From Bacteroidales bacterium (lineage in GTDB: Bacteria > Bacteroidota > Bacteroidia > Bacteroidales > GCA-2711565): 64,000 nt of DNA. The stretch is taken from contig OY760934.1 of assembly GCA_963664245.1 (NCBI GenBank), positions 2,498,210 through 2,562,209 on the forward strand. Direction: 5' to 3'. How positions within the stretch are numbered: position 1 is the first letter of the stretch; every line of letters starts with the position of its first letter. A model generated the notes under the pieces. The model was not told where the DNA came from. It saw only the letters and a list, made by a program, of their open reading frames with translations, and searched no databases. Of this stretch, positions 1-64,000 are shown piece by piece. A program made the position numbers and the translations under genes.

Positions 1-339
1 TTTATCCAGCATGCCAAAATCATATTGCTTGGTGTTTTTTTCGGGGTACATTTCGTTTACCTCCGGGGCAAAAAGTACATCGCAGTTAACGCTTTTTAGC
101 TTTTCGATATCAGCCTTCAGGGTTCGGGGGTATTTTTTTAAATCTTCGGGATTATTAAACTGAATAGGATTTACAAAAATGCTGCAAACACTAATGTTGT
201 TTTCTTTTTTCGAACGGCGCAATAATTCCAGATGGCCTTCGTGCAAAGCCCCCATGGTAGGGACAAAGCCGATGGATTGTTTCTGTTTTAAATTGCGCAA
301 ATAAGATTGCGCTTTGGTAATCGTTTTAAAAATTTTCAT
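1..339 (-). CDS. panC: Pantoate--beta-alanine ligase (5' part; runs off the window start)
   Basis: Not in the ORF track. Manual translation from ATG at 339 gives [37 protein letters not shown]...[20 protein letters not shown], containing the PTMGALHxGH and SIFVNPxQF PanC motifs. Confidence 0.95.
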
Positions 340-345
340 CCGGAA

Positions 346-855
346 TTATTTAATGATATTTAAAAAATCCTGTTCAAGGGTAGTTTCCGGGCTTTCAATA
401 ATCCGCCCGATTTCTTTCCCGTTTTTATAAAAAATAAAGGTTGGGACAAATTCGATATTCAGGTTTTCAATGGAATAAGCGTGGGTTTTTTTTGCCCGGT
501 CAACACAATGGATTTCCAGGTTTTTTTCTTTGAATTTAATCTGATCCAAAATTTTGTAAAATCGCGGAACCTGCCTTTTGCTGTCACCGCACCAGGTTCC
601 CAAGATAATTTTGATTTTAATTTTTTTGGAAGCCCTTTTTAATGCTTTTAAGATACTTTCATCAATCTTATACCCGGCATATTGTTCATTAAAATATTCT
701 TCAAATTCTGATCCTTGAAGACCTTTTTTATCACAGCGGTCTATCAGTATATTGTATCCTACTTTTTCTTCAAAGAACGATTTATTAAGCTCCTGGGCAA
801 AATTGTTTGAAGAAAATACCATTACTAAAAAACAAGAAACAAGCAGTGTTTTCAT
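346..855 (-). CDS. Exported thioredoxin-fold protein (WCGDS variant)
   Basis: Signal peptide; GTWCGDS motif; cis-Pro FVPTFIF; GRIIESP C-terminal motif typical of Bacteroidota thioredoxin-family proteins. Confidence 0.85.
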   Translation of the reverse strand: MKTLLVSCFLVMVFSSNNFAQELNKSFFEEKVGYNILIDRCDKKGLQGSEFEEYFNEQYAGYKIDESILKALKRASKKIKIKIILGTWCGDSKRQVPRFYKILDQIKFKEKNLEIHCVDRAKKTHAYSIENLNIEFVPTFIFYKNGKEIGRIIESPETTLEQDFLNIIK

Positions 856-872
856 GGTTCATATTTTTAATG

Positions 873-880
873 CAAAGATA
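873..880 (-). promoter_or_regulatory. Bacteroidota sigma-A -7 box (TATCTTTG)
   Basis: Matches TAnnTTTG, 17 nt upstream of the thioredoxin ATG. Confidence 0.6.
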
Positions 881-1062
881 TAAATTGCTTATGCTTTAAG
901 TTAAATTTAATTTTAATTTTATGTAAGACTGACAATGCCTAGTGGTAAATAAAAATATTGCTCCTGAATTTTGTGAAACTTATGGGAGAATAAAAAAAGA
1001 AATACGACTCAGTTTTTTCAAACAAATACCTGCTTAAAAAGAATCATTCTAAATAAATTTAG

Positions 1063-1070
1063 TATCTTTG
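1063..1070 (+). promoter_or_regulatory. Bacteroidota sigma-A -7 box (TATCTTTG)
   Basis: TAnnTTTG 17 nt upstream of the flavodoxin start. Confidence 0.6.
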
Positions 1071-1087
1071 TTTATTATTTAAACATA

Positions 1088-1597
1088 ATGGCAATGAAAA
1101 AAATAGGTATTTTTTACGGATCATCAACCGGTAATACAGAACTAATTGCAGATAAAATTCAGGTTCGTTTTGGGCTTGAAAATGCTGACGTTCATAATAT
1201 TGATTCGGTTGATGTTAAAGATATAGAACGCTACCAATATTTAATTTTTGGAACCTCTACCTGGGGGATTGGCGATTTACAGGATGATTGGGAAGACTTT
1301 GCGTCTTCTTTGAAAAAGGTAAATTTTAAGGATAAGAAAGTGGCTTTATATGGCTTGGGCGATCAGGAAGTTTATGCCGATAGCTTTGTAAATGGCCTCG
1401 GAAAATTATATAAAAGTCTTCCGAAAGATGTTCAATTGGTTGGTCGTTGGCCACTGGAAGCTTATCGTTTTCGCGAATCGGAAGCGGTACAGGATGGCAC
1501 TTTGGTTGGTCTTGCTTTGGATTACGATAACGAACCCAAATTGGCAGACGAATTGATTGGTTATTGGGTTGAAAAACTGAAAGAAGAATTTGTTTAG
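1088..1597 (+). CDS. Long-chain flavodoxin
   Basis: YGSSTGNTE FMN phosphate loop, GTSTWGIGDLQDDW, LYGLGDQEVYADSF. Confidence 0.95.
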   Translation: MAMKKIGIFYGSSTGNTELIADKIQVRFGLENADVHNIDSVDVKDIERYQYLIFGTSTWGIGDLQDDWEDFASSLKKVNFKDKKVALYGLGDQEVYADSFVNGLGKLYKSLPKDVQLVGRWPLEAYRFRESEAVQDGTLVGLALDYDNEPKLADELIGYWVEKLKEEFV

Positions 1598-1624
1598 CCA
1601 GAGGAAAGGAAGTTAAAATTTTGT

Positions 1625-1657
1625 AGTCAGGCGATGACTTTAAGTCATCGCCTGACT
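1625..1657. terminator. Perfect 16-bp inverted repeat between convergent genes (terminator or REP-like)
   Basis: AGTCAGGCGATGACTT-T-AAGTCATCGCCTGACT. Confidence 0.7.
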
Positions 1658-1661
1658 TGTT

Positions 1662-3473
1662 TTATGCTGTAACTTTTGGTTTCTTTTTCCTGGCTTTTGA
1701 AAGCTTTTCGTGAATAGCATTGGCGGCAATCCGTCCGGCTCCCATGGCTTCAATTACCGTAGCCGATCCGGTAACAATATCCCCCCCTGCATACACAAAT
1801 TCTTTAGTTGTTTCAAGAGTTTCTGGATTGGTTTGGATATAGCCCCATTTATTCAGTTCCATATCAGGGGTCGACTGAAAAATAATCGGGTTGGGGCCGG
1901 TTCCAATGGCAACAATTGCCATGTCGCATTCAATGGTAAAGTTTGAACCTTCAATAGGAACGGGTCTGCGACGGCCGGAATCATCCGGTTCGCCTAGCTC
2001 CATTTTAATACATTCTAATCCTTTCACTGTGTTATGATCGGTTCCCAAGTACTGAACCGGGTTGGTCAACAAGCGGAATTTGATGCCTTCTTCTTCGGCA
2101 TGATGAACCTCTTCGGCGCGTGCCGGAAGCTCGTGGCGCGAGCGACGGTACACAATGGTTACTTCGGTGGCCCCGGTACGGATGGCAGTTCGGGCACAAT
2201 CCATGGCCACGTTACCTCCGCCAATAACAACCACTTTGTTCCCTTTGGGTTTTGGGGTGTCGTATTCCGGGAATTTGTAAGCCTTCATCAAATTCATCCG
2301 GGTTAAATATTCGTTGGATGAAAAAATATTTCCAAGGCTCTCATTCGGAATGTTCATGAATTTTGGGAGCCCGGCGCCAACCCCTACAAAAACGGCATCA
2401 AAATATTCTAAAAGCTCATCCACCGTTAAAACATTCCCGATGACGTGGTTCAACTCAAAGCGAACCCCGATTTCTTTCAAATAATTTATTTCAAACTGAA
2501 CGATGGATTTTGGCAAACGGAACTCCGGAATTCCGTAAGTTAACACTCCTCCTGTTTCGTGAAGGGCTTCGAAAATAGTTACGGCATACCCCAGTTGGCG
2601 CATATCGGCTGCCAGTGTTAATCCGGCAGGGCCGGAACCAACCACTGCAATTTTTTTACCCGTATCTTTTTTTATGATCGGAATTTCCACCAAATCCATT
2701 TTACGTTCGTAGTCGGCTACAAAGCGTTCAAGACGACCAATAGCCACAGGATCGTCTTTATAACCCAACACACATTTTTCTTCGCACTGACTTTCTTGTG
2801 GGCAAACCCGTCCGCAAACGGCAGGGAGCACGTTACGTTCCTTGATTTTTTTGGCAGCTTCGTTAAATTTTTCTTCAGCCACTAACGAAACAAATGTTGG
2901 GATATCAACATTTACCGGGCAGCCTAAAACACATTGCGGATTTTTACATTGCAGGCATCGACCAGCTTCGAGCAACGCAAGCTCGGAGGTGTACCCGTAA
3001 GGAACTTCCTGGTGGTTGTGAACCCTCAGCTTTTGGTCCTGCTCGGGCATGGCCTGGCGCGGGATTTTCAGTTTTACCCGACGTTCATCACGTTTGGTTA
3101 AACCGTGCCAGGTGCAACCATGTTTAGTACACAAATAAAAAGGCAAGAGTTTAGAAGCTGCAAAAATGGTTACTTCACCTACCGGCGATTCACATTCGCC
3201 GCATTTAATATCTTTATTAATCAAGCTTTTATTGCAGTGTGGGCAAATTAAATCTTCCAGTTTATCATTTTCTCCAATCGTTACGGAAGACTCTACATCA
3301 AAAACATCAAGATAAGGACTTAGTTTGAGGTCGATTTCCTGTTGATTGTATTTGGCTTTAAAATTCAGGCTTTTTTCTTCCTTGTTTTCCACATTTAGGG
3401 TGTTGTTGCAATGCGGACAGTAGGTGTTCAAATAAGTTTTAAACTTTAAATATTTTACATCTTGGTCTAACAT
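1662..3473 (-). CDS. nfnB: NfnB/GltD-like NADPH-dependent FeS flavoprotein with an extra N-terminal Cys-rich domain (~135 aa)
   Basis: RCLQCKNPQCVLGCP and CGRVCPQESQCE FeS motifs; GSGPAG and GGGNVAMD dinucleotide motifs; GDIVTGSATVIEAMGAG. Adjacent to an NfnA-like gene. Confidence 0.85.
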   Translation of the reverse strand: MLDQDVKYLKFKTYLNTYCPHCNNTLNVENKEEKSLNFKAKYNQQEIDLKLSPYLDVFDVESSVTIGENDKLEDLICPHCNKSLINKDIKCGECESPVGEVTIFAASKLLPFYLCTKHGCTWHGLTKRDERRVKLKIPRQAMPEQDQKLRVHNHQEVPYGYTSELALLEAGRCLQCKNPQCVLGCPVNVDIPTFVSLVAEEKFNEAAKKIKERNVLPAVCGRVCPQESQCEEKCVLGYKDDPVAIGRLERFVADYERKMDLVEIPIIKKDTGKKIAVVGSGPAGLTLAADMRQLGYAVTIFEALHETGGVLTYGIPEFRLPKSIVQFEINYLKEIGVRFELNHVIGNVLTVDELLEYFDAVFVGVGAGLPKFMNIPNESLGNIFSSNEYLTRMNLMKAYKFPEYDTPKPKGNKVVVIGGGNVAMDCARTAIRTGATEVTIVYRRSRHELPARAEEVHHAEEEGIKFRLLTNPVQYLGTDHNTVKGLECIKMELGEPDDSGRRRPVPIEGSNFTIECDMAIVAIGTGPNPIIFQSTPDMELNKWGYIQTNPETLETTKEFVYAGGDIVTGSATVIEAMGAGRIAANAIHEKLSKARKKKPKVTA

Positions 3474-3481
3474 AGCAAGGA

Positions 3482-4306
3482 TTATTTAATGGAAAACAAT
3501 AAAGAATCTTTTTCATCTTTCAGGTAGAGCGAATTCCGGTTCATTAGCTCATCAAAATCTACCTGGTGCCCGTCAAAATCTGGTCCGTCAACACAGCAAA
3601 ACATGGTTTTGTCGCTTACTTTTACCCGGCATCCGCCGCACATTCCGGTTCCGTCAATCATAATCGGGTTCAAACTAACCATGGTGGGTAATTTATATTT
3701 TTTGGTTAGCTGGCATACGTTTTTCATCATAATAATTGGCCCGATAGCGTAAACCAGTTTAATGTCGTGGCGTTCGTCCATGTATTTTTTGAGTGGCTCG
3801 GTAACGAACCCCATTTCCCCGATACTTCCGTCATCGGAAGTAATAACCAGATCGTCGCAAATGTGCTCCATTTCATTTTGGAGGATAATCATTTCTTTGG
3901 TTTGGGCACCAATAATGCCGATCACATAATTTCCGGCTTCTTTAAAAGCTTTGGCCACGTGATGCAAAATAGCAACACCGGTTCCTCCGCCAACCATGAT
4001 TACGGTTCCTATTTTTTTGATTTCGGCAGCTTTGCCCAAGGGGCCAACAACATCTTTAATCAAATCCCCTTCGTTGAGTGAACGCATCAAAGCCGTTGTT
4101 TTTCCAACCACCTGGAAAATCAACGTGATGGTTCCGGCAAACTCATCTTTGTCGGCAACGGTGAGAGGTACGCGCTCGCCCGTATCATTTACCCGAATAA
4201 TAACAAATTGGCCTGCCTTAACTTTTTTGGCAATTTTAGGGGCATTAATCTCGAAACGGATAATGGTTCCCCTGGCCATTTCTTGTTTTCTTACTATTTG
4301 AAACAT
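3482..4306 (-). CDS. nfnA: NfnA-like (PyrK/sulfide dehydrogenase beta) FAD/NAD-binding [2Fe-2S] subunit
   Basis: AGQFVIIR, ERVPLT, VGPLG, GGGTG, MIDGTGMCGGCRV...CVDGPDFDG. Confidence 0.9.
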   Translation of the reverse strand: MFQIVRKQEMARGTIIRFEINAPKIAKKVKAGQFVIIRVNDTGERVPLTVADKDEFAGTITLIFQVVGKTTALMRSLNEGDLIKDVVGPLGKAAEIKKIGTVIMVGGGTGVAILHHVAKAFKEAGNYVIGIIGAQTKEMIILQNEMEHICDDLVITSDDGSIGEMGFVTEPLKKYMDERHDIKLVYAIGPIIMMKNVCQLTKKYKLPTMVSLNPIMIDGTGMCGGCRVKVSDKTMFCCVDGPDFDGHQVDFDELMNRNSLYLKDEKDSLLFSIK

Positions 4307-4350
4307 GGCTTTACGTTTAAATAATTAATAAAATTGAGTGATGTTGTATA

Positions 4351-5211
4351 CTACCATTCCAAACTGTCTTCCAATCTGATGTCGAATAAATCCTGTTCAC
4401 TGAGTCCGTGCCACTTACATCCTTTTTTTGTACAGATGTAGAAATCCAGCAATTTGGTTCGGGCACCTACATTAATTTTGGCAGTATCTGAACCGCATTT
4501 TTCACATTTTTTTTCTCCTTCAATTAAGCTTTTGTTGCAATGGAAACAAAGCAGGTCGCTAACAGTTTTTTCTTCTGGTAAAAAGATGGTTGATTTGGAT
4601 GTAAATACATTTAAATAAGGGCTAAGCAATAAATAGCCGCCTTCCCCATTTTTGATTTTAAGTTTTAGTTGTTCCCCTTCAATCAGGCTTTTATGGCAGT
4701 GCGGGCAGTACGATTGTAAAAATGAACCGCTTTCAATGATTTCCTGGTTATGATCCACGGGTTTTTCTATGGGTTCGGCAGGTTCTTTTCGTTTAGCACG
4801 ATGGTTCCCGGCTAAACCATAATCCTGGTAAAGTTTATTCAGGGCAACGGATAAATCTTCAAATTCGGCTTTGTGGTTTTTACAACCGCTGCGAGAACAA
4901 AAAGAAATTTTGCCGCCCATATCCATGTGAACATAGCTCATGGGAGCATCACAACTTAAACAGGAGGTTTGGTCTTTAAGTAATGCACTACAATGCGGGC
5001 AAGAAAATGAAGCAATTTCTCCCAGGGGTAATTCTAAATTGCTCACGTAATTGTAGCTTCCATAAATCGAACTTAAATTGATCGTTCCCTTTGTTCCTGC
5101 AATTTCAACATTAAGTTTGATACTTGGTTCGTTGTCTACTAGTTTTTGTTTATCCATCAGCGATTTGCTGCAAACCGGACATTTTACTTTTAAGGCTAAG
5201 AAGTCGTACAT
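4351..5211 (-). CDS. Uncharacterised protein made of two tandem Cys-rich (putative metal-binding) domains
   Basis: Two repeats of CxxC...CxxC...CxxC...Cx4CxxH. The second repeat is clearly homologous to the N-terminus of the NfnB-like protein. Confidence 0.8.
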   Translation of the reverse strand: MYDFLALKVKCPVCSKSLMDKQKLVDNEPSIKLNVEIAGTKGTINLSSIYGSYNYVSNLELPLGEIASFSCPHCSALLKDQTSCLSCDAPMSYVHMDMGGKISFCSRSGCKNHKAEFEDLSVALNKLYQDYGLAGNHRAKRKEPAEPIEKPVDHNQEIIESGSFLQSYCPHCHKSLIEGEQLKLKIKNGEGGYLLLSPYLNVFTSKSTIFLPEEKTVSDLLCFHCNKSLIEGEKKCEKCGSDTAKINVGARTKLLDFYICTKKGCKWHGLSEQDLFDIRLEDSLEW

Positions 5212-5499
5212 AGGTGTAGTGTTTATTAAATAACAATAAATCTTTAAAAATCAGGCTTTTCCTATACAATATATAAGGAATTTTTTTGTAAATTACAAGT
5301 AGTGAGGCTGTTAATCGTTTTTAACTAAGGTGCTTCTTTTAGCCGGATTAAATTTATTAATCAAAGAATGAATTGGTTAGGCTAATTGGCTCTTCTAATT
5401 TATAGTTGTTATAAATAAAAGTCAAGGCCTTGTATTGGGGCGAAATTTAAAAAAATAAAGGTTTCGGTTTGTGAATCAATTCACAAGCGTTATCTGAGA

Positions 5500-8400
5500 T
5501 CAGTTTTTGCTTTTAAAAGAAATCACCGAAATACGTTTTTTTCCATCCATTTTTACTTCTATTGTTTTTTTGAACCGGATGTGTTTAAAGTATTTGGTGG
5601 TTTCGACCACTTCTTGCTGATTGAGCAAATCCCAATTAATATAACTTCCTGAGCGTTCTTGCTGGATGGAAAAATACCCGACGTTCATTGAAGTTACGTT
5701 GTGGAAAAAATGAGAACCCGAAGAAGCATCTAACGGGAAATCTTCCAAACTGGTTTCAACAATAACCTTGGCATTTGAAATTTGTGGCCAACGAACAGGA
5801 ATGCCGATCCAGCGATCGCGTGTACCCCAACGTCCGGGGCCAATTAAAATATACGGCCGTTTTTCTTCGCACATTTTTTTGTTGAGCCGGTCAATTTCAT
5901 CGGCCATTTCCATGGTGTAATTTTTATCAAAGATTTCAGGATCAATAAAAATTAAATCTTCAATATTTTTGATTTTACCGTTTCCCATTCCTTTTTCGGC
6001 ATAAAGCAAGATGTCTTCCTTTTTGATTTTTTTCATGTTTATGGAATAATCATGCACATTCCCGATCATGGGCTTAATTTGAAGCAGGTAAAAAGTTGCT
6101 TTATTATCCTTATCCTTGTTTAAATCAACGGCAAATTCAATCTCTACGGGCGAACCCATGGCTTCCTTCACCACATCCAATACCGTGTCAATGGTTTTAG
6201 CCAGGGGGATATAGTTGTATTTTAAGATGTTTGAGAAATTAACGATACGAGGGCCGTTCCGGTTTATTCCCGGGTAAATCATATTGTTGTTCGGGTCAAA
6301 TACCGAAGCCAGATGCTTGAGATTCCCGTGCATCTCGGCTTCGTCAATATCCAAATAAGCCAAGCCGGCCGTATCGCCTTCCAGCAGATCCAGGTCTTTT
6401 TTCTTTAAATCGATAGCAAAAAATTTGGTTTGCGAATTCTTAAACTGATCCTTCGGCGTATTAATTTCGGTACTTGGATAACGCGGCGAAAAACGATAGG
6501 CTTTTTCACCTTCAACCACATATTTCCCCAGCCCGACGGCTGCTACCGCAAAGCCTTCTTCCGGTTTCATGTGGGAAAACGGGTAAAAATTATACGATTG
6601 AGCCACCCCTGAAATATGGGGGTAAAAATAGTTGTCAAAAGTATTTCCAACGGCTTCTTGGAGGATGACCGCCATTTTTTCTTCTTCCAGTTTATAGTTA
6701 ACTGCTTCAATATATCCCCGTGCAACGGGCGAATAAACCGAAGCAAAAACCAATTTAATAGCATTCATGGCCTGCTCTAAGCGAACGCTTAAATCGGGAT
6801 GGTTGTTCGGGAGCAAATACGTTTCAAAAATTCCGGCAAAAGGTTGTATCAGCGAATCTTCAAACAAACCGGATGAGCGGATAGCAATGGGTTTGGTAAT
6901 TTTTTTCAGGATAATTTTCAGGCGTTTGTAAAGTGTATCCGTTAATTGTCCCTGTAAAAATCTTCGTTTAATGATGTCGTAATTTTTCTCATAAGCAACC
7001 ACTTCCCATAACTGGTTGCGTTCCATAAAATACTCAAATTCTTCGGTTCCGATGACCGACGTTTTAGGAGCTTTGATGTTAATATCCGGGATGTGTTTTT
7101 CAAAATTGTAGTTGTAGATCAGGGTGTTGATGAATGCCAGACCACGCCCCTTTCCTCCCAGAGAACCTTCCGAAAGGCTTACAATATTGGTGTCGTCCAG
7201 GATGGCACTTTCATCAAAGGGAATGATTTTTCCTTTGTTTTGTTCGTTCCTGAATTTTTGGATTACGTTAATTAGTGTTTCCCGGATTTTTTCGGGGCTT
7301 TCAAATTCCGATACTTTCCGGGGATTCAGGATTTTTGCAGCCTGGATTTCACCACGGGCCATCAGCCATAACGAAAAATGATCCCGCTTGGCGTGGTAAA
7401 TCAAGGATTCATCCGGGATGGTTCGCAGTTGATTTTCAAATTCTTTTAACGAACGGGCAATGCCAATCTGGCTTCCCATTTTATCGCGGTAAATAAAGTT
7501 TCCAAACCCCAGATGATAAGTAATAAAGCTTTGGAAATCCTGAAGCAGCGAGTCGGAGTTTTTATAGATAAAGGTAGATTTTAACTCGTGGGCTTTTTTG
7601 GCATTTTCCAAATCGGACGACTGTATGATGACCGGCAGGTTTTTAACTTTGCTGCGAACATATTGGGTGAGTTCAAAACCGGCATCTTTATTTTCCTGAT
7701 TTTCGCGATCGAAAGTTACATCGGTAATCAGGCAAAGCAGGTAATCTTCGTATTTGTTGATAATGCTTTGGGCTCCTTCAAAAGTTGAAGCTAAAACAAT
7801 TTTTGGCCGGGCACGCATCCGGAGTACTTTGTAGAGTTCATCGGTACTAACATCCTCAATAATTCGCTTGGTTTGCTCCATCACAATTTGATAGAGAATT
7901 GGCAGGTACCTTGAGTAATATTTGGGCGAGTCTTCTACCAAAATAATAACCCGAACCATTCCCATTTGGGTGTCATTTTCCACATTAATCATGTCTTCCA
8001 CCAGTTTAATCATGGAGAAAAAAATGCGGGAATCACCATTCCAAATAAAGGTTCGGTCGATATATGTTGAGTATTTTGTTTTTTTCTCAAAGAAAGCAAT
8101 ATCGCTATTGTTGTTCAGCAAAAGAAAAACCGGAATGTAGGGGTAATTTTTTTTGATTTTTTCGCTTAGTGCCAGGGTTTGGTGTTTGTCGGCTCCAACC
8201 ATTAAAATAATGAGGTCAAAATGTTTGGAATCCAACTGTTCGAACACTTCTTCGGAGGAGGAAACCCCGGTAATCCGCGGCAATGAAGTCAGGTTCAACT
8301 GATGATATTCGCCCAAAACATGCTCCGAAAATTTACCTTCTTTTTCAATGCTGTAGGCATCGTACAAATTTGCCACCAGTAAAATTTCTTTTACTTTAAA

Positions 8401-8988
8401 GGGCATTAAATCGTGGTAAATATCGCGGTTTACATTGCTTTTGTTTAAGAATTTTTGGAGCAGTTTTTTACTGGCAATGGTTGATGTTAACGTTTCTTCT
8501 TTCTGTTCAATGCTTTCTTCTTCTTTCTCAAAAGTGCCAAGAATTTTTTTCCCTTTTTCGCTGTTGATGTAACCGCTAATCAGGTTGGCAATATTGGTAA
8601 TTAAATGTCTTTCTTCTTCAAGGAAAGGACCTTCATCCAGTTCAGGAAAAATTTTGAGATAATAAACTTCAATGATTCCTTTTTGATTATCGATGGTTTC
8701 GAAATCCTGTTTTTGAACCCATTCTGTTTTTTTAAAATTGGTAGAACGGAATTCCTGGCCGGCATAAATAATACGGGCCGCTGTAAAATTCGGGTACTGG
8801 TATGCCGGAGGAAGCAATAACGCAATTTGCTGCAAGCTTTCATCAATGGGTTTGTTTCCTTTTAAAATATTGGTGGTTTTATTGATGGCAGCCAATTCTT
8901 TTAGGCGTTCAATATTTTCGGCTTGTAAACGGTTGTAATTGCTTTCGTGTTCTTTTTTCCCTTTCATAATGCTTGCTTGTATACTCAC
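5500..8988 (-). CDS. PEP synthase/PPDK nucleotide-binding-domain protein with N-terminal GAF-like and receiver-like domains
   Basis: LGGKGRGLAF, IAIRSSGLFEDS, FAGIFETY, GLGKYVVEG, VEIEFAV, LLQIKP (PPDK_N/ATP-grasp). Receiver-like segments IILVEDS...LITDVTF. N-terminal ERLKEL...PPAYQYP...GPFLEEER sensor-like segment. Confidence 0.8.
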   Translation of the reverse strand: MSIQASIMKGKKEHESNYNRLQAENIERLKELAAINKTTNILKGNKPIDESLQQIALLLPPAYQYPNFTAARIIYAGQEFRSTNFKKTEWVQKQDFETIDNQKGIIEVYYLKIFPELDEGPFLEEERHLITNIANLISGYINSEKGKKILGTFEKEEESIEQKEETLTSTIASKKLLQKFLNKSNVNRDIYHDLMPFKVKEILLVANLYDAYSIEKEGKFSEHVLGEYHQLNLTSLPRITGVSSSEEVFEQLDSKHFDLIILMVGADKHQTLALSEKIKKNYPYIPVFLLLNNNSDIAFFEKKTKYSTYIDRTFIWNGDSRIFFSMIKLVEDMINVENDTQMGMVRVIILVEDSPKYYSRYLPILYQIVMEQTKRIIEDVSTDELYKVLRMRARPKIVLASTFEGAQSIINKYEDYLLCLITDVTFDRENQENKDAGFELTQYVRSKVKNLPVIIQSSDLENAKKAHELKSTFIYKNSDSLLQDFQSFITYHLGFGNFIYRDKMGSQIGIARSLKEFENQLRTIPDESLIYHAKRDHFSLWLMARGEIQAAKILNPRKVSEFESPEKIRETLINVIQKFRNEQNKGKIIPFDESAILDDTNIVSLSEGSLGGKGRGLAFINTLIYNYNFEKHIPDINIKAPKTSVIGTEEFEYFMERNQLWEVVAYEKNYDIIKRRFLQGQLTDTLYKRLKIILKKITKPIAIRSSGLFEDSLIQPFAGIFETYLLPNNHPDLSVRLEQAMNAIKLVFASVYSPVARGYIEAVNYKLEEEKMAVILQEAVGNTFDNYFYPHISGVAQSYNFYPFSHMKPEEGFAVAAVGLGKYVVEGEKAYRFSPRYPSTEINTPKDQFKNSQTKFFAIDLKKKDLDLLEGDTAGLAYLDIDEAEMHGNLKHLASVFDPNNNMIYPGINRNGPRIVNFSNILKYNYIPLAKTIDTVLDVVKEAMGSPVEIEFAVDLNKDKDNKATFYLLQIKPMIGNVHDYSINMKKIKKEDILLYAEKGMGNGKIKNIEDLIFIDPEIFDKNYTMEMADEIDRLNKKMCEEKRPYILIGPGRWGTRDRWIGIPVRWPQISNAKVIVETSLEDFPLDASSGSHFFHNVTSMNVGYFSIQQERSGSYINWDLLNQQEVVETTKYFKHIRFKKTIEVKMDGKKRISVISFKSKN

Positions 8989-9094
8989 AAATTTAAGCGA
9001 AAAAGAATTTAAAACATATTTGTAAAGCTTTAATTAGGCATTTTTTGGGAAGATTCTTATTTTCGCAACTCGGCTTTAAAAAGCAGCCTGAATT

Positions 9095-9754
9095 ATGTCA
9101 AATATTAAAACCTTTATCGTTGATGATCACCAAATTGTTTGCGATGGAATTCGTGCACTTTTAGAAGATGTGGACGACATAGAAGTGATGGGCTGTGCCA
9201 GTAATCTTGCCGGTTTGATTGAAAAAATCAGGGGGCAGTATATTCATATGGTTCTGGTAAATATTTATAACCCAACCGATGATGAAATCGAAAAACTCAG
9301 AAGTATCAAAAAAGAATTCCCGAACATGAACCTTTTGGTGCTTTCGATGAATGAAGACAAAGATTTTATTTTGAAAACACTTAAAGCCGGGGCAAGGGGT
9401 TATTTAACCAAAGACACTTCGCGGAGCGAATTAATCGAGGCCATCTATACTATCCGCGGGGGCTATGATTATTATGCCAAGCAAATCACCAATATTATTT
9501 TAAATAATTACCTGCGTGATACCGATCCAGAAAACCTGATTAAAGATCAGCAGGATAAAAGTTTATCAAGCCGCGAAATTGACGTATTGAAACTTTTCGG
9601 CCAAAGTTACACCAACCGGGAAATCGCCGACGCGTTGTTTATTAGTGTTCGAACCGTAGAATCGCACAAAACCAACATCATGAAAAAGCTCAACCTAAAA
9701 ACCACGGTTGACCTAGTGAAATTCGCCATTAAGAATGACATTATCGAAATTTAA
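9095..9754 (+). CDS. NarL/LuxR-family response regulator (atypical receiver)
   Basis: IVDDH, GARGYLTK, and LSSREIDVL...EIADALFISVRTVESHKTNIMKKL LuxR HTH. Confidence 0.92.
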   Translation: MSNIKTFIVDDHQIVCDGIRALLEDVDDIEVMGCASNLAGLIEKIRGQYIHMVLVNIYNPTDDEIEKLRSIKKEFPNMNLLVLSMNEDKDFILKTLKAGARGYLTKDTSRSELIEAIYTIRGGYDYYAKQITNIILNNYLRDTDPENLIKDQQDKSLSSREIDVLKLFGQSYTNREIADALFISVRTVESHKTNIMKKLNLKTTVDLVKFAIKNDIIEI

Positions 9755-10038
9755 TGTGATGATTTGTTGATGTGCTAATAATCCGTATTTAACGAATTTA
9801 TTCTTTTCAGCCAATTTTGTAACCAGCATATCAGCACATCAATTCATAAGCAAATTGTCTTTTACGTGTTTCGCGAAATACCATCTAAATTGGATGATAA
9901 TTGATGACTCCAAGTTTTACTTTTGTTGTTTAATCCCCGTGTATTTAATTTAAAGTCAGTCAGCTAACCGTATTAAGCACCTCCGTTATCCGTTGCTAAA
10001 TACCAGTATTTAGCAACATTAATTAATTTTGCATAGTT

Positions 10039-10605
10039 TTGTTTAAATATTTTGTACCTGGTTATATAATCTCGTTTAAAGTGCATAATCGACATAAATA
10101 TGAGTTTAAGGAACTCTTCATGCAATATTATGAAGAGCTTGTGATTTATGCAGAAAACCACTTTTTTAACCGCAGCCAAAGCGAAGATCTGGTACAGGAA
10201 ATGTTCATCTATTTGTGGGAAAATGCTGAAAAAATAAACATCAAAATTTCTACCAAATCTTATTTATATAAGATGGTTCGTAATCGCTGCATCAATTATT
10301 TGAAAGCCCAAAAAATCACAGACCGAGATAAAGTCCTTGAGTTAATGGCTGCTATTGATGACCCTTATTATAACGATGAAGTGGATGAGGAGAAGGTGAA
10401 AAAGTACAGCAGTATCATGCATATTGTAGAGAACCAAATGCCGGGACAAATGAAAGAGATTTTTAAACTTAAATACCTTGATGAATATTCCTATGCCCAA
10501 ATTACAGAGAAACTAAAAATATCTCTCAATACGGTTAAAACACAACTGCAACGTGCAAAGAAAAAAATTGCAGAAGGAATTAGAATCTTATTTTTCCAAT
10601 TATAG
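10039..10605 (+). CDS. ECF RNA polymerase sigma factor (Bacteroidota sigma-70 type); true start may be downstream (e.g. GTG 10081)
   Basis: SEDLVQEMFIYLW, SYLYKMVRNRCINYLK, SYAQITEKLKISLNTVKTQLQRA. Confidence 0.92.
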   Translation: MFKYFVPGYIISFKVHNRHKYEFKELFMQYYEELVIYAENHFFNRSQSEDLVQEMFIYLWENAEKINIKISTKSYLYKMVRNRCINYLKAQKITDRDKVLELMAAIDDPYYNDEVDEEKVKKYSSIMHIVENQMPGQMKEIFKLKYLDEYSYAQITEKLKISLNTVKTQLQRAKKKIAEGIRILFFQL

Positions 10606-10693
10606 CTATTTCCCCATTCATTGGTCAATATCTGATAAATTTTTGTCATTCTCTTTTTAAAAATATAACATTTTCAGTTTTTTTTAACCGGTT

Positions 10694-10723
10694 TGTCACC
10701 TTTTTGAAAAAGAAATCTTGTCT
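10694..10723 (+). promoter_or_regulatory. Putative ECF-dependent promoter of fecR
   Basis: TGTCACC-TTTTT...TTGTCT directly upstream of fecR, resembling motifs seen before fecR in Bacteroidota ECF loci. Inference only. Confidence 0.4.
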
Positions 10724-10748
10724 TAGGCACAAACCATAAAACCAAATT

Positions 10749-11894
10749 ATGGAATTTAAACTCATCATTAAGAAAATCAGTGATACGCTCACGGAAGAAG
10801 AAAAAACAATCTTCAACCAATGGTATAACGAATCAGAAGTCCATAAAGCGTACTTCAAACAAGTAAAAAAACAACTTCTAGCAAAAAAAGAAGTTGTTGA
10901 CATTGAAGCGGGCTGGAAAAGTTTTGAAACTCGCATGCACATTGTTCCTAAAGTTAGGTTCTTCTCGAATTATCGTAAAATAGCCGTAGCTGCTTCTATT
11001 GCTTTATTGTTGGGACTTACAGCTGTATTTTTACTGAAAGATAAAAAGGCAATTGTTGAAAAACCTTCGGCATTTGAAATAGGAACAGATAAAGCGGTGT
11101 TAACCCTTGAGGACGGTTCTATGGTAGAATTAGGAATTGGAAAACGATTTGAAACTTCCAAAATACAAAGTATAGGTGAAGAAATTGTTTACCAGGTAGA
11201 TAAAAATAATGAAGTTAAAGAAAAAGAAATTGCCTATAATATTTTATCTGTACCCCGGGGAGGACAATTTTTTATAAAACTCTCTGATGGAACCAAGGTA
11301 TGGCTCAATTCGGATTCCCGTTTAAAATACCCCGTTGAATTCACCGGTGATATTCGTGAGGTTGAGCTGGAATACGGGGAAGCTTATTTTGAAGTAACCC
11401 CAAGCACAAAAAACCAAGGCAAACATTTTATTGTCCAATCGCGCAAGCAAAAAATTGAGGTACTAGGAACCCAATTTAACCTTAAATCCTACAAAGAAGA
11501 AAATACCATTACCACTACCCTTGTTGAAGGTAAGGTTTTGATTACTAACACTCAAAATGGGAAACAGGCAGAACTTCCTGTATTGAACCAATTGCAATTT
11601 AATTTACAACAAAATGAATTTACAATTAGTCCGGTTGCCAGCCTTGCCAATGAAATTTCCTGGAAAGAAGGGTTCTTTAAATTCAACGATAAATCGCTTA
11701 AAGATATTATGACTGTTTTATCCCGCTGGTACAATACCGAAATACTGTTTGAAGATCCCGGCTTGCAGAATGCTTTATTCAATGGGGTATTCAGCCGTAA
11801 CCAATCCATTGAAGCCATCCTAAACATCATACAACAAACAGGAGAAGCAAATTACCGGATTGAAGAGGGGAAGATTGTGATAACGAAAAACTAG
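10749..11894 (+). CDS. FecR-family anti-sigma factor
   Basis: Single TM helix; LSDGTKVWLNSDSRLKYP, GEAYFEV, IEVLGTQFN, TTLVEGKV; C-terminal DUF4974-like LSRWYN. Confidence 0.95.
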   Translation: MEFKLIIKKISDTLTEEEKTIFNQWYNESEVHKAYFKQVKKQLLAKKEVVDIEAGWKSFETRMHIVPKVRFFSNYRKIAVAASIALLLGLTAVFLLKDKKAIVEKPSAFEIGTDKAVLTLEDGSMVELGIGKRFETSKIQSIGEEIVYQVDKNNEVKEKEIAYNILSVPRGGQFFIKLSDGTKVWLNSDSRLKYPVEFTGDIREVELEYGEAYFEVTPSTKNQGKHFIVQSRKQKIEVLGTQFNLKSYKEENTITTTLVEGKVLITNTQNGKQAELPVLNQLQFNLQQNEFTISPVASLANEISWKEGFFKFNDKSLKDIMTVLSRWYNTEILFEDPGLQNALFNGVFSRNQSIEAILNIIQQTGEANYRIEEGKIVITKN

Positions 11895-12127
11895 AAGTTA
11901 CTAGTTAGTTAAGATATAACTTAAAAATATGTATATAATGGATAAAATATTAAAGTCGTCATTCCTGGTCATTAATTGTCATTAAGTTATCTTTTGTCAA
12001 AGACGATGAATGACTATAAATGACGCAAAGCAAATGACTATTGGAACAACAATTAAATAAAAAATATTGACAAAAATCAGAAAATAACCATGCTAAGGCA
12101 AGTAACAAGTAAGATAATAAGATAAAC

Positions 12128-12171
12128 AAAGGAACGAGACTAAACTCTGACATTCATGTTCTCGCTCCCTT
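12128..12171 (+). promoter_or_regulatory. Leader hairpin upstream of susC
   Basis: Imperfect inverted repeat AAAGGAACGAGA...TCTCGCTCCCTT, 35 nt before the susC start. Confidence 0.35.
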
Positions 12172-12206
12172 GCAGTTAATTATAGTAATAATCTAAACAC
12201 AAATTT

Positions 12207-15200
12207 ATGGAAATTAAGTTAACCAGACTTTCTTTTTACGAAAAGATTTGTAAAAAAGAAAAACACTTTAAAAAACGCGTAAAACGTTTTGTGTTATTAT
12301 TGGGAATAATCTTAATCGGATTAATGCCACAAAACAGCTTTGCTCAAAGCGAAAAAATCACCATCAAAAAAGAGGCAATGGTTTCTCTTACAGAAGTATT
12401 CGATTTGATTAAAGAGCAAACCAACTACACTTTTATACACAAATCGAATCTTTTTGATGGGATTCCTCCCGTACAAATTAAAAAAGGAGTGATAACCGTT
12501 AAACAATTGCTCGAAGAAAGCCTTGCAGGCACAAACTTTACTTATAAGCTAAGCAAAGGCAACTCAATTATTATTAAAATCAGGCAGCCTGTTCCCGATA
12601 TTCCCCTGATTAAAGTCGAAGGACGTGTTACCGATAAAGATAACAAGCCTTTACCCGGTGCTACCGTTTTAATTAAAGGAAGATTTAAAGGTACGACTAC
12701 CGATGCCAATGGAAATTATGCCATCAAAATTCCCGAAGGTTCTGTTTTGGTTTTCAGTTTCGTGGGGTTTCACAAACAAGAGATTTCTGTTTCTCCTGAA
12801 AATACAGAAATCAACGTAGTGATGGAACAAAAAGCTGCAGAGTTGGGAGAATTTACCGTAATCAGTACAGGTTACCAACTCATTAAACCCGAACAAAGCA
12901 CCGGAAGTATTACCACGATGCGGACAAAAGAATATAACAGCCGTATCAATACCACTGATTTTTTGACTGGTCTTGAGAACAGGATCCCCGGCCTGCTCAT
13001 TAACAATGATGTTGAGTTTGACGGGAACAGCCTTTTCCAGATTCGGGGTATTTCAACCATTAAGGGAAATAGGGAGCCGCTGATCGTAATGGATGGTTAT
13101 CCTACAGAACTTTCGATAGATGCAATCAACCCTAATGAAATCGAATCGGTAACCGTATTAAAAGATGCGGCAGCGGCAACAATTTATGGAGTCCGTGCTT
13201 CTAACGGGGTGATTGTTATTGAACGTAAAAAAGCCAAAGCCGGCAAACCCCTTGTTAATTTCCGGGCCACGGCAGGCTTTACCCCTAAAGAAAACTATGA
13301 CCGCTATCGCTGGGATAAAGATGCTTCCAATATAGTTATTGAATATGACCGGATTTATTATAAGGATTATTTTACTCCTTCTACATGGGATGATATAATA
13401 AGCCCCGATATGGGTATGTATAATACTTATTATACCCCACCAGCTCTTATAAGGGCACAGGAGGTTGCCGGTGTAATTGATTCAGTACAGGCTGAACAAC
13501 AATTCAAAAAATTAGGATCTTACAACAATACCAATGATTATGGCCGTTTGTTTTTACGCACGGCGGTTACACAAACTTACAATCTGGATATTTCTGGGGG
13601 TAACGAAAATCTGCTTTATTATCTCACGGCCAATTATACCGCCCGTGATTTATCAGAAATCAAAAACGACAATAGTAGTTTCCAGCTTTCCGGGCGTGCT
13701 ACAATGAAATTTTCCGATCGGTTTTCATTGGATTTGACCACTGATTTCCAGGAATCAAAATCAAATTTAGCCCCTATTCCTGATATTAACAGCATCTATC
13801 CTTACGACCGTTTTGAGGATGAGGACGGGAATCCGCTTCCTGTATATACGGGAAAAAGTGCGAACCCTTATTATAACGAACATTTGATATCCCTAGGATT
13901 ATTGGATGATATGTATTACCCATTGATCGATATAGAAGAGATCAAAACGAAGACCCGTACTGTCAATAACCGCATTACCGCTAACTTTCGTTATAAGATA
14001 GGAAATGGTTTTAACTTTAATTTTGGAGGTGTGTATGAGCTTTCTCGTTCGGATATAAAATATCTTGCCAGTGAGAATTCATCGGAAGTTCACCAGTATA
14101 TTAATTATTTTACCGAAGATGACGGAAACGGCGGGTTTATTTTTAATATTCCTAAAGGTGACTTTTTGAAGCAAAGCAATGCCAGTTCGGAAAGTTATAC
14201 CCTGCGTGCCCAGTTGAACTATGATAAAAAAATCAATAAAGATCATTCACTCAATTTGATATTGGGTAGCGAGATAAGGGATGTGCTTGACAAGTCAAAC
14301 ACGGCCTCTTATTTTGGTTATAGTGACCAAACCCTAATACACCAGGCTGTTGATTATTATACGTTATTGGAAGAAGGTTACTTTTATTCAAGCCATGGAG
14401 CAAATACTTCATTATCATACGACAATTTATTCGATCAGGGTGAAACCGAAAACCGCTATTTTTCCATTTATTCCAACCTAGTGTATACTTATAAGGGGAA
14501 ATATTCCTTCACGGGAAGTATGCGTATTGACCAGTCCAATTTGTTCGGGACTGATCCAAAATACAAATACAAACCCTTATGGTCCATAGGGGCTGCCTGG
14601 AACATCCACAAAGAAAAATTTATGCAGGATGTGGACTGGCTTAAATCCTTAAAACTCCGGGCTGCCTACGGTTTTAATGGGAACGTGGCCAAGGACGTCC
14701 TACCTCAGGTAATTGCCAGAGCCGGTTTAAATAATTATGATTCAAAATCAATTATTTCTCAGCTTAGTCTTAATTCCTATGCTAACAGTGGGCTACGCTG
14801 GGAGCAAACCCGTAATTTAAATATTGGTTTGGATTATAGTATCTTTAAAAGTATTAGCGGAAGTATTGATTATTATACCAAGAAAAGCACGGATTTGCTG
14901 GCAACGAACCAGATCGATGCTTCAAAGGGAGGATCTGCTGCATTAATAAACCAAGCATCTGTCCGTAATAGAGGATTGGAGGTTAGTCTGCATGCCGACT
15001 GGATCACCCGCAAAAATTTTAATTGGAACACTGGTCTTGTATTTTCACATAATAGCAGTAAAGTATTAAAGGTATATAACGAACTAACCCAGAATAGTTC
15101 ATCCGGTTGTTACGTAAATAGTGGTTATTCTAATTATTTAGAAGGATATGCTATGGGGGCTATGTTTAACTATCGTTATGCAGGTATAGACTCTGAGGGA

Positions 15201-15755
15201 GGAATTTTAGTTTACGATGAAAATGGTGAGGCCAAAGAATTTTCTTATGAATTTACTAAAAGTTATCTTGATTATTCAGGTTGCTCTATTCCTTCCTTTA
15301 ACTTAGGTTTAAGCAACCGGGTTGATATCGGGAATTTTTATGTGTATTGCATGCTCAACTTTTATGGCGGCTTTAAAGTAAGGGTTCCTGTGTCTTATGC
15401 AGGAGATGTACGTCCATTGGAAGGAGCCGGTAATTGCTGGAGAGAGGCTGGTGATGAGGCTGATCCGGATATATTGCCAACGCCGGCATATGAGTATTAT
15501 TCCAACTTAGGCTACACTGATAAATACACGGTCAATGGTGCTTATTTAACTTTGGGAGACCTTACAGCTGCTTATAGTTTTAGAGACAGTAAGTGGCTGA
15601 AAAAAGCAGGAATCACTAATTTCGAAGTGAGGATGCAGGCCTCGAACCTGTTTACGGTAGGGTTCAATGAATACAATTACAGTGTAGCTACCGGCAGTTA
15701 TGCCAAATCATACCTGACCCCTACTTATACTGTCGGTTTGTATGTTAATTTTTAA
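12207..15755 (+). CDS. SusC/RagA TonB-dependent transporter with N-terminal signalling (STN-like) extension
   Basis: PLPGATVLIKG...TTTDANGNY, INPNEIESVTVLKDAAAATIYGVRASNGVIVI, LRWEQT, C-terminal F. Confidence 0.95.
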   Translation: MEIKLTRLSFYEKICKKEKHFKKRVKRFVLLLGIILIGLMPQNSFAQSEKITIKKEAMVSLTEVFDLIKEQTNYTFIHKSNLFDGIPPVQIKKGVITVKQLLEESLAGTNFTYKLSKGNSIIIKIRQPVPDIPLIKVEGRVTDKDNKPLPGATVLIKGRFKGTTTDANGNYAIKIPEGSVLVFSFVGFHKQEISVSPENTEINVVMEQKAAELGEFTVISTGYQLIKPEQSTGSITTMRTKEYNSRINTTDFLTGLENRIPGLLINNDVEFDGNSLFQIRGISTIKGNREPLIVMDGYPTELSIDAINPNEIESVTVLKDAAAATIYGVRASNGVIVIERKKAKAGKPLVNFRATAGFTPKENYDRYRWDKDASNIVIEYDRIYYKDYFTPSTWDDIISPDMGMYNTYYTPPALIRAQEVAGVIDSVQAEQQFKKLGSYNNTNDYGRLFLRTAVTQTYNLDISGGNENLLYYLTANYTARDLSEIKNDNSSFQLSGRATMKFSDRFSLDLTTDFQESKSNLAPIPDINSIYPYDRFEDEDGNPLPVYTGKSANPYYNEHLISLGLLDDMYYPLIDIEEIKTKTRTVNNRITANFRYKIGNGFNFNFGGVYELSRSDIKYLASENSSEVHQYINYFTEDDGNGGFIFNIPKGDFLKQSNASSESYTLRAQLNYDKKINKDHSLNLILGSEIRDVLDKSNTASYFGYSDQTLIHQAVDYYTLLEEGYFYSSHGANTSLSYDNLFDQGETENRYFSIYSNLVYTYKGKYSFTGSMRIDQSNLFGTDPKYKYKPLWSIGAAWNIHKEKFMQDVDWLKSLKLRAAYGFNGNVAKDVLPQVIARAGLNNYDSKSIISQLSLNSYANSGLRWEQTRNLNIGLDYSIFKSISGSIDYYTKKSTDLLATNQIDASKGGSAALINQASVRNRGLEVSLHADWITRKNFNWNTGLVFSHNSSKVLKVYNELTQNSSSGCYVNSGYSNYLEGYAMGAMFNYRYAGIDSEGGILVYDENGEAKEFSYEFTKSYLDYSGCSIPSFNLGLSNRVDIGNFYVYCMLNFYGGFKVRVPVSYAGDVRPLEGAGNCWREAGDEADPDILPTPAYEYYSNLGYTDKYTVNGAYLTLGDLTAAYSFRDSKWLKKAGITNFEVRMQASNLFTVGFNEYNYSVATGSYAKSYLTPTYTVGLYVNF

Positions 15756-15760
15756 CCTTT

Positions 15761-17221
15761 ATGAATCTGATAAAATTAAAGACAATGAAAAATATAATAA
15801 AAAGAACAATATATCAATGCTTTGTACCTGCTTTGCTTTTTATGCTGGTATTGGTTTCTTGTGACAACTACCTTGATATAGAACCCAAGGGGGTACAATT
15901 GTTAACAAAGACAGAAGATTATGACCAATGGCTGAACAGTACTGAGATTCAATATTCCCTTCCAATTGAGCTAAATTATCTGGTAGATAATGTTGATAAT
16001 CTCTATATTTCAAATCCACCAGAATCTACTACAGAACGGATATATACCTGGCAGGAACAATTTTCAGAGGAGTTAACGGCTTTTCCTGTAATATGGGTTC
16101 GTCATTACAATTCAATCTATCACTTTAATACTGTGCTACAGGGGATAGATGATGCAACAGGTACGGAAGATGAAAAAAACAGCCTGAGAGCAGAAGCTTT
16201 GCTTGGCAGGGCCTTTGATTATCTTTACCTGGTCAACTTGTATGGAAAGGTGTATGATGCGAATACGGCAAATGAAGACCTAGCTGTCCCTTTTGTAACC
16301 TCTAATGATTTAAATGATCCTACCCCTAATCGCAGTACGGTACAGGATATTTATGATCATATTGTCGAGGATATTACTACGGCTATTTCTGATTTGCCAG
16401 AGGATAACAGCGAGAACCGTTTTCGCGGCACTGTGGCTGGAGCATATAGCGTGCTGGCAAGGGCCTACCTGTATATGGGCGATTATGCAAAAGCTGCCCA
16501 GAATGCCCAACTGGCATTGGATAATGGTCCCAATGAGGTACTCGATTATTCTACTATGGCTAATTCAAGGGATATAACTAATTTAAAGAGAAGGACCGAC
16601 ATTATTTATGCACGCTTTAGCGTATCTCTTAGCAATAGATACACTCCTACACTTGCTTTTCTTCAATCTTTTGATACAAAAGATGTGCGTTTACAATTCT
16701 ATTATCGCGGTTTGGGGGACTATAGTTTTACAACAAGAGGGCAAATTCAATACTGGACAACTGGTGTGTCATTTGGTAAAGCTCATGTCAATTGGGGTAC
16801 TTCTGTGGCAGAGATGCGCTTGATCCTTGCCGAAGCAGCTGCCCGTTCAAATGACTTGGAAACGGCTTGTGATGAGTTGGATTCGTTGCGTAAAAAACGT
16901 TTCCCAAAATTTGTAATAGATAATACGGTAACACCACCGGATACTACTTTCAGGTATCAAAAGTTCGAATCAACCAACCAGGAAGAAGTATTGCAAAAAG
17001 TATTGGACGAAAGGACTTTTGAATTTCCTTATAATGGAATGCGCTGGTTTGATATGCGTCGATTGGATGCTGAAGACCGTATGTCGGCTGTGAATAGGCT
17101 GGATGCTTCTGGAAATGTGATATTCACATTATCTCCGGGCAGCAATAAATATACCCTCCAAATCCCTAAACAGGTATTGTATTTCAATCCTGATTGGGAA
17201 CAAAACCCAACGGACAAGTAA
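15761..17221 (+). CDS. SusD/RagB lipoprotein
   Basis: Lipobox LVSC-DNYLDIEPKG; AEALLGRAFDY; ERTFEFPYNGMRWFDMRR; C-terminal QNP. Confidence 0.95.
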   Translation: MNLIKLKTMKNIIKRTIYQCFVPALLFMLVLVSCDNYLDIEPKGVQLLTKTEDYDQWLNSTEIQYSLPIELNYLVDNVDNLYISNPPESTTERIYTWQEQFSEELTAFPVIWVRHYNSIYHFNTVLQGIDDATGTEDEKNSLRAEALLGRAFDYLYLVNLYGKVYDANTANEDLAVPFVTSNDLNDPTPNRSTVQDIYDHIVEDITTAISDLPEDNSENRFRGTVAGAYSVLARAYLYMGDYAKAAQNAQLALDNGPNEVLDYSTMANSRDITNLKRRTDIIYARFSVSLSNRYTPTLAFLQSFDTKDVRLQFYYRGLGDYSFTTRGQIQYWTTGVSFGKAHVNWGTSVAEMRLILAEAAARSNDLETACDELDSLRKKRFPKFVIDNTVTPPDTTFRYQKFESTNQEEVLQKVLDERTFEFPYNGMRWFDMRRLDAEDRMSAVNRLDASGNVIFTLSPGSNKYTLQIPKQVLYFNPDWEQNPTDK

Positions 17222-17240
17222 TTTGAAAATTGGTTAATAT

Positions 17241-17276
17241 GTTTTATAAGGCTGTCTTAAGACAGCCTTATAAAAC
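17241..17276. terminator. Perfect 36-bp palindrome after susD
   Basis: GTTTTATAAGGCTGTCTT|AAGACAGCCTTATAAAAC. Confidence 0.7.
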
Positions 17277-17407
17277 AAAAAAATAATGAAACAATTGGTG
17301 TTATAGTTCTTTAACATCAGGAGTTTATACCAAAAACATCTTTTACCCTGTCACCAAAAGGAGTAAGCAACAGAAATTTTAACAAGATTAAAAGAAGGAA
17401 TACTATT

Positions 17408-18328
17408 ATGAAAGAAACATTAGTAAGCGTGGAAAACCTGTCGCACCGTTACAGTGTCCAGTGGGCGGTAAAGGATGTGAGCTTTGAAATACCCGGTAAG
17501 GGTATCTATGGATTGCTGGGCTCCAACGGGGCTGGTAAGTCCACCACCATGAACATCATGAGCGGGGTTTTAAAACAAACCCACGGCAATATATTTATTA
17601 AAGGGATCAACTTATCAAAGAACCCTATTGAAGCCAAAAAGCAGATCGGGTTCTTGCCCCAAAAACCACCCTTATATACAGATACAACGGTAGAGGAATA
17701 TTTAACCAATTGTGCGTATTTGCGGATGATCCCTGAAAAAGAAATTAAAAAAGCAGTGGAGGAAGTGATGGAAAAATGTGCCATTATGCATTTTAAAAAA
17801 AGGCTGATCCGTAACTTATCGGGAGGTTACCAGCAACGGGTAGGGATCGCCCAGGCCATCATACACAAGCCGGCCTTTATTATTTTGGATGAGCCCACCA
17901 ACGGCTTGGATCCGAACCAAATTGTTGAGGTACGTAAACTGATCAAAGAAATCGCCGAAGACCGGGCGGTATTATTGTCCACCCATATCCTTACGGAGGT
18001 TCATGCTATCTGTGATTTTATTCTAATGATTGAACATGGCAAACTGGTTTTTTCCGGTAAAACCGAAGAATTTGACAATTATTTAACGCCCAATACCATT
18101 TTTGTCCGTTTGTTGGAGATGCCCCAGGTGGACGACTTGATGAAGATAGAAGGGATAGAGAACGTAGAAGAATTGGGAGGCCCAGATTACCGCTTAAAAT
18201 TTACAGATATGGGTGGGACCACCGAGCGTATCGTCCAGGAGAGTGTAAAACATAACTGGCGATTGGATGAAATCAGGGCTGAGAAGAACTCATTGAACGA
18301 TGTATTCTCGGCATTGTCGAAAAATTAA
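17408..18328 (+). CDS. ABC transporter ATP-binding protein (GldA-like)
   Basis: Walker A GSNGAGKST, signature LSGGYQQR, Walker B ILDEPTNGLDP, H-loop LSTH. Confidence 0.93.
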   Translation: MKETLVSVENLSHRYSVQWAVKDVSFEIPGKGIYGLLGSNGAGKSTTMNIMSGVLKQTHGNIFIKGINLSKNPIEAKKQIGFLPQKPPLYTDTTVEEYLTNCAYLRMIPEKEIKKAVEEVMEKCAIMHFKKRLIRNLSGGYQQRVGIAQAIIHKPAFIILDEPTNGLDPNQIVEVRKLIKEIAEDRAVLLSTHILTEVHAICDFILMIEHGKLVFSGKTEEFDNYLTPNTIFVRLLEMPQVDDLMKIEGIENVEELGGPDYRLKFTDMGGTTERIVQESVKHNWRLDEIRAEKNSLNDVFSALSKN

Positions 18329-18342
18329 AAAAGATTGATAGT

Positions 18343-20676
18343 ATGAAAATAATATTTAAAATAGCACGGATGGAACTCCAAAAGATGTTCTATTCCCCCA
18401 TTGCATGGTTGATCCTTATTGTATTTGCAGTTCAGTCAGGCATTATTTTTATGAGCTTTATAAAAGGATTTGTGACCCAGGCGGAATTAGGTAATAACAT
18501 CAATGCAATAACAAGCAGAATGTTTGCCGGCTCTTATGGTTTTTTTGCCCAGATACAAACAAATATCTATTTATATCTCCCCTTGCTTACCATGGGATTG
18601 TTGAGCCGTGAATTTAGTTCGGGTTCCATAAAGCTACTCTATTCTTCCCCTGTTTCCAATAAACAAATTGTATTTGGGAAGTTTCTTTCCATGATGGTGT
18701 TTGGATTTGTCATGATATTGATACTTTTATTACAATCCCTTTATTGTTTTTATGCGATAAAAGAATATGATTTTTCATTGGTTGTAACGGGTTTATTAGG
18801 GCTTTACCTGTTAATATGTACCTATTCGTCCATTGGACTGTTTATGTCTTCATTGACCTCTTATCAGGTGGTGGCAGCCATGGGATCCTTTGCGGCTTTT
18901 TTTGTTTTGGAAAAAACGGATAGTATGTGGCAGGGGGTAGAGCTGGTACGTGATATTACCTATTGGTTGTCCATTAGAGGCAGATCTGATACTTTTATTA
19001 ACGGATTAATATGTAGTGAAGATGTACTGTATTTTATTCTGGTATCGGGACTGTTCATTGCCTTTACCATTTTTCGTTTAAAGGGCATTCGTGAGAAAAG
19101 TCCTAGGTATATTTCTTTTACAAGGTATGCCGGTGCTTTTGTGATTGTTGCCATGATTGGTTATGTGAGTACCATCCCCTCCTTAATGAAATACCACGAT
19201 TCAACACGTAATAAGGATAATACTTTAACCCCAAACAGCCAGAAGGTTATTTCTAAGCTTAAAGGGAAAGTGAAAATTACGACTTATGTGAACATTTTCG
19301 GTGATAATGTATGGGACGGTCTGCCACAATATATTAATCGTGATCTGGATCGATATGAGCAATACCGGAGATTTAAGCCCGATATTAAAATGAAGTATAA
19401 GTATTATTATGACCTGCCTGTACAGAAGGACGTGTTAGAGAATCATAATAGGCGTTTTGCAGAGATGACTTTGGAAAAAGCATTAACGAAAGTTTGTAAA
19501 GTATATGATGTAAATGAAGACTTGTTTAAACCGGGCAAGGATTACCTGGATAAGATTGACCTTAAATCTGAATTAAACCGTTTTGTTAGAAAAATTGAAA
19601 CTGAAGATGGAAAGGTAAGCTATTTGCGTATTTATGATGATTTGATGAAATTCCCTTTTGAATCTCAAAAGACAGCTGCTTTTAAAAAATTAGTAATGGA
19701 GTTACCACTAGTAGGCTTCGTGAAAGGGCATGAAGAAAGAGAGGTAGATGATTTTGGATCCCGGGGTTATTTTGGGCTGGCCAAAGAAAAACCATTTAGA
19801 TGGTCCTTAATAAACAATGGTTTTGATTTTGCGGAATGTGAACTGTTCAACCCGGTTGATAAAAATATTGATATCTTAGTTATTGCTGAAGCAAAAACCC
19901 AATTCACTGAAGTTGAAATGAAGAACCTGAACACTTACATTGATCGTGGGGGCAATTTAATCATTGCCTGTGATGTAAAACGCCAAGAAATTATGACCCC
20001 CTTGGTAGAACGATTTGGAGTAAAATTTATGCCCGGACAGATAGTTGAGCATAATAAAGGATATACTATGGATCTGATAACTACAGAATTTACAGAGGAA
20101 GGTGAAAAACTTGCCTATCAGTTTAACGAAATTGTGCAAAGAAAGGGAGCTATTTGTATGCCGGGAGCAGTGAGTATTTCATATAAAGAAGGGAATGATT
20201 TTAAATACATCCCGGTATTGGTTTCGGATACGGTAAAAGATATTGCACAACTGGATTCTGTAGGCTCTTGGAACGAGCTACAAACAACAGATTTTGTGGA
20301 TGATGTACCAAAATATGATTCTAAAAAAGGTGAGACTTTAGGAGTTCATACCACTGCCTTAGCCTTAACCCGCAAATTCGGAGAAAAAGAACAACGGATC
20401 ATGGTTCTTGGGGACGCAGATTGTTTTAGTAATGATGAATTTTCAAGAAGCAGAAAAGGAATTAAAGCAAACAACTTTTATATGGCTACTGGTACGTTTT
20501 ACTGGTTGTCGGATGGCGAGGTTCCCATAGATGTTCGTCGTCCTGAACCTCCTGATAATAAAATTTATACCAAAGATAGTGAAATTTCTTTCTTAAATGC
20601 CTTATATAAAATAATTATCCCTGCATTACTGGGGCTGGCGTTTCTTTTGATCTGGCTGCGCCGGAAGGGCCGTTGA
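18343..20676 (+). CDS. ABC-2 permease fused to a GldG-like extracytoplasmic domain (GldF-GldG fusion)
   Basis: FYSPIAWLIL, LLTMGLLSRE...SGSIKLLYSSP...GKF permease region; GHEER, GGNL, GDAD GldG motifs; terminal TM. Confidence 0.88.
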   Translation: MKIIFKIARMELQKMFYSPIAWLILIVFAVQSGIIFMSFIKGFVTQAELGNNINAITSRMFAGSYGFFAQIQTNIYLYLPLLTMGLLSREFSSGSIKLLYSSPVSNKQIVFGKFLSMMVFGFVMILILLLQSLYCFYAIKEYDFSLVVTGLLGLYLLICTYSSIGLFMSSLTSYQVVAAMGSFAAFFVLEKTDSMWQGVELVRDITYWLSIRGRSDTFINGLICSEDVLYFILVSGLFIAFTIFRLKGIREKSPRYISFTRYAGAFVIVAMIGYVSTIPSLMKYHDSTRNKDNTLTPNSQKVISKLKGKVKITTYVNIFGDNVWDGLPQYINRDLDRYEQYRRFKPDIKMKYKYYYDLPVQKDVLENHNRRFAEMTLEKALTKVCKVYDVNEDLFKPGKDYLDKIDLKSELNRFVRKIETEDGKVSYLRIYDDLMKFPFESQKTAAFKKLVMELPLVGFVKGHEEREVDDFGSRGYFGLAKEKPFRWSLINNGFDFAECELFNPVDKNIDILVIAEAKTQFTEVEMKNLNTYIDRGGNLIIACDVKRQEIMTPLVERFGVKFMPGQIVEHNKGYTMDLITTEFTEEGEKLAYQFNEIVQRKGAICMPGAVSISYKEGNDFKYIPVLVSDTVKDIAQLDSVGSWNELQTTDFVDDVPKYDSKKGETLGVHTTALALTRKFGEKEQRIMVLGDADCFSNDEFSRSRKGIKANNFYMATGTFYWLSDGEVPIDVRRPEPPDNKIYTKDSEISFLNALYKIIIPALLGLAFLLIWLRRKGR

Positions 20677-20723
20677 TAATAGTAGTAATTTAGATGGTTG
20701 GGGAAAGAACAACCCTGGCTGTT

Positions 20724-20754
20724 CAGAGGTGTCATCCTAAGAATGACACCTCTG
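20724..20754 (+). terminator. Hairpin terminator after the ABC permease
   Basis: CAGAGGTGTCAT-7nt-ATGACACCTCTG followed by T-rich sequence. Confidence 0.65.
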
Positions 20755-20919
20755 TGTAGTTTTTGTTGCGATGTTAGGAATTAACCTCTTTGCGTGTTTC
20801 ACGGAATTTCATCAGGGTACTACTGAATTTGGCTTAGCTGTGGTCAAATCAGCTCTATTTTTTGGTAATATTGATCTTCGTTTTTAAAAAACCTAATTAC
20901 AAATTTAAAAAATAGAATT

Positions 20920-22263
20920 ATGGCATTAGAACAAAAAGTAAATGACTTCATGGCAAAAGTCATTGCTAAAAATCCGGGAGAATCTGAATTCCATCAAGCC
21001 GTTCACGAAGTAGCAGAATCTTTGATTCCTTACATTGAAGAAAACCCACAATACAAAGAAGCAAAAATTCTTGAACGTATTTCTGAGCCGGAACGTGTAA
21101 TCCTTTTCCGTGTTCCATGGTTAGATGATAAAGGCGAAATCCAAATCAATAAAGGGTACCGTATCGAGATGAACTCTGCGATTGGCCCTTACAAAGGTGG
21201 TTTGCGTTTCCATCCTACAGTAAATCTTGGTGTTCTTAAATTTTTAGCCTTTGAACAAGTATTCAAAAACTCATTAACGACCCTTCCGATGGGTGGTGGT
21301 AAAGGTGGTTCTGATTTTGATCCTAAAGGAAAATCAGACAACGAAGTAATGCGTTTCTGCCAAAGCTTTATGACTGAATTGTGCAAATATATTGGCCCTA
21401 ATACCGACGTTCCGGCTGGTGACATTGGTGTTGGCGGACGTGAAATCGGATTCTTGTTCGGACAATACAAACGTATCCGTAACGAGTTTACCGGAGTTTT
21501 AACGGGTAAAGGTATCGAATGGGGTGGATCGTTAATTCGTCCTGAAGCTACCGGTTACGGTGCTACTTACTTTGCCGAGTATATGTTAAATACCAAAGGA
21601 GACAGCCTGAAAGGTAAAACTGTTGCTATTTCCGGTTCGGGTAACGTTGCACAATATGCTTGCGAAAAAGTAACCCAATTAGGTGGTAAAGTAGTTACAT
21701 TATCTGATTCTGCGGGTTTCGTTTATGATCCGGATGGAATTAATGAAGAAAAACTAGCTTTCGTTATGCACCTGAAAAATGTAAAACGCGGACGTATTAA
21801 AGAATACGCTGAAAAATATGGTTGCGAATACCACGAAGGCAAACGTCCTTGGGGTGTTAAATGTGATGTAGCTATGCCAAATGCTACCCAAAACGAAGTT
21901 AACGAAGAAGAAGCAAAAACATTGGTTGCTAACGGATGTTCCGTAGTTTCTGAAGGTGCCAACATGCCTTCTACTCCTGAAGCAATTACCGTTTACCAGG
22001 AAGCTAAAATTCTTTACGGTCCTGGTAAAGCTGCTAACGCCGGTGGTGTTGCTGTTTCTGGTCTTGAAATGTCGCAAAACTCATTGCGTTTAAGCTGGAC
22101 CCGCGAAGAAGTTGACAATCGCTTGAAACAAATCATGAAAGACATCCATGCTACTTGTGAAAAATATGGTAAAGAAGGTGACTACATTGATTATGTTAAA
22201 GGTGCCAACATTGGTGGTTTTGTAAAAGTTGCCGATGCAATGTTAGCGCAAGGTGTTGTTTAA
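20920..22263 (+). CDS. gdhA: Glutamate dehydrogenase (GdhA/NADP-type family)
   Basis: GPYKGGLRFH, LPMGGGKGGSDFDP, DVPAGDIGVG, RPEATGYG, GSGNVA, EGANMP, KAANAGGVAVS. Confidence 0.97.
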   Translation: MALEQKVNDFMAKVIAKNPGESEFHQAVHEVAESLIPYIEENPQYKEAKILERISEPERVILFRVPWLDDKGEIQINKGYRIEMNSAIGPYKGGLRFHPTVNLGVLKFLAFEQVFKNSLTTLPMGGGKGGSDFDPKGKSDNEVMRFCQSFMTELCKYIGPNTDVPAGDIGVGGREIGFLFGQYKRIRNEFTGVLTGKGIEWGGSLIRPEATGYGATYFAEYMLNTKGDSLKGKTVAISGSGNVAQYACEKVTQLGGKVVTLSDSAGFVYDPDGINEEKLAFVMHLKNVKRGRIKEYAEKYGCEYHEGKRPWGVKCDVAMPNATQNEVNEEEAKTLVANGCSVVSEGANMPSTPEAITVYQEAKILYGPGKAANAGGVAVSGLEMSQNSLRLSWTREEVDNRLKQIMKDIHATCEKYGKEGDYIDYVKGANIGGFVKVADAMLAQGVV

Positions 22264-22291
22264 TTGCCGAACCAATTAACCTAAATAAAAT

Positions 22292-22326
22292 AAAAAGCCC
22301 TTCCCGGATTTGGGAGGGGTTTTTTT
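22292..22326 (+). terminator. Rho-independent terminator of gdhA
   Basis: AAAAA-GCCCTTCCC-GGATTT-GGGAGGGGT-TTTTTT. Confidence 0.8.
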
Positions 22327-22421
22327 GTTATCTTTTTAGCCAAAAGGGCTATCACTCAGAAACTGGCGATGATATCCTCAGCTTATATTTGTTATCCCGA
22401 TACTTTCATATAGAACCGTAT

Positions 22422-22976
22422 TTATTTCCATACCCAGTTTTGTTTTGTAACAAATTTTAAATCATGGGGGGGTGTTTTTTCGAGTAACTCATTTTTAATA
22501 ACTTCTATCTCTTTTATCTTTTTGGGTATAATTATTACTTTAGGCGATTTAAAACAAATGAATAAATAATTTTTTGTTTCAGCTATTTGTATAATTTCGC
22601 CGTATTTAATTTCAGATTTGCTGAAAGATGATGAATCTTTTACCGTTAAATTTATTGATGCGGGAGTAAAATTAATTTGTATGTCTTGTTCTTTTAACCC
22701 CTCGTAAGATTTTAGGGCAAAATTTAATAACCGTTTTTTATCAAAATATCTGAGAAAGAAATACGCTATAATCATTAGAAGTAAATCCAATACAATTGCT
22801 GCTGGGATATAGTTTTTTTGTGTTGTATCTCCATTTAAAAATGACAGCCCCAAAGTAACAAAACCAATAAATAAGGTACTTAATATTAAATTTCTTTTAT
22901 AGGCCTTATTTGCTGCTGTATTCTGGAAAAGATAATAGTTTATATAATCTTTCTTATTTACTGAAAATTCATACAT
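22422..22976 (-). CDS. YcxB-like membrane protein
   Basis: Two TM helices, then EIKYGEIIQIAETKNYLFI...IIIPK YcxB-like motif. Confidence 0.65.
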   Translation of the reverse strand: MYEFSVNKKDYINYYLFQNTAANKAYKRNLILSTLFIGFVTLGLSFLNGDTTQKNYIPAAIVLDLLLMIIAYFFLRYFDKKRLLNFALKSYEGLKEQDIQINFTPASINLTVKDSSSFSKSEIKYGEIIQIAETKNYLFICFKSPKVIIIPKKIKEIEVIKNELLEKTPPHDLKFVTKQNWVWK

Positions 22977-23018
22977 TGTTTAAATTTATTATTGTTAATT
23001 AATTTTTGTACATTTCAT

Positions 23019-23879
23019 TTATTTATTTTCAAACGCATCTGTATACCCGTCAATAAATAAAATATTCCCGATTTTATACACCTCTTTGCTTGTCCCGAAA
23101 AAGTTGATTTGGCGTACGGGTTTAATGGCAGTGCTATCCGCAAGATAATATTCGAGGGCTTTTTTTGTTAAACCCAGGCGTTGATAGTTTACTTCGGGTT
23201 TCCCGTGCGAACCAAATACCCGGTATGTCGGCTGGCTGTTTTCCAGTATTTTATCGAGGCTTTTTATGCAGGCGTTGCAGTCATTAAGAAGTAACAATCC
23301 ATTATAGACCAAATCGCCGGTAAAAATGTAGCCGTTTTTAGTATCAATAATGGAAATCGATTCTTTAGAATGTCCGGGAGTATGCTGGATTTTCAGTTTG
23401 CGATTCCCTAAATCAATTTCTTTTTCGAGTGGGAATTTTCGGGATATTTTTAAGTTTACCGGGTCTTTTATTAACGTTTCGTTTTGGGTTAAATGTATGA
23501 GGCTATCGGCAGATAAGCGCTGTTGTAACGATTCAATTTCAGGAATCCCGATGCGGGTAAAATCACTTACGTTCCCAATATGGTCGAAATGAAAATGAGA
23601 TAATAACAATGTTACGGGTAGCTTGGTTAATGACTCAATAACTTGGGTGATCTTTGGACTTTTATTTTCTCCTGTCCCGGAGTCAAACAAAATACCTTCT
23701 TTATTTCCCATTATCAAGAAACAGGAATTGCCCTGTGAACTATTTGGTTCGGATATGATGTAGGTGTTGTCGTCGATTTTTTCAATCCGGTACCACTCCG
23801 GCTTTTGATTTCCACAACTTACAGAAACAATTAAAAAAATAATGATGCAATAATAATAGTTGGGTTTCAATATTTTCAT
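23019..23879 (-). CDS. MBL-fold metallo-hydrolase lipoprotein
   Basis: Lipobox VSC; LFDSGTG, SHFHFDHIG, HTPGHS, FTGD, SHG. Confidence 0.9.
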   Translation of the reverse strand: MKILKPNYYYCIIIFLIVSVSCGNQKPEWYRIEKIDDNTYIISEPNSSQGNSCFLIMGNKEGILFDSGTGENKSPKITQVIESLTKLPVTLLLSHFHFDHIGNVSDFTRIGIPEIESLQQRLSADSLIHLTQNETLIKDPVNLKISRKFPLEKEIDLGNRKLKIQHTPGHSKESISIIDTKNGYIFTGDLVYNGLLLLNDCNACIKSLDKILENSQPTYRVFGSHGKPEVNYQRLGLTKKALEYYLADSTAIKPVRQINFFGTSKEVYKIGNILFIDGYTDAFENK

Positions 23880-23975
23880 TGGTTAAATAAAATTTTGGCT
23901 AAGTAGTGTACATATTATAATTAAAAATTCCAGTTTGGTGATGTAGAATATTATTTATTTCGTTATTGTATGAAT

Positions 23976-24644
23976 TTAGCTTTTGTTAGCCGCTGTTAAT
24001 TTTAATCCCTGTCTAATTAGTTTATTATTAAATTCAGATTCTTCATTTAGATTGATATAATTAAACGATACATGACTATAAAATCTTTTTTTTATTGCTT
24101 TTTCTAATTCATCTTTTAACCCATAATCAGAATCTATTAATCCAATGTAATGTGTGGAAGAACTAGTTTCTATGTTTAGTCCAACATAGATTTCATTTTT
24201 AAATTGAATGTTATTCTTTTTCAATAGTTTTTTTAAACATTTTTTTAACTCATAAGTCGTATCCTTATCTGGGTGTTCAAATATTTTTTCAGTTTTTTCT
24301 ATAATTACATATCCTTTTTCAAAATCGTCTTTTTTTAGATTTAGCTTAACATCTTCAGTAAAATCAATACCTTTTTTATTTGCTTTAATGGCACTAATGG
24401 CATAAGAGGGTCCAAGAGGTAAACCTACCCAACAAAAAAGCAAATTTATAAGATTTAGTGTTCTTTTTAGTGATCTTTTCTCGTCAATAGATTTAACAAA
24501 ATTAAGTTTTGAGATTCTTTGAACAGGCGGAAAGATAGGTCTTGGAATATTATATAGAAAGCTAATAACCCTAATGTTTTCATTATTAATAATTTCTTCA
24601 AATGAGTAGCTAGATTTATTAATTCTGATTTTTGTTGGTTTCAT
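23976..24644 (-). CDS. Hypothetical protein (AT-rich, one hydrophobic segment)
   Basis: 222-aa ORF; LLFCWVGLPLGP segment; no family recognised. Confidence 0.7.
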   Translation of the reverse strand: MKPTKIRINKSSYSFEEIINNENIRVISFLYNIPRPIFPPVQRISKLNFVKSIDEKRSLKRTLNLINLLFCWVGLPLGPSYAISAIKANKKGIDFTEDVKLNLKKDDFEKGYVIIEKTEKIFEHPDKDTTYELKKCLKKLLKKNNIQFKNEIYVGLNIETSSSTHYIGLIDSDYGLKDELEKAIKKRFYSHVSFNYINLNEESEFNNKLIRQGLKLTAANKS

Positions 24645-24769
24645 AATTTGGAGATTGATTTTGGTTAATTTACTTATATATGACCTTTCTGCAACAATGC
24701 ATATTATTATAAAATTATCGTTATAGTCAAAGTCTTTAATTTGTTTTAAAATTCATTTCAAATAAAACC

Positions 24770-24819
24770 GATCTGTCCTTGGGGGAGCGAAACAAATCTT
24801 GGGTAAATATAAAAAAATT
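24770..24819 (-). repeat. Conserved promoter-like box + leader hairpin, copy A
   Basis: + strand GATCTGTCCTTGGGGGAGCGAAACAAATC...GGGTAAATATAAAAAAATT; homologous to 44107-44166 and 57653-57716. Confidence 0.7.
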
Positions 24820-24851
24820 AGCCCATAAAGTAATTTATGGGCTAATTGTAG
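24804..24851 (-). terminator. Terminator hairpin, copy 1 of a direct repeat
   Basis: TAAATATAAAAAAATTAGCCCATAAAGTAATTTATGGGCTAATTGTAG; similar copy at 26775-26823. Confidence 0.7.
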
Positions 24852-24872
24852 GGATGTCCTATTCGAACCTCC

Positions 24873-26168
24873 CTAATGTTTATAAATGTTATTCATATTT
24901 TTAACCCGGTAATTTTTCATCAATTTCCGGACATAGAACAGTATGAATATGCCAAACGGAATAAGGAATGCCACCACGATTTCCCATTGTTCTTTTGAGA
25001 ATCCCTGCACTTCTGCAACCCCTAATATTGAAATGACTGTCAGGATAAGCAATATCAGGTTCAACTGCATATTGTCTTTGGTCATAATAAGTTCCAACCT
25101 GTTTTCAAGCTCGGAACTTAATCCATTCACTTCTTCCGATAGCTGATCCAGGGTGACACTCCGGTTTTCAGATTTCTCAATCTCATATTCAAAGTCTGTA
25201 GCTAATTTTTGGTGTATTGGAGAGTTGTTATCTTTCCGTGCTTTGTTAAAGTCTTCGCTCAGTATTTTGGTTTCATACCGTAACATTTGGTCAAAAACTT
25301 TCAATTTGGAAAGCATATCATTCAGCACACAGATTTTTTCGTTGGTTTGTTTCAAAAGGGTGTAACTTCCGTTTTGGGTGTCGTCTCTTAACAACTGTAT
25401 TTGCCGGCGGCAACTCCATAAAATAGAATGCAGGCGTTGTGCCGTTTTCTGACAGGTGTTTACATACAACAAATCTTGCAGTAAGCGGTCAATATTTTGG
25501 TTGGTTTCGCCCACACAAAGACAGGCCGCCATACCGACAAAAATATGGCAACCATCAATGGTTTCATGGTGCATTACCCAGTCGGTCAGTGAAGCAATCT
25601 CTTGCGAATATTTTTCGAGGAATGCCGTAGAATCGGCTGCTTCATCATCAATTTTACATTTCACCAATGCGTAAGAGTGCAATTTATATCCGGCCTCTTT
25701 GGCGTCAGCAACTTCATACAGGCTTGCCACCAAACTTTGTTGTACATCGGTCAGTAAAGGCATCACGCAATTGGAAAAGTTGTAATTCAACTTTCCACAC
25801 ACAATTTTTACTTCATCAAGACTGAGTTTATTTTGTGGTTCCAACGATATCCCCAAACAGGTCAAGCCATTTTTTGAAATATTCAATCCGTAATCGTCTT
25901 TTGAAGCGTCTTCCTGTGTTAGTTTTGCTTTCAGAAACCCGGTAAAATTGTAATCAATCGGGCTGAGGAAGATTCCATGTTCATGCATTTTTATTGAACC
26001 CCGGGCCATATCATTAATACAACCATCTACGCCAAATTCGGTGGCTGAAGTATATTTTTTGTGCGAACCGACAAAACGGTTCAGTGCTTCCATATTGCTT
26101 CTGCCAAAAGGCAACCATGCCGCATTAAATACCTGTATGTCTGAGAATGTTGTTGTTTCTGTTTCCAT
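24873..26168 (-). CDS. Hypothetical protein with coiled coil and C-terminal two-TM CorA-like end (no GMN motif)
   Basis: Helical/coiled-coil central region, then NMQLNLILLILTVISILG and a second TM helix. Confidence 0.6.
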   Translation of the reverse strand: METETTTFSDIQVFNAAWLPFGRSNMEALNRFVGSHKKYTSATEFGVDGCINDMARGSIKMHEHGIFLSPIDYNFTGFLKAKLTQEDASKDDYGLNISKNGLTCLGISLEPQNKLSLDEVKIVCGKLNYNFSNCVMPLLTDVQQSLVASLYEVADAKEAGYKLHSYALVKCKIDDEAADSTAFLEKYSQEIASLTDWVMHHETIDGCHIFVGMAACLCVGETNQNIDRLLQDLLYVNTCQKTAQRLHSILWSCRRQIQLLRDDTQNGSYTLLKQTNEKICVLNDMLSKLKVFDQMLRYETKILSEDFNKARKDNNSPIHQKLATDFEYEIEKSENRSVTLDQLSEEVNGLSSELENRLELIMTKDNMQLNLILLILTVISILGVAEVQGFSKEQWEIVVAFLIPFGIFILFYVRKLMKNYRVKNMNNIYKH

Positions 26169-26177
26169 AAAAATTTG

Positions 26178-26717
26178 TTATAAAAATGAACTTGTATGAC
26201 GATAGCCTATGGGTTCGGAAAGATTGTATAAAAACCCCTCAACGACAATTTCTTTTTTTCTGCATTTTGTGCATCGCAAGACCGGAGATTTTTCTTCAAG
26301 ATGAACCTGTAAATAGTTCCCGCATTTACATTTTAAAAGCTTGTTTATGGCTTTTGTATCAACCAGGTTTGCCTTTCCTTCTTCAATATATTTAAGCCCC
26401 TTTTGGGTGCAGTAATGGGCATTCAAATCTCTGTATCCGGCAGTTTTTAGCCGTGCCCGGTTCAGAAAATCAAAATCACGAACCACATTTACATCTTCCA
26501 TAAATTTTTTGTCTTCCCACATATATTTTCTCGAATCTTTATAATCGTAAACCAGCAATTGTTCTTTATACAATGGGAATATTTTATTTTTCATCAGGAA
26601 GTAAAAGATTACCAACGCCGCAGTGTATTGCAGGTAAACGGTATCTTTTTCAGAACTATACTTTGAATAAACGTAGAGAATACTTTGTTGATCCTTGTCC
26701 AATTGTTTGGTAGTCAT
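26178..26717 (-). CDS. Hypothetical protein with C-terminal zinc ribbon
   Basis: CKCG...CTKC near the C-terminus; 9-nt gap to the downstream gene suggests an operon. Confidence 0.7.
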   Translation of the reverse strand: MTTKQLDKDQQSILYVYSKYSSEKDTVYLQYTAALVIFYFLMKNKIFPLYKEQLLVYDYKDSRKYMWEDKKFMEDVNVVRDFDFLNRARLKTAGYRDLNAHYCTQKGLKYIEEGKANLVDTKAINKLLKCKCGNYLQVHLEEKSPVLRCTKCRKKEIVVEGFLYNLSEPIGYRHTSSFL

Positions 26718-26774
26718 TGAAGTTTGTGATGTTTGATTAATATTTGGTGAATTTCTTCACGGAAAAAGTGATGT

Positions 26775-26823
26775 TAAATATATAAAAATTTAGCCCACAA
26801 ATTAAGTTGCGGGCTAATTGTAG
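26775..26823 (-). terminator. Terminator hairpin of the tricorn gene, copy 2 of the direct repeat
   Basis: TAAATATATAAAAATTTAGCCCACAAATTAAGTTGCGGGCTAATTGTAG. Confidence 0.7.
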
Positions 26824-26858
26824 TAGGGGACATATCCCTACAATAATAAAAATTTCAA

Positions 26859-29800
26859 TTATTTAATCTCTACTTCAATAAATCCTGAACGGTCAGGGTC
26901 GGCCGGAACCGGAACTTCTTTTTTCGGGTTCTTTTGTAATTCTTTCAATAAATGTTTCACGGCTGCTTCAATGCCAGGGTCAATACCTTTGGCCATCAAA
27001 TCAGGACGGTCATACACTTCAATGTCAGGATAAATACCAATGCCTTCAACAATCCACCCGGTTTCGTCGTAAATACCAAAGCGTGGTACCGACATGGAGG
27101 TTCCGTCAATCAAATCAGCATTTCCAGAAATGCCAACCAGTCCGCCCCAGGTACGAGTCCCGATTAAGGTTCCCAACCCCATTTTTCTAAAGAAGTGAGG
27201 GAAAGCATCTCCACCCGAAGAAGAATAATAATTAATCAGCATGGCTTTGGGGCCATCGTGAGCAACATTAGGATATTTCATGGGTACAAGCTGATTACGG
27301 TGCCATAAACTCATGGTAAAACGATCGAGCAACTCGGCCATTTGCCAAGGAATAAATCCACCGCCATTGTAACGGTCGTCAATAATCAAGGCATCTTTGG
27401 TGTGGTAAGCATACATTCCGCGGTATAATTCACGGTTCCCTTCAACGGCTGTATTTGGAACGTGAATGTATCCGATTTTCCCGCCCGAAAGTTTATCAAC
27501 CATGGCACGGCGGCTTTCTACCCAATCCAGGTAACGTAATTCCATTTCGCTGTTGATAGGTTCTATTTTATAAGTTTTAGCACCCTCAGCACTTGGCTTG
27601 GAATTAACGGTCAAGTCAACCACTTTACCCACGGTGTTTTCAAGATATAGGTATGGATTTTCTTTGGTGCTTACGTTATTTCCGTTAATAGCTACGATGT
27701 AATCACCTACTTTAACATCTACCCCTTGTTCGGTTAATGGCGAACGGCGGTTTGGTGTCCAGTTTTCGCCACGGTAAATTTTGGTGATTTTATACATCCC
27801 TGCTTTATAGTCAGCTTCTAGCTCGGCACCGAATAAACCGGTTTCGCGGCGTTCTACTTTTTTGAAATCGCCATAATTGATATAAGAGTGACCGGTATTT
27901 GTTTCAGAAACCATTTCCGAAAGAATGTAATCCAAATCGGCACGGTGGCTTACCGAACGCAATAACTTACCATAACGTTCTTTTTCGCCTTTCCAATCAA
28001 CATTGTGGAGGTTGCTTACATAAAAATAATCGCGGTAAATGCGCCAGGCATCATTAAAAATTTGGTTCCATTCTTTGCGTGGTTCAATTTTTACTTCCAT
28101 GCTTGAAAGATCCAATTTACCGGCACCGGGTTTTCCTTTGCCTAAGTGGGTAATTCCGAAATCGCCACGGAAAGCATAAAGCATTTGTTTGCCATCAGCG
28201 GTAGGAACAACAAAGTTAACACCATCCATCAGGGTAGAAGCTTTGTCTTCACCTAATTTATATTCTTGTAAAGAACCGCCGTTCAGGAAAATAAATCCAC
28301 CATCTACAGCTGTTAAATTGTGGTAACGTCCTGCTGCACGCATTGGCATAGCAATAATGCGGTTGCGGATGTTGCCAAATTCAATTTTAACCTCATTGTC
28401 TTTTGCAGGAGCGGGAGCTACTTTTGCCTCTCCTTTTTTATTTTTGGATTTATCGGCCGGAGCTTCTTTTTTCTCTTCTGTTACCGCTTCTACGTCTTCT
28501 TTGTGTTTAAAGATAACCGGAGCATCATTGGTTAATGCTAAAGCATAAATACGGGTTGCATTATCATACAAATAAGCAAACTCATGCGAAGAGAAACTTA
28601 AGTTATAATCCCGGTTCGACATGAAGAATAAATATTTTCCGCATTTAGAGAATACCGGGGAAAAATCGTTAAATTCATCTGTGGTCAACTGTTTAGGCTC
28701 TTTGGTGTCAATATTATAAACCCAAATGGCCGAATGAGAGTTTTTGCTTTGTTTGGTGTAACTGATCCAGCGAGAATCGGGAGAGAAAGAATAATCCCTG
28801 ATTTCGTTTTCGGTAGCTTTATCGGCAACGTTTACTTCGCCAGTGTTGATATCAACATACTTAAGTTTTAAGGTACGGTCCGAAAAAGCAATGTATTTGC
28901 TGTTTGGCGACCATGTTAGGCCATAAAACCAGGCACTTGACCCCGAGGTTAATTGTTTAGCCTGTGCTCCTTTTTTATTTTCTAACAAATAAATTTCATA
29001 TTCTCCGGTTGCATCAGAAACGTACGCGATATATTTGCCGTTTGGCGACCAGCTTGCTCCTGTTTCGCGAATACCCTGGGTGTTGGTTAAGTTAATGATT
29101 TCACCGTTTTCTGCCGGAACAGAAAAGATATCGCCACGGGCGTCAAAAATAGCGCGTTTCCCGCTGGGAGAAACATCAGCAGTTTGAATATTGTCTTTTA
29201 CATTTTTGTAGTAAGGAATCAGGTTTGGATTATCAAAGTTGATGTTTACCGTTACTTTTTCGGTTTTGTTTGTTGCCAAATTCAGTTTGTAAATATACCC
29301 GCCGTTTTCGTAAGCAATTTGCCCGTTGCTGCCCGAGGGCCACATTACGTCAAATTCTTGGTGGTTGGTAATTTTTTCAATTTGTTTGGTGTTGATGTCA
29401 TAACTGAAGAGGTTCAACCGAAGATCACGGTCGGAAGCGAAATAAATTTTATCGCCATACCAGTTTGGAATTTGGTCGGTTCCTTTAAATTCGGTAATTT
29501 TTTCGGCCTTGCTTTTTTTCAAATCGTAAATCCAGATGTCGGCTGCGCGGCCACCTTTGTAGCGTTTCCAGCTTCTGAATTCGCGTGCAATGTGGGCAAA
29601 GGCTACTTTGTCGCCATCGGGCGAAAGCACGCCAAACCCGCCATCGGTAATTTCCAATGGTTTTTCGAAACCACCGTCAATGCTAACCAAAAAGTATTTT
29701 CCGTTTCTTTCTCCGAAAGGGGTGCGATTCATGCGAACCATAATGTTTTTACTGTCCGGGGTCCAGTCCAGAACAATATTATCAAAACCACCACGTGGAG

Positions 29801-30146
29801 GCATTAAGCCAACAGAGTTATAATAGGTTAATTGTTTCGGAACACCGCCTTTTACAGGCATTACATAAACCTGCCTTGTGCCCGAATATTCGGCTGAGAA
29901 GGCAATCCATTGTCCGTCAGGAGAAATTTTTGGGAACATTTCCAGTCCTTCATGCGAAGTTAAACGGGTTGCATCTCCGCCTTTGGCCGGAACAGTCCAA
30001 ATATCGCCGGCATAAACAAAAGCAATCACATCTTTGTTTATATCCGGAAATCGTAATAAGCGTACGTCTTGTTCAGCTTTAGTACTGATTGTTAACAGAA
30101 CAGTTAAGATCAGCACTGTGGGAATTTTCAAAAGGTTTTTCATCAT
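26859..30146 (-). CDS. Tricorn protease (S41 family, beta-propellers + PDZ)
   Basis: PD40-like SPDG repeats, WKRYKGG, GYIHVPNT, IIDDRYNGGG, catalytic SSGGD, GTRTWGGLVG. Confidence 0.95.
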   Translation of the reverse strand: MMKNLLKIPTVLILTVLLTISTKAEQDVRLLRFPDINKDVIAFVYAGDIWTVPAKGGDATRLTSHEGLEMFPKISPDGQWIAFSAEYSGTRQVYVMPVKGGVPKQLTYYNSVGLMPPRGGFDNIVLDWTPDSKNIMVRMNRTPFGERNGKYFLVSIDGGFEKPLEITDGGFGVLSPDGDKVAFAHIAREFRSWKRYKGGRAADIWIYDLKKSKAEKITEFKGTDQIPNWYGDKIYFASDRDLRLNLFSYDINTKQIEKITNHQEFDVMWPSGSNGQIAYENGGYIYKLNLATNKTEKVTVNINFDNPNLIPYYKNVKDNIQTADVSPSGKRAIFDARGDIFSVPAENGEIINLTNTQGIRETGASWSPNGKYIAYVSDATGEYEIYLLENKKGAQAKQLTSGSSAWFYGLTWSPNSKYIAFSDRTLKLKYVDINTGEVNVADKATENEIRDYSFSPDSRWISYTKQSKNSHSAIWVYNIDTKEPKQLTTDEFNDFSPVFSKCGKYLFFMSNRDYNLSFSSHEFAYLYDNATRIYALALTNDAPVIFKHKEDVEAVTEEKKEAPADKSKNKKGEAKVAPAPAKDNEVKIEFGNIRNRIIAMPMRAAGRYHNLTAVDGGFIFLNGGSLQEYKLGEDKASTLMDGVNFVVPTADGKQMLYAFRGDFGITHLGKGKPGAGKLDLSSMEVKIEPRKEWNQIFNDAWRIYRDYFYVSNLHNVDWKGEKERYGKLLRSVSHRADLDYILSEMVSETNTGHSYINYGDFKKVERRETGLFGAELEADYKAGMYKITKIYRGENWTPNRRSPLTEQGVDVKVGDYIVAINGNNVSTKENPYLYLENTVGKVVDLTVNSKPSAEGAKTYKIEPINSEMELRYLDWVESRRAMVDKLSGGKIGYIHVPNTAVEGNRELYRGMYAYHTKDALIIDDRYNGGGFIPWQMAELLDRFTMSLWHRNQLVPMKYPNVAHDGPKAMLINYYSSSGGDAFPHFFRKMGLGTLIGTRTWGGLVGISGNADLIDGTSMSVPRFGIYDETGWIVEGIGIYPDIEVYDRPDLMAKGIDPGIEAAVKHLLKELQKNPKKEVPVPADPDRSGFIEVEIK

Positions 30147-30366
30147 ATTTATGTTATTTAGTTTGAATTTTTAAAAAACGAGCATAATGATATTGAATTT
30201 ATACGAGAAATCAAATGTTAATAAAACATAAAATCGACCAAATCCTCAGCAAAATAGATCAAAGTTAAAGAGACTGAAGCAATTCATATGTTTTGTTTTT
30301 ATATTTTTGATGAGGATTTAAGTGAAGACGACCTAAGATTTATTTATTAATTAAAAACATTTTTTA

Positions 30367-33186
30367 ATGAAAATTAGAACCAGATTTTTCAATTTTATGG
30401 TATTAATGCTACTGTCAACAGTAGTATTAGCTCAGCAATCGGAATTTTTTAAGAAACCGGTTCCCATCGATCCCACCGTTAAATACGGTAAGCTTGAAAA
30501 CGGCATGACTTATTACATCAAGCATAATCAAGAACCTAAAGAACGTGCCAGTTTCTACATTATTCAAAATGTAGGGGCTATTTTGGAAGAAGACGACCAA
30601 AATGGCTTGGCTCACTTTTTAGAGCACATGGCTTTTAACGGGACCAAACACTTTCCTAAAAAAGGGCTTTTTACTTTGTTGGAAAAATACGGTATTGAGT
30701 TTGGACGGAACATTAATGCTTATACCAGTAATGACGAGACCGTCTATAATTTGTCCGACATTCCGGCAACGAATGAATCTTTAATGGACTCTTGCTTGCT
30801 GATCTTACACGATTGGTCAAATTATTTATCGCTCGAAGCCGAAGAAATTGATAACGAAAGAGGCGTGATAAAAGAAGAATGGAGAACGCGCCGCAGTGCA
30901 AATTTCAGAATGGATATTGCCTTACGCCCAATGAAATACAAAGGTTCAAAATATGCGGTAAGAGATGTGATTGGCGATATTAATGTAATTGAGAATTTTG
31001 ATTACGATGTTATTCGCCGTTTTTATCACGACTGGTATCGTACCGATTTACAGGCCATCGCTATTATTGGCGATTTTGACGCGGATAAAATGGAACAAAA
31101 AGTTATCGAATTATTCTCTAAAATTCCGGCGGTAGAAAATCCCAAAGAAAGGGTATACTTTGATGTTCCTGACAATAAAGAACCAATCATTGCTATGGCA
31201 ACTGACCCCGAAGCTCAAACTTCAATGATGTGGTTGTATTATAAACATGATGAAGTAAAAAACGACGATAAAAATATTGGCTATTTACGCTATAATCTTA
31301 TTAAAGAATTATATGCCCAAATGATCAATCAACGTTTTGATGAAATTGTTCAAAAGGGGACTCCTCCATTTATTGTTGCACAGTCATTCTATGGTAGTTA
31401 TACGGATACCAAGGATGCTTACACAACAATTTCAATAGCAAAAAACAATGGGTTGGGGCAAGCTATGGAAAGCGTTTTAATTGAACAAGAGCGATTAAAA
31501 AGGTACGGGTTTACCCAAGGCGAACTGGAACGGGCAAAAACCAATATTTTAAGAGCTCTCGAAAGCCAATATGCCGAAAAAGATAAAAAAAACAACGATG
31601 ATTATGCCGCCGAATTTGTAGATCATTACCGCCAAAATGAACCTATCCCTGGTGTTGAGGCCGAATATCAATTTGCAAAAGCAATGATGCCAAACATTAC
31701 TTTGGAAGAACTAAATATGCTTCCTTCAAAATGGATCACCAAAGAAAATATGGTGCTTACTTTTCAGGGGCCCGAAAAGGAAGGAATTACTTACCCGACA
31801 AAAGAAGAAGCTTTGGCCCTGATTCAAAAAGTAGAAAATATGGAGATTGAACCCTATGAAGACACTGCTGCGGATCAACCGTTGTTTGCCGAAGAACTTG
31901 AGGGTTCTAAAATTATTTCTGAGAAAAAACTACCTGTTTTTGATGCTGTGGAGTGGACCTTGGCGAATGGAGTCAAAGTGGTACTCAAGAAAACCGATTT
32001 TAAAGAAGATGAAATTGTTTTTACTGCTTACAGTTTGGGCGGAAGCTCTTTGTATAGTGTTGAAGACTTCGCATCTGCCGGATTTATTCCAGCCATTATG
32101 GGAATGTATGGTGTTGGCGATTTTGATAACATTACTTTACAAAAAATGCTGTCCGGGAAAATTGTTGATTTAAACCATTTCCTGACCGAACAAACAGAAG
32201 GTTTCCAAGGCAATGTTTCTCCAAAAGATTTTGAAACCCTGATGCAATTAATTTATTTGTATTTCGAAAAACCGCGTTTTGACAAAGAAGCAAATGATGC
32301 ATTTATCTCAAGAATTGGTTCGTTTTTAGAAAACCGGGGTAAAGATCCAAACAATGTCATCCAGGATTCTGTGGCAATGATTACCACCTGCTACAATCCT
32401 CGCACAAAAATACTTAACAAAGAATTTTTGGAAGAAGTGGATTTTGAAAAAATAAAAAAGGTTTATAAAGAACGCTACGCCGATGCCAGTGATTTTACCT
32501 TTATTTTCTCCGGAAACATTGATATCGAAAAAGCAAAACCATTGATTGAAAAATACATTGGTTCTTTAACCGATATCGACAGGGAAGAAAACTGGGTAAA
32601 CCATCATATTGAACATCCCAAAGGCTTCACTCAAAAAACCATTAAAATGCCTTTGGAAACACCTAAATCTACAGTATACATAAATTATAATTCGGATTTG
32701 GATTACACTTACAAGAACAAGATTATTGTAAATATGTTAAACTATTTGTTTGACATCGTTTACACCGAGAAAATCCGGGAAGAAGAAGGCGGAACTTATG
32801 GCGTTAGAATTGGTGGCAACCTAAGCCATTACCCAGACGAAGAGTATAATTTAGCGTTGTTCTTTGATTGTGATCCGGCTAAAGCCGATCATCTAACAAG
32901 CATAATTTACGCCCAAATGGAAGAAATGGCTAAGAATGGTGTTGATGATGAAAAAATGGAAAAAGTACGGGAGAATTTACTTAAAGTGCGTGAAGAAAAC
33001 TTACGTAAAAACAAGTTTTGGTTGAACGCAATTCGTGCTTATTACTATGATAAACAAGATGTTGTTAGTGAAGAAAATTACAACGAAATTGTAAAATCGA
33101 TCACTTCAAAAGACATTGAAAAATTTGTAAAAAAAGTATTACTTAAAGCCGATAAAGTAGAGGTTATTTTAAGGCCACAAGAATAA
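30367..33186 (+). CDS. M16 zinc peptidase (PqqL-like, exported)
   Basis: GLAHFLEHMAFNGT (HxxEH), NAYTSNDETVY, ERGVIKEEWR, IREEEGGTY. Confidence 0.95.
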   Translation: MKIRTRFFNFMVLMLLSTVVLAQQSEFFKKPVPIDPTVKYGKLENGMTYYIKHNQEPKERASFYIIQNVGAILEEDDQNGLAHFLEHMAFNGTKHFPKKGLFTLLEKYGIEFGRNINAYTSNDETVYNLSDIPATNESLMDSCLLILHDWSNYLSLEAEEIDNERGVIKEEWRTRRSANFRMDIALRPMKYKGSKYAVRDVIGDINVIENFDYDVIRRFYHDWYRTDLQAIAIIGDFDADKMEQKVIELFSKIPAVENPKERVYFDVPDNKEPIIAMATDPEAQTSMMWLYYKHDEVKNDDKNIGYLRYNLIKELYAQMINQRFDEIVQKGTPPFIVAQSFYGSYTDTKDAYTTISIAKNNGLGQAMESVLIEQERLKRYGFTQGELERAKTNILRALESQYAEKDKKNNDDYAAEFVDHYRQNEPIPGVEAEYQFAKAMMPNITLEELNMLPSKWITKENMVLTFQGPEKEGITYPTKEEALALIQKVENMEIEPYEDTAADQPLFAEELEGSKIISEKKLPVFDAVEWTLANGVKVVLKKTDFKEDEIVFTAYSLGGSSLYSVEDFASAGFIPAIMGMYGVGDFDNITLQKMLSGKIVDLNHFLTEQTEGFQGNVSPKDFETLMQLIYLYFEKPRFDKEANDAFISRIGSFLENRGKDPNNVIQDSVAMITTCYNPRTKILNKEFLEEVDFEKIKKVYKERYADASDFTFIFSGNIDIEKAKPLIEKYIGSLTDIDREENWVNHHIEHPKGFTQKTIKMPLETPKSTVYINYNSDLDYTYKNKIIVNMLNYLFDIVYTEKIREEEGGTYGVRIGGNLSHYPDEEYNLALFFDCDPAKADHLTSIIYAQMEEMAKNGVDDEKMEKVRENLLKVREENLRKNKFWLNAIRAYYYDKQDVVSEENYNEIVKSITSKDIEKFVKKVLLKADKVEVILRPQE

Positions 33187-33208
33187 AAATAGGTCTCAAG
33201 ATTTAGTT

Positions 33209-33240
33209 AAAAGGTGCTTGATTCTCAGGCACCTTTTTTT
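33209..33240 (+). terminator. Rho-independent terminator
   Basis: AAAAGGTGCTTG-ATTCT-CAGGCACCTTTTTTT. Confidence 0.75.
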
Positions 33241-33339
33241 GTTAAACTTTTAGCAGATAACATTTTGTTGAGAAATTGCGGCTTTCTTCAAAAGTTTTCT
33301 TTTACTTTGCAAAACTTTTTGTCAACCAATTAAAACATC

Positions 33340-34155
33340 ATGGCGAAAAAAAAAGTTTATTCTAAAATTACCACCCATGTCCTTCTGGAAATGAAACAGG
33401 AGGGGAAAAAAATTGCAATGTTAACGGCTTACGATTACACCATGGCTGGTTTGCTCGACGAAGCAGGCATTGATGTAATTTTGGTTGGCGATTCGGCCTC
33501 TAACGTAATGGCAGGTCACAAAACAACCGTTCCAATTACCATTAACGAAATGATTTATCATGCCGCTTCTGTAATGCGTGCAGTTAACCGTGCGCTGGTT
33601 GTGGTTGATCTTCCTTTTGGAACTTATCAGGGCGATTCGTTGGAAGCTCTTCATTCGGCCATCCGGATTATGAAAGAATCAGGAGCAAATGCCGTGAAAA
33701 TGGAAGGTGGAAAAGAAATCGTTCAATCGGTAAAACGAATTTTATCGGCCGGAATTCCTGTACTTGGGCATTTGGGTTTAACGCCACAATCCATCAATAA
33801 ATTTGGGACTTATGTTGTTCGTGCTACCGAAGAAGACGAAGCCCAAAAATTAATCGAGGATGCCCGCATTCTGGAAGAAGCCGGTTGCTTTGGAATTGTT
33901 CTTGAAAAAATCCCGGCCAAGTTGGCTGCACAGGTAACTTCCGAATTAAAAATCCCGACCATTGGTATTGGAGCCGGCAGCGGAACCGATGGCCAGGTTT
34001 TGGTGCTGCATGATATGCTGGGATTGACCCAAAAATTTTCGCCACGTTTTCTTCGCCGATATAATAATTTAAGCGAAGAAATCAAAGGATCGGTTCAGGC
34101 CTACATCAATGATGTAAAATCAGTTGATTTCCCAAACGAACGTGAGCAATACTAA
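33340..34155 (+). CDS. panB: 3-methyl-2-oxobutanoate hydroxymethyltransferase
   Basis: [46 protein letters not shown]. Confidence 0.97.
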
Positions 34156-34849
34156 ACATCTTCCTGTAAAAAACCGTGTTCTTTTTGAAGATAATCATTT
34201 GATTGTCGTCAATAAATTGCCTTCTGAAATTGTACAAGGCGACAAAACCGGCGATGAAACCCTGCTGGATGAGGTAAAGCAATACATTAAGGTAAAATAC
34301 AATAAGCCGGGAGATGTTTTCCTGGGTCTGGTTCATCGCATCGACCGTCCGGTTAGCGGAGCCGTTATTTTTGCCCGTACCTCCAAGGCTTTGGCTCGTA
34401 TGAATGAGCAAATAAAGAACCGCGAAATTCGAAAAATTTATTGGGCCATTGTGAAAGAACGTCCCAAACAAACCGAAGCCAAACTTACGCATTGGCTCAT
34501 CAAGAATCCTAAAAACAATAAATCAACGGCTTTTGATACGGAAAAGCAAGGAACAAAGAAAGGCGAACTTTCTTACAAATTAATCGATCAAAGCAAGGAT
34601 TTTTATTTGCTGGAAGTTGAACTGCACACGGGTCGCCATCATCAAATCCGTGCCCAGTTAGCTAAAATTGGCTGTGTTATTAAAGGAGATTTAAAATACG
34701 GGGCCGGTCGTTCTAATAAAGATGCTTCCATTAGCTTGCATGCCCGCAAACTGATTTTCACTCACCCGGTAACCAAAAAAGAACACTCCATTATTGCCAA
34801 ACCACCCAAAGATAATTTGTGGGATTATTTTCTTAAGAACCAGAAGTAA
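34124..34849 (+). CDS. RluA-family pseudouridine synthase (likely start GTG 34142)
   Basis: [10 protein letters not shown] catalytic motif, [23 protein letters not shown]. Confidence 0.93.
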
Positions 34850-34954
34850 TAAAAAACACAGATAACACTGATATTACGGATTGGACCGATAGGATCCGTG
34901 AATATCTGTTAAATCCCCGTCATCCGTGTTCCAATAAAAATTAACTTTGGAGTT

Positions 34955-37804
34955 ATGGAAAGACTTCGAATTACTATAAGCATTATCTTCTTATTTCTTA
35001 TAGGAAATATATACTCCCAAATCTTTTTATCCGGCGAAGAACCCGCCAAAATCAAATGGCAACAAATTAACACTGATAATTTCCAGATTGTTTTTCCCGA
35101 GGGTTTCGAAAAGCAGGCCCAATACATGGCCAATGCGTTGGCACAGGCTTACGAATACGGGCGAATTACCCTTAAATCAAAACCCCGAAAGATAAGTGTT
35201 TTATTGCACAACCAAAGCGTTATTTCAAACGGAAATGCCGCCTGGGCTCCGGCCAGGATAAACGCTTACACCTTGCCTTCCCAGGATTCGTATGCCGAAA
35301 ACTGGTTGAAACAACTGGCGGTGCATGAGTTCAGGCATGTTGTTCAGATTGAACGTATGAACACTGGCCTGACAAAAATCTTTGGCCTTTTATTTGGTCA
35401 GGGGGCAGCCGTAGCCATGACCGGAATTTATTTGCCCTGGTGGTTTATTGAGGGAGATGCAGTGGTAACGGAAACCGTTTTGGGAAATTCAGGCCGCGGG
35501 CGGCTTGCTTCATTTGAGATGCCGGTAAAGGCTCAGTTGCTCGAAAAAGGAATTTATTCTTATGAGAAAGCAACCCACGGTTCTTTTCGAGATTACGCCC
35601 CAAGTTATTATAATTTAGGCTACCAAATGGTGGCCTACGGAAGGGCAAAATACGGGGCAAATATGTGGGATTTGGCGGTAGAAAATGCCGCCCGCAAACC
35701 TTTGTTTCTCACTTCTTTTTCGTCTGGAATTCAAAAGACTACCGGGAAGTCAAAGCGGGAGTTTTACGAAGAATCTATGCAGTTTTTGATTGAGAAATGG
35801 CGCAAAATTTATGAGCAAACAAAAACCAGTAATTTCTTGACACTTACAAAAGAAACTAATAATTACACCAATTATTTGAACCCTGTGTTTGTTTCGGAGG
35901 AAGAATTTTATGCCTTTAAAACCGGCATGGATGAGCTTACCACGATCGTTAAAATTGACAAAAACGGGAATGAAAAAGTGGTGCTAACCCCCGGCTCATC
36001 CTACCTTGAATCCTTGTCGGCTGGAGGGGTTTTTTTGTGTTGGGCGGAGGTTGAACCAGATGTTCGCTGGAGCAACCGCAGTTTTTCGGTCATTAAACTG
36101 TTTAACCTCCAAACCCATAAAAAAATAACACTCACAACAAAAAGCCGGTATTTTTCGCCCCAGATTAATCGCAACGGAACTAAAATTCTTGCGATAGAAG
36201 TCACTCCAGACAATAATTTCTTTATTATTATTTTAAATGTTACAGATGGAACTGTTGTAAAACGTATTCAATTTGATGATGGCGCATTTATGATGAATCC
36301 CGCCTGGTCGGACGACGAAACAAAAATTGTGATGACGGTTCTGACCGAAAAAGGGAAAAACATCCGCTTGATGAATCTGGAAAACGGGAAATCAGAAGAT
36401 GTGCTGGAATTTTCTTTTGCCGAAATTTCTAAACCCAGACTGATTACCAACCGTGTTTATTTTGTTGCCGATTACTCGGGAATTGACAACCTATACGCAA
36501 AAGATTTAACTTCTGGGCAAATCACCCAGGTTTCTTCGGTGAAATTTGGGCTCGGCAATTATGCATTTAATCCGTCTAAAAACAGGCTGGTGTTTTCCAA
36601 TTATTCTTCCGATGGTTTTGCACTGGCGGTTCAGGCCGTGGATAAATCAAAAGAGATTTCGTTGGAACACATTCAAATCAACAAATTTTCATTTATTGAA
36701 GAGATTAAAGCCCAGGAAAAAGGCATGGTAGAAATTGATCCGGCAAACATGAAAAATTATCCGGTAGCAAAATATAAAAAATCGAATAAGCTTTTTAATT
36801 TTCATTCGTGGGCACCAGTGTCAATCGATTTTGACGATTATTCGGTGCAACCCGGATTTATGATGATGTCGCAAAATTTGTTGAGCACAGCCATCACAAC
36901 TTTAGGTTACCAATACGACATGGATGAAAAATGGGGCAAATATTTTGTAGATTTCACCTACCGAGGATGGTACCCAATCGTTGATTTAAAGGTGGAGTTT
37001 GAACCCCGGAGAGATTACATCCGTTATTACGATTCGGCTGGAAGATATGTAGAAACAAGGATATTTGAAGTAGATCAATTGGAAACGAGCCTGGGTGCGA
37101 GCCTTCCCCTTAATTTTTCCAGGAATGCAACCATTAGTGGGATGACTCCTTTTGTGAGTTTTTCCAATGTAAGCCAGTTTTATCCGGCGGGATATCCCGA
37201 AAGTTTAAGCGAAAATAATTACCAGAAACTTTCAGCAGGCTTTAATATTTATCATTACCGGAAATCGTCTGTGCGCGATTTATACCCCAAATGGGGAGCA
37301 ATTGGCAGGTTCAGGTACGTTAATTCTTCTTTCACGAATCTCCGAAAAAGTGACATGCTTTGTATGGAAGGAATTTTTTATGTTCCAGGACTGGCAAAGC
37401 ATCATGGTATTCGGGTGTACGGGGGAGCACAGCTGCGAACCGTTGGTACGTATAATTCAGACAATGTGATTTCCTTTATCAGGGGAATGTCTCGCCCCGG
37501 ATTGCGAGATCTTTACCGTTTCTCGGCCGATTATAAATTCCCGCTTTGGTATCCCGATATCGACATGGGGTCGGTTGTATATTTGAAGCGGCTAACCATG
37601 AGCCTGTTTTATGATTATGCGTATGGCATGAGTTCGAACGCCGAAAGTTATTATTATTCGCTTGGCACACAGTTAAATGTTCAAACTCATTTATTGAGTT
37701 TTATGGCTCCGGTAAACTGGGGTTTGCGCTATGTTTACATACCCGATTTAAAAGATTATAGTTTTAATGTATTCTTTTCAATTGATTTTAATGTTCTTTA
37801 TTAG
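34955..37804 (+). CDS. Outer-membrane protein with HExxH metallopeptidase-like N-domain, TolB-like propeller and C-terminal beta-barrel-like region
   Basis: VHEFRH...WWFIEGDA; NPAWSDDE-type repeats; alternating aromatic strands ending FSIDFNVLY. Confidence 0.65.
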   Translation: MERLRITISIIFLFLIGNIYSQIFLSGEEPAKIKWQQINTDNFQIVFPEGFEKQAQYMANALAQAYEYGRITLKSKPRKISVLLHNQSVISNGNAAWAPARINAYTLPSQDSYAENWLKQLAVHEFRHVVQIERMNTGLTKIFGLLFGQGAAVAMTGIYLPWWFIEGDAVVTETVLGNSGRGRLASFEMPVKAQLLEKGIYSYEKATHGSFRDYAPSYYNLGYQMVAYGRAKYGANMWDLAVENAARKPLFLTSFSSGIQKTTGKSKREFYEESMQFLIEKWRKIYEQTKTSNFLTLTKETNNYTNYLNPVFVSEEEFYAFKTGMDELTTIVKIDKNGNEKVVLTPGSSYLESLSAGGVFLCWAEVEPDVRWSNRSFSVIKLFNLQTHKKITLTTKSRYFSPQINRNGTKILAIEVTPDNNFFIIILNVTDGTVVKRIQFDDGAFMMNPAWSDDETKIVMTVLTEKGKNIRLMNLENGKSEDVLEFSFAEISKPRLITNRVYFVADYSGIDNLYAKDLTSGQITQVSSVKFGLGNYAFNPSKNRLVFSNYSSDGFALAVQAVDKSKEISLEHIQINKFSFIEEIKAQEKGMVEIDPANMKNYPVAKYKKSNKLFNFHSWAPVSIDFDDYSVQPGFMMMSQNLLSTAITTLGYQYDMDEKWGKYFVDFTYRGWYPIVDLKVEFEPRRDYIRYYDSAGRYVETRIFEVDQLETSLGASLPLNFSRNATISGMTPFVSFSNVSQFYPAGYPESLSENNYQKLSAGFNIYHYRKSSVRDLYPKWGAIGRFRYVNSSFTNLRKSDMLCMEGIFYVPGLAKHHGIRVYGGAQLRTVGTYNSDNVISFIRGMSRPGLRDLYRFSADYKFPLWYPDIDMGSVVYLKRLTMSLFYDYAYGMSSNAESYYYSLGTQLNVQTHLLSFMAPVNWGLRYVYIPDLKDYSFNVFFSIDFNVLY

Positions 37805-37833
37805 AAATTGTATTTTTATAAAAATTTTGAAAA

Positions 37834-38295
37834 ATGAAAAGCAGAGTATTGGATCATAAACCCGAATTGGAAAAAATAATCAACCGTTGCGAAGTTTGCC
37901 ATGTAGCCATGGTAGATAAGGAAAACAAACCCTATGTGTTGCCCTTTAATTTTGGGTATAAGGATGGCGAAATTATTCTGCACTCGGCTCAGCAGGGGAA
38001 GAAAATAGATATTCTAAAAAACAACAACAATGTTTGCGTGGCTTTTAGCACCGATTACGAAATACGCTATCGCGACGAACACGTGGCCTGCAGTTACAGC
38101 TGGAAATACCGCTCGGTTCTGGCTTATGGCAAAGTAGAGTTCATCACCGATTTTGAGAAAAAAGTGGAAGCCCTGAATGCCGTTATGGCCAATTATACCC
38201 AACGCGATTTTAAATACAATGCTCCCGCTGTAAAGGATGTAAATTGCTGGAAAGTGGTGATTGAAAAACTGGAAGGCCGGGCGTATGGGTATTAA
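37834..38295 (+). CDS. Pyridoxamine 5'-phosphate oxidase-like (NimA-like) flavin-binding protein
   Basis: PYVLPFNFGY, LHSAQQGKKIDIL, YRSVLAYG. Confidence 0.9.
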   Translation: MKSRVLDHKPELEKIINRCEVCHVAMVDKENKPYVLPFNFGYKDGEIILHSAQQGKKIDILKNNNNVCVAFSTDYEIRYRDEHVACSYSWKYRSVLAYGKVEFITDFEKKVEALNAVMANYTQRDFKYNAPAVKDVNCWKVVIEKLEGRAYGY

Positions 38296-38354
38296 GATTT
38301 AGTGATTGTAGATTGAGAGATATTTAATTTGACGATTTGAATAGTTCATTATAA

Positions 38355-38379
38355 AAAGCATGAATTTAATTCATGCTTT
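38355..38379. terminator. Hairpin between convergent genes
   Basis: AAAGCATGAATT-T-AATTCATGCTTT. Confidence 0.6.
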
Positions 38380-38404
38380 GTTTTAATAAATAACCATTAA
38401 ATGT

Positions 38405-38785
38405 CTAAATTATTTCCAATAAGCGGGGGCCAAAAATAATAATTCCGACAATTACCGAAATGATAGCTGCAAAAAGTACGCCTCCGGCAGCGGTATCTTT
38501 GGCTTTTTTGATGTGGGGATGTTTTTCTTCTGTGATTTTATCGGCGAGGGCTTCGATGGAGGAGTTAAAGAATTCAGCCACAAAAACCGTGGAAAAAGTG
38601 AGCAATAAAACTAGCCATTCGGTGGTTGAAATATTAAAATAAAATCCACCTGTTACGGCAAGAACAGCAAAGAACAAATGGATGCGGCTGTTGTGTTCGT
38701 TATGAATCAACAACCAAAATCCGTTAAAAGCATATTTAAAACTTTTAACCCGTTTCTTGATTGAAAATTTGGTGTTCTTTTGCAT
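38405..38785 (-). CDS. dgkA: Diacylglycerol/undecaprenol kinase
   Basis: SFKYAFNG, EFFNSSIE, KAKDTAAGGV. Confidence 0.9.
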   Translation of the reverse strand: MQKNTKFSIKKRVKSFKYAFNGFWLLIHNEHNSRIHLFFAVLAVTGGFYFNISTTEWLVLLLTFSTVFVAEFFNSSIEALADKITEEKHPHIKKAKDTAAGGVLFAAIISVIVGIIIFGPRLLEII

Positions 38786-38787
38786 CT

Positions 38788-39360
38788 TTATTTTTTTGAG
38801 AACCGCAGGTTGATATACAAATATACTTTATAAACCACAATTCCGATGGCACTTCCTAAAAAGGCTCCGCTAATTACATCGCCGGGATAGTGTACTCCCA
38901 GATAAATACGGCTGTAAGCGACAAAACTCGCCCAAAGCATCAGGGCAAGGGTAGCGTGTTTGTAATCTTTGTGTAAAAGCAAACCCATAAACGTTGCAAT
39001 GGCAAATACATTGCTGGCATGCGAAGAAACAAAACCGTATTTGCCGCCTGTATATCCGTTTACCAAATGTACCAGCCCGTCGAGTGCAGGTTCGTGGCTG
39101 GGGCGCAAACGGTGAAAAACATTTTTAAACAAATGAACCGACATTTGATCGCTCAAAATAATTAAAACAGCAATGGCAATCAGCACGTAAAACCCTTTCC
39201 AGCCCAGTTTTTTGAAAACCAGAAAGAGCAGGAAAAAATAAAGCGGGAGCCAAATAAACTTGTCGCTTGCCCAAAGCATTACAATGTCAAAAAAGTTGTT
39301 GTGTAAGCCGTTGAGAGCAAGAAAAATTTGCTGGTCTAATTCTATGAGTTTTTCGATCAT
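38788..39360 (-). CDS. PAP2-family membrane phosphatase
   Basis: KNVFHRLRP, FVSSHASN, SRIYLGVHYPGDV. Confidence 0.93.
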   Translation of the reverse strand: MIEKLIELDQQIFLALNGLHNNFFDIVMLWASDKFIWLPLYFFLLFLVFKKLGWKGFYVLIAIAVLIILSDQMSVHLFKNVFHRLRPSHEPALDGLVHLVNGYTGGKYGFVSSHASNVFAIATFMGLLLHKDYKHATLALMLWASFVAYSRIYLGVHYPGDVISGAFLGSAIGIVVYKVYLYINLRFSKK

Positions 39361-39376
39361 TCTATAATTATGTTTT

Positions 39377-39437
39377 GTCAGGCTGAGCGTAGTCGAAGCC
39401 TGGCAAAAGTCATATTTTGACTACGCTCAATATGACT
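39377..39437. repeat. REP-like inverted pair
   Basis: GTCAGGCTGAGCGTAGTCGAAGCC...TTTTGACTACGCTCAATATGAC; GAGCGTAGTC pairs with GACTACGCTC. Confidence 0.65.
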
Positions 39438-39440
39438 TTA

Positions 39441-40430
39441 TTAGCTGTTCAGTTTTTGCCAAACCCTATCTTTCAACTCCAGAATTCCTTTCCCGGCAAC
39501 GGAAGAAATAAACACCCAATCCACGTTTGGCAGGTCTTTTTTTACTTCTTCCAGCAGCTCATCATCCAACATGTCGCATTTAGTGATGGCCAGCAGGCGT
39601 TCTTTATCTAAAAGCTCCGGGTTAAATTGGCGGAGTTCGTTCAGTAAAACAGAATATTCTTTTCGGATGTCTTCCGTATCAACCGGAATCATAAACAAAA
39701 GCATGGAGTTCCGCTCGATGTGGCGCAGAAAGCGTAAGCCAAGACCTTTCCCTTCGTGGGCTCCTTCAATGATTCCCGGAATATCGGCCATGATAAACGA
39801 ACGGTTATCCCGGTAGGAAACAATGCCAAGATTGGGGCGCAGCGTGGTAAAAGGGTAATCTGCAATTTCGGGTTTTGCTGCCGAAACCACCGAAAGCAAG
39901 GTTGATTTTCCGGCATTAGGGAAACCCACCAGACCAACATCAGCTAAAATTTTTAATTCGAGGATGATCCACTGTTCGATGCCTTCTTCTCCGGGCTGGG
40001 CATACTTGGGCGTTTGATTGGTTGGCGATTTAAAATGATCGTTTCCCAAACCACCCCGTCCGCCTTTGAGCAAAATGATGCTTTGGCCGTCTTCGGTAAC
40101 TTCGCCAATCATTTCGCCGGTTTCGGCATCACGGGCTACCGAACCCAGTGGAACTTCGATGATGACATCCTGTCCGTCGGCTCCGGTACTTCGTTGGCCA
40201 CCGCCTGATCCACCATGTTCGGCTTTGATGTGTTTGGTATAGCGCAGGTGCAGCAGGGTCCACATTTGGGCATTGCCTTTTAAAATGATGTGCCCGCCAC
40301 GGCCACCATCGCCACCATCAGGCCCACCTTTCGGAATAAATTTTTCCCGGCGAAAGTGTGCCGAACCACTGCCGCCGTTTCCCGACTGGCAGAAAATTTT
40401 TACGTAGTCAACAAAGTTTGAATTTCCCAT
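39441..40430 (-). CDS. obgE: GTPase ObgE
   Basis: [44 protein letters not shown]. Confidence 0.98.
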
Positions 40431-40978
40431 TATTTGGTCAAAGTAAATATTTCGGGTAGGTTACGGGCCAATCCATCATAATCCAGGCCGTAACCAATGA
40501 TAAAATCGTTCGGGATTTTCATCCCCACATAATCAATTTTATAATCTTTTTTAAATGCATCCGGCTTAAATAAAAGCGTCGCGATTTTTACCTCTTCAGC
40601 TTCCAGGTTTTTTAGCAACGGAATAGTGTGTGCCATGGTAATGCCGGTGTCGATAATGTCTTCTATCACGACCACGGTTCTCCCGGTAAGAACGCGATCC
40701 AACCCAATCAGTTCGCGAACGGTGTTGGTGGTTTGGGTTCCTACGTAAGACGAAAGTTTTACAAAAGAAACCTCGCAGTCGATCTTGATTTTTTTAAACA
40801 GGTCGGAAGCAAACATAAAGGCTCCGTTTAGCACCACCAGAAACAGCGGATTTTTCCCTTTGAGATCAGCATTTATGCGGTTGGCTACTTTTTGTACGGC
40901 CTCATCAATTTGTTTGGCAGAAATGGAACGCTTGAACTTTTTGTCCCACACCTGAACCACGTCATTTATTACTTCCAT
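40430..40978 (-). CDS. hpt: Hypoxanthine phosphoribosyltransferase
   Basis: [30 protein letters not shown]. Confidence 0.95.
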
Positions 40979-41010
40979 GTGTTTAGTATATAATTAATTT
41001 TTTATGTAAG

Positions 41011-41085
41011 GAACACTGAGCTTGTCGAAGTGTTCCGTTTCAGTCCTTCCTTTTGCTTCAACAAGCTCAGCATTCGCTCAGACTG
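41011..41085. repeat. REP-like element
   Basis: CTGAGCTTGTCGAAG...CTTCAACAAGCTCAG inverted pair. Confidence 0.6.
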
Positions 41086-41190
41086 ATTAAAATAAAAATA
41101 CAAAATTAATCTTTTTAAGGGATTAAACCCGGGGGTTTCTTTTTTACTGATTTTAGGCGTATTTTTGCATCTGAAAGACGAAAAATTTAG

Positions 41191-41272
41191 CGTCATCCTG
41201 AACTTGTTTCAGGATCTCGAATTTTAACTGGGAGAGATTCTGAACAAAACCTTTGGTTTTTTCAGAATGACA
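41191..41272. repeat. REP-like element
   Basis: GTCATCCTGAACTTGTTTCAGGATCT...AGATTCTGAA...TTCAGAATGAC. Confidence 0.65.
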
Positions 41273-41298
41273 GAATTAGTAAAAATAAAAACTAAAAA

Positions 41299-41802
41299 AT
41301 GACTCCAAAAGTAAGTATTATCATGGGCAGCACGTCCGATCTTCCGGTGATGGAAAAAGCGGCCGCCTTTTTAGATGAGATGGAAATTCCGTTTGAGTTG
41401 AACGCGCTTTCGGCTCACCGTACCCCCGAAAAAGTTGAAGAATTTGCCAAAGGAGCCTATGAGCGCGGCATACGTGTAATTATTGCCGGAGCTGGCATGG
41501 CAGCTCACCTGCCGGGAGTAATTGCAGCCATGACTCCCGTTCCGGTGATTGGTGTCCCGATCAAAGCCAGTCTGGATGGTATGGATGCTTTGTTGGCTAT
41601 TGTTCAAATGCCTCCGGGTATTCCGGTAGCAACGGTTGGCATTAACGGTGCCCTGAATGCCGGTATTTTGGCCGCTCAAATTTTAGCAACCGACAACAAA
41701 GAATTGTACGCCAAAACTGTAGCTTACAAAGAAAACCTGAAACAAAAAATTGTAAAGGCCAACGAAGAATTAGCGAAGGTGGAGTATAAGTTTAAAGTAT
41801 AA
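41299..41802 (+). CDS. purE: N5-CAIR mutase
   Basis: IMGSTSD, SAHRTP, AGMAAHLPG, VQMPPGIPVATV. Confidence 0.97.
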   Translation: MTPKVSIIMGSTSDLPVMEKAAAFLDEMEIPFELNALSAHRTPEKVEEFAKGAYERGIRVIIAGAGMAAHLPGVIAAMTPVPVIGVPIKASLDGMDALLAIVQMPPGIPVATVGINGALNAGILAAQILATDNKELYAKTVAYKENLKQKIVKANEELAKVEYKFKV

Positions 41803-41909
41803 CACCCACCCCTTAGTCCCCTTCCTGAGGGAGGGGGGATTTTGGTGAAAAGATTTTGTATATAGGACATCGCCTTAAGGCGATGCCCTATAATTTTTAC
41901 AAGTTTGTT

Positions 41910-42160
41910 TTTATTTCGTTCCTACGGAACTTTGTGGTTTTGTGAGTAAGGTTTTTTATAACTATTTTGCCCCTAAAGGGGCTTTTGTTTTTTATAGTAA
42001 TGATTTTCTAATTCTTTCTTGTTGTTTTATCTGCTTGTCCCGTTAGGGACAACATATTTGTAAAAACTGAAAGCAGAAAGATGAATTAGTCCCGTAGGGA
42101 CGGGATAAGGGATTGGATTATGAATGTGGCTGCAGTAAGCAAGTTTAGGAAATTAAATAT
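41910..42160. repeat. REP-hairpin cluster R1 (direct repeat of 56212-56440)
   Basis: Hairpins GTTCCTACGGAAC, GCCCCTAAAGGGGC, GTCCCGTTAGGGAC, GTCCCGTAGGGAC; colinear with the second copy over about 200 bp. Confidence 0.85.
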
Positions 42161-42186
42161 CAATGTTATTGAGCGGAGTTTTTTAA

Positions 42187-43335
42187 TTAATCTGCAGCAA
42201 TAAATCCGAATTTAGTTAGTTCGTCTCTGTTTATCCATCCAATAATAGAATCAAATCTGATCTCGTAAGTATCATCATTGTCTTCATGTTTGATTAATTT
42301 AACATTTTTATTTGGTTCAACTTTATAGATAATAAAATTTGGTATTTTATCTTTTGCAGCAGCAGAGGTTTGATAAACAATAACCGTATCAGATGGCGAA
42401 ACATATCTTACATATTGTCGTTCATCTAATGGCAGGGCTTTTAGTTTCTTGGTGATTGTGTTGTAATGGTATATTCTTGTAGACCAATCTGTCAAAAAAA
42501 AGTCAGTTCTCTCGCTTGTTGTAAATTTTAAGGTTGAGTCATTTAAGTAACAGAGCTGATCTATTGTTATAGATCGATTTAATAATTTTACAAATTCACC
42601 TTTATTATTAAATCCTAAAATAACATCTTCATCATCATCACTATATCCATATAAGTGTATGAGCATTTCATCTCCTTCTCCGCCAATATATCCTTTATCA
42701 ATGTTTTTAATTTTAATCTGATTTTCTTTCAATTGGCCTACATCAACCATTTCAATATAGCCAATAGAATTCTCAACTAAAAACTCTGGTGGAATTGTTG
42801 TACAATCAAATGTCCAAAGCATTGTTGTATCTAACAAAATAAATGCAGCATCAAAAAAATCATTTGGCCTTTCGTTTAATACTTGTGGATCCCAACCAAT
42901 GTAAAACAAAGGATATCCATTAAAATTGTATTTGTAAAGAATTTTGCGGTATTCTACTTTTCCATAGTTTTCTTCAATATGTTTTAAGGTGTCAATAGTT
43001 CGAATCATTTTTCTATCAGAAAAAGATTTAAAGGATTTATTTTCTTTATACCAGTTTTGATTTTTGAAAAACAATACAAGGTTTGTGTCTTGAAACGGGT
43101 ATCCTTTTTTTGCAAAATATTGATTGCGCGAATACCTGATAAAGCTGGAAGAAAAATACTCCAGGTCTTTGATTGCTGTTCTGCCGGTCAATGTTTCAAC
43201 GCTATCAATAAGAATTGTTTTTTCAGCTTTTTTCTCACCTTTTGATTCCGTTGAGTTTAAGGCTTGTTTCGTTTCTTGATTACATGAAACGAAAACTATA
43301 AAAACAATGAAAATAAACAGATAAAGATTTCGCAT
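42187..43335 (-). CDS. Lipoprotein with YARHG-like domain and possible C-terminal SH3-like domain
   Basis: Lipobox FVSC; RNQYFAKKGYPF...FFKNQNWY; YEIRFDSIIGWI. Confidence 0.65.
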   Translation of the reverse strand: MRNLYLFIFIVFIVFVSCNQETKQALNSTESKGEKKAEKTILIDSVETLTGRTAIKDLEYFSSSFIRYSRNQYFAKKGYPFQDTNLVLFFKNQNWYKENKSFKSFSDRKMIRTIDTLKHIEENYGKVEYRKILYKYNFNGYPLFYIGWDPQVLNERPNDFFDAAFILLDTTMLWTFDCTTIPPEFLVENSIGYIEMVDVGQLKENQIKIKNIDKGYIGGEGDEMLIHLYGYSDDDEDVILGFNNKGEFVKLLNRSITIDQLCYLNDSTLKFTTSERTDFFLTDWSTRIYHYNTITKKLKALPLDERQYVRYVSPSDTVIVYQTSAAAKDKIPNFIIYKVEPNKNVKLIKHEDNDDTYEIRFDSIIGWINRDELTKFGFIAAD

Positions 43336-43379
43336 ATAAATAATTTTTTAGCCCGTTGTTTTTATTGAATAATAAATTA

Positions 43380-44093
43380 TCAGTCACAATCGCAGGAGTA
43401 TAATTCAATACAATTATTTTTGATTGTTATTTTAATCTCCCCGGTAGCTCCTGTTCCTGTGAATGTATACGTCTGATTTTTCAGTCCTTTTAATTTGGGT
43501 GTTTCATATTCAATGCCCATGATTGTATCAAGAACAAAAGTGTGGCGGGCTATCATGATGTGAAAAACCTCATTAAAAGATAATTCCTTGAAAATATGCA
43601 AATGATTAAAACAACCATCATTCTGGGTGTAAATGTATTCCCCTCTTTCGTATAAAGTTATTTCATCTTGTACAACAATTTTCTTTCCTTCAGTTTTAAT
43701 GGTTCTTTCAACTTTTTTGAATCCAATCCTTTTTCCAAACAAGACAAAATAATTTAAATCATAACCATCGAATTTGTTTTTTAATAAGCAATTATATTTT
43801 GAGCAATCTCCACTAAAAACAAACCCAACATTTCCATTATATCTAACTTTTTGCCAATGGCCTTTTAAGACTACCCCTGAAATAGTTTTAGAAACCTTAT
43901 CTTCCATACGGTTTTCTAAAAGTAAAAGAACCGAATTTAATTTAGGATTATCAAGTATTTTTGAATCAAAAAAAGGTTTCTCAAATAATTCCGTTCCATT
44001 GTAATTTAAAACATAAATCGAATCAGAATTTAATTGAGAAAATGAAATAAGAGGCAGAAGAAACAATAAAAAAAAGCCAATAAATTTTTTCAT
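43380..44093 (-). CDS. Exported protein with SH3b-like domain
   Basis: Signal peptide; GHWQKVRYNGNVGFVFSG. Confidence 0.6.
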   Translation of the reverse strand: MKKFIGFFLLFLLPLISFSQLNSDSIYVLNYNGTELFEKPFFDSKILDNPKLNSVLLLLENRMEDKVSKTISGVVLKGHWQKVRYNGNVGFVFSGDCSKYNCLLKNKFDGYDLNYFVLFGKRIGFKKVERTIKTEGKKIVVQDEITLYERGEYIYTQNDGCFNHLHIFKELSFNEVFHIMIARHTFVLDTIMGIEYETPKLKGLKNQTYTFTGTGATGEIKITIKNNCIELYSCDCD

Positions 44094-44106
44094 AAAATCA
44101 ATTTTT

Positions 44107-44244
44107 GATTTGTCCCGGGGAGAAAAACAAATCCGTTTTTGAATTAGGGTAAATGTATTAAAAATTCTTAATTAGACAATGTAACGAATTAACGATATAA
44201 TAATTTTTGATTTACTGCTTGCTGCCACTGCTACTGCCAACTTT
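44107..44244 (-). repeat. Promoter-like box + leader hairpin, copy B (L1; direct repeat of 57653-57786)
   Basis: GATTTGTCCCGGGGAGAAAAACAAATCCGT...GGTAAAT...ATGTAACGAATTAACGATATAATAATTTTTGATTTACTG...CTGCCAACTTT. Confidence 0.85.
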
Positions 44245-44321
44245 TTAAAGTCAGTATATCTAAAATGATTCAAAATTAGGTCTTTGGTAGGTCCGGGAGG
44301 TGATTGGATAAAATTATTTTT

Positions 44322-44329
44322 TAAGTTTG
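44322..44329 (+). promoter_or_regulatory. Bacteroidota -7 box upstream of aprB
   Basis: TAAGTTTG, 54 nt before the aprB ATG. Confidence 0.5.
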
Positions 44330-44383
44330 TGCAAATTATAATGAATTGGATTATAATTCTTAATCAAATAAAAAACCTAGATT

Positions 44384-44818
44384 ATGCCAAGTTTTGTGAT
44401 TAATGAAAAGTGCGATGGTTGTAAAGCTCAGGATCGCACCGCCTGCCAGTATATTTGTCCGAACGATTTAATGGTGCTGGATAAAGAAAAAAACAAAGCC
44501 TATAACCGTGCCGTGGATATGTGCTGGGAATGTTATAGTTGTGTAAAAATTTGTCCGACCCAGGCCATTGAGATCAGGGGGTATGCCGATTTTATGCCCC
44601 TGGGAGCTACGGTTCAACCCATGCGAAGCACCGATGCCATCATGTGGTCGGTTCGTTTCCGTAATAAAAAAATCAAACGGTTTAAGTTCCCCATCCGTAC
44701 AACCGAAGAAGGAAGCATCCAGCCTGATGCCGGATTCTCTACCGGAACCGATGATTTGCACGATCCGCACCTGAGAACCGAACCCGATTCTATCGGAACC
44801 GATTTGTACAAAAAATAA
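44384..44818 (+). CDS. aprB: Adenylylsulfate (APS) reductase beta subunit
   Basis: MPSFV...CDGCKAQDRTACQYICPNDLM, CWECYSCVKICP, RGYADF, FKFPIRTT. Confidence 0.96.
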   Translation: MPSFVINEKCDGCKAQDRTACQYICPNDLMVLDKEKNKAYNRAVDMCWECYSCVKICPTQAIEIRGYADFMPLGATVQPMRSTDAIMWSVRFRNKKIKRFKFPIRTTEEGSIQPDAGFSTGTDDLHDPHLRTEPDSIGTDLYKK

Positions 44819-44840
44819 ATCCTCATTAAAACCTCTTGAC

Positions 44841-46727
44841 ATGAATATCGATAATTTTGAAACCATACAGATAGAAACCGATTTGTTAATCTTAGGCGGT
44901 GGCATGGCTGCCTGCGGGGCTGCTTTTGAGGCATCGCATTGGGCCAAAAAACACAATATGAAAGTCACGGTTGTGGATAAGGCTTCATTGGAAAGAAGTG
45001 GTGCCGTTGCCATGGGGCTTTCCGCCATTAATCTTTATTTGGGATTGAAAAATGGCAAAAACACCATCGAAGATTATGTAAATTATGTGAAGACCGATTT
45101 AATGGGTATTGCCCGCGAAGACTTGGTTGCCAACATTGCCCGCCATGTGGATTCCACGGTTCACCTGTTTGAAAAATGGGGCTTGCCGATTTGGAAAGAT
45201 GAAAAAGGAAATTACGTGAATGAAGGTCGCTGGCAAATTATGATCCATGGCGAATCGTATAAAAATATTGTTTCGGAAGCCGCCAAAAACGCTCTCAAAG
45301 AATTGGACGGAAACGGTGAATATTATGAACGCATTTTTATTACCGAACCCATTATGGATGGCGACCGTTGTGTGGGAGCCGCCGGGTTTAGTGTTCGCGA
45401 AAACAAATTTTATATTTTCAAGGCAAAAGCCGTATTGGATACCATGGGTGGAGCTGTGCATGTGTTCCGTCCGCGCTCGGTGGGCGAAGGTTTGGGACGT
45501 TCGTGGTACCCGCCTTTTAATTCCGGGGCAAGTGCTTATTTTACCCTGAAAGCCGGGGCCGAGATGACCTGCCAGGAAGTGCGTTTTGTGCCGGTTCGGT
45601 TTAAAGATTCTTACGGTCCCGTAGGTGCGTGGTTCTTGTTGTTCAAATCAAAAGCCACCAATGCCAAGGGCGAAGATTATATGGAAACCCGTAAAGCCGA
45701 ACTCGAAAACTGGGCTCCTTACGGAACTGCCAAACCCACCCCCGCCAACCTTCGGAATTACCTAATGATGCAGGAAGTGGAAGAAGGCAACGGCCCGATT
45801 TACATGAAAACCGATGATGCTATCCGCGAATTGGTTGCCAACATTCCGGATGAAAAAGAAGCCAAGCGCAAATTAAAAGAACTGGAATCGGAAGCCTGGG
45901 AAGACTTTTTGGATATGACGGTGAGTCAGGCTCTGAACTGGGCGGCACACAACATCATGCCCGAAGAAACACCTTCTGAAATTGCTGCTTGCGAACCCTA
46001 CTTTATCAGCTCGCATTCGGGAGCATCCGGGGCATGGATCAGCGGTCCGAAAGATTTGGCTCCCGGTGAAAAATTCTGGGGCTATCCCAACATGACAACC
46101 ATCAAAGGATTGTTTGCGGCCGGCGATGCCAGCGGGGCATCTTCTCATAAATTCTCTTCCGGCTCTTTCACCGAAGGACGGATTGCAGCCAAATCGGCCA
46201 TTGCTTTTTGCGCCGATCATGAGGCTCCGGCAGCTACCGATACTGAAAAAATAGAGGAACTGAAGAAACGTATTTTGCAACCCCTGGCAGTTTTCGAAGA
46301 GCATAAAGATTATGCCAACGACGAGGATGTAAACCCGAATTTTATCAAGCCTAAAATGTTTATGTTCCGTCTGCAAAAAATTATGGATGAGTATGCCGGG
46401 GGAGCTTCGGTAGGATTTAAAACTTCCAAAGCTTTGCTTGAAAAAGGACTGGAATTTTTGCAATACATGAAAGAAGATTCGGAAAAACTGGCGGCTTCAA
46501 ACTTGAATGAGCTGATGCGTTGCTGGGAGAATATCCACCGCATGTGGCAGGCCGAATCGCATCTTCGCACGGTATTGTTCAGGGAAGAAACCCGCTGGCC
46601 GGGCTATTATTTCCGAACCGATCATCCGCAAATGAAGCCCGATTGGGAATGTTTTGCCAATTGTAAATGGAACCCCGAAACCAACGAGTGGGAAATGATG
46701 AAACGCGAGATCGAAAGTATGAAATAA
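44841..46727 (+). CDS. aprA: Adenylylsulfate (APS) reductase alpha subunit
   Basis: GGGMAACG, ERSGAVAMGLSAIN, WQIMIHGESYK, RFKDSYGPVGAWF, EAWEDFLDM, HKFSSGSFTEGR, FREETRWPGYY. Confidence 0.97.
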   Translation: MNIDNFETIQIETDLLILGGGMAACGAAFEASHWAKKHNMKVTVVDKASLERSGAVAMGLSAINLYLGLKNGKNTIEDYVNYVKTDLMGIAREDLVANIARHVDSTVHLFEKWGLPIWKDEKGNYVNEGRWQIMIHGESYKNIVSEAAKNALKELDGNGEYYERIFITEPIMDGDRCVGAAGFSVRENKFYIFKAKAVLDTMGGAVHVFRPRSVGEGLGRSWYPPFNSGASAYFTLKAGAEMTCQEVRFVPVRFKDSYGPVGAWFLLFKSKATNAKGEDYMETRKAELENWAPYGTAKPTPANLRNYLMMQEVEEGNGPIYMKTDDAIRELVANIPDEKEAKRKLKELESEAWEDFLDMTVSQALNWAAHNIMPEETPSEIAACEPYFISSHSGASGAWISGPKDLAPGEKFWGYPNMTTIKGLFAAGDASGASSHKFSSGSFTEGRIAAKSAIAFCADHEAPAATDTEKIEELKKRILQPLAVFEEHKDYANDEDVNPNFIKPKMFMFRLQKIMDEYAGGASVGFKTSKALLEKGLEFLQYMKEDSEKLAASNLNELMRCWENIHRMWQAESHLRTVLFREETRWPGYYFRTDHPQMKPDWECFANCKWNPETNEWEMMKREIESMK

Positions 46728-46755
46728 AGAGCATAAAAAACGGAGGCTGAGACGG

Positions 46756-46780
46756 TCCTTGAGCGGAGTCGAAGGGAGTC
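46756..46780. repeat. Single REP-like unit at the left border of the AT-rich insert
   Basis: CCTTGAGCGGAGTCGAAGGG, same family as the 39377 and 41011 elements. Confidence 0.55.
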
Positions 46781-46875
46781 AAAGCTGAAGTGTTTGAATA
46801 GTTGCAGGAGACAGTTGGCAGAAAGCAGCAAGAATTACTAAAGGGTTCTATCCATTGTGTTTTTTTTACAAAAAA

Positions 46876-46908
46876 TTTGCTATAATACAATTTTATGTAC
46901 TATATTTG
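46876..46908 (+). promoter_or_regulatory. Consensus Bacteroidota sigma-A promoter of the insert
   Basis: TTTG (46876-79), 21-nt spacer, TATATTTG (46901-08). Confidence 0.7.
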
Positions 46909-46939
46909 CATAATTGTAGTTAATTTATATGAGATTATA

Positions 46940-47173
46940 ATGAAAAATATAGATGTTAAAAGAGAAAGATTTGAAAAAGTTGCTAGTAAAAGAACACAAC
47001 TCTTATTGGATACATTTGATAAGCTTATAAAATGTTCAAATAGGAATAATTATGAATATAGTGAAGAAGATATTAAAAAGATGTTTAAAACCATCAAAGA
47101 AAAATTAAAGTATGTTGAAAATGCATATCTACAAGAGTTACAAAAAAACATAAAAAACAAATTTGAGTTTTAA
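46940..47173 (+). CDS. Small helical protein, possible regulator (start revised from 46895 to ATG 46940)
   Basis: MKNIDVKRERFEKVASKRT...LIKCSNRNNYEYSEEDIKKMF. The longer ORF start would overlap the promoter box. Confidence 0.7.
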   Translation: MKNIDVKRERFEKVASKRTQLLLDTFDKLIKCSNRNNYEYSEEDIKKMFKTIKEKLKYVENAYLQELQKNIKNKFEF

Positions 47174-47205
47174 TTTTTAATAAAAATATTATAAACAATG
47201 AACTA

Positions 47206-49029
47206 TTGTTTATGAATACAAATAATATAAATGTAAAATATGATATAAAACGAATTTTATCCAATCTTGATGAAATGGATACAGATAAGTTGAATAATGA
47301 GTTAAAATTTAAATTTAAGACTTTATCTGTAAGGAGTTATAATGCAATTTTTTATTATCTAGAAAAGGATATTTCAATAACAAATTATTTTGAGTCAATC
47401 ATTAATTACAAGAACTTTAATTTTAGAAATATAAGAAACGTAGGAAGTAAAAGTATAATAGAACTTGAGCTTTTACATGAACAAATTATTTCATTAATAT
47501 ACGAATACGATCAATTCCACTCTAAGAACGAGATCAAAGATGAAATTAAGAATCGCCCTTATTTTAATTTAGTATCATGTTTAGATAATGAAGAAATATT
47601 TTTATTGAACAAGTATTTAGAAGTTAAAATTGATAGATTAACTGCTCGCTCAAGAAATGCATTAAATGATTATCTCAATCATGAAGTAAGTTTTAAGAAT
47701 TATTATGAAAACATCATTAATAACGAAGCTTTAAGATTTTGTAAACTAAGAAATATTGGTGTAAAAACTATTAAAGAATTAGAGCTTTTACATAGTGAAA
47801 TTATTTTCTATTTATCTGACATAAAGTCAAAGAGAAATAAAAGAGAAGAATATTATAGTTTTCTTTTAGAAGATTTATTTAATCTTAGTAATGATCAAAA
47901 AATAGAATTAAAAGGATATTTATGTGAGAACAAAATACCCATTTTTAAAATTATTTGGTATATAATTGAAAACACTTCTCTATTCAACAAAACACAAAAG
48001 TTAGTTTTTAAAAATATTTTTCTATACAAAGAAGATAATCATCAATTAACACTTTCAGGAATAGGTGAAATTACCAATCTGACAAGAGAAAGAGTTCGCC
48101 AAATTCGAGTAAAATTACTAGAAAATATTTCAAACTTATTTGAATTTGTATCTTATTTCAACTATAATCATATCAATACATATAAAATTAATAAAAATCA
48201 AAATATAATTATTATTAATAATTCTACTGCACAAGAAATATGTAAAAATGAATTGGTTAATTTTTCAAGCTTGTTCTATGAAATAATATTCTCAATATTA
48301 TTAAGAAAAACTCATAAAATTATCGAAATTGAATACATAAAAAAAGCAAAATTCTCACATAATTACCTGATAAAAAGTAGTTTATTTTTTGCCTTCGATT
48401 ATAAATCATTTTTGAATGATATGTTTGATGGGCTTAACGAACGAGTAAAAAATTCCTATAAAATAAATCTGAAGGAATTTATATCATGTTATTATAATGA
48501 AATATATCAAACAGAATTTAAAGAAGTATATGCCACTGTAAAAGAAATTTTGCAAATAGAGCATAACATCATTGTCGATAGTAATGATTATATATTGATC
48601 GAAAAGAATACTCCGATATTAGCACATGAATATGTACTTAAAATTCTTCGATATTACAAAAAGCCAATGCACTACACAGAAATTTACGATGAATGTATTA
48701 AACGTGGTTACCCCGCAAAGTCGCCACTAAATGTACACGCTAATATTCAGAGAGAACCAAAAATATTTGGCTTAAAAGGACCAGGCACCTTCGGATTAAT
48801 TGAATGGGGTGAATATTATGGCTCAATAGGTGATGTAACGGAACAAATTTTGAAAGAAAGAAATAAGCCAATACGATTAAAAGATATAGTTGAAATAATA
48901 AGTAATGAATTGATTGTCTCTCAAGATTCCATTCCAAACGTACTCTTTAATTATAAACATGAAAAAAGATTTTTGAAACTTAGAAGCGGTAAAGTTGCTT
49001 TAAAGGAGTGGTATGACATTAATAAATAA
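47206..49029 (+). CDS. Multidomain protein: 2x RNAP alpha-CTD-like, sigma-70 region-4 HTH, C-terminal HARE-HTH/delta-like winged helices
   Basis: LSVRSYNAI...IRNVGSKSIIEL and LTARSRNAL...LRNIGVKTIKEL; LTLSGIGEITNLTRERVRQI; ILRYYKKPMHYTEIY and ILKERNKPIRLKDI...VALKEW. Confidence 0.8.
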   Translation: MFMNTNNINVKYDIKRILSNLDEMDTDKLNNELKFKFKTLSVRSYNAIFYYLEKDISITNYFESIINYKNFNFRNIRNVGSKSIIELELLHEQIISLIYEYDQFHSKNEIKDEIKNRPYFNLVSCLDNEEIFLLNKYLEVKIDRLTARSRNALNDYLNHEVSFKNYYENIINNEALRFCKLRNIGVKTIKELELLHSEIIFYLSDIKSKRNKREEYYSFLLEDLFNLSNDQKIELKGYLCENKIPIFKIIWYIIENTSLFNKTQKLVFKNIFLYKEDNHQLTLSGIGEITNLTRERVRQIRVKLLENISNLFEFVSYFNYNHINTYKINKNQNIIIINNSTAQEICKNELVNFSSLFYEIIFSILLRKTHKIIEIEYIKKAKFSHNYLIKSSLFFAFDYKSFLNDMFDGLNERVKNSYKINLKEFISCYYNEIYQTEFKEVYATVKEILQIEHNIIVDSNDYILIEKNTPILAHEYVLKILRYYKKPMHYTEIYDECIKRGYPAKSPLNVHANIQREPKIFGLKGPGTFGLIEWGEYYGSIGDVTEQILKERNKPIRLKDIVEIISNELIVSQDSIPNVLFNYKHEKRFLKLRSGKVALKEWYDINK

Positions 49030-49034
49030 ATCAC

Positions 49035-49694
49035 ATGAATGAAAATATAAAGTTGCGAATTGCCAAAACAAGTGAATTAGAAAGTCTTAAAAAACTCTCA
49101 ACCGAGAAACTAATTATCTGGATCATTGGCAAAAGTAGAGAGCTAAATTTAACTTTTTCTGTTGAGGAAATTGTAATAGAATCGTGGTTGATTAATCCAG
49201 AAAAACACGCTTTGCGTGGTTTTCCTCAATTTCCAGACAGTAATTCAGTTGCAAAACGTATTGGTGAGATGAAAGGTAAAAAAGGCTTGCTAAGAGGTTC
49301 AGATATGATAGGATATCATTTGACAGAAATTTCAAAAGTAATCTATCAAGATTTAGTTGAATTAATAAAACATAAAAAGGTTATAGAGAAGAAAGGTGTA
49401 AAAGCTGCAAATCGAAATATCTTTTCAATTGATGAAACTCCTTATAATAAGCTGAAAAAAACTCCTGTATACATTAAAGTAAAAGAAAAAAAATATAATG
49501 AAATTGTTGAAACAGATTTTCTCTATTTCTATGGAATAAATTGGCACTCAAAAACAAGTTTTGTACAGAGCAGGTTAAAAAATATAGATATGATAGTTGA
49601 AGAATTTTCTAAAAATGATCCAATATTATTGGAGGTACATACTATATTGAATGAGAAATTCCAGAACATTAAAAATCAATTAATCAAAAAATAA
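49035..49694 (+). CDS. Hypothetical protein, possible winged-helix N-domain
   Basis: FSVEEIVIESWLINPEKHALRGFPQFPDS...GYHLTEIS; 5-nt and 2-nt gaps to its neighbours. Confidence 0.65.
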   Translation: MNENIKLRIAKTSELESLKKLSTEKLIIWIIGKSRELNLTFSVEEIVIESWLINPEKHALRGFPQFPDSNSVAKRIGEMKGKKGLLRGSDMIGYHLTEISKVIYQDLVELIKHKKVIEKKGVKAANRNIFSIDETPYNKLKKTPVYIKVKEKKYNEIVETDFLYFYGINWHSKTSFVQSRLKNIDMIVEEFSKNDPILLEVHTILNEKFQNIKNQLIKK

Positions 49695-49696
49695 CC

Positions 49697-51484
49697 ATGA
49701 CAAATTTAGTTGAAACAATAGGTATAACAGAGGTGCCTGCTAATTTAGGTAGATTGTTAGAAAACCAATTAAAAAAATGGAAAGGTGGAAGTCATCACCC
49801 AAGAGGGATTGCAGAATATATAACAAACTCTGATGATTCATATCGTAGGTTAGACAAGTTTATAGATCAAAATATTTATGTGGAAATTCATTCAAGACGA
49901 GGCAAAATGATTGATAAATTGATTATTAAAGATTATGCCGAAGGAATGTCTTTTGATGATTTAGAGAATAGATTCTTTAGATATTTTGAAAGCTTTAGCG
50001 GTAGAGAAAAGGGAGAAAAAGTTACTAGACAGTTTGGTACTGGAGGAAAAGCATATGCTATTATGAACTTCAGAAAATGTTGGATTATATCTATACAAAA
50101 TAATAGAGAATGTAAAGCGTGGTTTGAATGGGATTATGAAAACAAAAGAATTATAAAAGGTTATAATAATGGAGGTTATAAGGATAAACCAACTCAAGAA
50201 AAAAACTCAACTATTCTCATTTTAGAAAATAGTTATAAGGTCAACCAACCTTTAGAAGATTTAGTTAAACACATAGAAAAGTTAGCCAGAATCCGTCATG
50301 TATTAAAGCAACAAAATGTTTTTGTTACTTTAAATCGAAAAGGAAAGAATAAAAAAATTGAACTGGAATATAAGCAACCACTTGAAACTGATGCAAAACG
50401 AATATGGAGATATAAGTTACCAAATAACCTTTTTAATTCTAATGAAGATTCTGATTTAGTTTTGAGATATTTTGGAAAACCTTTAAATGGAGATGATTTT
50501 ATTGATTTAACTGATGGAATTTCTAGCGTTGCAGATTTACATGTGACTAAATTTGATAATCGACCTTTTGCAAACTCATTTAATGGTTCATTATTATTAA
50601 CTAAATTGCTAGACTCTAGTGCAGTACGAGAAAACCGAAAAGGTTTAGAAGAAGATGATGATTTGACTATCGATATTGAAGAATTTATAAAGGTTTGTGT
50701 AAAGGAATCAATCAATGAAGTAGAAGAGGAACAAAGACAAATTGATAAAGAGAGAAAATTAGATGCTGCAAATAAAAAACTTAAAGAACTAAGTAAATTT
50801 TTAAGTAAGAAGGATCTTAAATTTAGGAGTGAGTTAAAAGAGTTGCGTAAAAGGTTCCAAAATATAGAAGAAGATGATGGTAATTTTGATGAGAGAAATG
50901 ATGATTCACCCTTTGTTAGTGATATTTATAGAAAGCCTATACCTGAGGACAATGAAGAAGAGTTGATAAAAGGGAAATGGGTAGATAGAAAAGGAGAAAA
51001 TGGAGGAGGGGAAAGTGATGGAGTTCAGGAATTTGTACCAGATGATGATGGTGAAGAATTTGCTGTAAAAGTAAAGAATAATAAATCAAAGAAGACAGTT
51101 TCGAAAAAACAGAAACAAGGACTAATTGTTCTAATGTCAAATGATGAAGATAATCCTGAGAGTATAAAGTTTACTGAATTTGATGATCCAGTTAGTGATC
51201 GTGATCTAGAAACAAAAGGCATAATTTGGATAAATTCTGTTCATCCTATTACTTCCAGGGCAATAGAGAAAAAAGATAAAAATCCGGCATTATTTGATGA
51301 AAATATATCAAATCTGGTATTAATGATTGTTGCACAATATTATGCACAAAAAGAAAACGAAATGCTACCTGAAGATGAAAAAGATGATAATCAAACTTTA
51401 ATGCTTTTCAGAAAATATTTCTTTGATTTACAAAGAGAAATAAGGGAAGATAAGGAGATTTCATACTTTGAAGGAGATAAATAG
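49697..51484 (+). CDS. GHKL (HSP90/MORC-like) ATPase with acidic coiled-coil C-terminal half
   Basis: IAEYITNSDDS (motif I), IKDYAEGMS (II), RQFGTGGK (III). Confidence 0.78.
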   Translation: MTNLVETIGITEVPANLGRLLENQLKKWKGGSHHPRGIAEYITNSDDSYRRLDKFIDQNIYVEIHSRRGKMIDKLIIKDYAEGMSFDDLENRFFRYFESFSGREKGEKVTRQFGTGGKAYAIMNFRKCWIISIQNNRECKAWFEWDYENKRIIKGYNNGGYKDKPTQEKNSTILILENSYKVNQPLEDLVKHIEKLARIRHVLKQQNVFVTLNRKGKNKKIELEYKQPLETDAKRIWRYKLPNNLFNSNEDSDLVLRYFGKPLNGDDFIDLTDGISSVADLHVTKFDNRPFANSFNGSLLLTKLLDSSAVRENRKGLEEDDDLTIDIEEFIKVCVKESINEVEEEQRQIDKERKLDAANKKLKELSKFLSKKDLKFRSELKELRKRFQNIEEDDGNFDERNDDSPFVSDIYRKPIPEDNEEELIKGKWVDRKGENGGGESDGVQEFVPDDDGEEFAVKVKNNKSKKTVSKKQKQGLIVLMSNDEDNPESIKFTEFDDPVSDRDLETKGIIWINSVHPITSRAIEKKDKNPALFDENISNLVLMIVAQYYAQKENEMLPEDEKDDNQTLMLFRKYFFDLQREIREDKEISYFEGDK

Positions 51485-51550
51485 AACAATGGACTTTATG
51501 TAAATGAAATTTATGCAAATTCTGACCATATTCATATTTTATGTCTTTGA
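51485..51550 (+). pseudogene. Fragment of an IS200/REP-associated (HUH) tyrosine transposase
   Basis: Manual translation NNGLYVNEIYANSDHIHILCL*, containing the DHIHIL HUH motif; REP hairpins follow. Confidence 0.55.
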
Positions 51551-51551
51551 G

Positions 51552-51607
51552 GCAGGATTTCGTTTCACTTCATCCTGCTTTATTACCTAAAGGGGCGTTG
51601 CCCCTTA
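51552..51607. repeat. Two REP-like hairpins at the right border of the insert
   Basis: GCAGGAT-TTCGTTTCACTTC-ATCCTGC and AAGGGGC-GTT-GCCCCTT. Confidence 0.6.
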
Positions 51608-51687
51608 TTGTTAGAACGAAAAGCAAAGCGGTTTTTATTATTTCATAAAACACTATTTTATAGCCTGTTTTATTAAGCTTGTTTTTT

Positions 51688-51695
51688 TATATTTG
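51688..51695 (+). promoter_or_regulatory. Bacteroidota -7 box upstream of qmoA
   Basis: TATATTTG, 60 nt before the qmoA TTG start. Confidence 0.55.
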
Positions 51696-51755
51696 CCAAG
51701 CATTGCAGTTGAGGCAATTGTTGATTTTTAAAATGGTCTGCTAAATAAAAAATTA

Positions 51756-52988
51756 TTGGGAAAGAAAAAATATAAGCCAATATTAGTCGTCGGAGGTGGA
51801 ATCAGCGGGGTAACAACCGCTGTTGAACTTGCCGAAGCCGGGAAAGAAGTTATTCTGGTAGAGCAGAAACCTTACCTTGGCGGCAATGTAATCCGGATGA
51901 ATAATTATTTCCCTAAACTTTGTCCGCCTGCCTGTGGACTGGAAATAAATTTCCGCCGAATCAAACAAAATCCGCGCATCAAATATTTTACTTCTTCAAG
52001 TGTGCTTGATGTTTCGGGAGAGAAAGGGAGTTTTTTTGTAAAGCTCAGAACCGAACCTCAATTTGTAAAAAATAATTGTACCGCTTGCGGAAAATGCGTG
52101 GAGGTTTGTCCGGAAGAACGCCCCGACGAGTTCAATTACGATCTTGCCAAAACCAAAGTTATTTATCTTCCTCACGAGATGGCCTTCCCGATGAAATACC
52201 ATATTGACGAAGCCTTTTGCAAAAAGGAAAACTGCAATAAATGTGTGGAGGTTTGTGAATACCGGGCCATTGATTTTTCTGCAAAAGAAGAAATCCAAAC
52301 CCTGGAAATTTATTCGGTTGTTTTTGCCACGGGCTGGAAAAATTATGAAGCCTCAAAAATTGAGAACCTGAATTATAATTCGTCGGCTGATATCCTCACT
52401 AATGTAGAGTTCGAACGATTGCTGGCACCCAACGGGCCGGGCAAAGGAAAACTTTTAAAACCCTCGGATCAAACAGAACCTAAAGAAATTGTATTTGTAC
52501 AATGTGCCGGTTCGCGCGACGAAAATCATTTACCGTATTGTTCTGCAGTGTGTTGTTCGGCTTCCTTGAAGCATGCATTGAATGTTTCGGAACTATTGCC
52601 GGACTGCAAGATCAAAATTTTTTACATCGATTTGCGGGTAGCCGGCCGGAATGAAGATTTTTTAAAACGAGTGGAAGCGCAGAAAAACATTGATTTAATC
52701 AAAGGAAAAGCCGGGAAAATTGAGGTGGATGCTGAAACAAAAAAGCTGATTGTTGAAGCAGAGGACATCAAGCAAGGTAAAAAAATAAAACAACAGGCCG
52801 ACCTGGTGGTATTGGCAACGGGCATTGTTCCCAATCATTTGTCAGTCGATTTGGAACTTGACAAAAACGGATTTTTAAGTATCAATCAAAAAGAAGGAAT
52901 TCGGGCTGTGTCGTGCAGCAAAAAACCCATGGATGTTTCAGCATCGGTAAAAGATGCCACGGCTGCGGCCCTAAAAGCAATTCAATAA
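51756..52988 (+). CDS. qmoA: QmoA (HdrA-like flavoprotein)
   Basis: GGGISG, KLCPPACG, CTACGKCVEVC, VQCAGSRDENHLPYCSAVCC, PMDVSASVKDATAAA; 410 aa; near aprBA. Confidence 0.92.
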   Translation: MGKKKYKPILVVGGGISGVTTAVELAEAGKEVILVEQKPYLGGNVIRMNNYFPKLCPPACGLEINFRRIKQNPRIKYFTSSSVLDVSGEKGSFFVKLRTEPQFVKNNCTACGKCVEVCPEERPDEFNYDLAKTKVIYLPHEMAFPMKYHIDEAFCKKENCNKCVEVCEYRAIDFSAKEEIQTLEIYSVVFATGWKNYEASKIENLNYNSSADILTNVEFERLLAPNGPGKGKLLKPSDQTEPKEIVFVQCAGSRDENHLPYCSAVCCSASLKHALNVSELLPDCKIKIFYIDLRVAGRNEDFLKRVEAQKNIDLIKGKAGKIEVDAETKKLIVEAEDIKQGKKIKQQADLVVLATGIVPNHLSVDLELDKNGFLSINQKEGIRAVSCSKKPMDVSASVKDATAAALKAIQ

Positions 52989-52996
52989 ATTAACGG

Positions 52997-55111
52997 ATGG
53001 TGGAAAAGAAAACAGGCATATACATTTGTTCGGGATGCGAAATCGGGAATTGCATGGATGTAGAAAAACTTTGCACCCTGGCTTCCGAAGAGTTGAAAGC
53101 AGTTGATGTACAAACCCACCCGGCTTTATGTTCGGTGGAGGGCTATGACCTCATCCTAAAAAATATTGAAGAACAAAAACTGGATGCCGCCATTATTGCG
53201 GCCTGTTCGCCACGGGTTAAAACGGAGGTGTTTGATTTCCCGGAGCATGTTTTGGTAGACCGGGTTAATTTGAGGGAGCAGGTTGCCTGGAGTTTTGAAC
53301 CCCGGGACGAAGACACGCAGATGGCTGCCGAAGATTACCTGCGGATGAGTGTGGCTAAAATTCAACACATAAAAATTCCGGAGCCTTACAAAGCCGAAAA
53401 TTGCAGCAATGAAATTTTAGTGGTGGGCGGAGGTGTCAGCGGAATCACGGCCGCATTGCAGGGAGCGAAAGCCGGTTATATGGTTCACCTGATCGAAAAA
53501 GAAAATCAGCTGGGCGGAAGGATGAACGATTTGTTTAAACTTTATCCTTCGGTGTCGCCGTTTAATGAGTTGGCTGAGCCTGGATTGGAAAGCAAACTGA
53601 ACGAGCTCAATAGCTTCGAAAATATAAAAATTTATACCTCTACAACGGTAGAAGAAATTAAGGGCGAACCCGGAAATTTTGAGGTGAAACTCAGCGAAGG
53701 AAGAACCTTAAAAGTGGGAGCCATTGTGGCTGCGATGGGATGGAAACCTTACGATGCCGCTAAATTGTCCCACCTGGGTTACGGAAAATCCGATAAGGTG
53801 GTCACTATTTTGGAATTTGAGAAAATGGTGAAAGAAAATCCTGCTCTCAAAATCCCCGAAAACATTTTGTTTATTCAGTGTGCTGGTTCGCGCGATAAAA
53901 ATCACCTGCCTTATTGCTCGGGCTATTGTTGCAGCACTTCGCTGAAACAAACTAAATATATCCGTGAGCTAAGCCCGGATTCTTCGGTATTTATTGTTTA
54001 TAAAGATATTCGAACCCCCGGCTTGAGCGAAGAATTTTATAAGGAGGTTCAAAAAGACAGCCAGGTTTTCTTTACCAAAGGCGAAATTGACGAGGTGCTT
54101 GTTGAAGAAAATAGCCTGACAGTAAAAGTTAAAGAAACCCTTTTGGGCGAAGATATTTCTTTGTCGGTAGATATGATTGTGCTGGCTACCGGAATGACCC
54201 CTGCCGGGACGGAAGATTTGAACTTGAGTTATCGTTTGGGCAAAGGTTTGCCCGAGTTGAAATATAATTTTTCGGATTCTCATTTTATTTGTTTCCCTTA
54301 CGAAACACGCCGAACCGGCATTTATGCCGCAGGTAGTTTGCGGGCTCCAATGGATATCAGTGCCTGCGAGGAAGATGCTGCCGGAGCCATGTTCAAGGCC
54401 ATCCAGTGTGTAGAAGCTACCAAAAGAGGAGAAGCTGTTCATCCGCGTTCGGGCGATCGCTCTTACCCCGAGCTGTACATGGATCGCTGTACCGATTGCA
54501 AACGCTGCACCGAAGAATGTCCTTTTGGGATGTACGATGAAACCGAAAAAGGAACGCCGCTCCCGAATCCGGCCCGTTGCCGGAGGTGTGGGATTTGCCT
54601 GGGTTCTTGCCCTGAACGGGTTATTAGTTTCTCGGATTATTCCATTGGCAGCATTTCGTCCATGATTAAGGCGGTGGAGATCCCCGATGAGTTTGAAGAA
54701 AAACCGCGCATCCTAGCGTTTGTTTGCGAGAATGATGCCTATCCGGCTCTGGATATGGCAGGAACCAAAGGCTTAAAATACAGTCCGTATATCCGGGTGA
54801 TCCCGGTGCGTTGTTTGGGTTCCATTAATAAAGTTTGGATATCCGATGCCCTGTCGTGTGGTTACGACGGCATCTTGCAAATTGGTTGTAAGCCCGGCGA
54901 CGATTACCAGTGCCACTTCATCCACGGAAGTGAATTAACAGAAACCAGAAGCGAAAACATCCGGGAAACCCTGGAAAGTATGATGCTGGAACCTGAACGC
55001 ATACAAACCGAATTTGTGGAGATCACCGATCACCAGAAAATTCCGGGGATTATTAATGATTATATTGAAACCATTGAAGATATTGGTCCGAATCCGTTTA
55101 AAGACATGTAA
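52997..55111 (+). CDS. qmoB: QmoB (HdrA-like + ferredoxin + MvhD-like domains)
   Basis: SHFICFPYETRRTGIYAAG, CTDCKRCTEECPFG, CRRCGICLGSCP, FVCENDAYPALD, PVRCLGS, GCKPGDDYQCHF. Confidence 0.95.
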   Translation: MVEKKTGIYICSGCEIGNCMDVEKLCTLASEELKAVDVQTHPALCSVEGYDLILKNIEEQKLDAAIIAACSPRVKTEVFDFPEHVLVDRVNLREQVAWSFEPRDEDTQMAAEDYLRMSVAKIQHIKIPEPYKAENCSNEILVVGGGVSGITAALQGAKAGYMVHLIEKENQLGGRMNDLFKLYPSVSPFNELAEPGLESKLNELNSFENIKIYTSTTVEEIKGEPGNFEVKLSEGRTLKVGAIVAAMGWKPYDAAKLSHLGYGKSDKVVTILEFEKMVKENPALKIPENILFIQCAGSRDKNHLPYCSGYCCSTSLKQTKYIRELSPDSSVFIVYKDIRTPGLSEEFYKEVQKDSQVFFTKGEIDEVLVEENSLTVKVKETLLGEDISLSVDMIVLATGMTPAGTEDLNLSYRLGKGLPELKYNFSDSHFICFPYETRRTGIYAAGSLRAPMDISACEEDAAGAMFKAIQCVEATKRGEAVHPRSGDRSYPELYMDRCTDCKRCTEECPFGMYDETEKGTPLPNPARCRRCGICLGSCPERVISFSDYSIGSISSMIKAVEIPDEFEEKPRILAFVCENDAYPALDMAGTKGLKYSPYIRVIPVRCLGSINKVWISDALSCGYDGILQIGCKPGDDYQCHFIHGSELTETRSENIRETLESMMLEPERIQTEFVEITDHQKIPGIINDYIETIEDIGPNPFKDM

Positions 55112-55114
55112 AAA

Positions 55115-56209
55115 ATGATAGCGATTAAACCGGACATAAAATTTAAAAAGGCGTTGATGGAAAGCAGCGGTTCGTCTTTGAGCGAATGTATGCAGTGCGG
55201 CAATTGTTCGGCGGTGTGTTCGCTGGCTCCCGAGGAGCGGCCTTTCCCGCGCAAGGAAATGATTTGGGCCGCCTGGGGGTTGAAAGATAAATTGATTGCT
55301 AATCCCGATTTGTGGCTCTGCCATCAGTGTGGCGATTGCAGCAGCTATTGTCCGCGCGATGTAAAACCCGCCGACGTGCTGGCTTCCGTGAGGCAGCAGA
55401 GTTATTTGCAGTTTGCCCGCCCGGCTTTTATGGGAAAATTGTTGAGCAAACCGGCCTGGCTTCCGGTGGCAATTTTAATTCCGGTGCTTATTATTTCGGC
55501 TATTTTGATGTTGGCCGGAACCTTTACCATTCCTGAAGGCTCGGTGAATTATTCCAAATTTTTTCCGCATGCCTGGTTAAACGGTTCGTTTTCTTTACTA
55601 ACATTTTTATCGTACGGAATTGCGGTCACGGGTTTTGTAAAGTTTTATCGCCAGATGAAATCGCATTTCCCGGGTTCCTCTAAAAAAACAAGTTTCTGGA
55701 AAAGCGTGATACAGGTTAAAATGGAAGTGTTGAGGCACTCCAAATTTGCCGATTGCAATTCTCAAAAGACACGAAGAACGGCTCACTTTCTGGTGTTTTA
55801 CGGATTTGCATTGTTGTTGCTGGTAACGCTCTATGCCATTGTTGCCGTGATTATTGGAGCCTACCCGCTGGCTTTAAGCAACCCGTTTAAAATTATTGGC
55901 AATCTTGCTTCGGTGATGCTGCTTGTTGGACTGGGGATTTTTATATACATCCGTTTGTTTGATAAGCGGGTGATTGGCAAAAGCATTTACCCCGATTGGC
56001 TGTTACTGCTTTCTTTTTTCCTGCTTACCCTTTCGGGAATTTTGGTGCAGTTTGCCCGTTTTGAAAACTGGAGCTTTGCTTACCATTTCTATTTCTTCCA
56101 TTTGCTGTGCGTATGGTTTGTGATTATTTATTTGCCCTACACCAAATTTGCCCACATGGTTTACCGCTTTATCGCCCTGACTTTTGCCAATGGGATTGGG
56201 AGGAAGTAA
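55115..56209 (+). CDS. qmoC: QmoC (2x[4Fe-4S] + membrane heme-b domain)
   Basis: CMQCGNCSAVC, PFPRKEMIWAAWG, WLCHQCGDCSSYCPR, TM helices with AHFLVFYGF, FFHL, YTKFAHMVYR. Confidence 0.95.
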   Translation: MIAIKPDIKFKKALMESSGSSLSECMQCGNCSAVCSLAPEERPFPRKEMIWAAWGLKDKLIANPDLWLCHQCGDCSSYCPRDVKPADVLASVRQQSYLQFARPAFMGKLLSKPAWLPVAILIPVLIISAILMLAGTFTIPEGSVNYSKFFPHAWLNGSFSLLTFLSYGIAVTGFVKFYRQMKSHFPGSSKKTSFWKSVIQVKMEVLRHSKFADCNSQKTRRTAHFLVFYGFALLLLVTLYAIVAVIIGAYPLALSNPFKIIGNLASVMLLVGLGIFIYIRLFDKRVIGKSIYPDWLLLLSFFLLTLSGILVQFARFENWSFAYHFYFFHLLCVWFVIIYLPYTKFAHMVYRFIALTFANGIGRK

Positions 56210-56211
56210 AG

Positions 56212-56440
56212 TTTATTTCGTTCCTACGGAATTTTGTGAGTAAGGTTTTTTATAGCTATTGCGCCCCTAAAGGGGCTTTTGTTTTTTACCGCAATGATTT
56301 TCTAAATTGTTTTTGTTCCCCGTAAGCTTGTCTCGTTAGGGAGACCATATTTGTAAAAAGTAAAAGTGGAAAGATAAAGTCCCGGAGGGATGGGATAAGG
56401 GATTAGCAAAGTATTTTCGTAAGCTTTAGCAAATAAATAT
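56212..56440. repeat. REP-hairpin cluster R2 (direct repeat of 41910-42160)
   Basis: TTTATTTCGTTCCTACGGAA...GTGAGTAAGGTTTTTTATA...GCCCCTAAAGGGGCTTTTG...CATATTTGTAAAAA...GGGATAAGGGATT shared with R1. Confidence 0.85.
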
Positions 56441-56454
56441 TACTTGTAGAGGAC

Positions 56455-57624
56455 TTATTTTTCACCCCAAAATTGCTTTGGATTATTTATAATATAAGTT
56501 TTATAAATTACTCCATTTTTGGGGTTGGTATATATTTTTACAATAGGTTCTTGGTTTATGCCGTCTAATGGTAATAGCTGGATATACTCAATTATCTTAT
56601 TTTCTTCCACAGTTTCTGAATTGTAAGTTGAATTTAGATTTGCTTCTAAACGGTATAGGTTTTTTGCCATATACTTATACAGATAGTATTCTTTTTTTTG
56701 AGATGTTTTCCTGTTCCAATTTGCTTCCGGGTTTAAAATTAGAGGGTTATCGTTTATAAGTCTTTCTCTGACTTCTTGGATTCCTAGTAATTCACCTTCT
56801 TCATTCATTACATAAGCATCAAAAGTTGGGTCTAGCCAAATCCATTTATTTAATTGATTTGAGAATGCAGTATTAATTACGTGACAGTCATTAAATTCTA
56901 ATGGCTTTGGTTTACATGTTATCATCCTTGATTTAAATCCCATTGCTAAATAACATTCATTTAGTATGGTTGCCATCATTCGACAATTAACACCTCTGTT
57001 TTCAGACAGACAAATATTTACTAAATCTAAAGCATTTTTTTGACCAGGATTATCGCTTGAGCCGTCGTGTTTTACTTTGTTGTGAACCCAATGCATAATG
57101 TTTAGCATCTGTGAAACCTCATCTCCTTGACCAGCTATTGAATCCAGATTAAATGATTTTCTGATCTTTTTGAGGTTTCTATTTTTGCTTTCTAAATATG
57201 TAAACCCAGGAATATCTCTGTCTTGGGTTTCATTAAAAAGATAAGCTTTTTTCAATGTTGTTAGATACGGTTCAAAGTATTTAATCTGAGTATATGCACT
57301 ATCGTTACGGAATAAAACAATGAAATTAAATTCAGTATTATCTGTTAATATTACGTTTAATGTGTCTTGATCTGTTTGAAAAGAAATTGTATCTCCTAAA
57401 TTGTCACTATAATATATATCAGGTTTAATTTCTGGAGAAATTAACCAACATGCTTTTTTATTGTAACTATATACTGATTTTCCATTACATTTAATGTCAA
57501 CTTTCCTTGATTTTGCTTTGATGACAGGTAATGATTGTTGTGCAAATGAAATTTCAATAAGTAATGTAAACGCAATAAATAATGTAAATTTCATAGGGTT
57601 AGGAGTTTTGTTGTTAATTTTCAT
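56455..57624 (-). CDS. Exported transglutaminase-like domain protein
   Basis: GVNCRMMAT (Cys), DCHVINT (His), WIWLDPTF (Asp) triad. Confidence 0.85.
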   Translation of the reverse strand: MKINNKTPNPMKFTLFIAFTLLIEISFAQQSLPVIKAKSRKVDIKCNGKSVYSYNKKACWLISPEIKPDIYYSDNLGDTISFQTDQDTLNVILTDNTEFNFIVLFRNDSAYTQIKYFEPYLTTLKKAYLFNETQDRDIPGFTYLESKNRNLKKIRKSFNLDSIAGQGDEVSQMLNIMHWVHNKVKHDGSSDNPGQKNALDLVNICLSENRGVNCRMMATILNECYLAMGFKSRMITCKPKPLEFNDCHVINTAFSNQLNKWIWLDPTFDAYVMNEEGELLGIQEVRERLINDNPLILNPEANWNRKTSQKKEYYLYKYMAKNLYRLEANLNSTYNSETVEENKIIEYIQLLPLDGINQEPIVKIYTNPKNGVIYKTYIINNPKQFWGEK

Positions 57625-57652
57625 GTGTTTTGAATGTTTTGTACAACCTTCC

Positions 57653-57786
57653 GATTTGTCTCAGGGGAAAAAATAAATCCGTGTTAAGTCTCGTTCAGGT
57701 AAATATAAGAAAATTTTGATTAGGCGATGTAACGAATTGACGATATAATGATTTTCGATGTACTGTTTACTGTTGCTGCCAACTTT
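57653..57786 (-). repeat. Promoter-like box + leader hairpin, copy C (L2)
   Basis: GATTTGTCTCAGGGGAAAAAATAAATCCGT...GGTAAATATAAGAAAATT...ATGTAACGAATTGACGATATAATGATTTTCGATGTACTG...CTGCCAACTTT. Confidence 0.85.
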
Positions 57787-57904
57787 CTTGCGTCTTGATA
57801 CTTGTATCTTTAAATTTTCCGGATCAAACTCAACTCATCCCGAATTTTAATGATTAAATAGTCATTTTTCCACTTCAGATTAATCAATTCATTATATTTG
57901 AGAT

Positions 57905-58759
57905 ATGTTTAAATTCTTAAATAAACCCTATCCTTTTAATGATGATTTAAGTCATAATACCAAGGTCATTTTTCTGATTAGCATAGGTGTTTTTGTTTTT
58001 ATGTTTCTATTTCAACCTTTTGAATTGAACAGCCTTGAATTAAATGTAAAAATTAAAATTATTCTGGGGGTTGTCATTGTTACGTTTGTTTCGTTAAGTG
58101 TGAGTCTTTTATTATTGCCATCTATACATCCCAAAATTTTTTTACAAGGGAAATGGAACATTAAGAAAGAAATTTTATGGAATATCTGGATTTTGTTTAC
58201 AATAATGCTTAGCTATATTGCTTATTATCATATTGTAGGAATAGATGTATTTGAGATCAGCATTGTTTCTGTGGTAAAAGTTTTGTTAATTGCATTGTTA
58301 CCCGTTTTTGTATTGATAACAATTAACCAAGATCGCTTACACCGCATCTATCTTAAAAAGGCCAAAGAAATGAACAAAAAGTTGGAAGATAAAAGATGGC
58401 TTGAAACAAGAGTAGTAACCATACTTTCTGACTATCAGAAAGACAGCTTGTCGATTAAAGTAAATAACATACTTAATATCCGCTCTGCCGGGAATTATAT
58501 TGAAGTTTTTTGGAAAGAAAAAGATGAAATCAAGAGACAGATGATCAGAACCAGTTTAACCAAAGTAGAAGAAAGTTTAAAAAATTTTGATTTTATATTC
58601 AAATGTCATCGTTCTCATCTGATCAATATAAACCACATTGAAAAAGTTGAAGGGACTCACATGAGTTATAAAGTATATTATAATAAAATGGAAGAAGATA
58701 TTCCGGTATCACGGAATTTCTCCCAAAAACTTCATCAATTAATCCGCAAAAAATTATAA
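57905..58759 (+). CDS. Membrane-anchored LytTR transcriptional regulator
   Basis: Four N-terminal TM helices; IRSAGNYIEV, FKCHRSHLIN, IPVSRN. TATATTTG box 4 nt upstream suggests a leaderless transcript. Confidence 0.9.
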   Translation: MFKFLNKPYPFNDDLSHNTKVIFLISIGVFVFMFLFQPFELNSLELNVKIKIILGVVIVTFVSLSVSLLLLPSIHPKIFLQGKWNIKKEILWNIWILFTIMLSYIAYYHIVGIDVFEISIVSVVKVLLIALLPVFVLITINQDRLHRIYLKKAKEMNKKLEDKRWLETRVVTILSDYQKDSLSIKVNNILNIRSAGNYIEVFWKEKDEIKRQMIRTSLTKVEESLKNFDFIFKCHRSHLININHIEKVEGTHMSYKVYYNKMEEDIPVSRNFSQKLHQLIRKKL

Positions 58760-58859
58760 CATTTCATCCCTGCACTCATCCCTTAAGCCCTAAAACCTTC
58801 TTCTTATAACTTTTTTTTCCGATTCCTTATTGCTTGAAATATGTTTGCTTCAAAAAATT

Positions 58860-59963
58860 ATGGAGGCAATAAACATAGGCAATTTAGAAATTAAAATACC
58901 GATCATACAAGGAGGTATGGGGGTTGGGATATCCTTATCAAGCTTGGCATCAGCCGTGGCAAATGAAGGAGGGGTGGGCACCATCTCTGCAGTAGGTATT
59001 GGAATGCTGGAGCCAGGTTACCGAAATCATTTCAGAGCTTCAAATAAAATTGCTTTGCGAAAAGAGATCCGCAAGGCGAGAAAAAAAACAAAGGGCGTTT
59101 TGGCTGTAAATATAATGCTGGCCGTAAGTGATTTTGATGATTTGTTAAAAATTGCTCTGGAAGAAGAAATCGATATTGTTTTTATAAGTGCTGGTTTGCC
59201 ACTACATAAACCCAGAGATATTTCTGAAGAAATCCTTTATCATAGTAAAACCAAATTTGTTCCAAAGGTTTCATCTGCGAAAGCGGCTCGTTTAATTTTT
59301 GAATATTGGTTTAATAAATATAATCGTGTTCCGGATGCCCTGGTTATTGAAGGCCCTGAATCGGGAGGACACCAAGGGTTCAAAATGCATGAACTGAAAA
59401 ACAAATCAGTTCATCTCGGAGAACTTATACAGCAGTCTAAAAAAATCATTGATCATTACGAACAAAAAATAGGAAAAAGTATTCCAATTATAGCTGCCGG
59501 GGGAATATATACAGGGTATGACATTTTTGAAGCCATGCAGCGGGGAGCATCGGCAGTAAAAATGGGTAGCAGGTTTGTAACAAGTTTCGAATGTGATGCT
59601 TCTCCCTTGTTTAAGAATAATTTCTTGAACAGGAAAAAAGAAGATATGGTTTTGATTAAAAGTCCGGTAGGTTTACCGGCACGGGTTATCAGAAATTCAT
59701 TTGTAGATGAAATTATTGCAGGTAAGGCAAAACCGGTAAATTGTCCTTGGAAATGTTTGAAAACATGTAATTATAAAAATGTTCAGTTTTGCATTGCAGA
59801 GGCATTGTTTAATTCAGCCCAGGGAAAACTAAAACACGGTTTTTCATTTGCCAGTACAAAAATTCATCAGGCTACAAAAATTTGTTCTATTCCAGAAATT
59901 TTCAACAAACTGATTCATGAGTATAATCAGGCTGTTGAATATAGCTCTGTTCATTTAGTTTAA
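58860..59963 (+). CDS. Nitronate monooxygenase/FabK-like FMN oxidoreductase (start revised to ATG 58860)
   Basis: PIIQGGMGVG, EGPESGGH, IAAGGI, MGSRFV, SPVGLPAR, CPWKCLKTC...FCI. TATGTTTG box at 58840. Confidence 0.9.
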   Translation: MEAINIGNLEIKIPIIQGGMGVGISLSSLASAVANEGGVGTISAVGIGMLEPGYRNHFRASNKIALRKEIRKARKKTKGVLAVNIMLAVSDFDDLLKIALEEEIDIVFISAGLPLHKPRDISEEILYHSKTKFVPKVSSAKAARLIFEYWFNKYNRVPDALVIEGPESGGHQGFKMHELKNKSVHLGELIQQSKKIIDHYEQKIGKSIPIIAAGGIYTGYDIFEAMQRGASAVKMGSRFVTSFECDASPLFKNNFLNRKKEDMVLIKSPVGLPARVIRNSFVDEIIAGKAKPVNCPWKCLKTCNYKNVQFCIAEALFNSAQGKLKHGFSFASTKIHQATKICSIPEIFNKLIHEYNQAVEYSSVHLV

Positions 59964-59981
59964 TACATAAAGCAAACAATT

Positions 59982-61484
59982 ATGAACATATTACTTTTAT
60001 ACCCCAGATATCCGGATACCTTTTGGAGTTTCAAACATGCATTGAAATTTGTTTCAAAAAAAGCCGTCAATCCTCCTTTGGGTTTGATTACTATTTCTGC
60101 TATGCTCCCGAAGAACTGGAATAAAAAACTCATCGATTTAAATATTGAGAAATTGAGAGATAAAGATTTGGATTGGGCTGATTTGGTTTTTATCAGTGCT
60201 ATGAGTATTCAAACGGCTTCCGTGTTTGAGATTATTGGAAAATGTAAATGGAAAAATAAAAAAATAATAGCCGGAGGGCCTTTATTTACAGAGGATCCCC
60301 ATCGTTTTTCGGATATTGATTATTTAGTTTTAAACGAAGCAGAACTTACATTGATTGACTTTTTGGAGGATTATCAGCACGGAAAGGCTCAACATATTTA
60401 CCAAACAGATGAGTTTGCGGATTTAAGTCTGACTCCCCTTCCCGATTATTCATTGGTTAAAATTTCTAAATATGATACGCTAAATTTGCAATATACCCGT
60501 GGATGTCCTTTTAATTGTGAATTTTGTGATATTACAGCACTCTTTGGACGAAGAGTTAGAACCAAAACCACACCACAAATCATTAATGAATTGGAGAATA
60601 TCTACAAAATCGGTTGGCGTAGGAATATTTTTTTCGTAGATGATAATTTTATTGGTAATAAAAAAGTATTGAAAGGAGAATTATTACCTGCCATTATCAA
60701 ATGGATGGGAAAAAAAGCCCATCCTTTCACTTTTACAACGGAAGCTTCAATTAATCTTGCAGATGATGATGAGTTGATAGATATGATGAGTAAAGCTGGA
60801 TTTTCAAGTGTTTTTGTTGGAATTGAAACCCCGGAAGAAGCAAGTTTAAAAGAGTGTGGAAAAATTCAAAATAAAAATAGAAACATGATTGACAGCGTAA
60901 AAAAAATTCAAAGTGGTGGATTAGAAGTTGCCGGTGGATTTATTTTGGGCTTTGATAACGATTCTTCTTCTGTTTTTCAGCGACAAATCGATTTTATTAA
61001 AGAATCCGGTATCATTTCTGCCATGGTAGGATTATTGAATGCTCCTAAAAGAACACGATTATATAAACGATTGTATTCTGAAGGACGTATCCTGAAAGAG
61101 ATTAGCGGGAACAATACCGATCTTTCTTTGAATTTTATACCCCGGATGGATAAAAACAGGTTAATTAATGGCTATAAAAGCGTAATTTCCGGTATATATG
61201 GAGGAAAAGCTTATTACAAACGTGTACATGAATTTTTAAAACGATTTAATCCAAACCGTTGCCATGGTAAAGAATTTAACTTTACTTTATTTATCGGGTT
61301 TATGAAATCAATTATAAAGCTGGGAATTTTTGATACCTATCGGTTGTATTATTGGAGATTATTTATGTGGACTTTATTTAAACGACCCCAAATATTTCCA
61401 TTAGCTATTATTTATTCGGTATACGGATACCATTTTCGTAAAGTGTTTAAAAGTTATCTTGATAGTCAAAAAGATGAACCCTAG
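59982..61484 (+). CDS. B12-binding radical SAM protein (DUF4070-type)
   Basis: YPDTFWSF, PPLGL, AGGP, RGCPFNCEFC, FFVDDNFIG, GIETP, GFILGFD. Confidence 0.92.
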   Translation: MNILLLYPRYPDTFWSFKHALKFVSKKAVNPPLGLITISAMLPKNWNKKLIDLNIEKLRDKDLDWADLVFISAMSIQTASVFEIIGKCKWKNKKIIAGGPLFTEDPHRFSDIDYLVLNEAELTLIDFLEDYQHGKAQHIYQTDEFADLSLTPLPDYSLVKISKYDTLNLQYTRGCPFNCEFCDITALFGRRVRTKTTPQIINELENIYKIGWRRNIFFVDDNFIGNKKVLKGELLPAIIKWMGKKAHPFTFTTEASINLADDDELIDMMSKAGFSSVFVGIETPEEASLKECGKIQNKNRNMIDSVKKIQSGGLEVAGGFILGFDNDSSSVFQRQIDFIKESGIISAMVGLLNAPKRTRLYKRLYSEGRILKEISGNNTDLSLNFIPRMDKNRLINGYKSVISGIYGGKAYYKRVHEFLKRFNPNRCHGKEFNFTLFIGFMKSIIKLGIFDTYRLYYWRLFMWTLFKRPQIFPLAIIYSVYGYHFRKVFKSYLDSQKDEP

Positions 61485-61489
61485 AAGGT

Positions 61490-62122
61490 TTATTTTTTTC
61501 TGATGAGGCTAAGTCCATCCCTTAGTGGCAACATTACATTTTCCACCCGCTCATCCTGTTGGATAAAATCGTTGAACTTGATAATGCCGAAGGCTTCTTT
61601 ATCGCGGGGATCGGGCTGGTTCAATACTTTCCCCGACCAAAAAACATTATCGGCCAAAATATATCCACCGGGGCGGAGCTTATCAAAAATCAGGCGGTAA
61701 TAGTTGAGGTAATTATGTTTGTCGGCATCCAGAAAAACCAGGTCAAATACCTCCTCAATTTGCGGGATAATATCTAAAGCTTTGCCTTGGTAGTAGCACA
61801 CCTGGTGTTCAATCCCGGCTTCTTTAAAATAGGTTGTGGCAATGTCTTCCAGTTCGGGGTTTTTTTCAATGGTGTGAATCACCCCTTCAGCGGGCAGACC
61901 CTTGGCCAGGCAAATCGCCGAGTAGCCGGTATAAGTACCGATTTCCAGGATTTGTTTTGGGCAGATCATGCACGAGATCATTTCCAGTAACTTTCCCTGC
62001 ACGCTTCCCGAGAGCATGCGGGGCATCAGTACCTTCAAATGCGTTTCACGGTTGAGGCGGTGCAGTACCTCCCGTTCTTTTGAGGTGTGTTCTTCAGCGT
62101 ATTTGATTAGTTTAGGATCCAT
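61490..62122 (-). CDS. Class I SAM-dependent O-methyltransferase
   Basis: LEIGTYTGYS, FLDADK, LADNVFWSG, LPLRDG. Confidence 0.93.
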   Translation of the reverse strand: MDPKLIKYAEEHTSKEREVLHRLNRETHLKVLMPRMLSGSVQGKLLEMISCMICPKQILEIGTYTGYSAICLAKGLPAEGVIHTIEKNPELEDIATTYFKEAGIEHQVCYYQGKALDIIPQIEEVFDLVFLDADKHNYLNYYRLIFDKLRPGGYILADNVFWSGKVLNQPDPRDKEAFGIIKFNDFIQQDERVENVMLPLRDGLSLIRKK

Positions 62123-63351
62123 TATTCTTCGCCATTGTAAATTAACAAACTTAATTGTTCCGGATCAAATATTTCGTTGGAAATATGCTGCAATTTGGCG
62201 GCATCAATTGCTTCGATAGCTTGGTGTATCTCGCGGATCGTGTCAATTTTGTTTAGTTGCAACAGGCTTCGCCCCATCGAAAGCATTTCGCTTACATTGC
62301 TTTCGAGCGAAATAGCCAATTGTCCGATAATTTGTTTTTTATAACGGTGCAATTGCAAAGAACCGAGTTTCTTTTTTCTTAGGAGGTTCAGCTCTTTTTT
62401 AACCAGCGAAAGCGATTTTTCGAGGAATTCCTTGTCGGTTCCCAGATACACACAAAACAGGCCGGTGTCGGAATAGGGCTGGTAGTGCGATTCGATATCG
62501 TAAGTGTAGCCGTGTTTTTCGCGAACCGCCAGGTTGAGCCTGGAGTTCATGCCCGGGCCGCCCAGAATATTGTTCAGCAGAACCAGTCCCAAACGGTCGG
62601 GGTGCTCGCGCGGGTAAGCAATATTTCCAATGCAGGCATGCGATAAGTAAGTGCGTTTGGGGATCACCCGTTTTTGCGGCGAGTAATGGATCATCTTTTG
62701 CCGCCCATTGGCACGGAGGCTGGCCGGCACTTCCCCAAAATATTTTTCGGCCAGTTTTACCAGCTTGCTAAATTTAATGTCCCCTACGGAACTAATCACC
62801 ATTTGATTGGTGTGGTAATTGTTTTTTATAAAATTTTGAATGTCGTTTTTGGTGAAGCTTTTTACCCGTTCAGGCGTTCCTAAAATATTTCTGGCAATGG
62901 GGTGACCGTCGTACATCAGTTCTTCAAAATCGTCGAAAATAAGTTCCGAAGGCGAATCTTTATACGAATTGATTTCGTCCAGCACCACGTCTTTTTCTTT
63001 GCGGATTTCCTTTTCCGGGAAAGTGGAATTGAAAGTAATATCGGCGATAAGTTCGAGGGTTCGTTCGTAATATTCATTCAAAAAAGAAGCATAAATGGCA
63101 GTTTCTTCTTTGGTGGTGAAAGCATTCAAATCGGCTCCTACATTTTCTAAACGGCTTAGCACGTGAAAGGCCTTGCGCTTTTTGGTTCCTTTAAAAATTA
63201 CATGCTCGATAAAGTGGGCAATGCCGTTTTCCTCTTCCTTCTCGTCGCGGCTACCAGTATTGATGGTGATGCCGCAATGCGCTACTTCCCCTGTGTTGTA
63301 CGAGTGAACCAAACGAATCCCGTTTGCCAGGGTGTGAAATTGATATTCCAT
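62122..63351 (-). CDS. M16 family zinc peptidase (cytoplasmic)
   Basis: GIAHFIEHVIFKGT, NAFTTKEET, SRLNLAVREKHG. Confidence 0.93.
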   Translation of the reverse strand: MEYQFHTLANGIRLVHSYNTGEVAHCGITINTGSRDEKEEENGIAHFIEHVIFKGTKKRKAFHVLSRLENVGADLNAFTTKEETAIYASFLNEYYERTLELIADITFNSTFPEKEIRKEKDVVLDEINSYKDSPSELIFDDFEELMYDGHPIARNILGTPERVKSFTKNDIQNFIKNNYHTNQMVISSVGDIKFSKLVKLAEKYFGEVPASLRANGRQKMIHYSPQKRVIPKRTYLSHACIGNIAYPREHPDRLGLVLLNNILGGPGMNSRLNLAVREKHGYTYDIESHYQPYSDTGLFCVYLGTDKEFLEKSLSLVKKELNLLRKKKLGSLQLHRYKKQIIGQLAISLESNVSEMLSMGRSLLQLNKIDTIREIHQAIEAIDAAKLQHISNEIFDPEQLSLLIYNGEE

Positions 63352-63439
63352 TTTTTAAATGCCAGACAAAATTTATTTACATTGCAGAATGTCTGCAAAA
63401 ATAATATTTTCAGGGATATGAAGGCTTATTTCGGCAGGC

Positions 63440-63967
63440 TCAATGACCGATTGGATAAATCCAGAACAAGGGTTGTTTGCCTAAGAGGTTTCCGTCCGGG
63501 TCGTATTTGTCCATGATGGGGGCAATGGCGATCACTTTTTTTTCGAACACAAATCGGGTGGTGTCCATCTTCCAGCTTTCCAGGAAACGGATTTTGTTGA
63601 TGTCCTCAAACCTGAATTTCTTGATAATAAGCGTATCAAATTCTTCGTAAGGCGGATAGGTGCGGGTTAAGGTGGTGTACAGGGTATCCACCCCGATTTT
63701 TTTCAGATCTTCCAGACTTAGTTCTTTGTGAAAATAATCGTAGGCTTTAATTTTTCCTTCGTATGCCGATTGAATCAGGTTCTTTACAAACCCAAGGCGT
63801 TGCTGGTGGTTGATGTTTTCTATCCACGGGTCGAAGTCCGGACGATCGTTTTTGATGTTTACGTCGTACTGGATTTTTTGGGTGATAACAACTTGTTTGT
63901 TTTGATTGCCGCAGGAAGTAATCAGTAAAATAAGAACGGAAAAAAGAAGATTTGCAATGGTTTTCAT
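63440..63967 (-). CDS. Lipoprotein with GldN/PorN-like C-terminal motif
   Basis: Lipobox ITSC; IRFLESW...KKVIAIAP...QPLFWIY resembles the GldN C-terminus. Confidence 0.55.
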   Translation of the reverse strand: MKTIANLLFSVLILLITSCGNQNKQVVITQKIQYDVNIKNDRPDFDPWIENINHQQRLGFVKNLIQSAYEGKIKAYDYFHKELSLEDLKKIGVDTLYTTLTRTYPPYEEFDTLIIKKFRFEDINKIRFLESWKMDTTRFVFEKKVIAIAPIMDKYDPDGNLLGKQPLFWIYPIGH

Positions 63968-64000
63968 AAGGCTGAAATTTGACCTAAAAATACCAAAAAA

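Follow-up and report, generated by a model that had tools for sequence, protein, structure and literature searches.

A predicted stand-alone AprBA-QmoABC module in a Bacteroidales genome lacking Sat and sulfite reductase

The locus lies in a window of 64,000 nucleotides (the whole stretch of DNA that was analysed) from a Bacteroidales genome represented by a single 3.73 Mb contig (complete chromosome, 97.7% complete, contamination estimate 2.56%). Five full-length open reading frames, free of frameshifts and internal stops, are encoded on the forward strand: aprB (44384..44818; iron-sulfur subunit of a dissimilatory-type APS reductase), aprA (44841..46727; its FAD subunit), qmoA (51756..52988; HdrA-like flavoprotein), qmoB (52997..55111; HdrA-like flavoprotein with a C-terminal FlpD/MvhD domain) and qmoC (55115..56209; predicted quinone-interacting membrane subunit). 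In profile searches AprB scored 202.6 bits against TIGR02060 (cut-off 135.65) and was found to carry the PF12139 APS-reductase_C domain (109 bits, Pfam), together with eight cysteines (positions 10, 13, 21, 25, 47, 50, 53 and 57) that make up two 4Fe-4S motifs; AprA matched the equivalog TIGR02061 with 880.6 bits (cut-off 641.75). QmoA and QmoB were recognised through HdrA-like matches in Pfam and NCBIfam (HdrA2-like scores of 347 and 430 bits, respectively), the families listed for them including no dedicated QmoA or QmoB model. QmoA is 49-72% identical to QmoA from 21 Bacteroidales loci, QmoB ends in PF02662 (FlpD, 136.1 bits), and QmoC spans the full NF038018 equivalog profile (positions 1-360 of 360; 372.2 bits, cut-off 300). 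Judged by sequence, AprBA is a genuine dissimilatory-type APS reductase, predicted to interconvert APS with sulfite and AMP, and the remaining three proteins have the make-up of QmoABC: two HdrA-like flavoproteins, the second with MvhD/FlpD, and a QmoC with FeS and haem-b domains. The profile scores and full-length genes agree with the earlier note, which had reported a dissimilatory-type AprBA plus QmoABC set in Bacteroidales; its description of five complete and intact genes is borne out for the reading frames, but it overlooked a 5-kb insert between aprA and qmoA.

Comparison with characterised enzymes placed the window AprA close to that of Archaeoglobus fulgidus (1JNR; 776 bits over residues 4-621, same FAD-domain architecture), and N74, W234, R265 and H398 of the A. 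fulgidus enzyme (1JNR/2FJA), which we take to be catalytic residues, are identical in it. The alignment with Desulfovibrio gigas AprA (3GYX) was likewise full-length (634 bits), and AprB shares the two 4Fe-4S motifs and the C-terminal tail domain with both of these enzymes. The gene order is identical to that of the five-gene aprBA-qmoABC cluster of the Desulfovibrio type, with which the full-length membrane QmoC and the MvhD-like domain of QmoB are also shared. Unlike the A. fulgidus and D. gigas hosts, the carrier is a heterotrophic member of the Bacteroidales that has SusC/D loci but lacks Sat and DsrAB; unlike the Desulfovibrio-type cluster, the module has no Sat upstream and neither DsrAB nor a two-Cys DsrC further down the pathway, and it is split by the insert. 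In sulfate reducers of the Desulfovibrio type, QmoABC binds AprAB directly, according to PMC3333476.

The insert (46728..51771, 5,044 bp, forward strand) was delimited by run-contig comparison and GC content, and is strain-specific and poor in GC. It holds four forward-strand open reading frames, namely ORF 1 (46895-47173), the multi-HTH ORF 2 (47206-49029; Sigma70_r4 and HARE-HTH in Pfam), ORF 3 (49035-49694; no Pfam family match) and the MORC-like GHKL ATPase of ORF 4 (49697-51484; HATPase_c_3), with GC contents of 24-30% (0-3rd percentile of the genome's long ORFs). None of them had a PADLOC match, and homologues were absent from the best 80 apr loci. The distance from the aprA end to the qmoA start is 5,028 nt in the studied strain and 58 nt in run X10. 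Contigs from X10 and X7 (two other coded organisms, ~95-96% identical at the DNA level) are insert-free and join 46727 to 51772, or 46814 to 51784, while run X4 contains both the insert-bearing and the joined form, which suggests that the insertion event was recent.

Considering that the insert severs qmoABC from aprBA, transcription of qmoABC must either begin within it or run through it. The module could be a decayed or silenced remnant in this strain, nonfunctional here whatever its role in relatives, the insert having uncoupled qmoABC and replaced the qmoA start. The insert is missing not only from the closely related X7 and X10 contigs but also from all 21 Bacteroidales loci having both aprA and qmoA, and at its right edge qmoA is left with a TTG start only (eight N-termini of relatives comprise five ATG, two TTG and one GTG). 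By eye, hairpins followed by T-runs are visible upstream of qmoA (51551-51607), and some MAG loci look eroded (L030 is without qmoBC, and L031 has a split qmoB). We nonetheless consider loss of function improbable: the five reading frames carry neither frameshift nor stop, the two forms in X4 hint at a recent event, and a TAnnTTTG motif seen by eye ~60 nt 5' of the qmoA start, presumably the Bacteroidetes -7 consensus, could as a candidate promoter element drive qmoABC transcription. Even so, Qmo in this strain may have been impaired by the insert and by its TTG start, a point that counts against the sulfite-oxidising reading given below.

Direct repeats bracket a 14.3-kb segment that includes the whole module. 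The left copy (41910..42114, ~205 bp) consists of short hairpin units (repeat families D8, D1, D4 and D9), and the right copy (56212..56404, located by repeat search) sits directly 3' of the qmoC stop codon; the copies are 85-96% identical and ~14,294 bp apart. The left repeat also shows as a 'goes back' joint in the run-contig alignment. Between it and aprB, two low-GC accessory ORFs lie on the reverse strand (42187..44093; GC 29-30%, 3rd-4th percentile), one encoding a YARHG-domain protein (42187-43335) and the other a 237-aa protein to which Pfam assigned no family (43380-44093); in run X10 this stretch is exchanged for 871 other letters.

Bracketing repeats, together with the contamination estimate of 2.56%, could point to foreign apr-qmo genes put into a Bacteroidales genome by assembly chimera or binning contamination, an explanation to which we assign a close to negligible probability. 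The genome is one 3.73 Mb contig, and a 24,331-nt Logan contig of run X1 covers 42000-58000 and thereby crosses the whole segment with zero differences (it may come from the source sample and does not count as independent assembly support). The locus recurs, with unchanged flanks, in contigs of 35 kb and 8.6 kb from independent runs of other coded organisms, and each of the nearest AprA relatives bears a Bacteroidales or Bacteroidota label. Composition agrees with the adjoining core genes as well: the window also holds obgE, a phosphoribosyltransferase, purE and a SusC/SusD pair, and the similarity to housekeeping neighbours noted previously is a fair description, as the GC of aprB, aprA, qmoB and qmoC (96th-99th percentile of the genome's long ORFs; qmoA, 77th) matches that of obgE (99th) and purE (98th).

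The module is unusual for Bacteroidales, as had been proposed, with aprA present in 24 of 401 sampled genomes and in 14 of 148 sampled families (several members in some, e.g., 3/4 in f25). In the AprA phylogeny, the 25 Bacteroidales rows form one clade (SH-like support 100), placed among sequences from sulfate-reducer-type lineages; this clade is Bacteroidales-specific and rich in close MAG relatives, and other genomes thus share the trait. Among the other carrier species, AprA identity is 76-89% for 23 of the 24 and 72% for the last (L040), and Qmo is kept beside aprA in 21 of the 24 Bacteroidales loci (gaps <=540 nt), the remaining three ending before qmoA. We read AprA conservation, Qmo retention and recurrence within families as signs of selection on the module. 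An 8.8-kb MAG contig labelled Chlorobiota (L016) falls inside the Bacteroidales clade, and the best 80 AprA loci contain no other Chlorobia-labelled record. The literature found on the topic, including that on Chlorobaculum tepidum and Qmo, contained no description of such an orphan AprBA-Qmo arrangement.

The absence of sat and dsrAB, which the earlier note had reported for the window, extends to the whole 97.7%-complete genome: neither Sat (PF01747) nor sulfite reductase (PF01077 NIR_SIR, covering DsrAB, AsrC and CysI; positive in 11 of 14 genomes as a search control) had a match in it, and NrfA and a SUOX-family sulfite oxidase were likewise missing from it. DsrC proper is recognised by two C-terminal cysteines; the sole DsrC/TusE-family gene encodes a C-terminus of ...PESCI, with the penultimate Cys only, and is thus TusE-like. 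In the genomes of the other carrier species, both NIR_SIR and Sat were found in 0/24. AprBA-QmoABC typifies the central section of dissimilatory sulfate reduction and of Dsr-based sulfur oxidation or disproportionation, and the AprA clade does group with sulfate-reducer-type lineages, but the lack of Sat and sulfite reductase in the closed genome and across the clade excludes canonical sulfate respiration, and, barring a non-homologous sulfite reductase, the canonical pathways as a whole are scarcely tenable for this organism. In the passages on Bacteroidota of a review of 950 dsrAB genomes, only Chlorobia and Kapabacteria are named, and 'Bacteroidales' occurs 0 times in that text (PMC10591310). 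Among the inferences drawn earlier, those independent of Dsr survive, whereas sulfate respiration (no NIR_SIR, Sat or NrfA, and a single-Cys DsrC-family protein) and disproportionation via a Dsr-type sulfite reductase are ruled out by the missing genes. Assimilatory reduction through to sulfide (CysDN-CysH-CysIJ) was rejected too, CysDN and CysH being present and a NIR_SIR sulfite reductase absent, as was an oxidative Sat-AprBA-Qmo route of the Chlorobia type (no Sat by aprBA, no NIR_SIR).

Thus, this Bacteroidales bacterium has the APS/sulfite enzyme pair of sulfate reducers without the other pathway steps, and we interpret AprBA-QmoABC from its gene content as a self-contained unit that connects APS/sulfite with the quinone pool, predicted to work without Sat or sulfite reductase. 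The Sat-AprBA-QmoABC module of Chlorobaculum tepidum, from the Chlorobia, a sister lineage in Bacteroidota, similarly combines AprBA with a complete QmoABC outside sulfate reduction and reportedly moves sulfite electrons to the quinone pool (Rodriguez et al. 2011); in Chlorobia, Sat lies beside these genes and an oxidative Dsr makes sulfite, both of which are absent from the Bacteroidales genome. PMC10504309 discusses the acquisition of the C. tepidum module from a sulfate reducer.

We agree with the earlier note that the direction of the reaction is unreadable from sequence alone; the remaining gene content allows the alternatives to be weighed. A lack of any ATP sulfurylase, previously named as a circumstance that would speak against the module, is not the case here: the genome encodes CysD (NF009214; 511 bits, cut-off 413) and a CysN-CysC fusion (NF004035; 872 bits, cut-off 715), as well as a thioredoxin-type APS reductase CysH (TIGR02055; 268.7 bits, cut-off 235.3) and a cysteate synthase (TIGR03844; 482.9 bits, cut-off 324.9; genome position 680402-681607). 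CysDN-CysH, likewise encoded in this genome, supplies or uses up the intermediates of AprBA (APS and sulfite) and in relatives frequently neighbours apr-qmo; CysH differs in being unrelated, thioredoxin-dependent and soluble, and its pathway is truncated here, with no CysI/J-type sulfite reductase.

Placed in biosynthesis, AprBA-QmoABC would be a quinone-linked alternative to CysH: CysDN would make APS, menaquinol plus a low-potential co-donor would deliver electrons through QmoABC for its reduction to sulfite, and cysteate synthase would use the sulfite unreduced, for sulfonolipids in this genus. The full route is encoded, and according to PMC11211663 cysteate synthase opens the sulfonolipid pathway of Bacteroidota. 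The cysH gene lies within ~5 kb of apr-qmo in 8/24 loci (in L028 it immediately precedes aprB) and next to or near it in G036, and in the order sample CysH is far commoner than sulfite reductase (38/61 vs 7/61); CysH without sulfite reductase being normal, sulfite itself seems to be the desired product. An AprA-like enzyme with an assimilatory role has a precedent in the PAPS reductase of Methanothermococcus thermolithotrophicus (8A8O), a dissimilatory-type APS-reductase fold in a non-respiratory route, which is far more distant from the window AprA (331 bits vs 776 for 1JNR); unlike it, the window protein scores as an AprA equivalog and is accompanied by QmoABC. We consider this biosynthetic role less likely than not. 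It would duplicate CysH, which is kept by 22/24 carriers (a count resting on sorting by match length), and five strongly conserved genes seem much for a duplicate step. Moreover, cysteate synthase occurs in just 4/24 other carriers and is mismatched with aprA in the studied genus (9/13 vs 2/13 genomes), and CysD is no commoner in carriers (19/24) than in the order sample (40/61). Menaquinol (-75 mV) alone is moreover unable to reduce APS (-60 mV) against the membrane potential, as argued in PMC3333476.

The two APS-converting enzymes might also form a redox shuttle, in which CysH would reduce APS with thioredoxin, AprBA-Qmo would re-oxidise the sulfite to APS on menaquinone, and a catalytic APS/sulfite pool would carry NADPH/thioredoxin electrons into the quinone pool. 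Such a cycle makes Sat, sulfite reductase and a bulk sulfite source all unnecessary, and textbook potentials put its net reaction at ~200 mV exergonic; the two enzymes occur together in 22/24 carriers and as neighbours in 8/24 loci. We hold it to be very improbable, as it has neither a precedent nor a physiological need that is apparent. CysH is widespread across the order with or without AprA (38/61), so that the co-occurrence is largely background, and the adjacency may stem from an ancestral insertion site by a conserved cysH-nhaA block.

We tentatively lean towards the sulfite-consuming direction over APS reduction feeding biosynthesis. Cytoplasmic AprBA would convert sulfite and AMP to APS and two electrons, which would pass over QmoA/B and the QmoC haems to menaquinone, and APS would be disposed of by the only APS enzymes present, that is by CysD/CysN running backwards or by the CysC kinase domain. 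As cysteate synthase is confined to 4/24 carriers, AprBA is the sole recognisable sulfite consumer in most of them, and a sulfite-producing role would there have no outlet. Reverse flow, from sulfite to menaquinone, needs no co-donor, following PMC3333476. Several observations weigh against sulfite oxidation: cysteate synthase gives this particular genome a sulfite sink, the AprA clade sits among sulfate-reducer-type lineages, the closeness of CysH to apr-qmo fits better with co-regulated APS reduction, and CysH together with a sulfite-oxidising AprBA would constitute a futile cycle. To our knowledge, all characterised sulfite-oxidising Apr systems have Sat or APAT, and reversal of CysDN in vivo is not established. 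We identified no sulfite source in the genome, where all Xsc matches were below cut-off (297.7 vs 676.4 bits) and a single glycyl-radical enzyme is encoded. If true, sulfite oxidation would, in anoxic and sulfidic habitats, detoxify sulfite and yield a little energy.

With sulfite as donor, menaquinol electrons would go to anaerobic reductases, for which the genome encodes a DmsAB-type enzyme (DmsA, 913 bits, cut-off 777.7; DmsB alongside) and a PsrABC/PhsABC-like one (PhsA/PsrA-like, 472 bits, with NrfC-like and NrfD-like subunits). The latter speaks against sulfite oxidation in that it is below the equivalog cut-off and found in just 12/24 aprA-positive genomes (vs 10 of 48 other families). 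A TsuA/YeeE-like fragment, a TusE-like gene and a DsrE2-like gene lie beside the PhsA/PsrA-like genes; taken together, these genes offer electron outlets and a possible sulfite source. The DsrO-like match of the genome is a Psr/Phs-like FeS subunit.

By ORF listing and family scans, aprB (44384-44818), aprA (44841-46727), qmoA (51756-52988), qmoB (52997-55111) and qmoC (55115-56209) are five uninterrupted genes on the plus strand, as the earlier note had read them at 44384-56209. Both Apr subunits score above the cut-offs of their families (aprB: TIGR02060, 202.6 bits against 135.65; aprA: TIGR02061, 880.6 bits against 641.75), qmoC covers the entire profile of the equivalog NF038018 (372.2 bits against 300), and qmoA and qmoB encode two HdrA-like flavoproteins, the latter with a C-terminal FlpD/MvhD domain. 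Against the Archaeoglobus fulgidus enzyme of known structure, AprA aligns along its whole length (776 bits) and is identical at N74, W234, R265 and H398 (4/4), which we take to be the catalytic residues; AprB retains the eight cluster cysteines. As proteins these are typical of AprBA and QmoABC; what is new lies in their metabolic setting, in a Bacteroidales-specific clade and in the way a low-GC, putatively mobile module divides the cluster in this strain.

The surroundings are those of Bacteroidota housekeeping genes, as had been proposed: obgE, a phosphoribosyltransferase, purE, a FecR/SusC/SusD set, glutamate dehydrogenase and peptidases flank the module, and the nearest named homologues of ObgE carry Bacteroidales or Bacteroidota MAG labels (bar one Hyphomicrobiales row). 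The likeness in composition also stands, since aprB, aprA, qmoB and qmoC fall in the 96th-99th GC percentile among the genome's long ORFs, like obgE and purE (qmoA: 77th). The contig is single (3,732,081 bp; 97.68% complete, 2.56% contaminated), and among public contigs aligned to the region one of 24 kb, from a perfectly matching run (possibly the source data), covers all of it.

Strong AprA homologues run into thousands, the best 120 being 83-98% identical and, where named, belonging to Bacteroidales, Bacteroidota or Bacteroides sp. MAGs. Among species representatives, 24 loci labelled Bacteroidales or Bacteroidota encode an AprA 72-89% identical to that of the window, and the next tier (66-72%) comprises a Desulfofundulus, assorted Desulfobacterota, Zixibacteria, Acidobacteriota, Ignavibacteria and others. 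In a FastTree phylogeny of 80 rows, the window and the 24 loci form one clade with an SH-like support of 100, the sister group of which was not resolved. An even sample of the order placed aprA (E <=1e-100; 22 of the 24 positives also exceed the cut-off) in 24/401 genomes, or ~6% of sampled species, and in 14/148 families, several with multiple positives. Within the window's own genus it occurs in 2/13 genomes, the second copy being a fragment at a contig end (93% identical). Of the species representatives, L016 (DAOVJU010000110.1) has the closest AprA (89%); this falls inside the Bacteroidales clade although its 8.8-kb MAG contig carries the label Chlorobiota, probably through mislabelling or misbinning. 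Two loci appear eroded: L030 (201-3923) has aprB, aprA and qmoA with no qmoB or qmoC downstream, and in L031 (13100-15125) qmoB is broken into ORFs of 298 and 375 aa; this may reflect real decay or MAG errors.

The earlier note's observation that sat and dsrAB are missing from the window extends to the whole genome, which has no match to the Sat-type ATP sulfurylase (PF01747) or to the sulfite/nitrite reductase domain shared by DsrAB, AsrC and CysI (PF01077), nor to NrfA (PF02335) or SUOX-family sulfite oxidase (PF00174). An ATP sulfurylase, whose complete absence had been entertained, is encoded as CysD and a CysN-CysC fusion, the latter placed in a sugar-nucleotide cluster. The genome further encodes a thioredoxin-type APS reductase (CysH), a cysteate synthase (482.9 bits against 324.9) and a DmsAB-type reductase.

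This gene content is shared across the clade: none of the 24 carriers (the other species genomes with a Bacteroidales-clade AprA) has Sat or the NIR_SIR domain, and CysH-type and CysD-type genes, sorted on match length and ORF size, occur in 22/24 and 19/24, respectively. Since Sat and Dsr are lacking in all 24 carriers as well as in the window's own genome, their absence is a property of the lineage and not a gap in a single assembly. The one Bacteroidetes-labelled genome with dsrAB-like genes and Sat (L076) has a different AprA (70% identical) that groups with Ignavibacteria, and in a review of 950 dsrAB genomes the passages with 'Bacteroidota' refer to Chlorobia and Kapabacteria only, the word Bacteroidales being absent from its text (PMC10591310).

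Against the background of the order, CysD is not enriched in carriers (19/24 against 40/61 at E <=1e-60; 38/61 above the cut-off). CysH exceeds its cut-off in 38/61 sampled genomes and NIR_SIR is found in 7/61, indicating that sulfite made without being reduced is common across the order, with no evident use in most families. Cysteate synthase, which begins sulfonolipid synthesis (PMC11211663), was found in 12/61 genomes, nine of them from the window's genus, and accounts for unreduced sulfite only there and in a few others. As a general sink it was discarded (4/24 carriers, 3/48 other families), as was a link to thiosulfate/polysulfide reductases, for which enrichment was modest (12/24 against 10/48 other families) and every match fell below the PhsA cut-off. 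Order-wide CysH without sulfite reductase raises a second question, namely the role of sulfite in these bacteria.

As judged from its genes, the module is predicted to be capable only of interconverting APS and sulfite plus AMP, trading electrons with the quinone pool. We exclude sulfate respiration as well as Dsr-based oxidation. The direction of AprBA-Qmo we infer, and we tentatively favour sulfite oxidation, in which AprBA-QmoABC would consume sulfite and pass the electrons to the quinone pool. Three considerations argue for it: AprBA is the sole recognisable sulfite-removing enzyme in most carriers, so that any sulfite made by AprBA would lack a sink; the genes, unlike a CysH duplicate, look strongly conserved and core-like in composition; and, as Ramos et al. 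argue (PMC3333476), menaquinol by itself is unable to reduce APS against the membrane potential, the reverse flow being helper-free. The same considerations weigh on the opposite reading, quinone-linked APS reduction supplying sulfite, which we regard as possible and somewhat less likely; in its favour, and against sulfite oxidation, this genome does have a sulfite sink (cysteate synthase). Also against sulfite oxidation, to our knowledge all characterised oxidative Apr systems retain Sat. A sulfite source was likewise not found in the genome among the Xsc and glycyl-radical enzymes searched: the best match to Xsc (TIGR03457) reached 297.7 bits, under the cut-off of 676.4, and there is one PFL-like glycyl-radical enzyme only, so that organosulfonate desulfonation by these two enzyme types was set aside.

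A further point against sulfite oxidation is that cysH often adjoins apr-qmo: it lies at most ~5 kb away in 8/24 loci, immediately preceding a co-oriented aprB in L028 (the map of locus L029 shows no aprB) and ~2.3 kb upstream of aprA in genome G036. This proximity would suit a redox shuttle between CysH and AprBA, a reading we consider very improbable. Among the remaining neighbours, six loci of one subclade have a CBS-domain CLC channel ahead of aprB; all others in the 24 loci were dismissed as housekeeping or unrelated (purA, relA/spoT, nhaA, mnmA, rho, murC-like, amgK/murU-like, siaC).

AprBA is a marker enzyme whose usual modes are sulfate respiration and Dsr-based sulfur oxidation. With some doubt, we propose that the Bacteroidales clade may represent a third physiological mode, in which AprBA-QmoABC would work on its own as a sulfite:menaquinone (or APS:menaquinol) oxidoreductase, with neither Sat nor Dsr. 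Fermentative polysaccharide degraders of sulfidic habitats could then use sulfite as a respiratory electron donor, with CysDN working as a reverse ATP sulfurylase, or could run an APS/sulfite shuttle together with CysH. As aprA is the standard environmental-survey marker for sulfate reducers and sulfur oxidisers, widespread Bacteroidales with aprBA-qmoABC and without sulfite reduction or Sat-made APS would be mistaken for either guild. The clade also suggests that abundant heterotrophs living in anoxic sediments, springs and stratified lakes use the APS/sulfite couple in a way so far undescribed. In the literature examined we found no description of a Bacteroidales AprBA-Qmo without Sat and Dsr, and supplementary gene tables (e.g., PMC9040765, PMC10504309, PMC7887784) may hold such MAGs uncommented.

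The earlier claim of a complete module is right for the genes, which are whole, yet the adjacency of aprA and qmoA is broken by 5,044 bp (46728-51771); in all 21 Bacteroidales loci having both genes qmoA begins <=540 nt past aprA. The insert holds four ORFs, three of them at 24-30% GC (0-3rd percentile among the genome's long ORFs): a small ORF, a 607-aa multi-helix-turn-helix protein (Sigma70_r4, HARE-HTH), a 219-aa protein without family and a 595-aa MORC-like GHKL ATPase. PADLOC matched 0/4 of them, protein atlas look-ups returned only HATPase_c_3 and Sigma70_r4/RNAP-alpha-CTD look-alike clusters, and homologues were found in 0/80 fetched apr loci. Runs from two other coded organisms contain an insert-free locus (~95-96% nucleotide identity; contigs of 8.6 and 35 kb), in one contig of which 58 other letters separate 46727 from 51772, and a third run contains insert and joined forms alike. 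The right edge of the insert falls within the first codons of qmoA and leaves TTG as its sole start (eight relatives: five ATG, two TTG, one GTG); upstream of it, inside the insert, we read by eye two hairpin-plus-T-run terminators followed by a TAnnTTTG motif, presumably the Bacteroidetes -7 consensus. Such a split raises the prospect that the module has lost its function in this strain, which we consider improbable, all five genes being uninterrupted. What probability remains goes to excluded or artefact readings. The genome is closed and near-identical strains occur both with the insert and free of it, which offers a natural comparison of intact and split operons. A related copy of this three- to four-gene low-GC module, putatively a mobile or defence-like cassette, lies at another genomic place in a congener without aprA (L103, G004:C34, about 54568-58869; 66-73% nucleotide identity).

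Two low-GC ORFs, aprBA, the insert and qmoABC together make up a 14.3-kb segment between ~205-bp direct repeats of short hairpin units (41910-42114 and 56212-56404; 85-96% identical). An insertion site could not be derived from synteny, no empty site being definable: five congeners have purE >1 Mb away from the downstream genes, and identity there is only 64-81%. The clustered hairpin units are GC-rich and REP-element-like, and a further unit at 41186-41218 has dozens of copies in congener G009, often as inverted pairs, and a few in G003, G007 and G011. A 76-nt direct repeat (79% identical) upstream of aprB (44156-44231) and of a LytTR-domain gene at 57905 (57704-57779) may serve as a regulatory or repeat element common to both.

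Elsewhere in the genome, a PsrABC/PhsABC-like molybdoenzyme operon (L115, G000:C1:1697076-1705849) encodes PhsA-like (472 bits, below the PhsA cut-off), NrfC-like and NrfD-like subunits, followed by a TsuA/YeeE-like fragment, three unknown small ORFs, a single-Cys TusE-like protein with a weak DsrE2-like neighbour, and TatC; together these make a candidate cluster for thiosulfate or polysulfide respiration that includes sulfur-relay proteins. Between cysD and cysNC (locus L001) lies a four-helix-bundle gene (TIGR02436/23S rRNA intervening-sequence protein; G000:C1:2246731-2247165), and TIGR02436-type genes stand between aprB and aprA or aprA and qmoA in three MAGs (L017:9555-9923, L019:11945-12304, L021:11976-12338), so that this small gene family recurs within sulfur operons.

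Follow-up and report, generated by a model that had tools for sequence, protein, structure and literature searches.

A strain-level insertion between aprA and qmoA of a Bacteroidales bacterium carries a candidate modular conflict system with an Hsp90/SMCHD1-like GHKL ATPase

Closest described systems

In the Mza system (MzaABCDE), a sigma-70-related protein and a GHKL (MutL-like) ATPase are encoded in one operon. The same pairing is found in the four-gene operon described here, G1 to G4, which lies in a 64-kb stretch of Bacteroidales DNA (the window, meaning the whole stretch analysed). The likeness to Mza is limited, in that the match of G2 to the NCBIfam MzaA model covers 30 residues of sigma region 4 at 16.2 bits against a cut-off of 800, none of the four proteins matches the PADLOC Mza models, and Z1 and AIPR genes are absent. 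VapKSC, which is composed of a GHKL kinase, an adaptor and VapC and for which phage protection has been shown, is described as a sporadic, phage-responsive toxin-antitoxin system with only 36% of its copies near other defence genes (EMBO J 2026, PMC13373217). It resembles the module reported here in joining a GHKL-superfamily protein, a small partner and a PIN/VapC nuclease in one operon. However, VapK combines STAS with an anti-sigma-type kinase (CapK/CapS-like) and VapS is a STAS antitoxin, whereas G4 and G3 are a predicted Hsp90/SMCHD1-like ATPase and a predicted winged-helix protein. No STAS domain was detected in G1-G4 at E <= 1 (Pfam), the structural neighbours of G4 are Hsp90 and SMCHD1 and not anti-sigma kinases, and the PIN protein of the module has its own MazE/AbrB antitoxin, with the window version having no PIN at all.

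Prokaryotic MORC and paraMORC proteins of the GHKL-S5 type (Iyer, Abhiman & Aravind 2008, PMC2292703) share with G4 the ATP motifs followed by an alpha/beta transducer, the HATPase_c_3 domain and sporadic occurrence as an accessory gene. They differ in that those of restriction-modification loci are linked to such genes and the module is not: one of 138 neighbouring proteins at 19 loci matched Type I restriction endonuclease models, and no methylase, restriction endonuclease or helicase gene was found in the block or its flanks. Partners of the kind of G3, G1, G2 or AbrB-PIN go unmentioned in that paper, from which the terms 'PIN domain', 'toxin-antitoxin' and 'winged' are absent. Tiamat (10.64898/2026.09.30.754977) and VcSduA (PMC12137116) resemble the module in having a GHKL/GHL ATPase thought to gate a swappable effector. 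Both, however, are encoded as one large polypeptide to which a PD-(D/E)xK or other effector is fused, Tiamat having DUF3684 as well, whereas G4 has neither DUF3684 nor a C-terminal nuclease (Pfam), gives no PADLOC match, and would have its effector in a separate gene. Finally, most relatives resemble type II VapBC at the head of the operon, where a MazE/AbrB antitoxin precedes a PIN toxin whose acidic residues are conserved, but here the pair is fixed 5′ of G3-G4 as part of an operon of four or five genes, and in the window G1 stands in its place.

No system model of PADLOC v2.0.0 or NCBIfam r20 was matched, as the sequence-only reading of this locus had anticipated, and no credible PADLOC model match was obtained for G2, G3 or G4. 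Among the papers covered by our literature search, none describes this gene set. We favour, in a judgement that is evenly balanced, the reading that the block represents a candidate modular conflict system of toxin-antitoxin or abortive-infection type, a copy of which was obtained by horizontal transfer and inserted here recently.

Insertion into the sulfur-metabolism cluster

The block is flanked by aprA and qmoA and consists of four tightly packed, co-oriented genes of 22-32% GC in a host genome of 37.8% GC. GC content drops from 0.46 (46400-46799) to 0.225 (46800-47199) and is again 0.435 at 51800-52199, and the intergenic gaps G1/G2, G2/G3 and G3/G4 measure 32, 5 and 2 nt, so both the sharp switch to AT-rich DNA and the gene arrangement are exactly as had been described. 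The interruption of a normally contiguous aprBA-qmoABC was also borne out. In a relative that lacks the block (G036), aprA and qmoA are spaced by about 190 nt, and in empty-site contigs from runs X4 and X6 position 46727 is followed directly by 51772, with 5044 nt left out (one contig each; X4 side 49, X6 side 65). These joint contigs come from a strain that is about 95% identical, and they show that an empty site exists; X6 record 17 spans 43003-46727 with 179 differences. The segment missing from the empty-site form (46728-51771, + strand) begins at the aprA stop codon and ends some 16 nt inside the annotated qmoA. The block is a strain-level insertion.

REP units had been proposed at both borders, and this hypothesis was rejected: a search of the genome gave no significant second copy of either border. 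At the left border, a GC-rich hairpin (46745-46786, + strand) contains one copy of a 14-17 nt hairpin motif that occurs five times genome-wide and does not constitute a REP family, and its fold (z -0.97) is not distinctive. All that marks the right border is a pair of terminator-like hairpins 3′ of G4 (51550-51606, + strand; -10.6 kcal/mol, z -2.25, and -11.4 kcal/mol, z -1.43). A proposed consensus promoter stood in part. The promoter-like element TTTG-N21-TATATTTG at 46876-46908 (+ strand), written TTTG-N21-TAtaTTTG against the consensus of Bacteroides promoters, contains TGcTATAAT at 46878-46886, stops 32 nt short of the G1 ATG and is the sole full consensus match within the window, but 97 of 100 shuffled sequences yielded at least one full match, so that only the position of the motif is suggestive and its count is not above chance. 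A generic sigma-70 scan returned 41 sites, with 33.9 ± 5.3 expected.

Strain-level insertion and strongly deviant GC are also what would be expected if the operon were carried as cargo by a small mobile element or served to maintain it, acting for example through DNA clamping or silencing by a GHKL clamp with DNA-binding partners, for the maintenance of the element itself or for competitor exclusion. A copy of the module in another genome (G004) lies about 370 nt from tRNA-Gly(CCC), an IS transposase occupies the position of G1 in locus L002, DDE_Tnp_1_6 and DDE_Tnp_1 each matched two of the 138 neighbouring proteins, and SMCHD1 and MORC relatives are described as compacting DNA, all of which agree with such a role. 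We nevertheless consider it improbable, since no integrase, transposase, recombinase, terminal repeats or target duplication adjoins the block in the window, and plasmids, phages and viral contigs yielded no copies. Both of these absences weigh against the conflict-system reading as well. A search for direct or inverted repeats on either side of the block gave none.

The position between aprA and qmoA, together with the RNA polymerase-like modules of G2, is the one argument for regarding the operon as a local regulator of aprBA-qmoABC, in which G2 would reprogram qmo transcription. However, no other locus has apr or qmo nearby, the contexts being unrelated, aprA and qmoA occur without the block in both a relative and a sister strain, and sigma regions 2 and 3 are missing from G2. 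Judged by context this proposal is close to refuted, and we hold it to be very improbable.

A conserved pair with an exchangeable head

The fourth gene, G4 (49697-51484, + strand), encodes a 595-aa protein that Pfam, alignment, an AF2 model and Foldseek identify as a putative Hsp90/SMCHD1-like GHKL ATPase with intact ATP motifs. HATPase_c_3 is its sole Pfam domain (30.2 bits against a cut-off of 25), and all of the 24 homologues aligned retain residues E40, N44, D47, D79, E82-G83, G114-T115-G116-G117 and T172, which agrees with the earlier assignment of G4 to the GHKL ATPases. By our own reading of these residues, GHKL motifs I (ExxxNxxD), II (DxGxG-like), III (glycine-rich lid) and IV (GT) are all present; mean column identity across phyla is 58%. 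The protein is laid out as a Bergerat fold (residues ~1-205), a middle domain (~207-310), a long helix (324-391), an acidic linker and a conserved C-terminal domain of no assigned fold. The predicted model (pLDDT 78.4) shows the Bergerat fold with a transducer/middle domain found in Hsp90, MutL and MORC, and its best PDB matches by Foldseek are the SMCHD1 ATPase 6mw7 (E 2.6e-10, 382 columns) and Hsp90s (350-430 columns). A profile of G4 gave no matches to PDB sequences, and its C-terminal domain (405-595) matched only unnamed clusters in the ESM Atlas.

Directly upstream, G3 (49035-49694, + strand) encodes a 219-aa protein with a predicted winged-helix domain and a helical domain, as judged from alignment, an AlphaFold model and Foldseek. 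Its mean column identity is 67% in 12 sequences, and the N-terminal domain of the model (pLDDT 85.6) agrees with the winged-helix protein that had been suspected, though the Foldseek matches to winged helix-turn-helix proteins are weak (E >= 0.038), which counts against the conflict-system reading, and its profile gave no matches to PDB sequences. A wider G3-like family comprises 250 clusters at E <= 1e-3. None of 10 members had a Pfam family above cut-off, two of 401 Bacteroidota genomes matched (one being the window's own), cluster look-up led to short metagenome contigs only, and one member used as a query found no match.

Our census comprised 95 related loci in addition to the window. G3 lies directly 5′ of G4 in 62 of the 67 loci whose sequence leaves 750 nt or more for it, or 48 of 51 when redundancy is removed, making it the obligate partner of G4; a 4-nt overlap is the commonest arrangement, and the spacing is between -8 and +12 nt in 43 of 49. 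The constant core of the module is G3-G4, a translationally coupled pair by its gene spacing. Structure predictions of a G3+G4 complex, with scores of 0.15 and 0.20 where the mark is 0.32, were counted neither for nor against an interaction. The earlier view of all four genes as the unit of conservation gives way to this pair, with an exchangeable head and an optional G2.

The module is sporadic in at least five phyla (Bacteroidota, Verrucomicrobiota, Ignavibacteriota, Thermodesulfobacteriota and Delongbacteria), and within the genus it occurs in two of 13 genomes, at different sites and with 55-56% identity. The full set G1-G2-G3-G4 recurs intact in L001, L033 (same genus, other site) and L039, as would not be expected of random debris. 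Decayed copies do exist, in that L012, L014 and L015 are frameshifted or truncated and several ORFs in short metagenome contigs are split, and one could suppose that the window genes are likewise non-functional remnants or decaying foreign DNA. This we find scarcely credible, given that all four window ORFs are intact, distant-phylum homologues are 43-61% identical over 97-100% of their length, active-site motifs are invariant and gene order is conserved.

At the head of the window operon, G1 (46940-47173, + strand) encodes a conserved 77-aa protein that is apparently helical and belongs to no recognised family. Its ORF has two candidate starts, 46895 and 46940, of which the second is preferred because of the homologue alignment. 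An alignment of seven homologues shows 59% mean column identity and invariant R8, R10, F11, R18, C32, N34, Y38 and D44, and a 3-row HMM (one row out of frame) found homologues at E 4e-39 to 7e-16. No family was assigned by Pfam, by the ESM Atlas (unnamed clusters only) or by profile comparison with PDB, in which weak matches to helical proteins (best E 0.018) were rejected as uninformative.

Heads were tallied in 75 non-redundant groups of loci. AbrB-PIN was present in 19 and AbrB-PIN-G2 in 4, with PIN interrupted by a contig end in 6 more; G1-G2 occurred in 4, G1 alone in 3 and G2 lacking a recognised upstream head in 9, mostly cut, while 2 had no head although there was room and 28 had too short an upstream sequence. 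AbrB-PIN or PIN therefore accounts for 29 of the 47 non-redundant groups with enough upstream sequence, and no locus of the census has G1 and PIN together. Pfam found PIN and MazE domains in nine of nine proteins tested, and the acidic residues of PIN are retained across 26 sequences. By these distributions, G1 is the alternative head to a MazE/AbrB antitoxin with an intact PIN (VapC-like) toxin. The sequence-only reading had found neither a nuclease motif nor a named system; this holds for the window, in whose version of the operon Pfam recognises neither a toxin nor a nuclease, a point against the conflict-system reading, but since most relatives have the MazE/AbrB-PIN pair at the position of G1, nucleases do belong to the wider system.

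The linkage to a classical VapBC-like pair raises the question of whether the operon is instead a toxin-antitoxin module of three or four components that serves addiction or stress and does not act on phage, in which G4 would be an Hsp90-like chaperone or ATP switch and G3 a transcriptional autoregulator that together control the stability or expression of the head. The effect would then be module persistence or a stress response, as in toxin-antitoxin-chaperone systems. Hsp90 chaperones are among the best structural matches of G4, and the genomic context points the same way, with copies being solitary islets amid housekeeping genes, as toxin-antitoxin loci are. Proteins encoded by the four nearest genes on each side at the 19 loci were mostly housekeeping (in the window Obg, PurE, a phosphoribosyltransferase and similar), and raw counts of defence-model matches among the 138 were one Type I restriction endonuclease, two SduA and one mREase_IV. 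These counts give no clear signal of the defence-island enrichment proposed as a check on the original idea, and the housekeeping surroundings count against the conflict-system reading. On the other side, the G1-G3-G4 and G1-G2-G3-G4 versions have no known toxin, and the toxin-antitoxin-chaperone systems known to us use SecB-like chaperones and not GHKL proteins. We judge this alternative somewhat unlikely as stated; because many toxin-antitoxin systems are themselves defence systems, it overlaps with the defence reading.

The remaining gene, G2 (47206-49029, + strand), encodes a 607-aa multi-helix-turn-helix protein, characterized by Pfam, profile comparison with PDB and an alignment of 12. 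In order, it comprises a pair of alpha-CTD-like helix-hairpin-helix repeats, sigma-70 region 4, a central domain of no assigned fold and tandem HARE-HTH domains. The first repeat (residues 40-87; 47323-47466, + strand) matches PF03118 below the cut-off (E 9.4e-4), the second spans residues ~140-205, and the alignment shows the repeat motif LSxRxxNxL...RNCGxKT. The region 4 helix-turn-helix (residues 264-306; 47995-48123, + strand) scores 26 bits for PF04545 against a cut-off of 24.1, and profile comparison with PDB sigma region 4 gave E 1.9e-8 (profile positions 257-305). The C-terminal HARE-HTH (residues 541-602; 48826-49011, + strand) matches PF05066 at E 2.2e-9 in two stretches; the first copy (~470-535) is matched in the L001 homologue. 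These matches to RNA_pol_A_CTD, Sigma70_r4 and HARE-HTH confirm the mosaic of RNA polymerase domains seen earlier, and G2 appears to be made up only of nucleic-acid and RNA polymerase-interaction modules. The possibility that G2 is a sigma factor of the sigma-70 family was rejected, as regions 2 and 3 are absent and no match to a full-length sigma model comes anywhere near its cut-off, only region 4 matching.

A quick G4 tree was built from 47 unique full-length rows, with identical, split and truncated (<560 aa) sequences excluded. All loci that have G2 group together in it as a single supported clade (14 rows, SH-aLRT 97), and G2 is an optional insert confined to this clade. G1 and PIN heads are intermixed within this clade, with AbrB-PIN-G2 heads present both in L036, the locus most identical to the window (60%), and in L034, the nearest by tree path.

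Proposed mechanism and implications

The presence of a toxin-antitoxin pair in most other bacteria that have the module suggests that it probably serves in defence or genetic conflict, as a candidate for either. What the analysis establishes is the gene content, conservation, modularity, mobility and fold assignments of this candidate conflict system. For how its parts bind one another, what triggers it, what its output is and how it might act on phage, we infer the following scheme. G3, together with G2 where present, would bind DNA or an invader-derived cue, and ATP-driven dimerization of G4 would be the switch. The head would provide the output, through release of the PIN RNase in most relatives and through G1 in the window, and the end result would be growth arrest or interference with the invader.

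The earlier proposal of a defence module made up of a sensor (an RNA polymerase mimic), a DNA binder and an ATPase is speculative, and G2 may at most be a candidate for that sensor. In a bolder version, which we rate as unlikely, G3-G4 would represent a new, phylum-spanning immune or conflict family in which the GHKL clamp and its dedicated winged-helix partner gate PIN or G1. In the clade of the window, G2 would be a decoy of the RNA polymerase surface, and the system would fire when phage hijack transcription. The surfaces named for such a decoy are the alpha-CTD, sigma region 4 and the delta-like HARE-HTH. Phage-encoded factors are known to seize these surfaces of RNA polymerase.

The insertion divides the host's aprBA-qmoABC sulfur-metabolism cluster and must either supply or disturb the qmoABC promoter. 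With a single core that is found combined with PIN or with G1, and with G2 present or absent, the family constitutes a natural experiment on the recombination of sensors and effectors, and the G2 mosaic is a testable candidate for a guard or decoy sensor of phage takeover of transcription. A possible function would also be at hand for two unannotated families, that of G3, which in the wider sense has about 250 clusters, and that of G1, which has none named. If functional, the module would be a new architecture among GHKL-based conflict systems, with a two-protein core and exchangeable heads in at least five phyla, in which an Hsp90-like ATPase and a winged-helix protein recruit heads that include a classical VapBC pair.

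Insertion between aprA and qmoA

ORF calls and annotation place aprB at 44384-44818, aprA at 44841-46727 and qmoA at 51756-52988 (followed by qmoB and qmoC), with four co-oriented genes between them: G1 at 46940-47173 (the better start; alternatively 46895-47173), G2 at 47206-49029, G3 at 49035-49694 and G4 at 49697-51484. The spacings of 32, 5 and 2 nt agree with those of the sequence-only reading, as does the abrupt shift to AT-rich DNA, where GC falls from 0.46 to 0.225 across 400 nt at 46800, stays at 0.20-0.33 throughout the block and is again 0.435 by 51800 (genome mean 37.8%). Upstream of G1, TTTG-N21-TATATTTG at 46876-46908 includes TGcTATAAT, leaves 32 nt between its end and the G1 ATG and matches the Bacteroides-type promoter consensus; because chance alone predicts 2.76 occurrences of the pattern across the window, only its placement counts. 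Two hairpins lie downstream of G4.

Contigs from four public sequencing runs, aligned to window 43000-56000, show that the block is a recent insertion. In one sample, one contig in each of two runs joins 46727 directly to 51772, skipping 5044 nt (the ends of the insert are approximate). The contig from run X6 differs from 43003-46727 at 179 positions (~95% identity) and thus comes from a sister strain whose site is empty; the insert itself was also found in those runs with at most one difference. Another genome of the order, G036, has aprB, aprA and qmoA in direct succession, the last two about 190 nt apart. The REP units proposed for both borders were not borne out, as no significant second copy of either spacer turned up in the 3.73-Mb genome, and the left spacer holds a single copy of a 14-17-nt hairpin motif present five times genome-wide. 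We found no direct or inverted repeats flanking the block, no tRNA within the window and no integrase or transposase among the scanned window neighbours (a PAP2 protein, Obg, a phosphoribosyltransferase, PurE, YARHG-domain, transglutaminase-like and LytTR proteins, and others). The 14-17-nt motif is GC-rich, lies at 46760-46776 with other copies at genome C1 positions 614076, 2341407, 2363784 and 2914334, and falls within small hairpins, in either the stem or the loop; five copies far exceed chance for a 15-mer, and it is a low-copy intergenic repeat.

The interrupted aprBA-qmoABC cluster (44384-46727 and 51756-56209) is itself patchy among relatives, with a GC of 0.41-0.52 versus 0.378 for the genome. 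Among 40 relatives a qmoA orthologue occurs in G036 only (63% identity); another genome, G005, has qmoB at 80% and, where its contig stops, only the final 24 residues of qmoA, and the remaining same-genus genomes have only HdrA-like paralogues (~35%). The sulfur genes were probably acquired as an island, which the insertion later split. At 51485-51755, the terminator-like hairpins of G4 and 150 nt of AT-rich spacer now part qmoABC from aprBA; the annotated start of qmoA is TTG. Just upstream of aprB, on the minus strand at 42187-44093, two genes of about 0.30 GC, deviating from the genome mean, encode signal-peptide-bearing products, one with a YARHG domain and the other without a family.

A G3-G4 core with exchangeable heads

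G4 (595 aa) matches HATPase_c_3, and its ATP-binding residues E40, N44, D47, D79, G83, G114-G117 and T172 are invariant in an alignment of 24 homologues. Its AlphaFold model (pLDDT 78.4) divides into four parts: a Bergerat fold; a middle domain of alpha/beta type; a helix of 68 residues (324-391) followed by a low-confidence acidic linker; and a C-terminal domain that is conserved but gave no informative match. In the PDB, the model comes closest to the SMCHD1 ATPase module (E 2.6e-10) and to many Hsp90s. Scored candidates include 137 full-length relatives; among the matches listed, identity is 43-61% over 97-100% of the length, and names are only "ATP-binding" or "hypothetical". G3 (219 aa) has no match in Pfam, NCBIfam or PDB sequences, and in its model (pLDDT 85.6) a helical domain follows a winged helix-turn-helix, with weak Foldseek matches to MntR/IdeR/MarR-type winged helices (best E 0.038; 85 columns aligned to IdeR at 1.9 Å). 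A wider G3 family of 250 clusters at E <= 1e-3, comprising ~200-230-aa proteins (P0138-P0270 included) from short marine and other metagenome contigs, lacks a Pfam model and shares a motif around F/W-L-x-P-x-K-x-S-L-x-G-Y-x-x-(F/Y)-P-D.

We searched all ORFs of 16 loci from species genomes, 78 from metagenomes and the locus of G004, a genome of the window's genus, with HMMs for G1-G4, PIN and MazE/AbrB proteins. Of the 67 loci offering at least 750 nt upstream of G4, 62 have G3 immediately before it, as do 48/51 once near-identical loci are collapsed; the three exceptions without an adjoining G3 are L015, whose G4 is N-terminally truncated, L073 and L087. The commonest G3-G4 spacing is a 4-nt overlap, and the two are probably translationally coupled. 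We conclude that G3, a winged-helix protein, and G4, an ATP-competent clamp of Hsp90/SMCHD1 type, form an obligate pair.

Upstream of this pair, 75 non-redundant groups show exchangeable heads and an optional G2: MazE/AbrB-PIN (19 groups), MazE/AbrB-PIN-G2 (4), G1-G2 (4), G1 alone (3), a PIN cut by the contig end (6) and G2 without a recognised head, mostly cut (9), with the sequence too short to tell in 28. G1 and PIN never share a locus in these groups, and the PINs are one subfamily with conserved acidic residues (26 sequences). Two groups have no recognised head despite room (L062 and L071) and carry another ~210-aa protein instead; this third head type (L062 376-996, L071 5594-6268; ~207-225 aa) has no G1, PIN or AbrB match. 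The gene set recurs, complete G1-G2-G3-G4 operons being present in L001, L039 and G004. By eye, a short protein near G3 in L062 and L005 resembles the winged-helix part of G3. In L002, a DDE transposase gene (3860-5425) occupies the usual place of G1 or AbrB-PIN directly upstream of G2, and the head may have been displaced by an IS. Metagenome contig L105 (1-3662) carries two tandem modules, with the end of one G3-G4 pair (G4 split) and, immediately after it, AbrB-PIN-G2 of the second.

G2 (607 aa) combines two alpha-CTD-like helix-hairpin-helix repeats, sigma-70 region 4 and two HARE-HTH domains; between region 4 and the HARE-HTH pair lies a middle region lacking conserved residues of catalytic type. 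This composition is in keeping with an optional all-HTH adaptor. Region 4 reaches 26 bits where the Pfam cut-off is 24.1, and a profile built from 12 homologues retrieves region 4 of RpoD/RpoS/SigA in the PDB (E 1.9e-8); the number of N-terminal repeats differs between homologues. The earlier description of G2 as an RNAP-domain mosaic holds on domain matches, and since it consists of RNAP interaction modules, the accompanying, still speculative suggestion of an RNAP-mimic sensor gains some support. The matching PDB entries include region 4 complexes with phage and host anti-sigma proteins. An assignment of G2 to MzaA (NCBIfam) was rejected, only region 4 being touched at 16.2 bits versus a cut-off of 800. 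For G1 (77 aa), seven homologues share 59% mean column identity with R8, R10, F11, R18, C32, N34, Y38 and D44 invariant, and no family was found.

Spread and head swapping

In a maximum-likelihood tree computed by a quick search, 47 unique full-length G4 sequences fall into three supported clades: G1-only loci with Delongbacteria (6 rows), all G2-bearing loci including the window (14 rows, SH-aLRT 97) and AbrB-PIN loci without G2 (27 rows, SH-aLRT 99). Within the G2 clade, G1 heads are interleaved with PIN heads, and the window's closest relatives, L036 by identity (60%) and L034 by tree path, are both AbrB-PIN-G2. This single clade with interleaved heads indicates, at the level of the tree, that G2 was gained or lost once and that heads were swapped repeatedly.

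The module is present in 2 of 13 genomes of the window's genus (the window's own included) and in 2/41 of all searched. The G004 copy is 55-56% identical to the window's and sits at a different site; the two are independent acquisitions. In G004 the four genes end about 370 nt before tRNA-Gly(CCC) (L033 11271-11344), which hints at tRNA-proximal insertion; no integrase was seen among the listed ORFs of that locus. Hosts span Bacteroidota, Verrucomicrobiota, Ignavibacteriota, Thermodesulfobacteriota and Delongbacteria, and L012, L014 and L015 are decayed copies.

A candidate conflict module

The sequence-only reading proposed an undescribed anti-phage operon. As to novelty, PADLOC v2.0.0 gave no credible match for G1-G4, none of the four exceeds an NCBIfam cut-off, and full-text literature searches of main texts returned no description of this gene set. 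The nearest published precedent found is VapKSC, in which VapC is released when a GHKL kinase phosphorylates a STAS antitoxin, and the operon protects against one phage by about 2 logs (PMC13373217). It follows a comparable logic, but in domain content its proteins are unrelated to those described here.

In favour of defence we count that the operon is sporadic, horizontally moving, modular and often decaying, that it is frequently tied to a toxin-antitoxin pair, and that its ATPase belongs to a class on which several known systems rely. The flanks speak against it: around 19 distinct loci, the four nearest genes per side (138 proteins) mostly have metabolic or housekeeping roles, with raw defence-model matches to Type I REase (1), SduA (2) and mREase_IV (1). 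Also against defence, screens of 50,697 phage records, 72,556 plasmids and the viral contigs recovered no copy of the module. The main rival casts G3-G4 as a chaperone or regulator appended to a toxin-antitoxin addiction module without any anti-phage role; it shares the toxin-antitoxin link, and we consider it rather improbable.

In the mechanism that we propose instead, G3, together with G2 where present, would read DNA or an invader cue, ATP-driven dimerisation of G4 would act as the switch, and the head would provide the output, a PIN RNase in most relatives and G1 in the window. Taken as a whole, this scheme could equally well prove right or wrong. The operon, which matches no named system, is in our reading a toxin-antitoxin-linked conflict module built on a GHKL ATPase.
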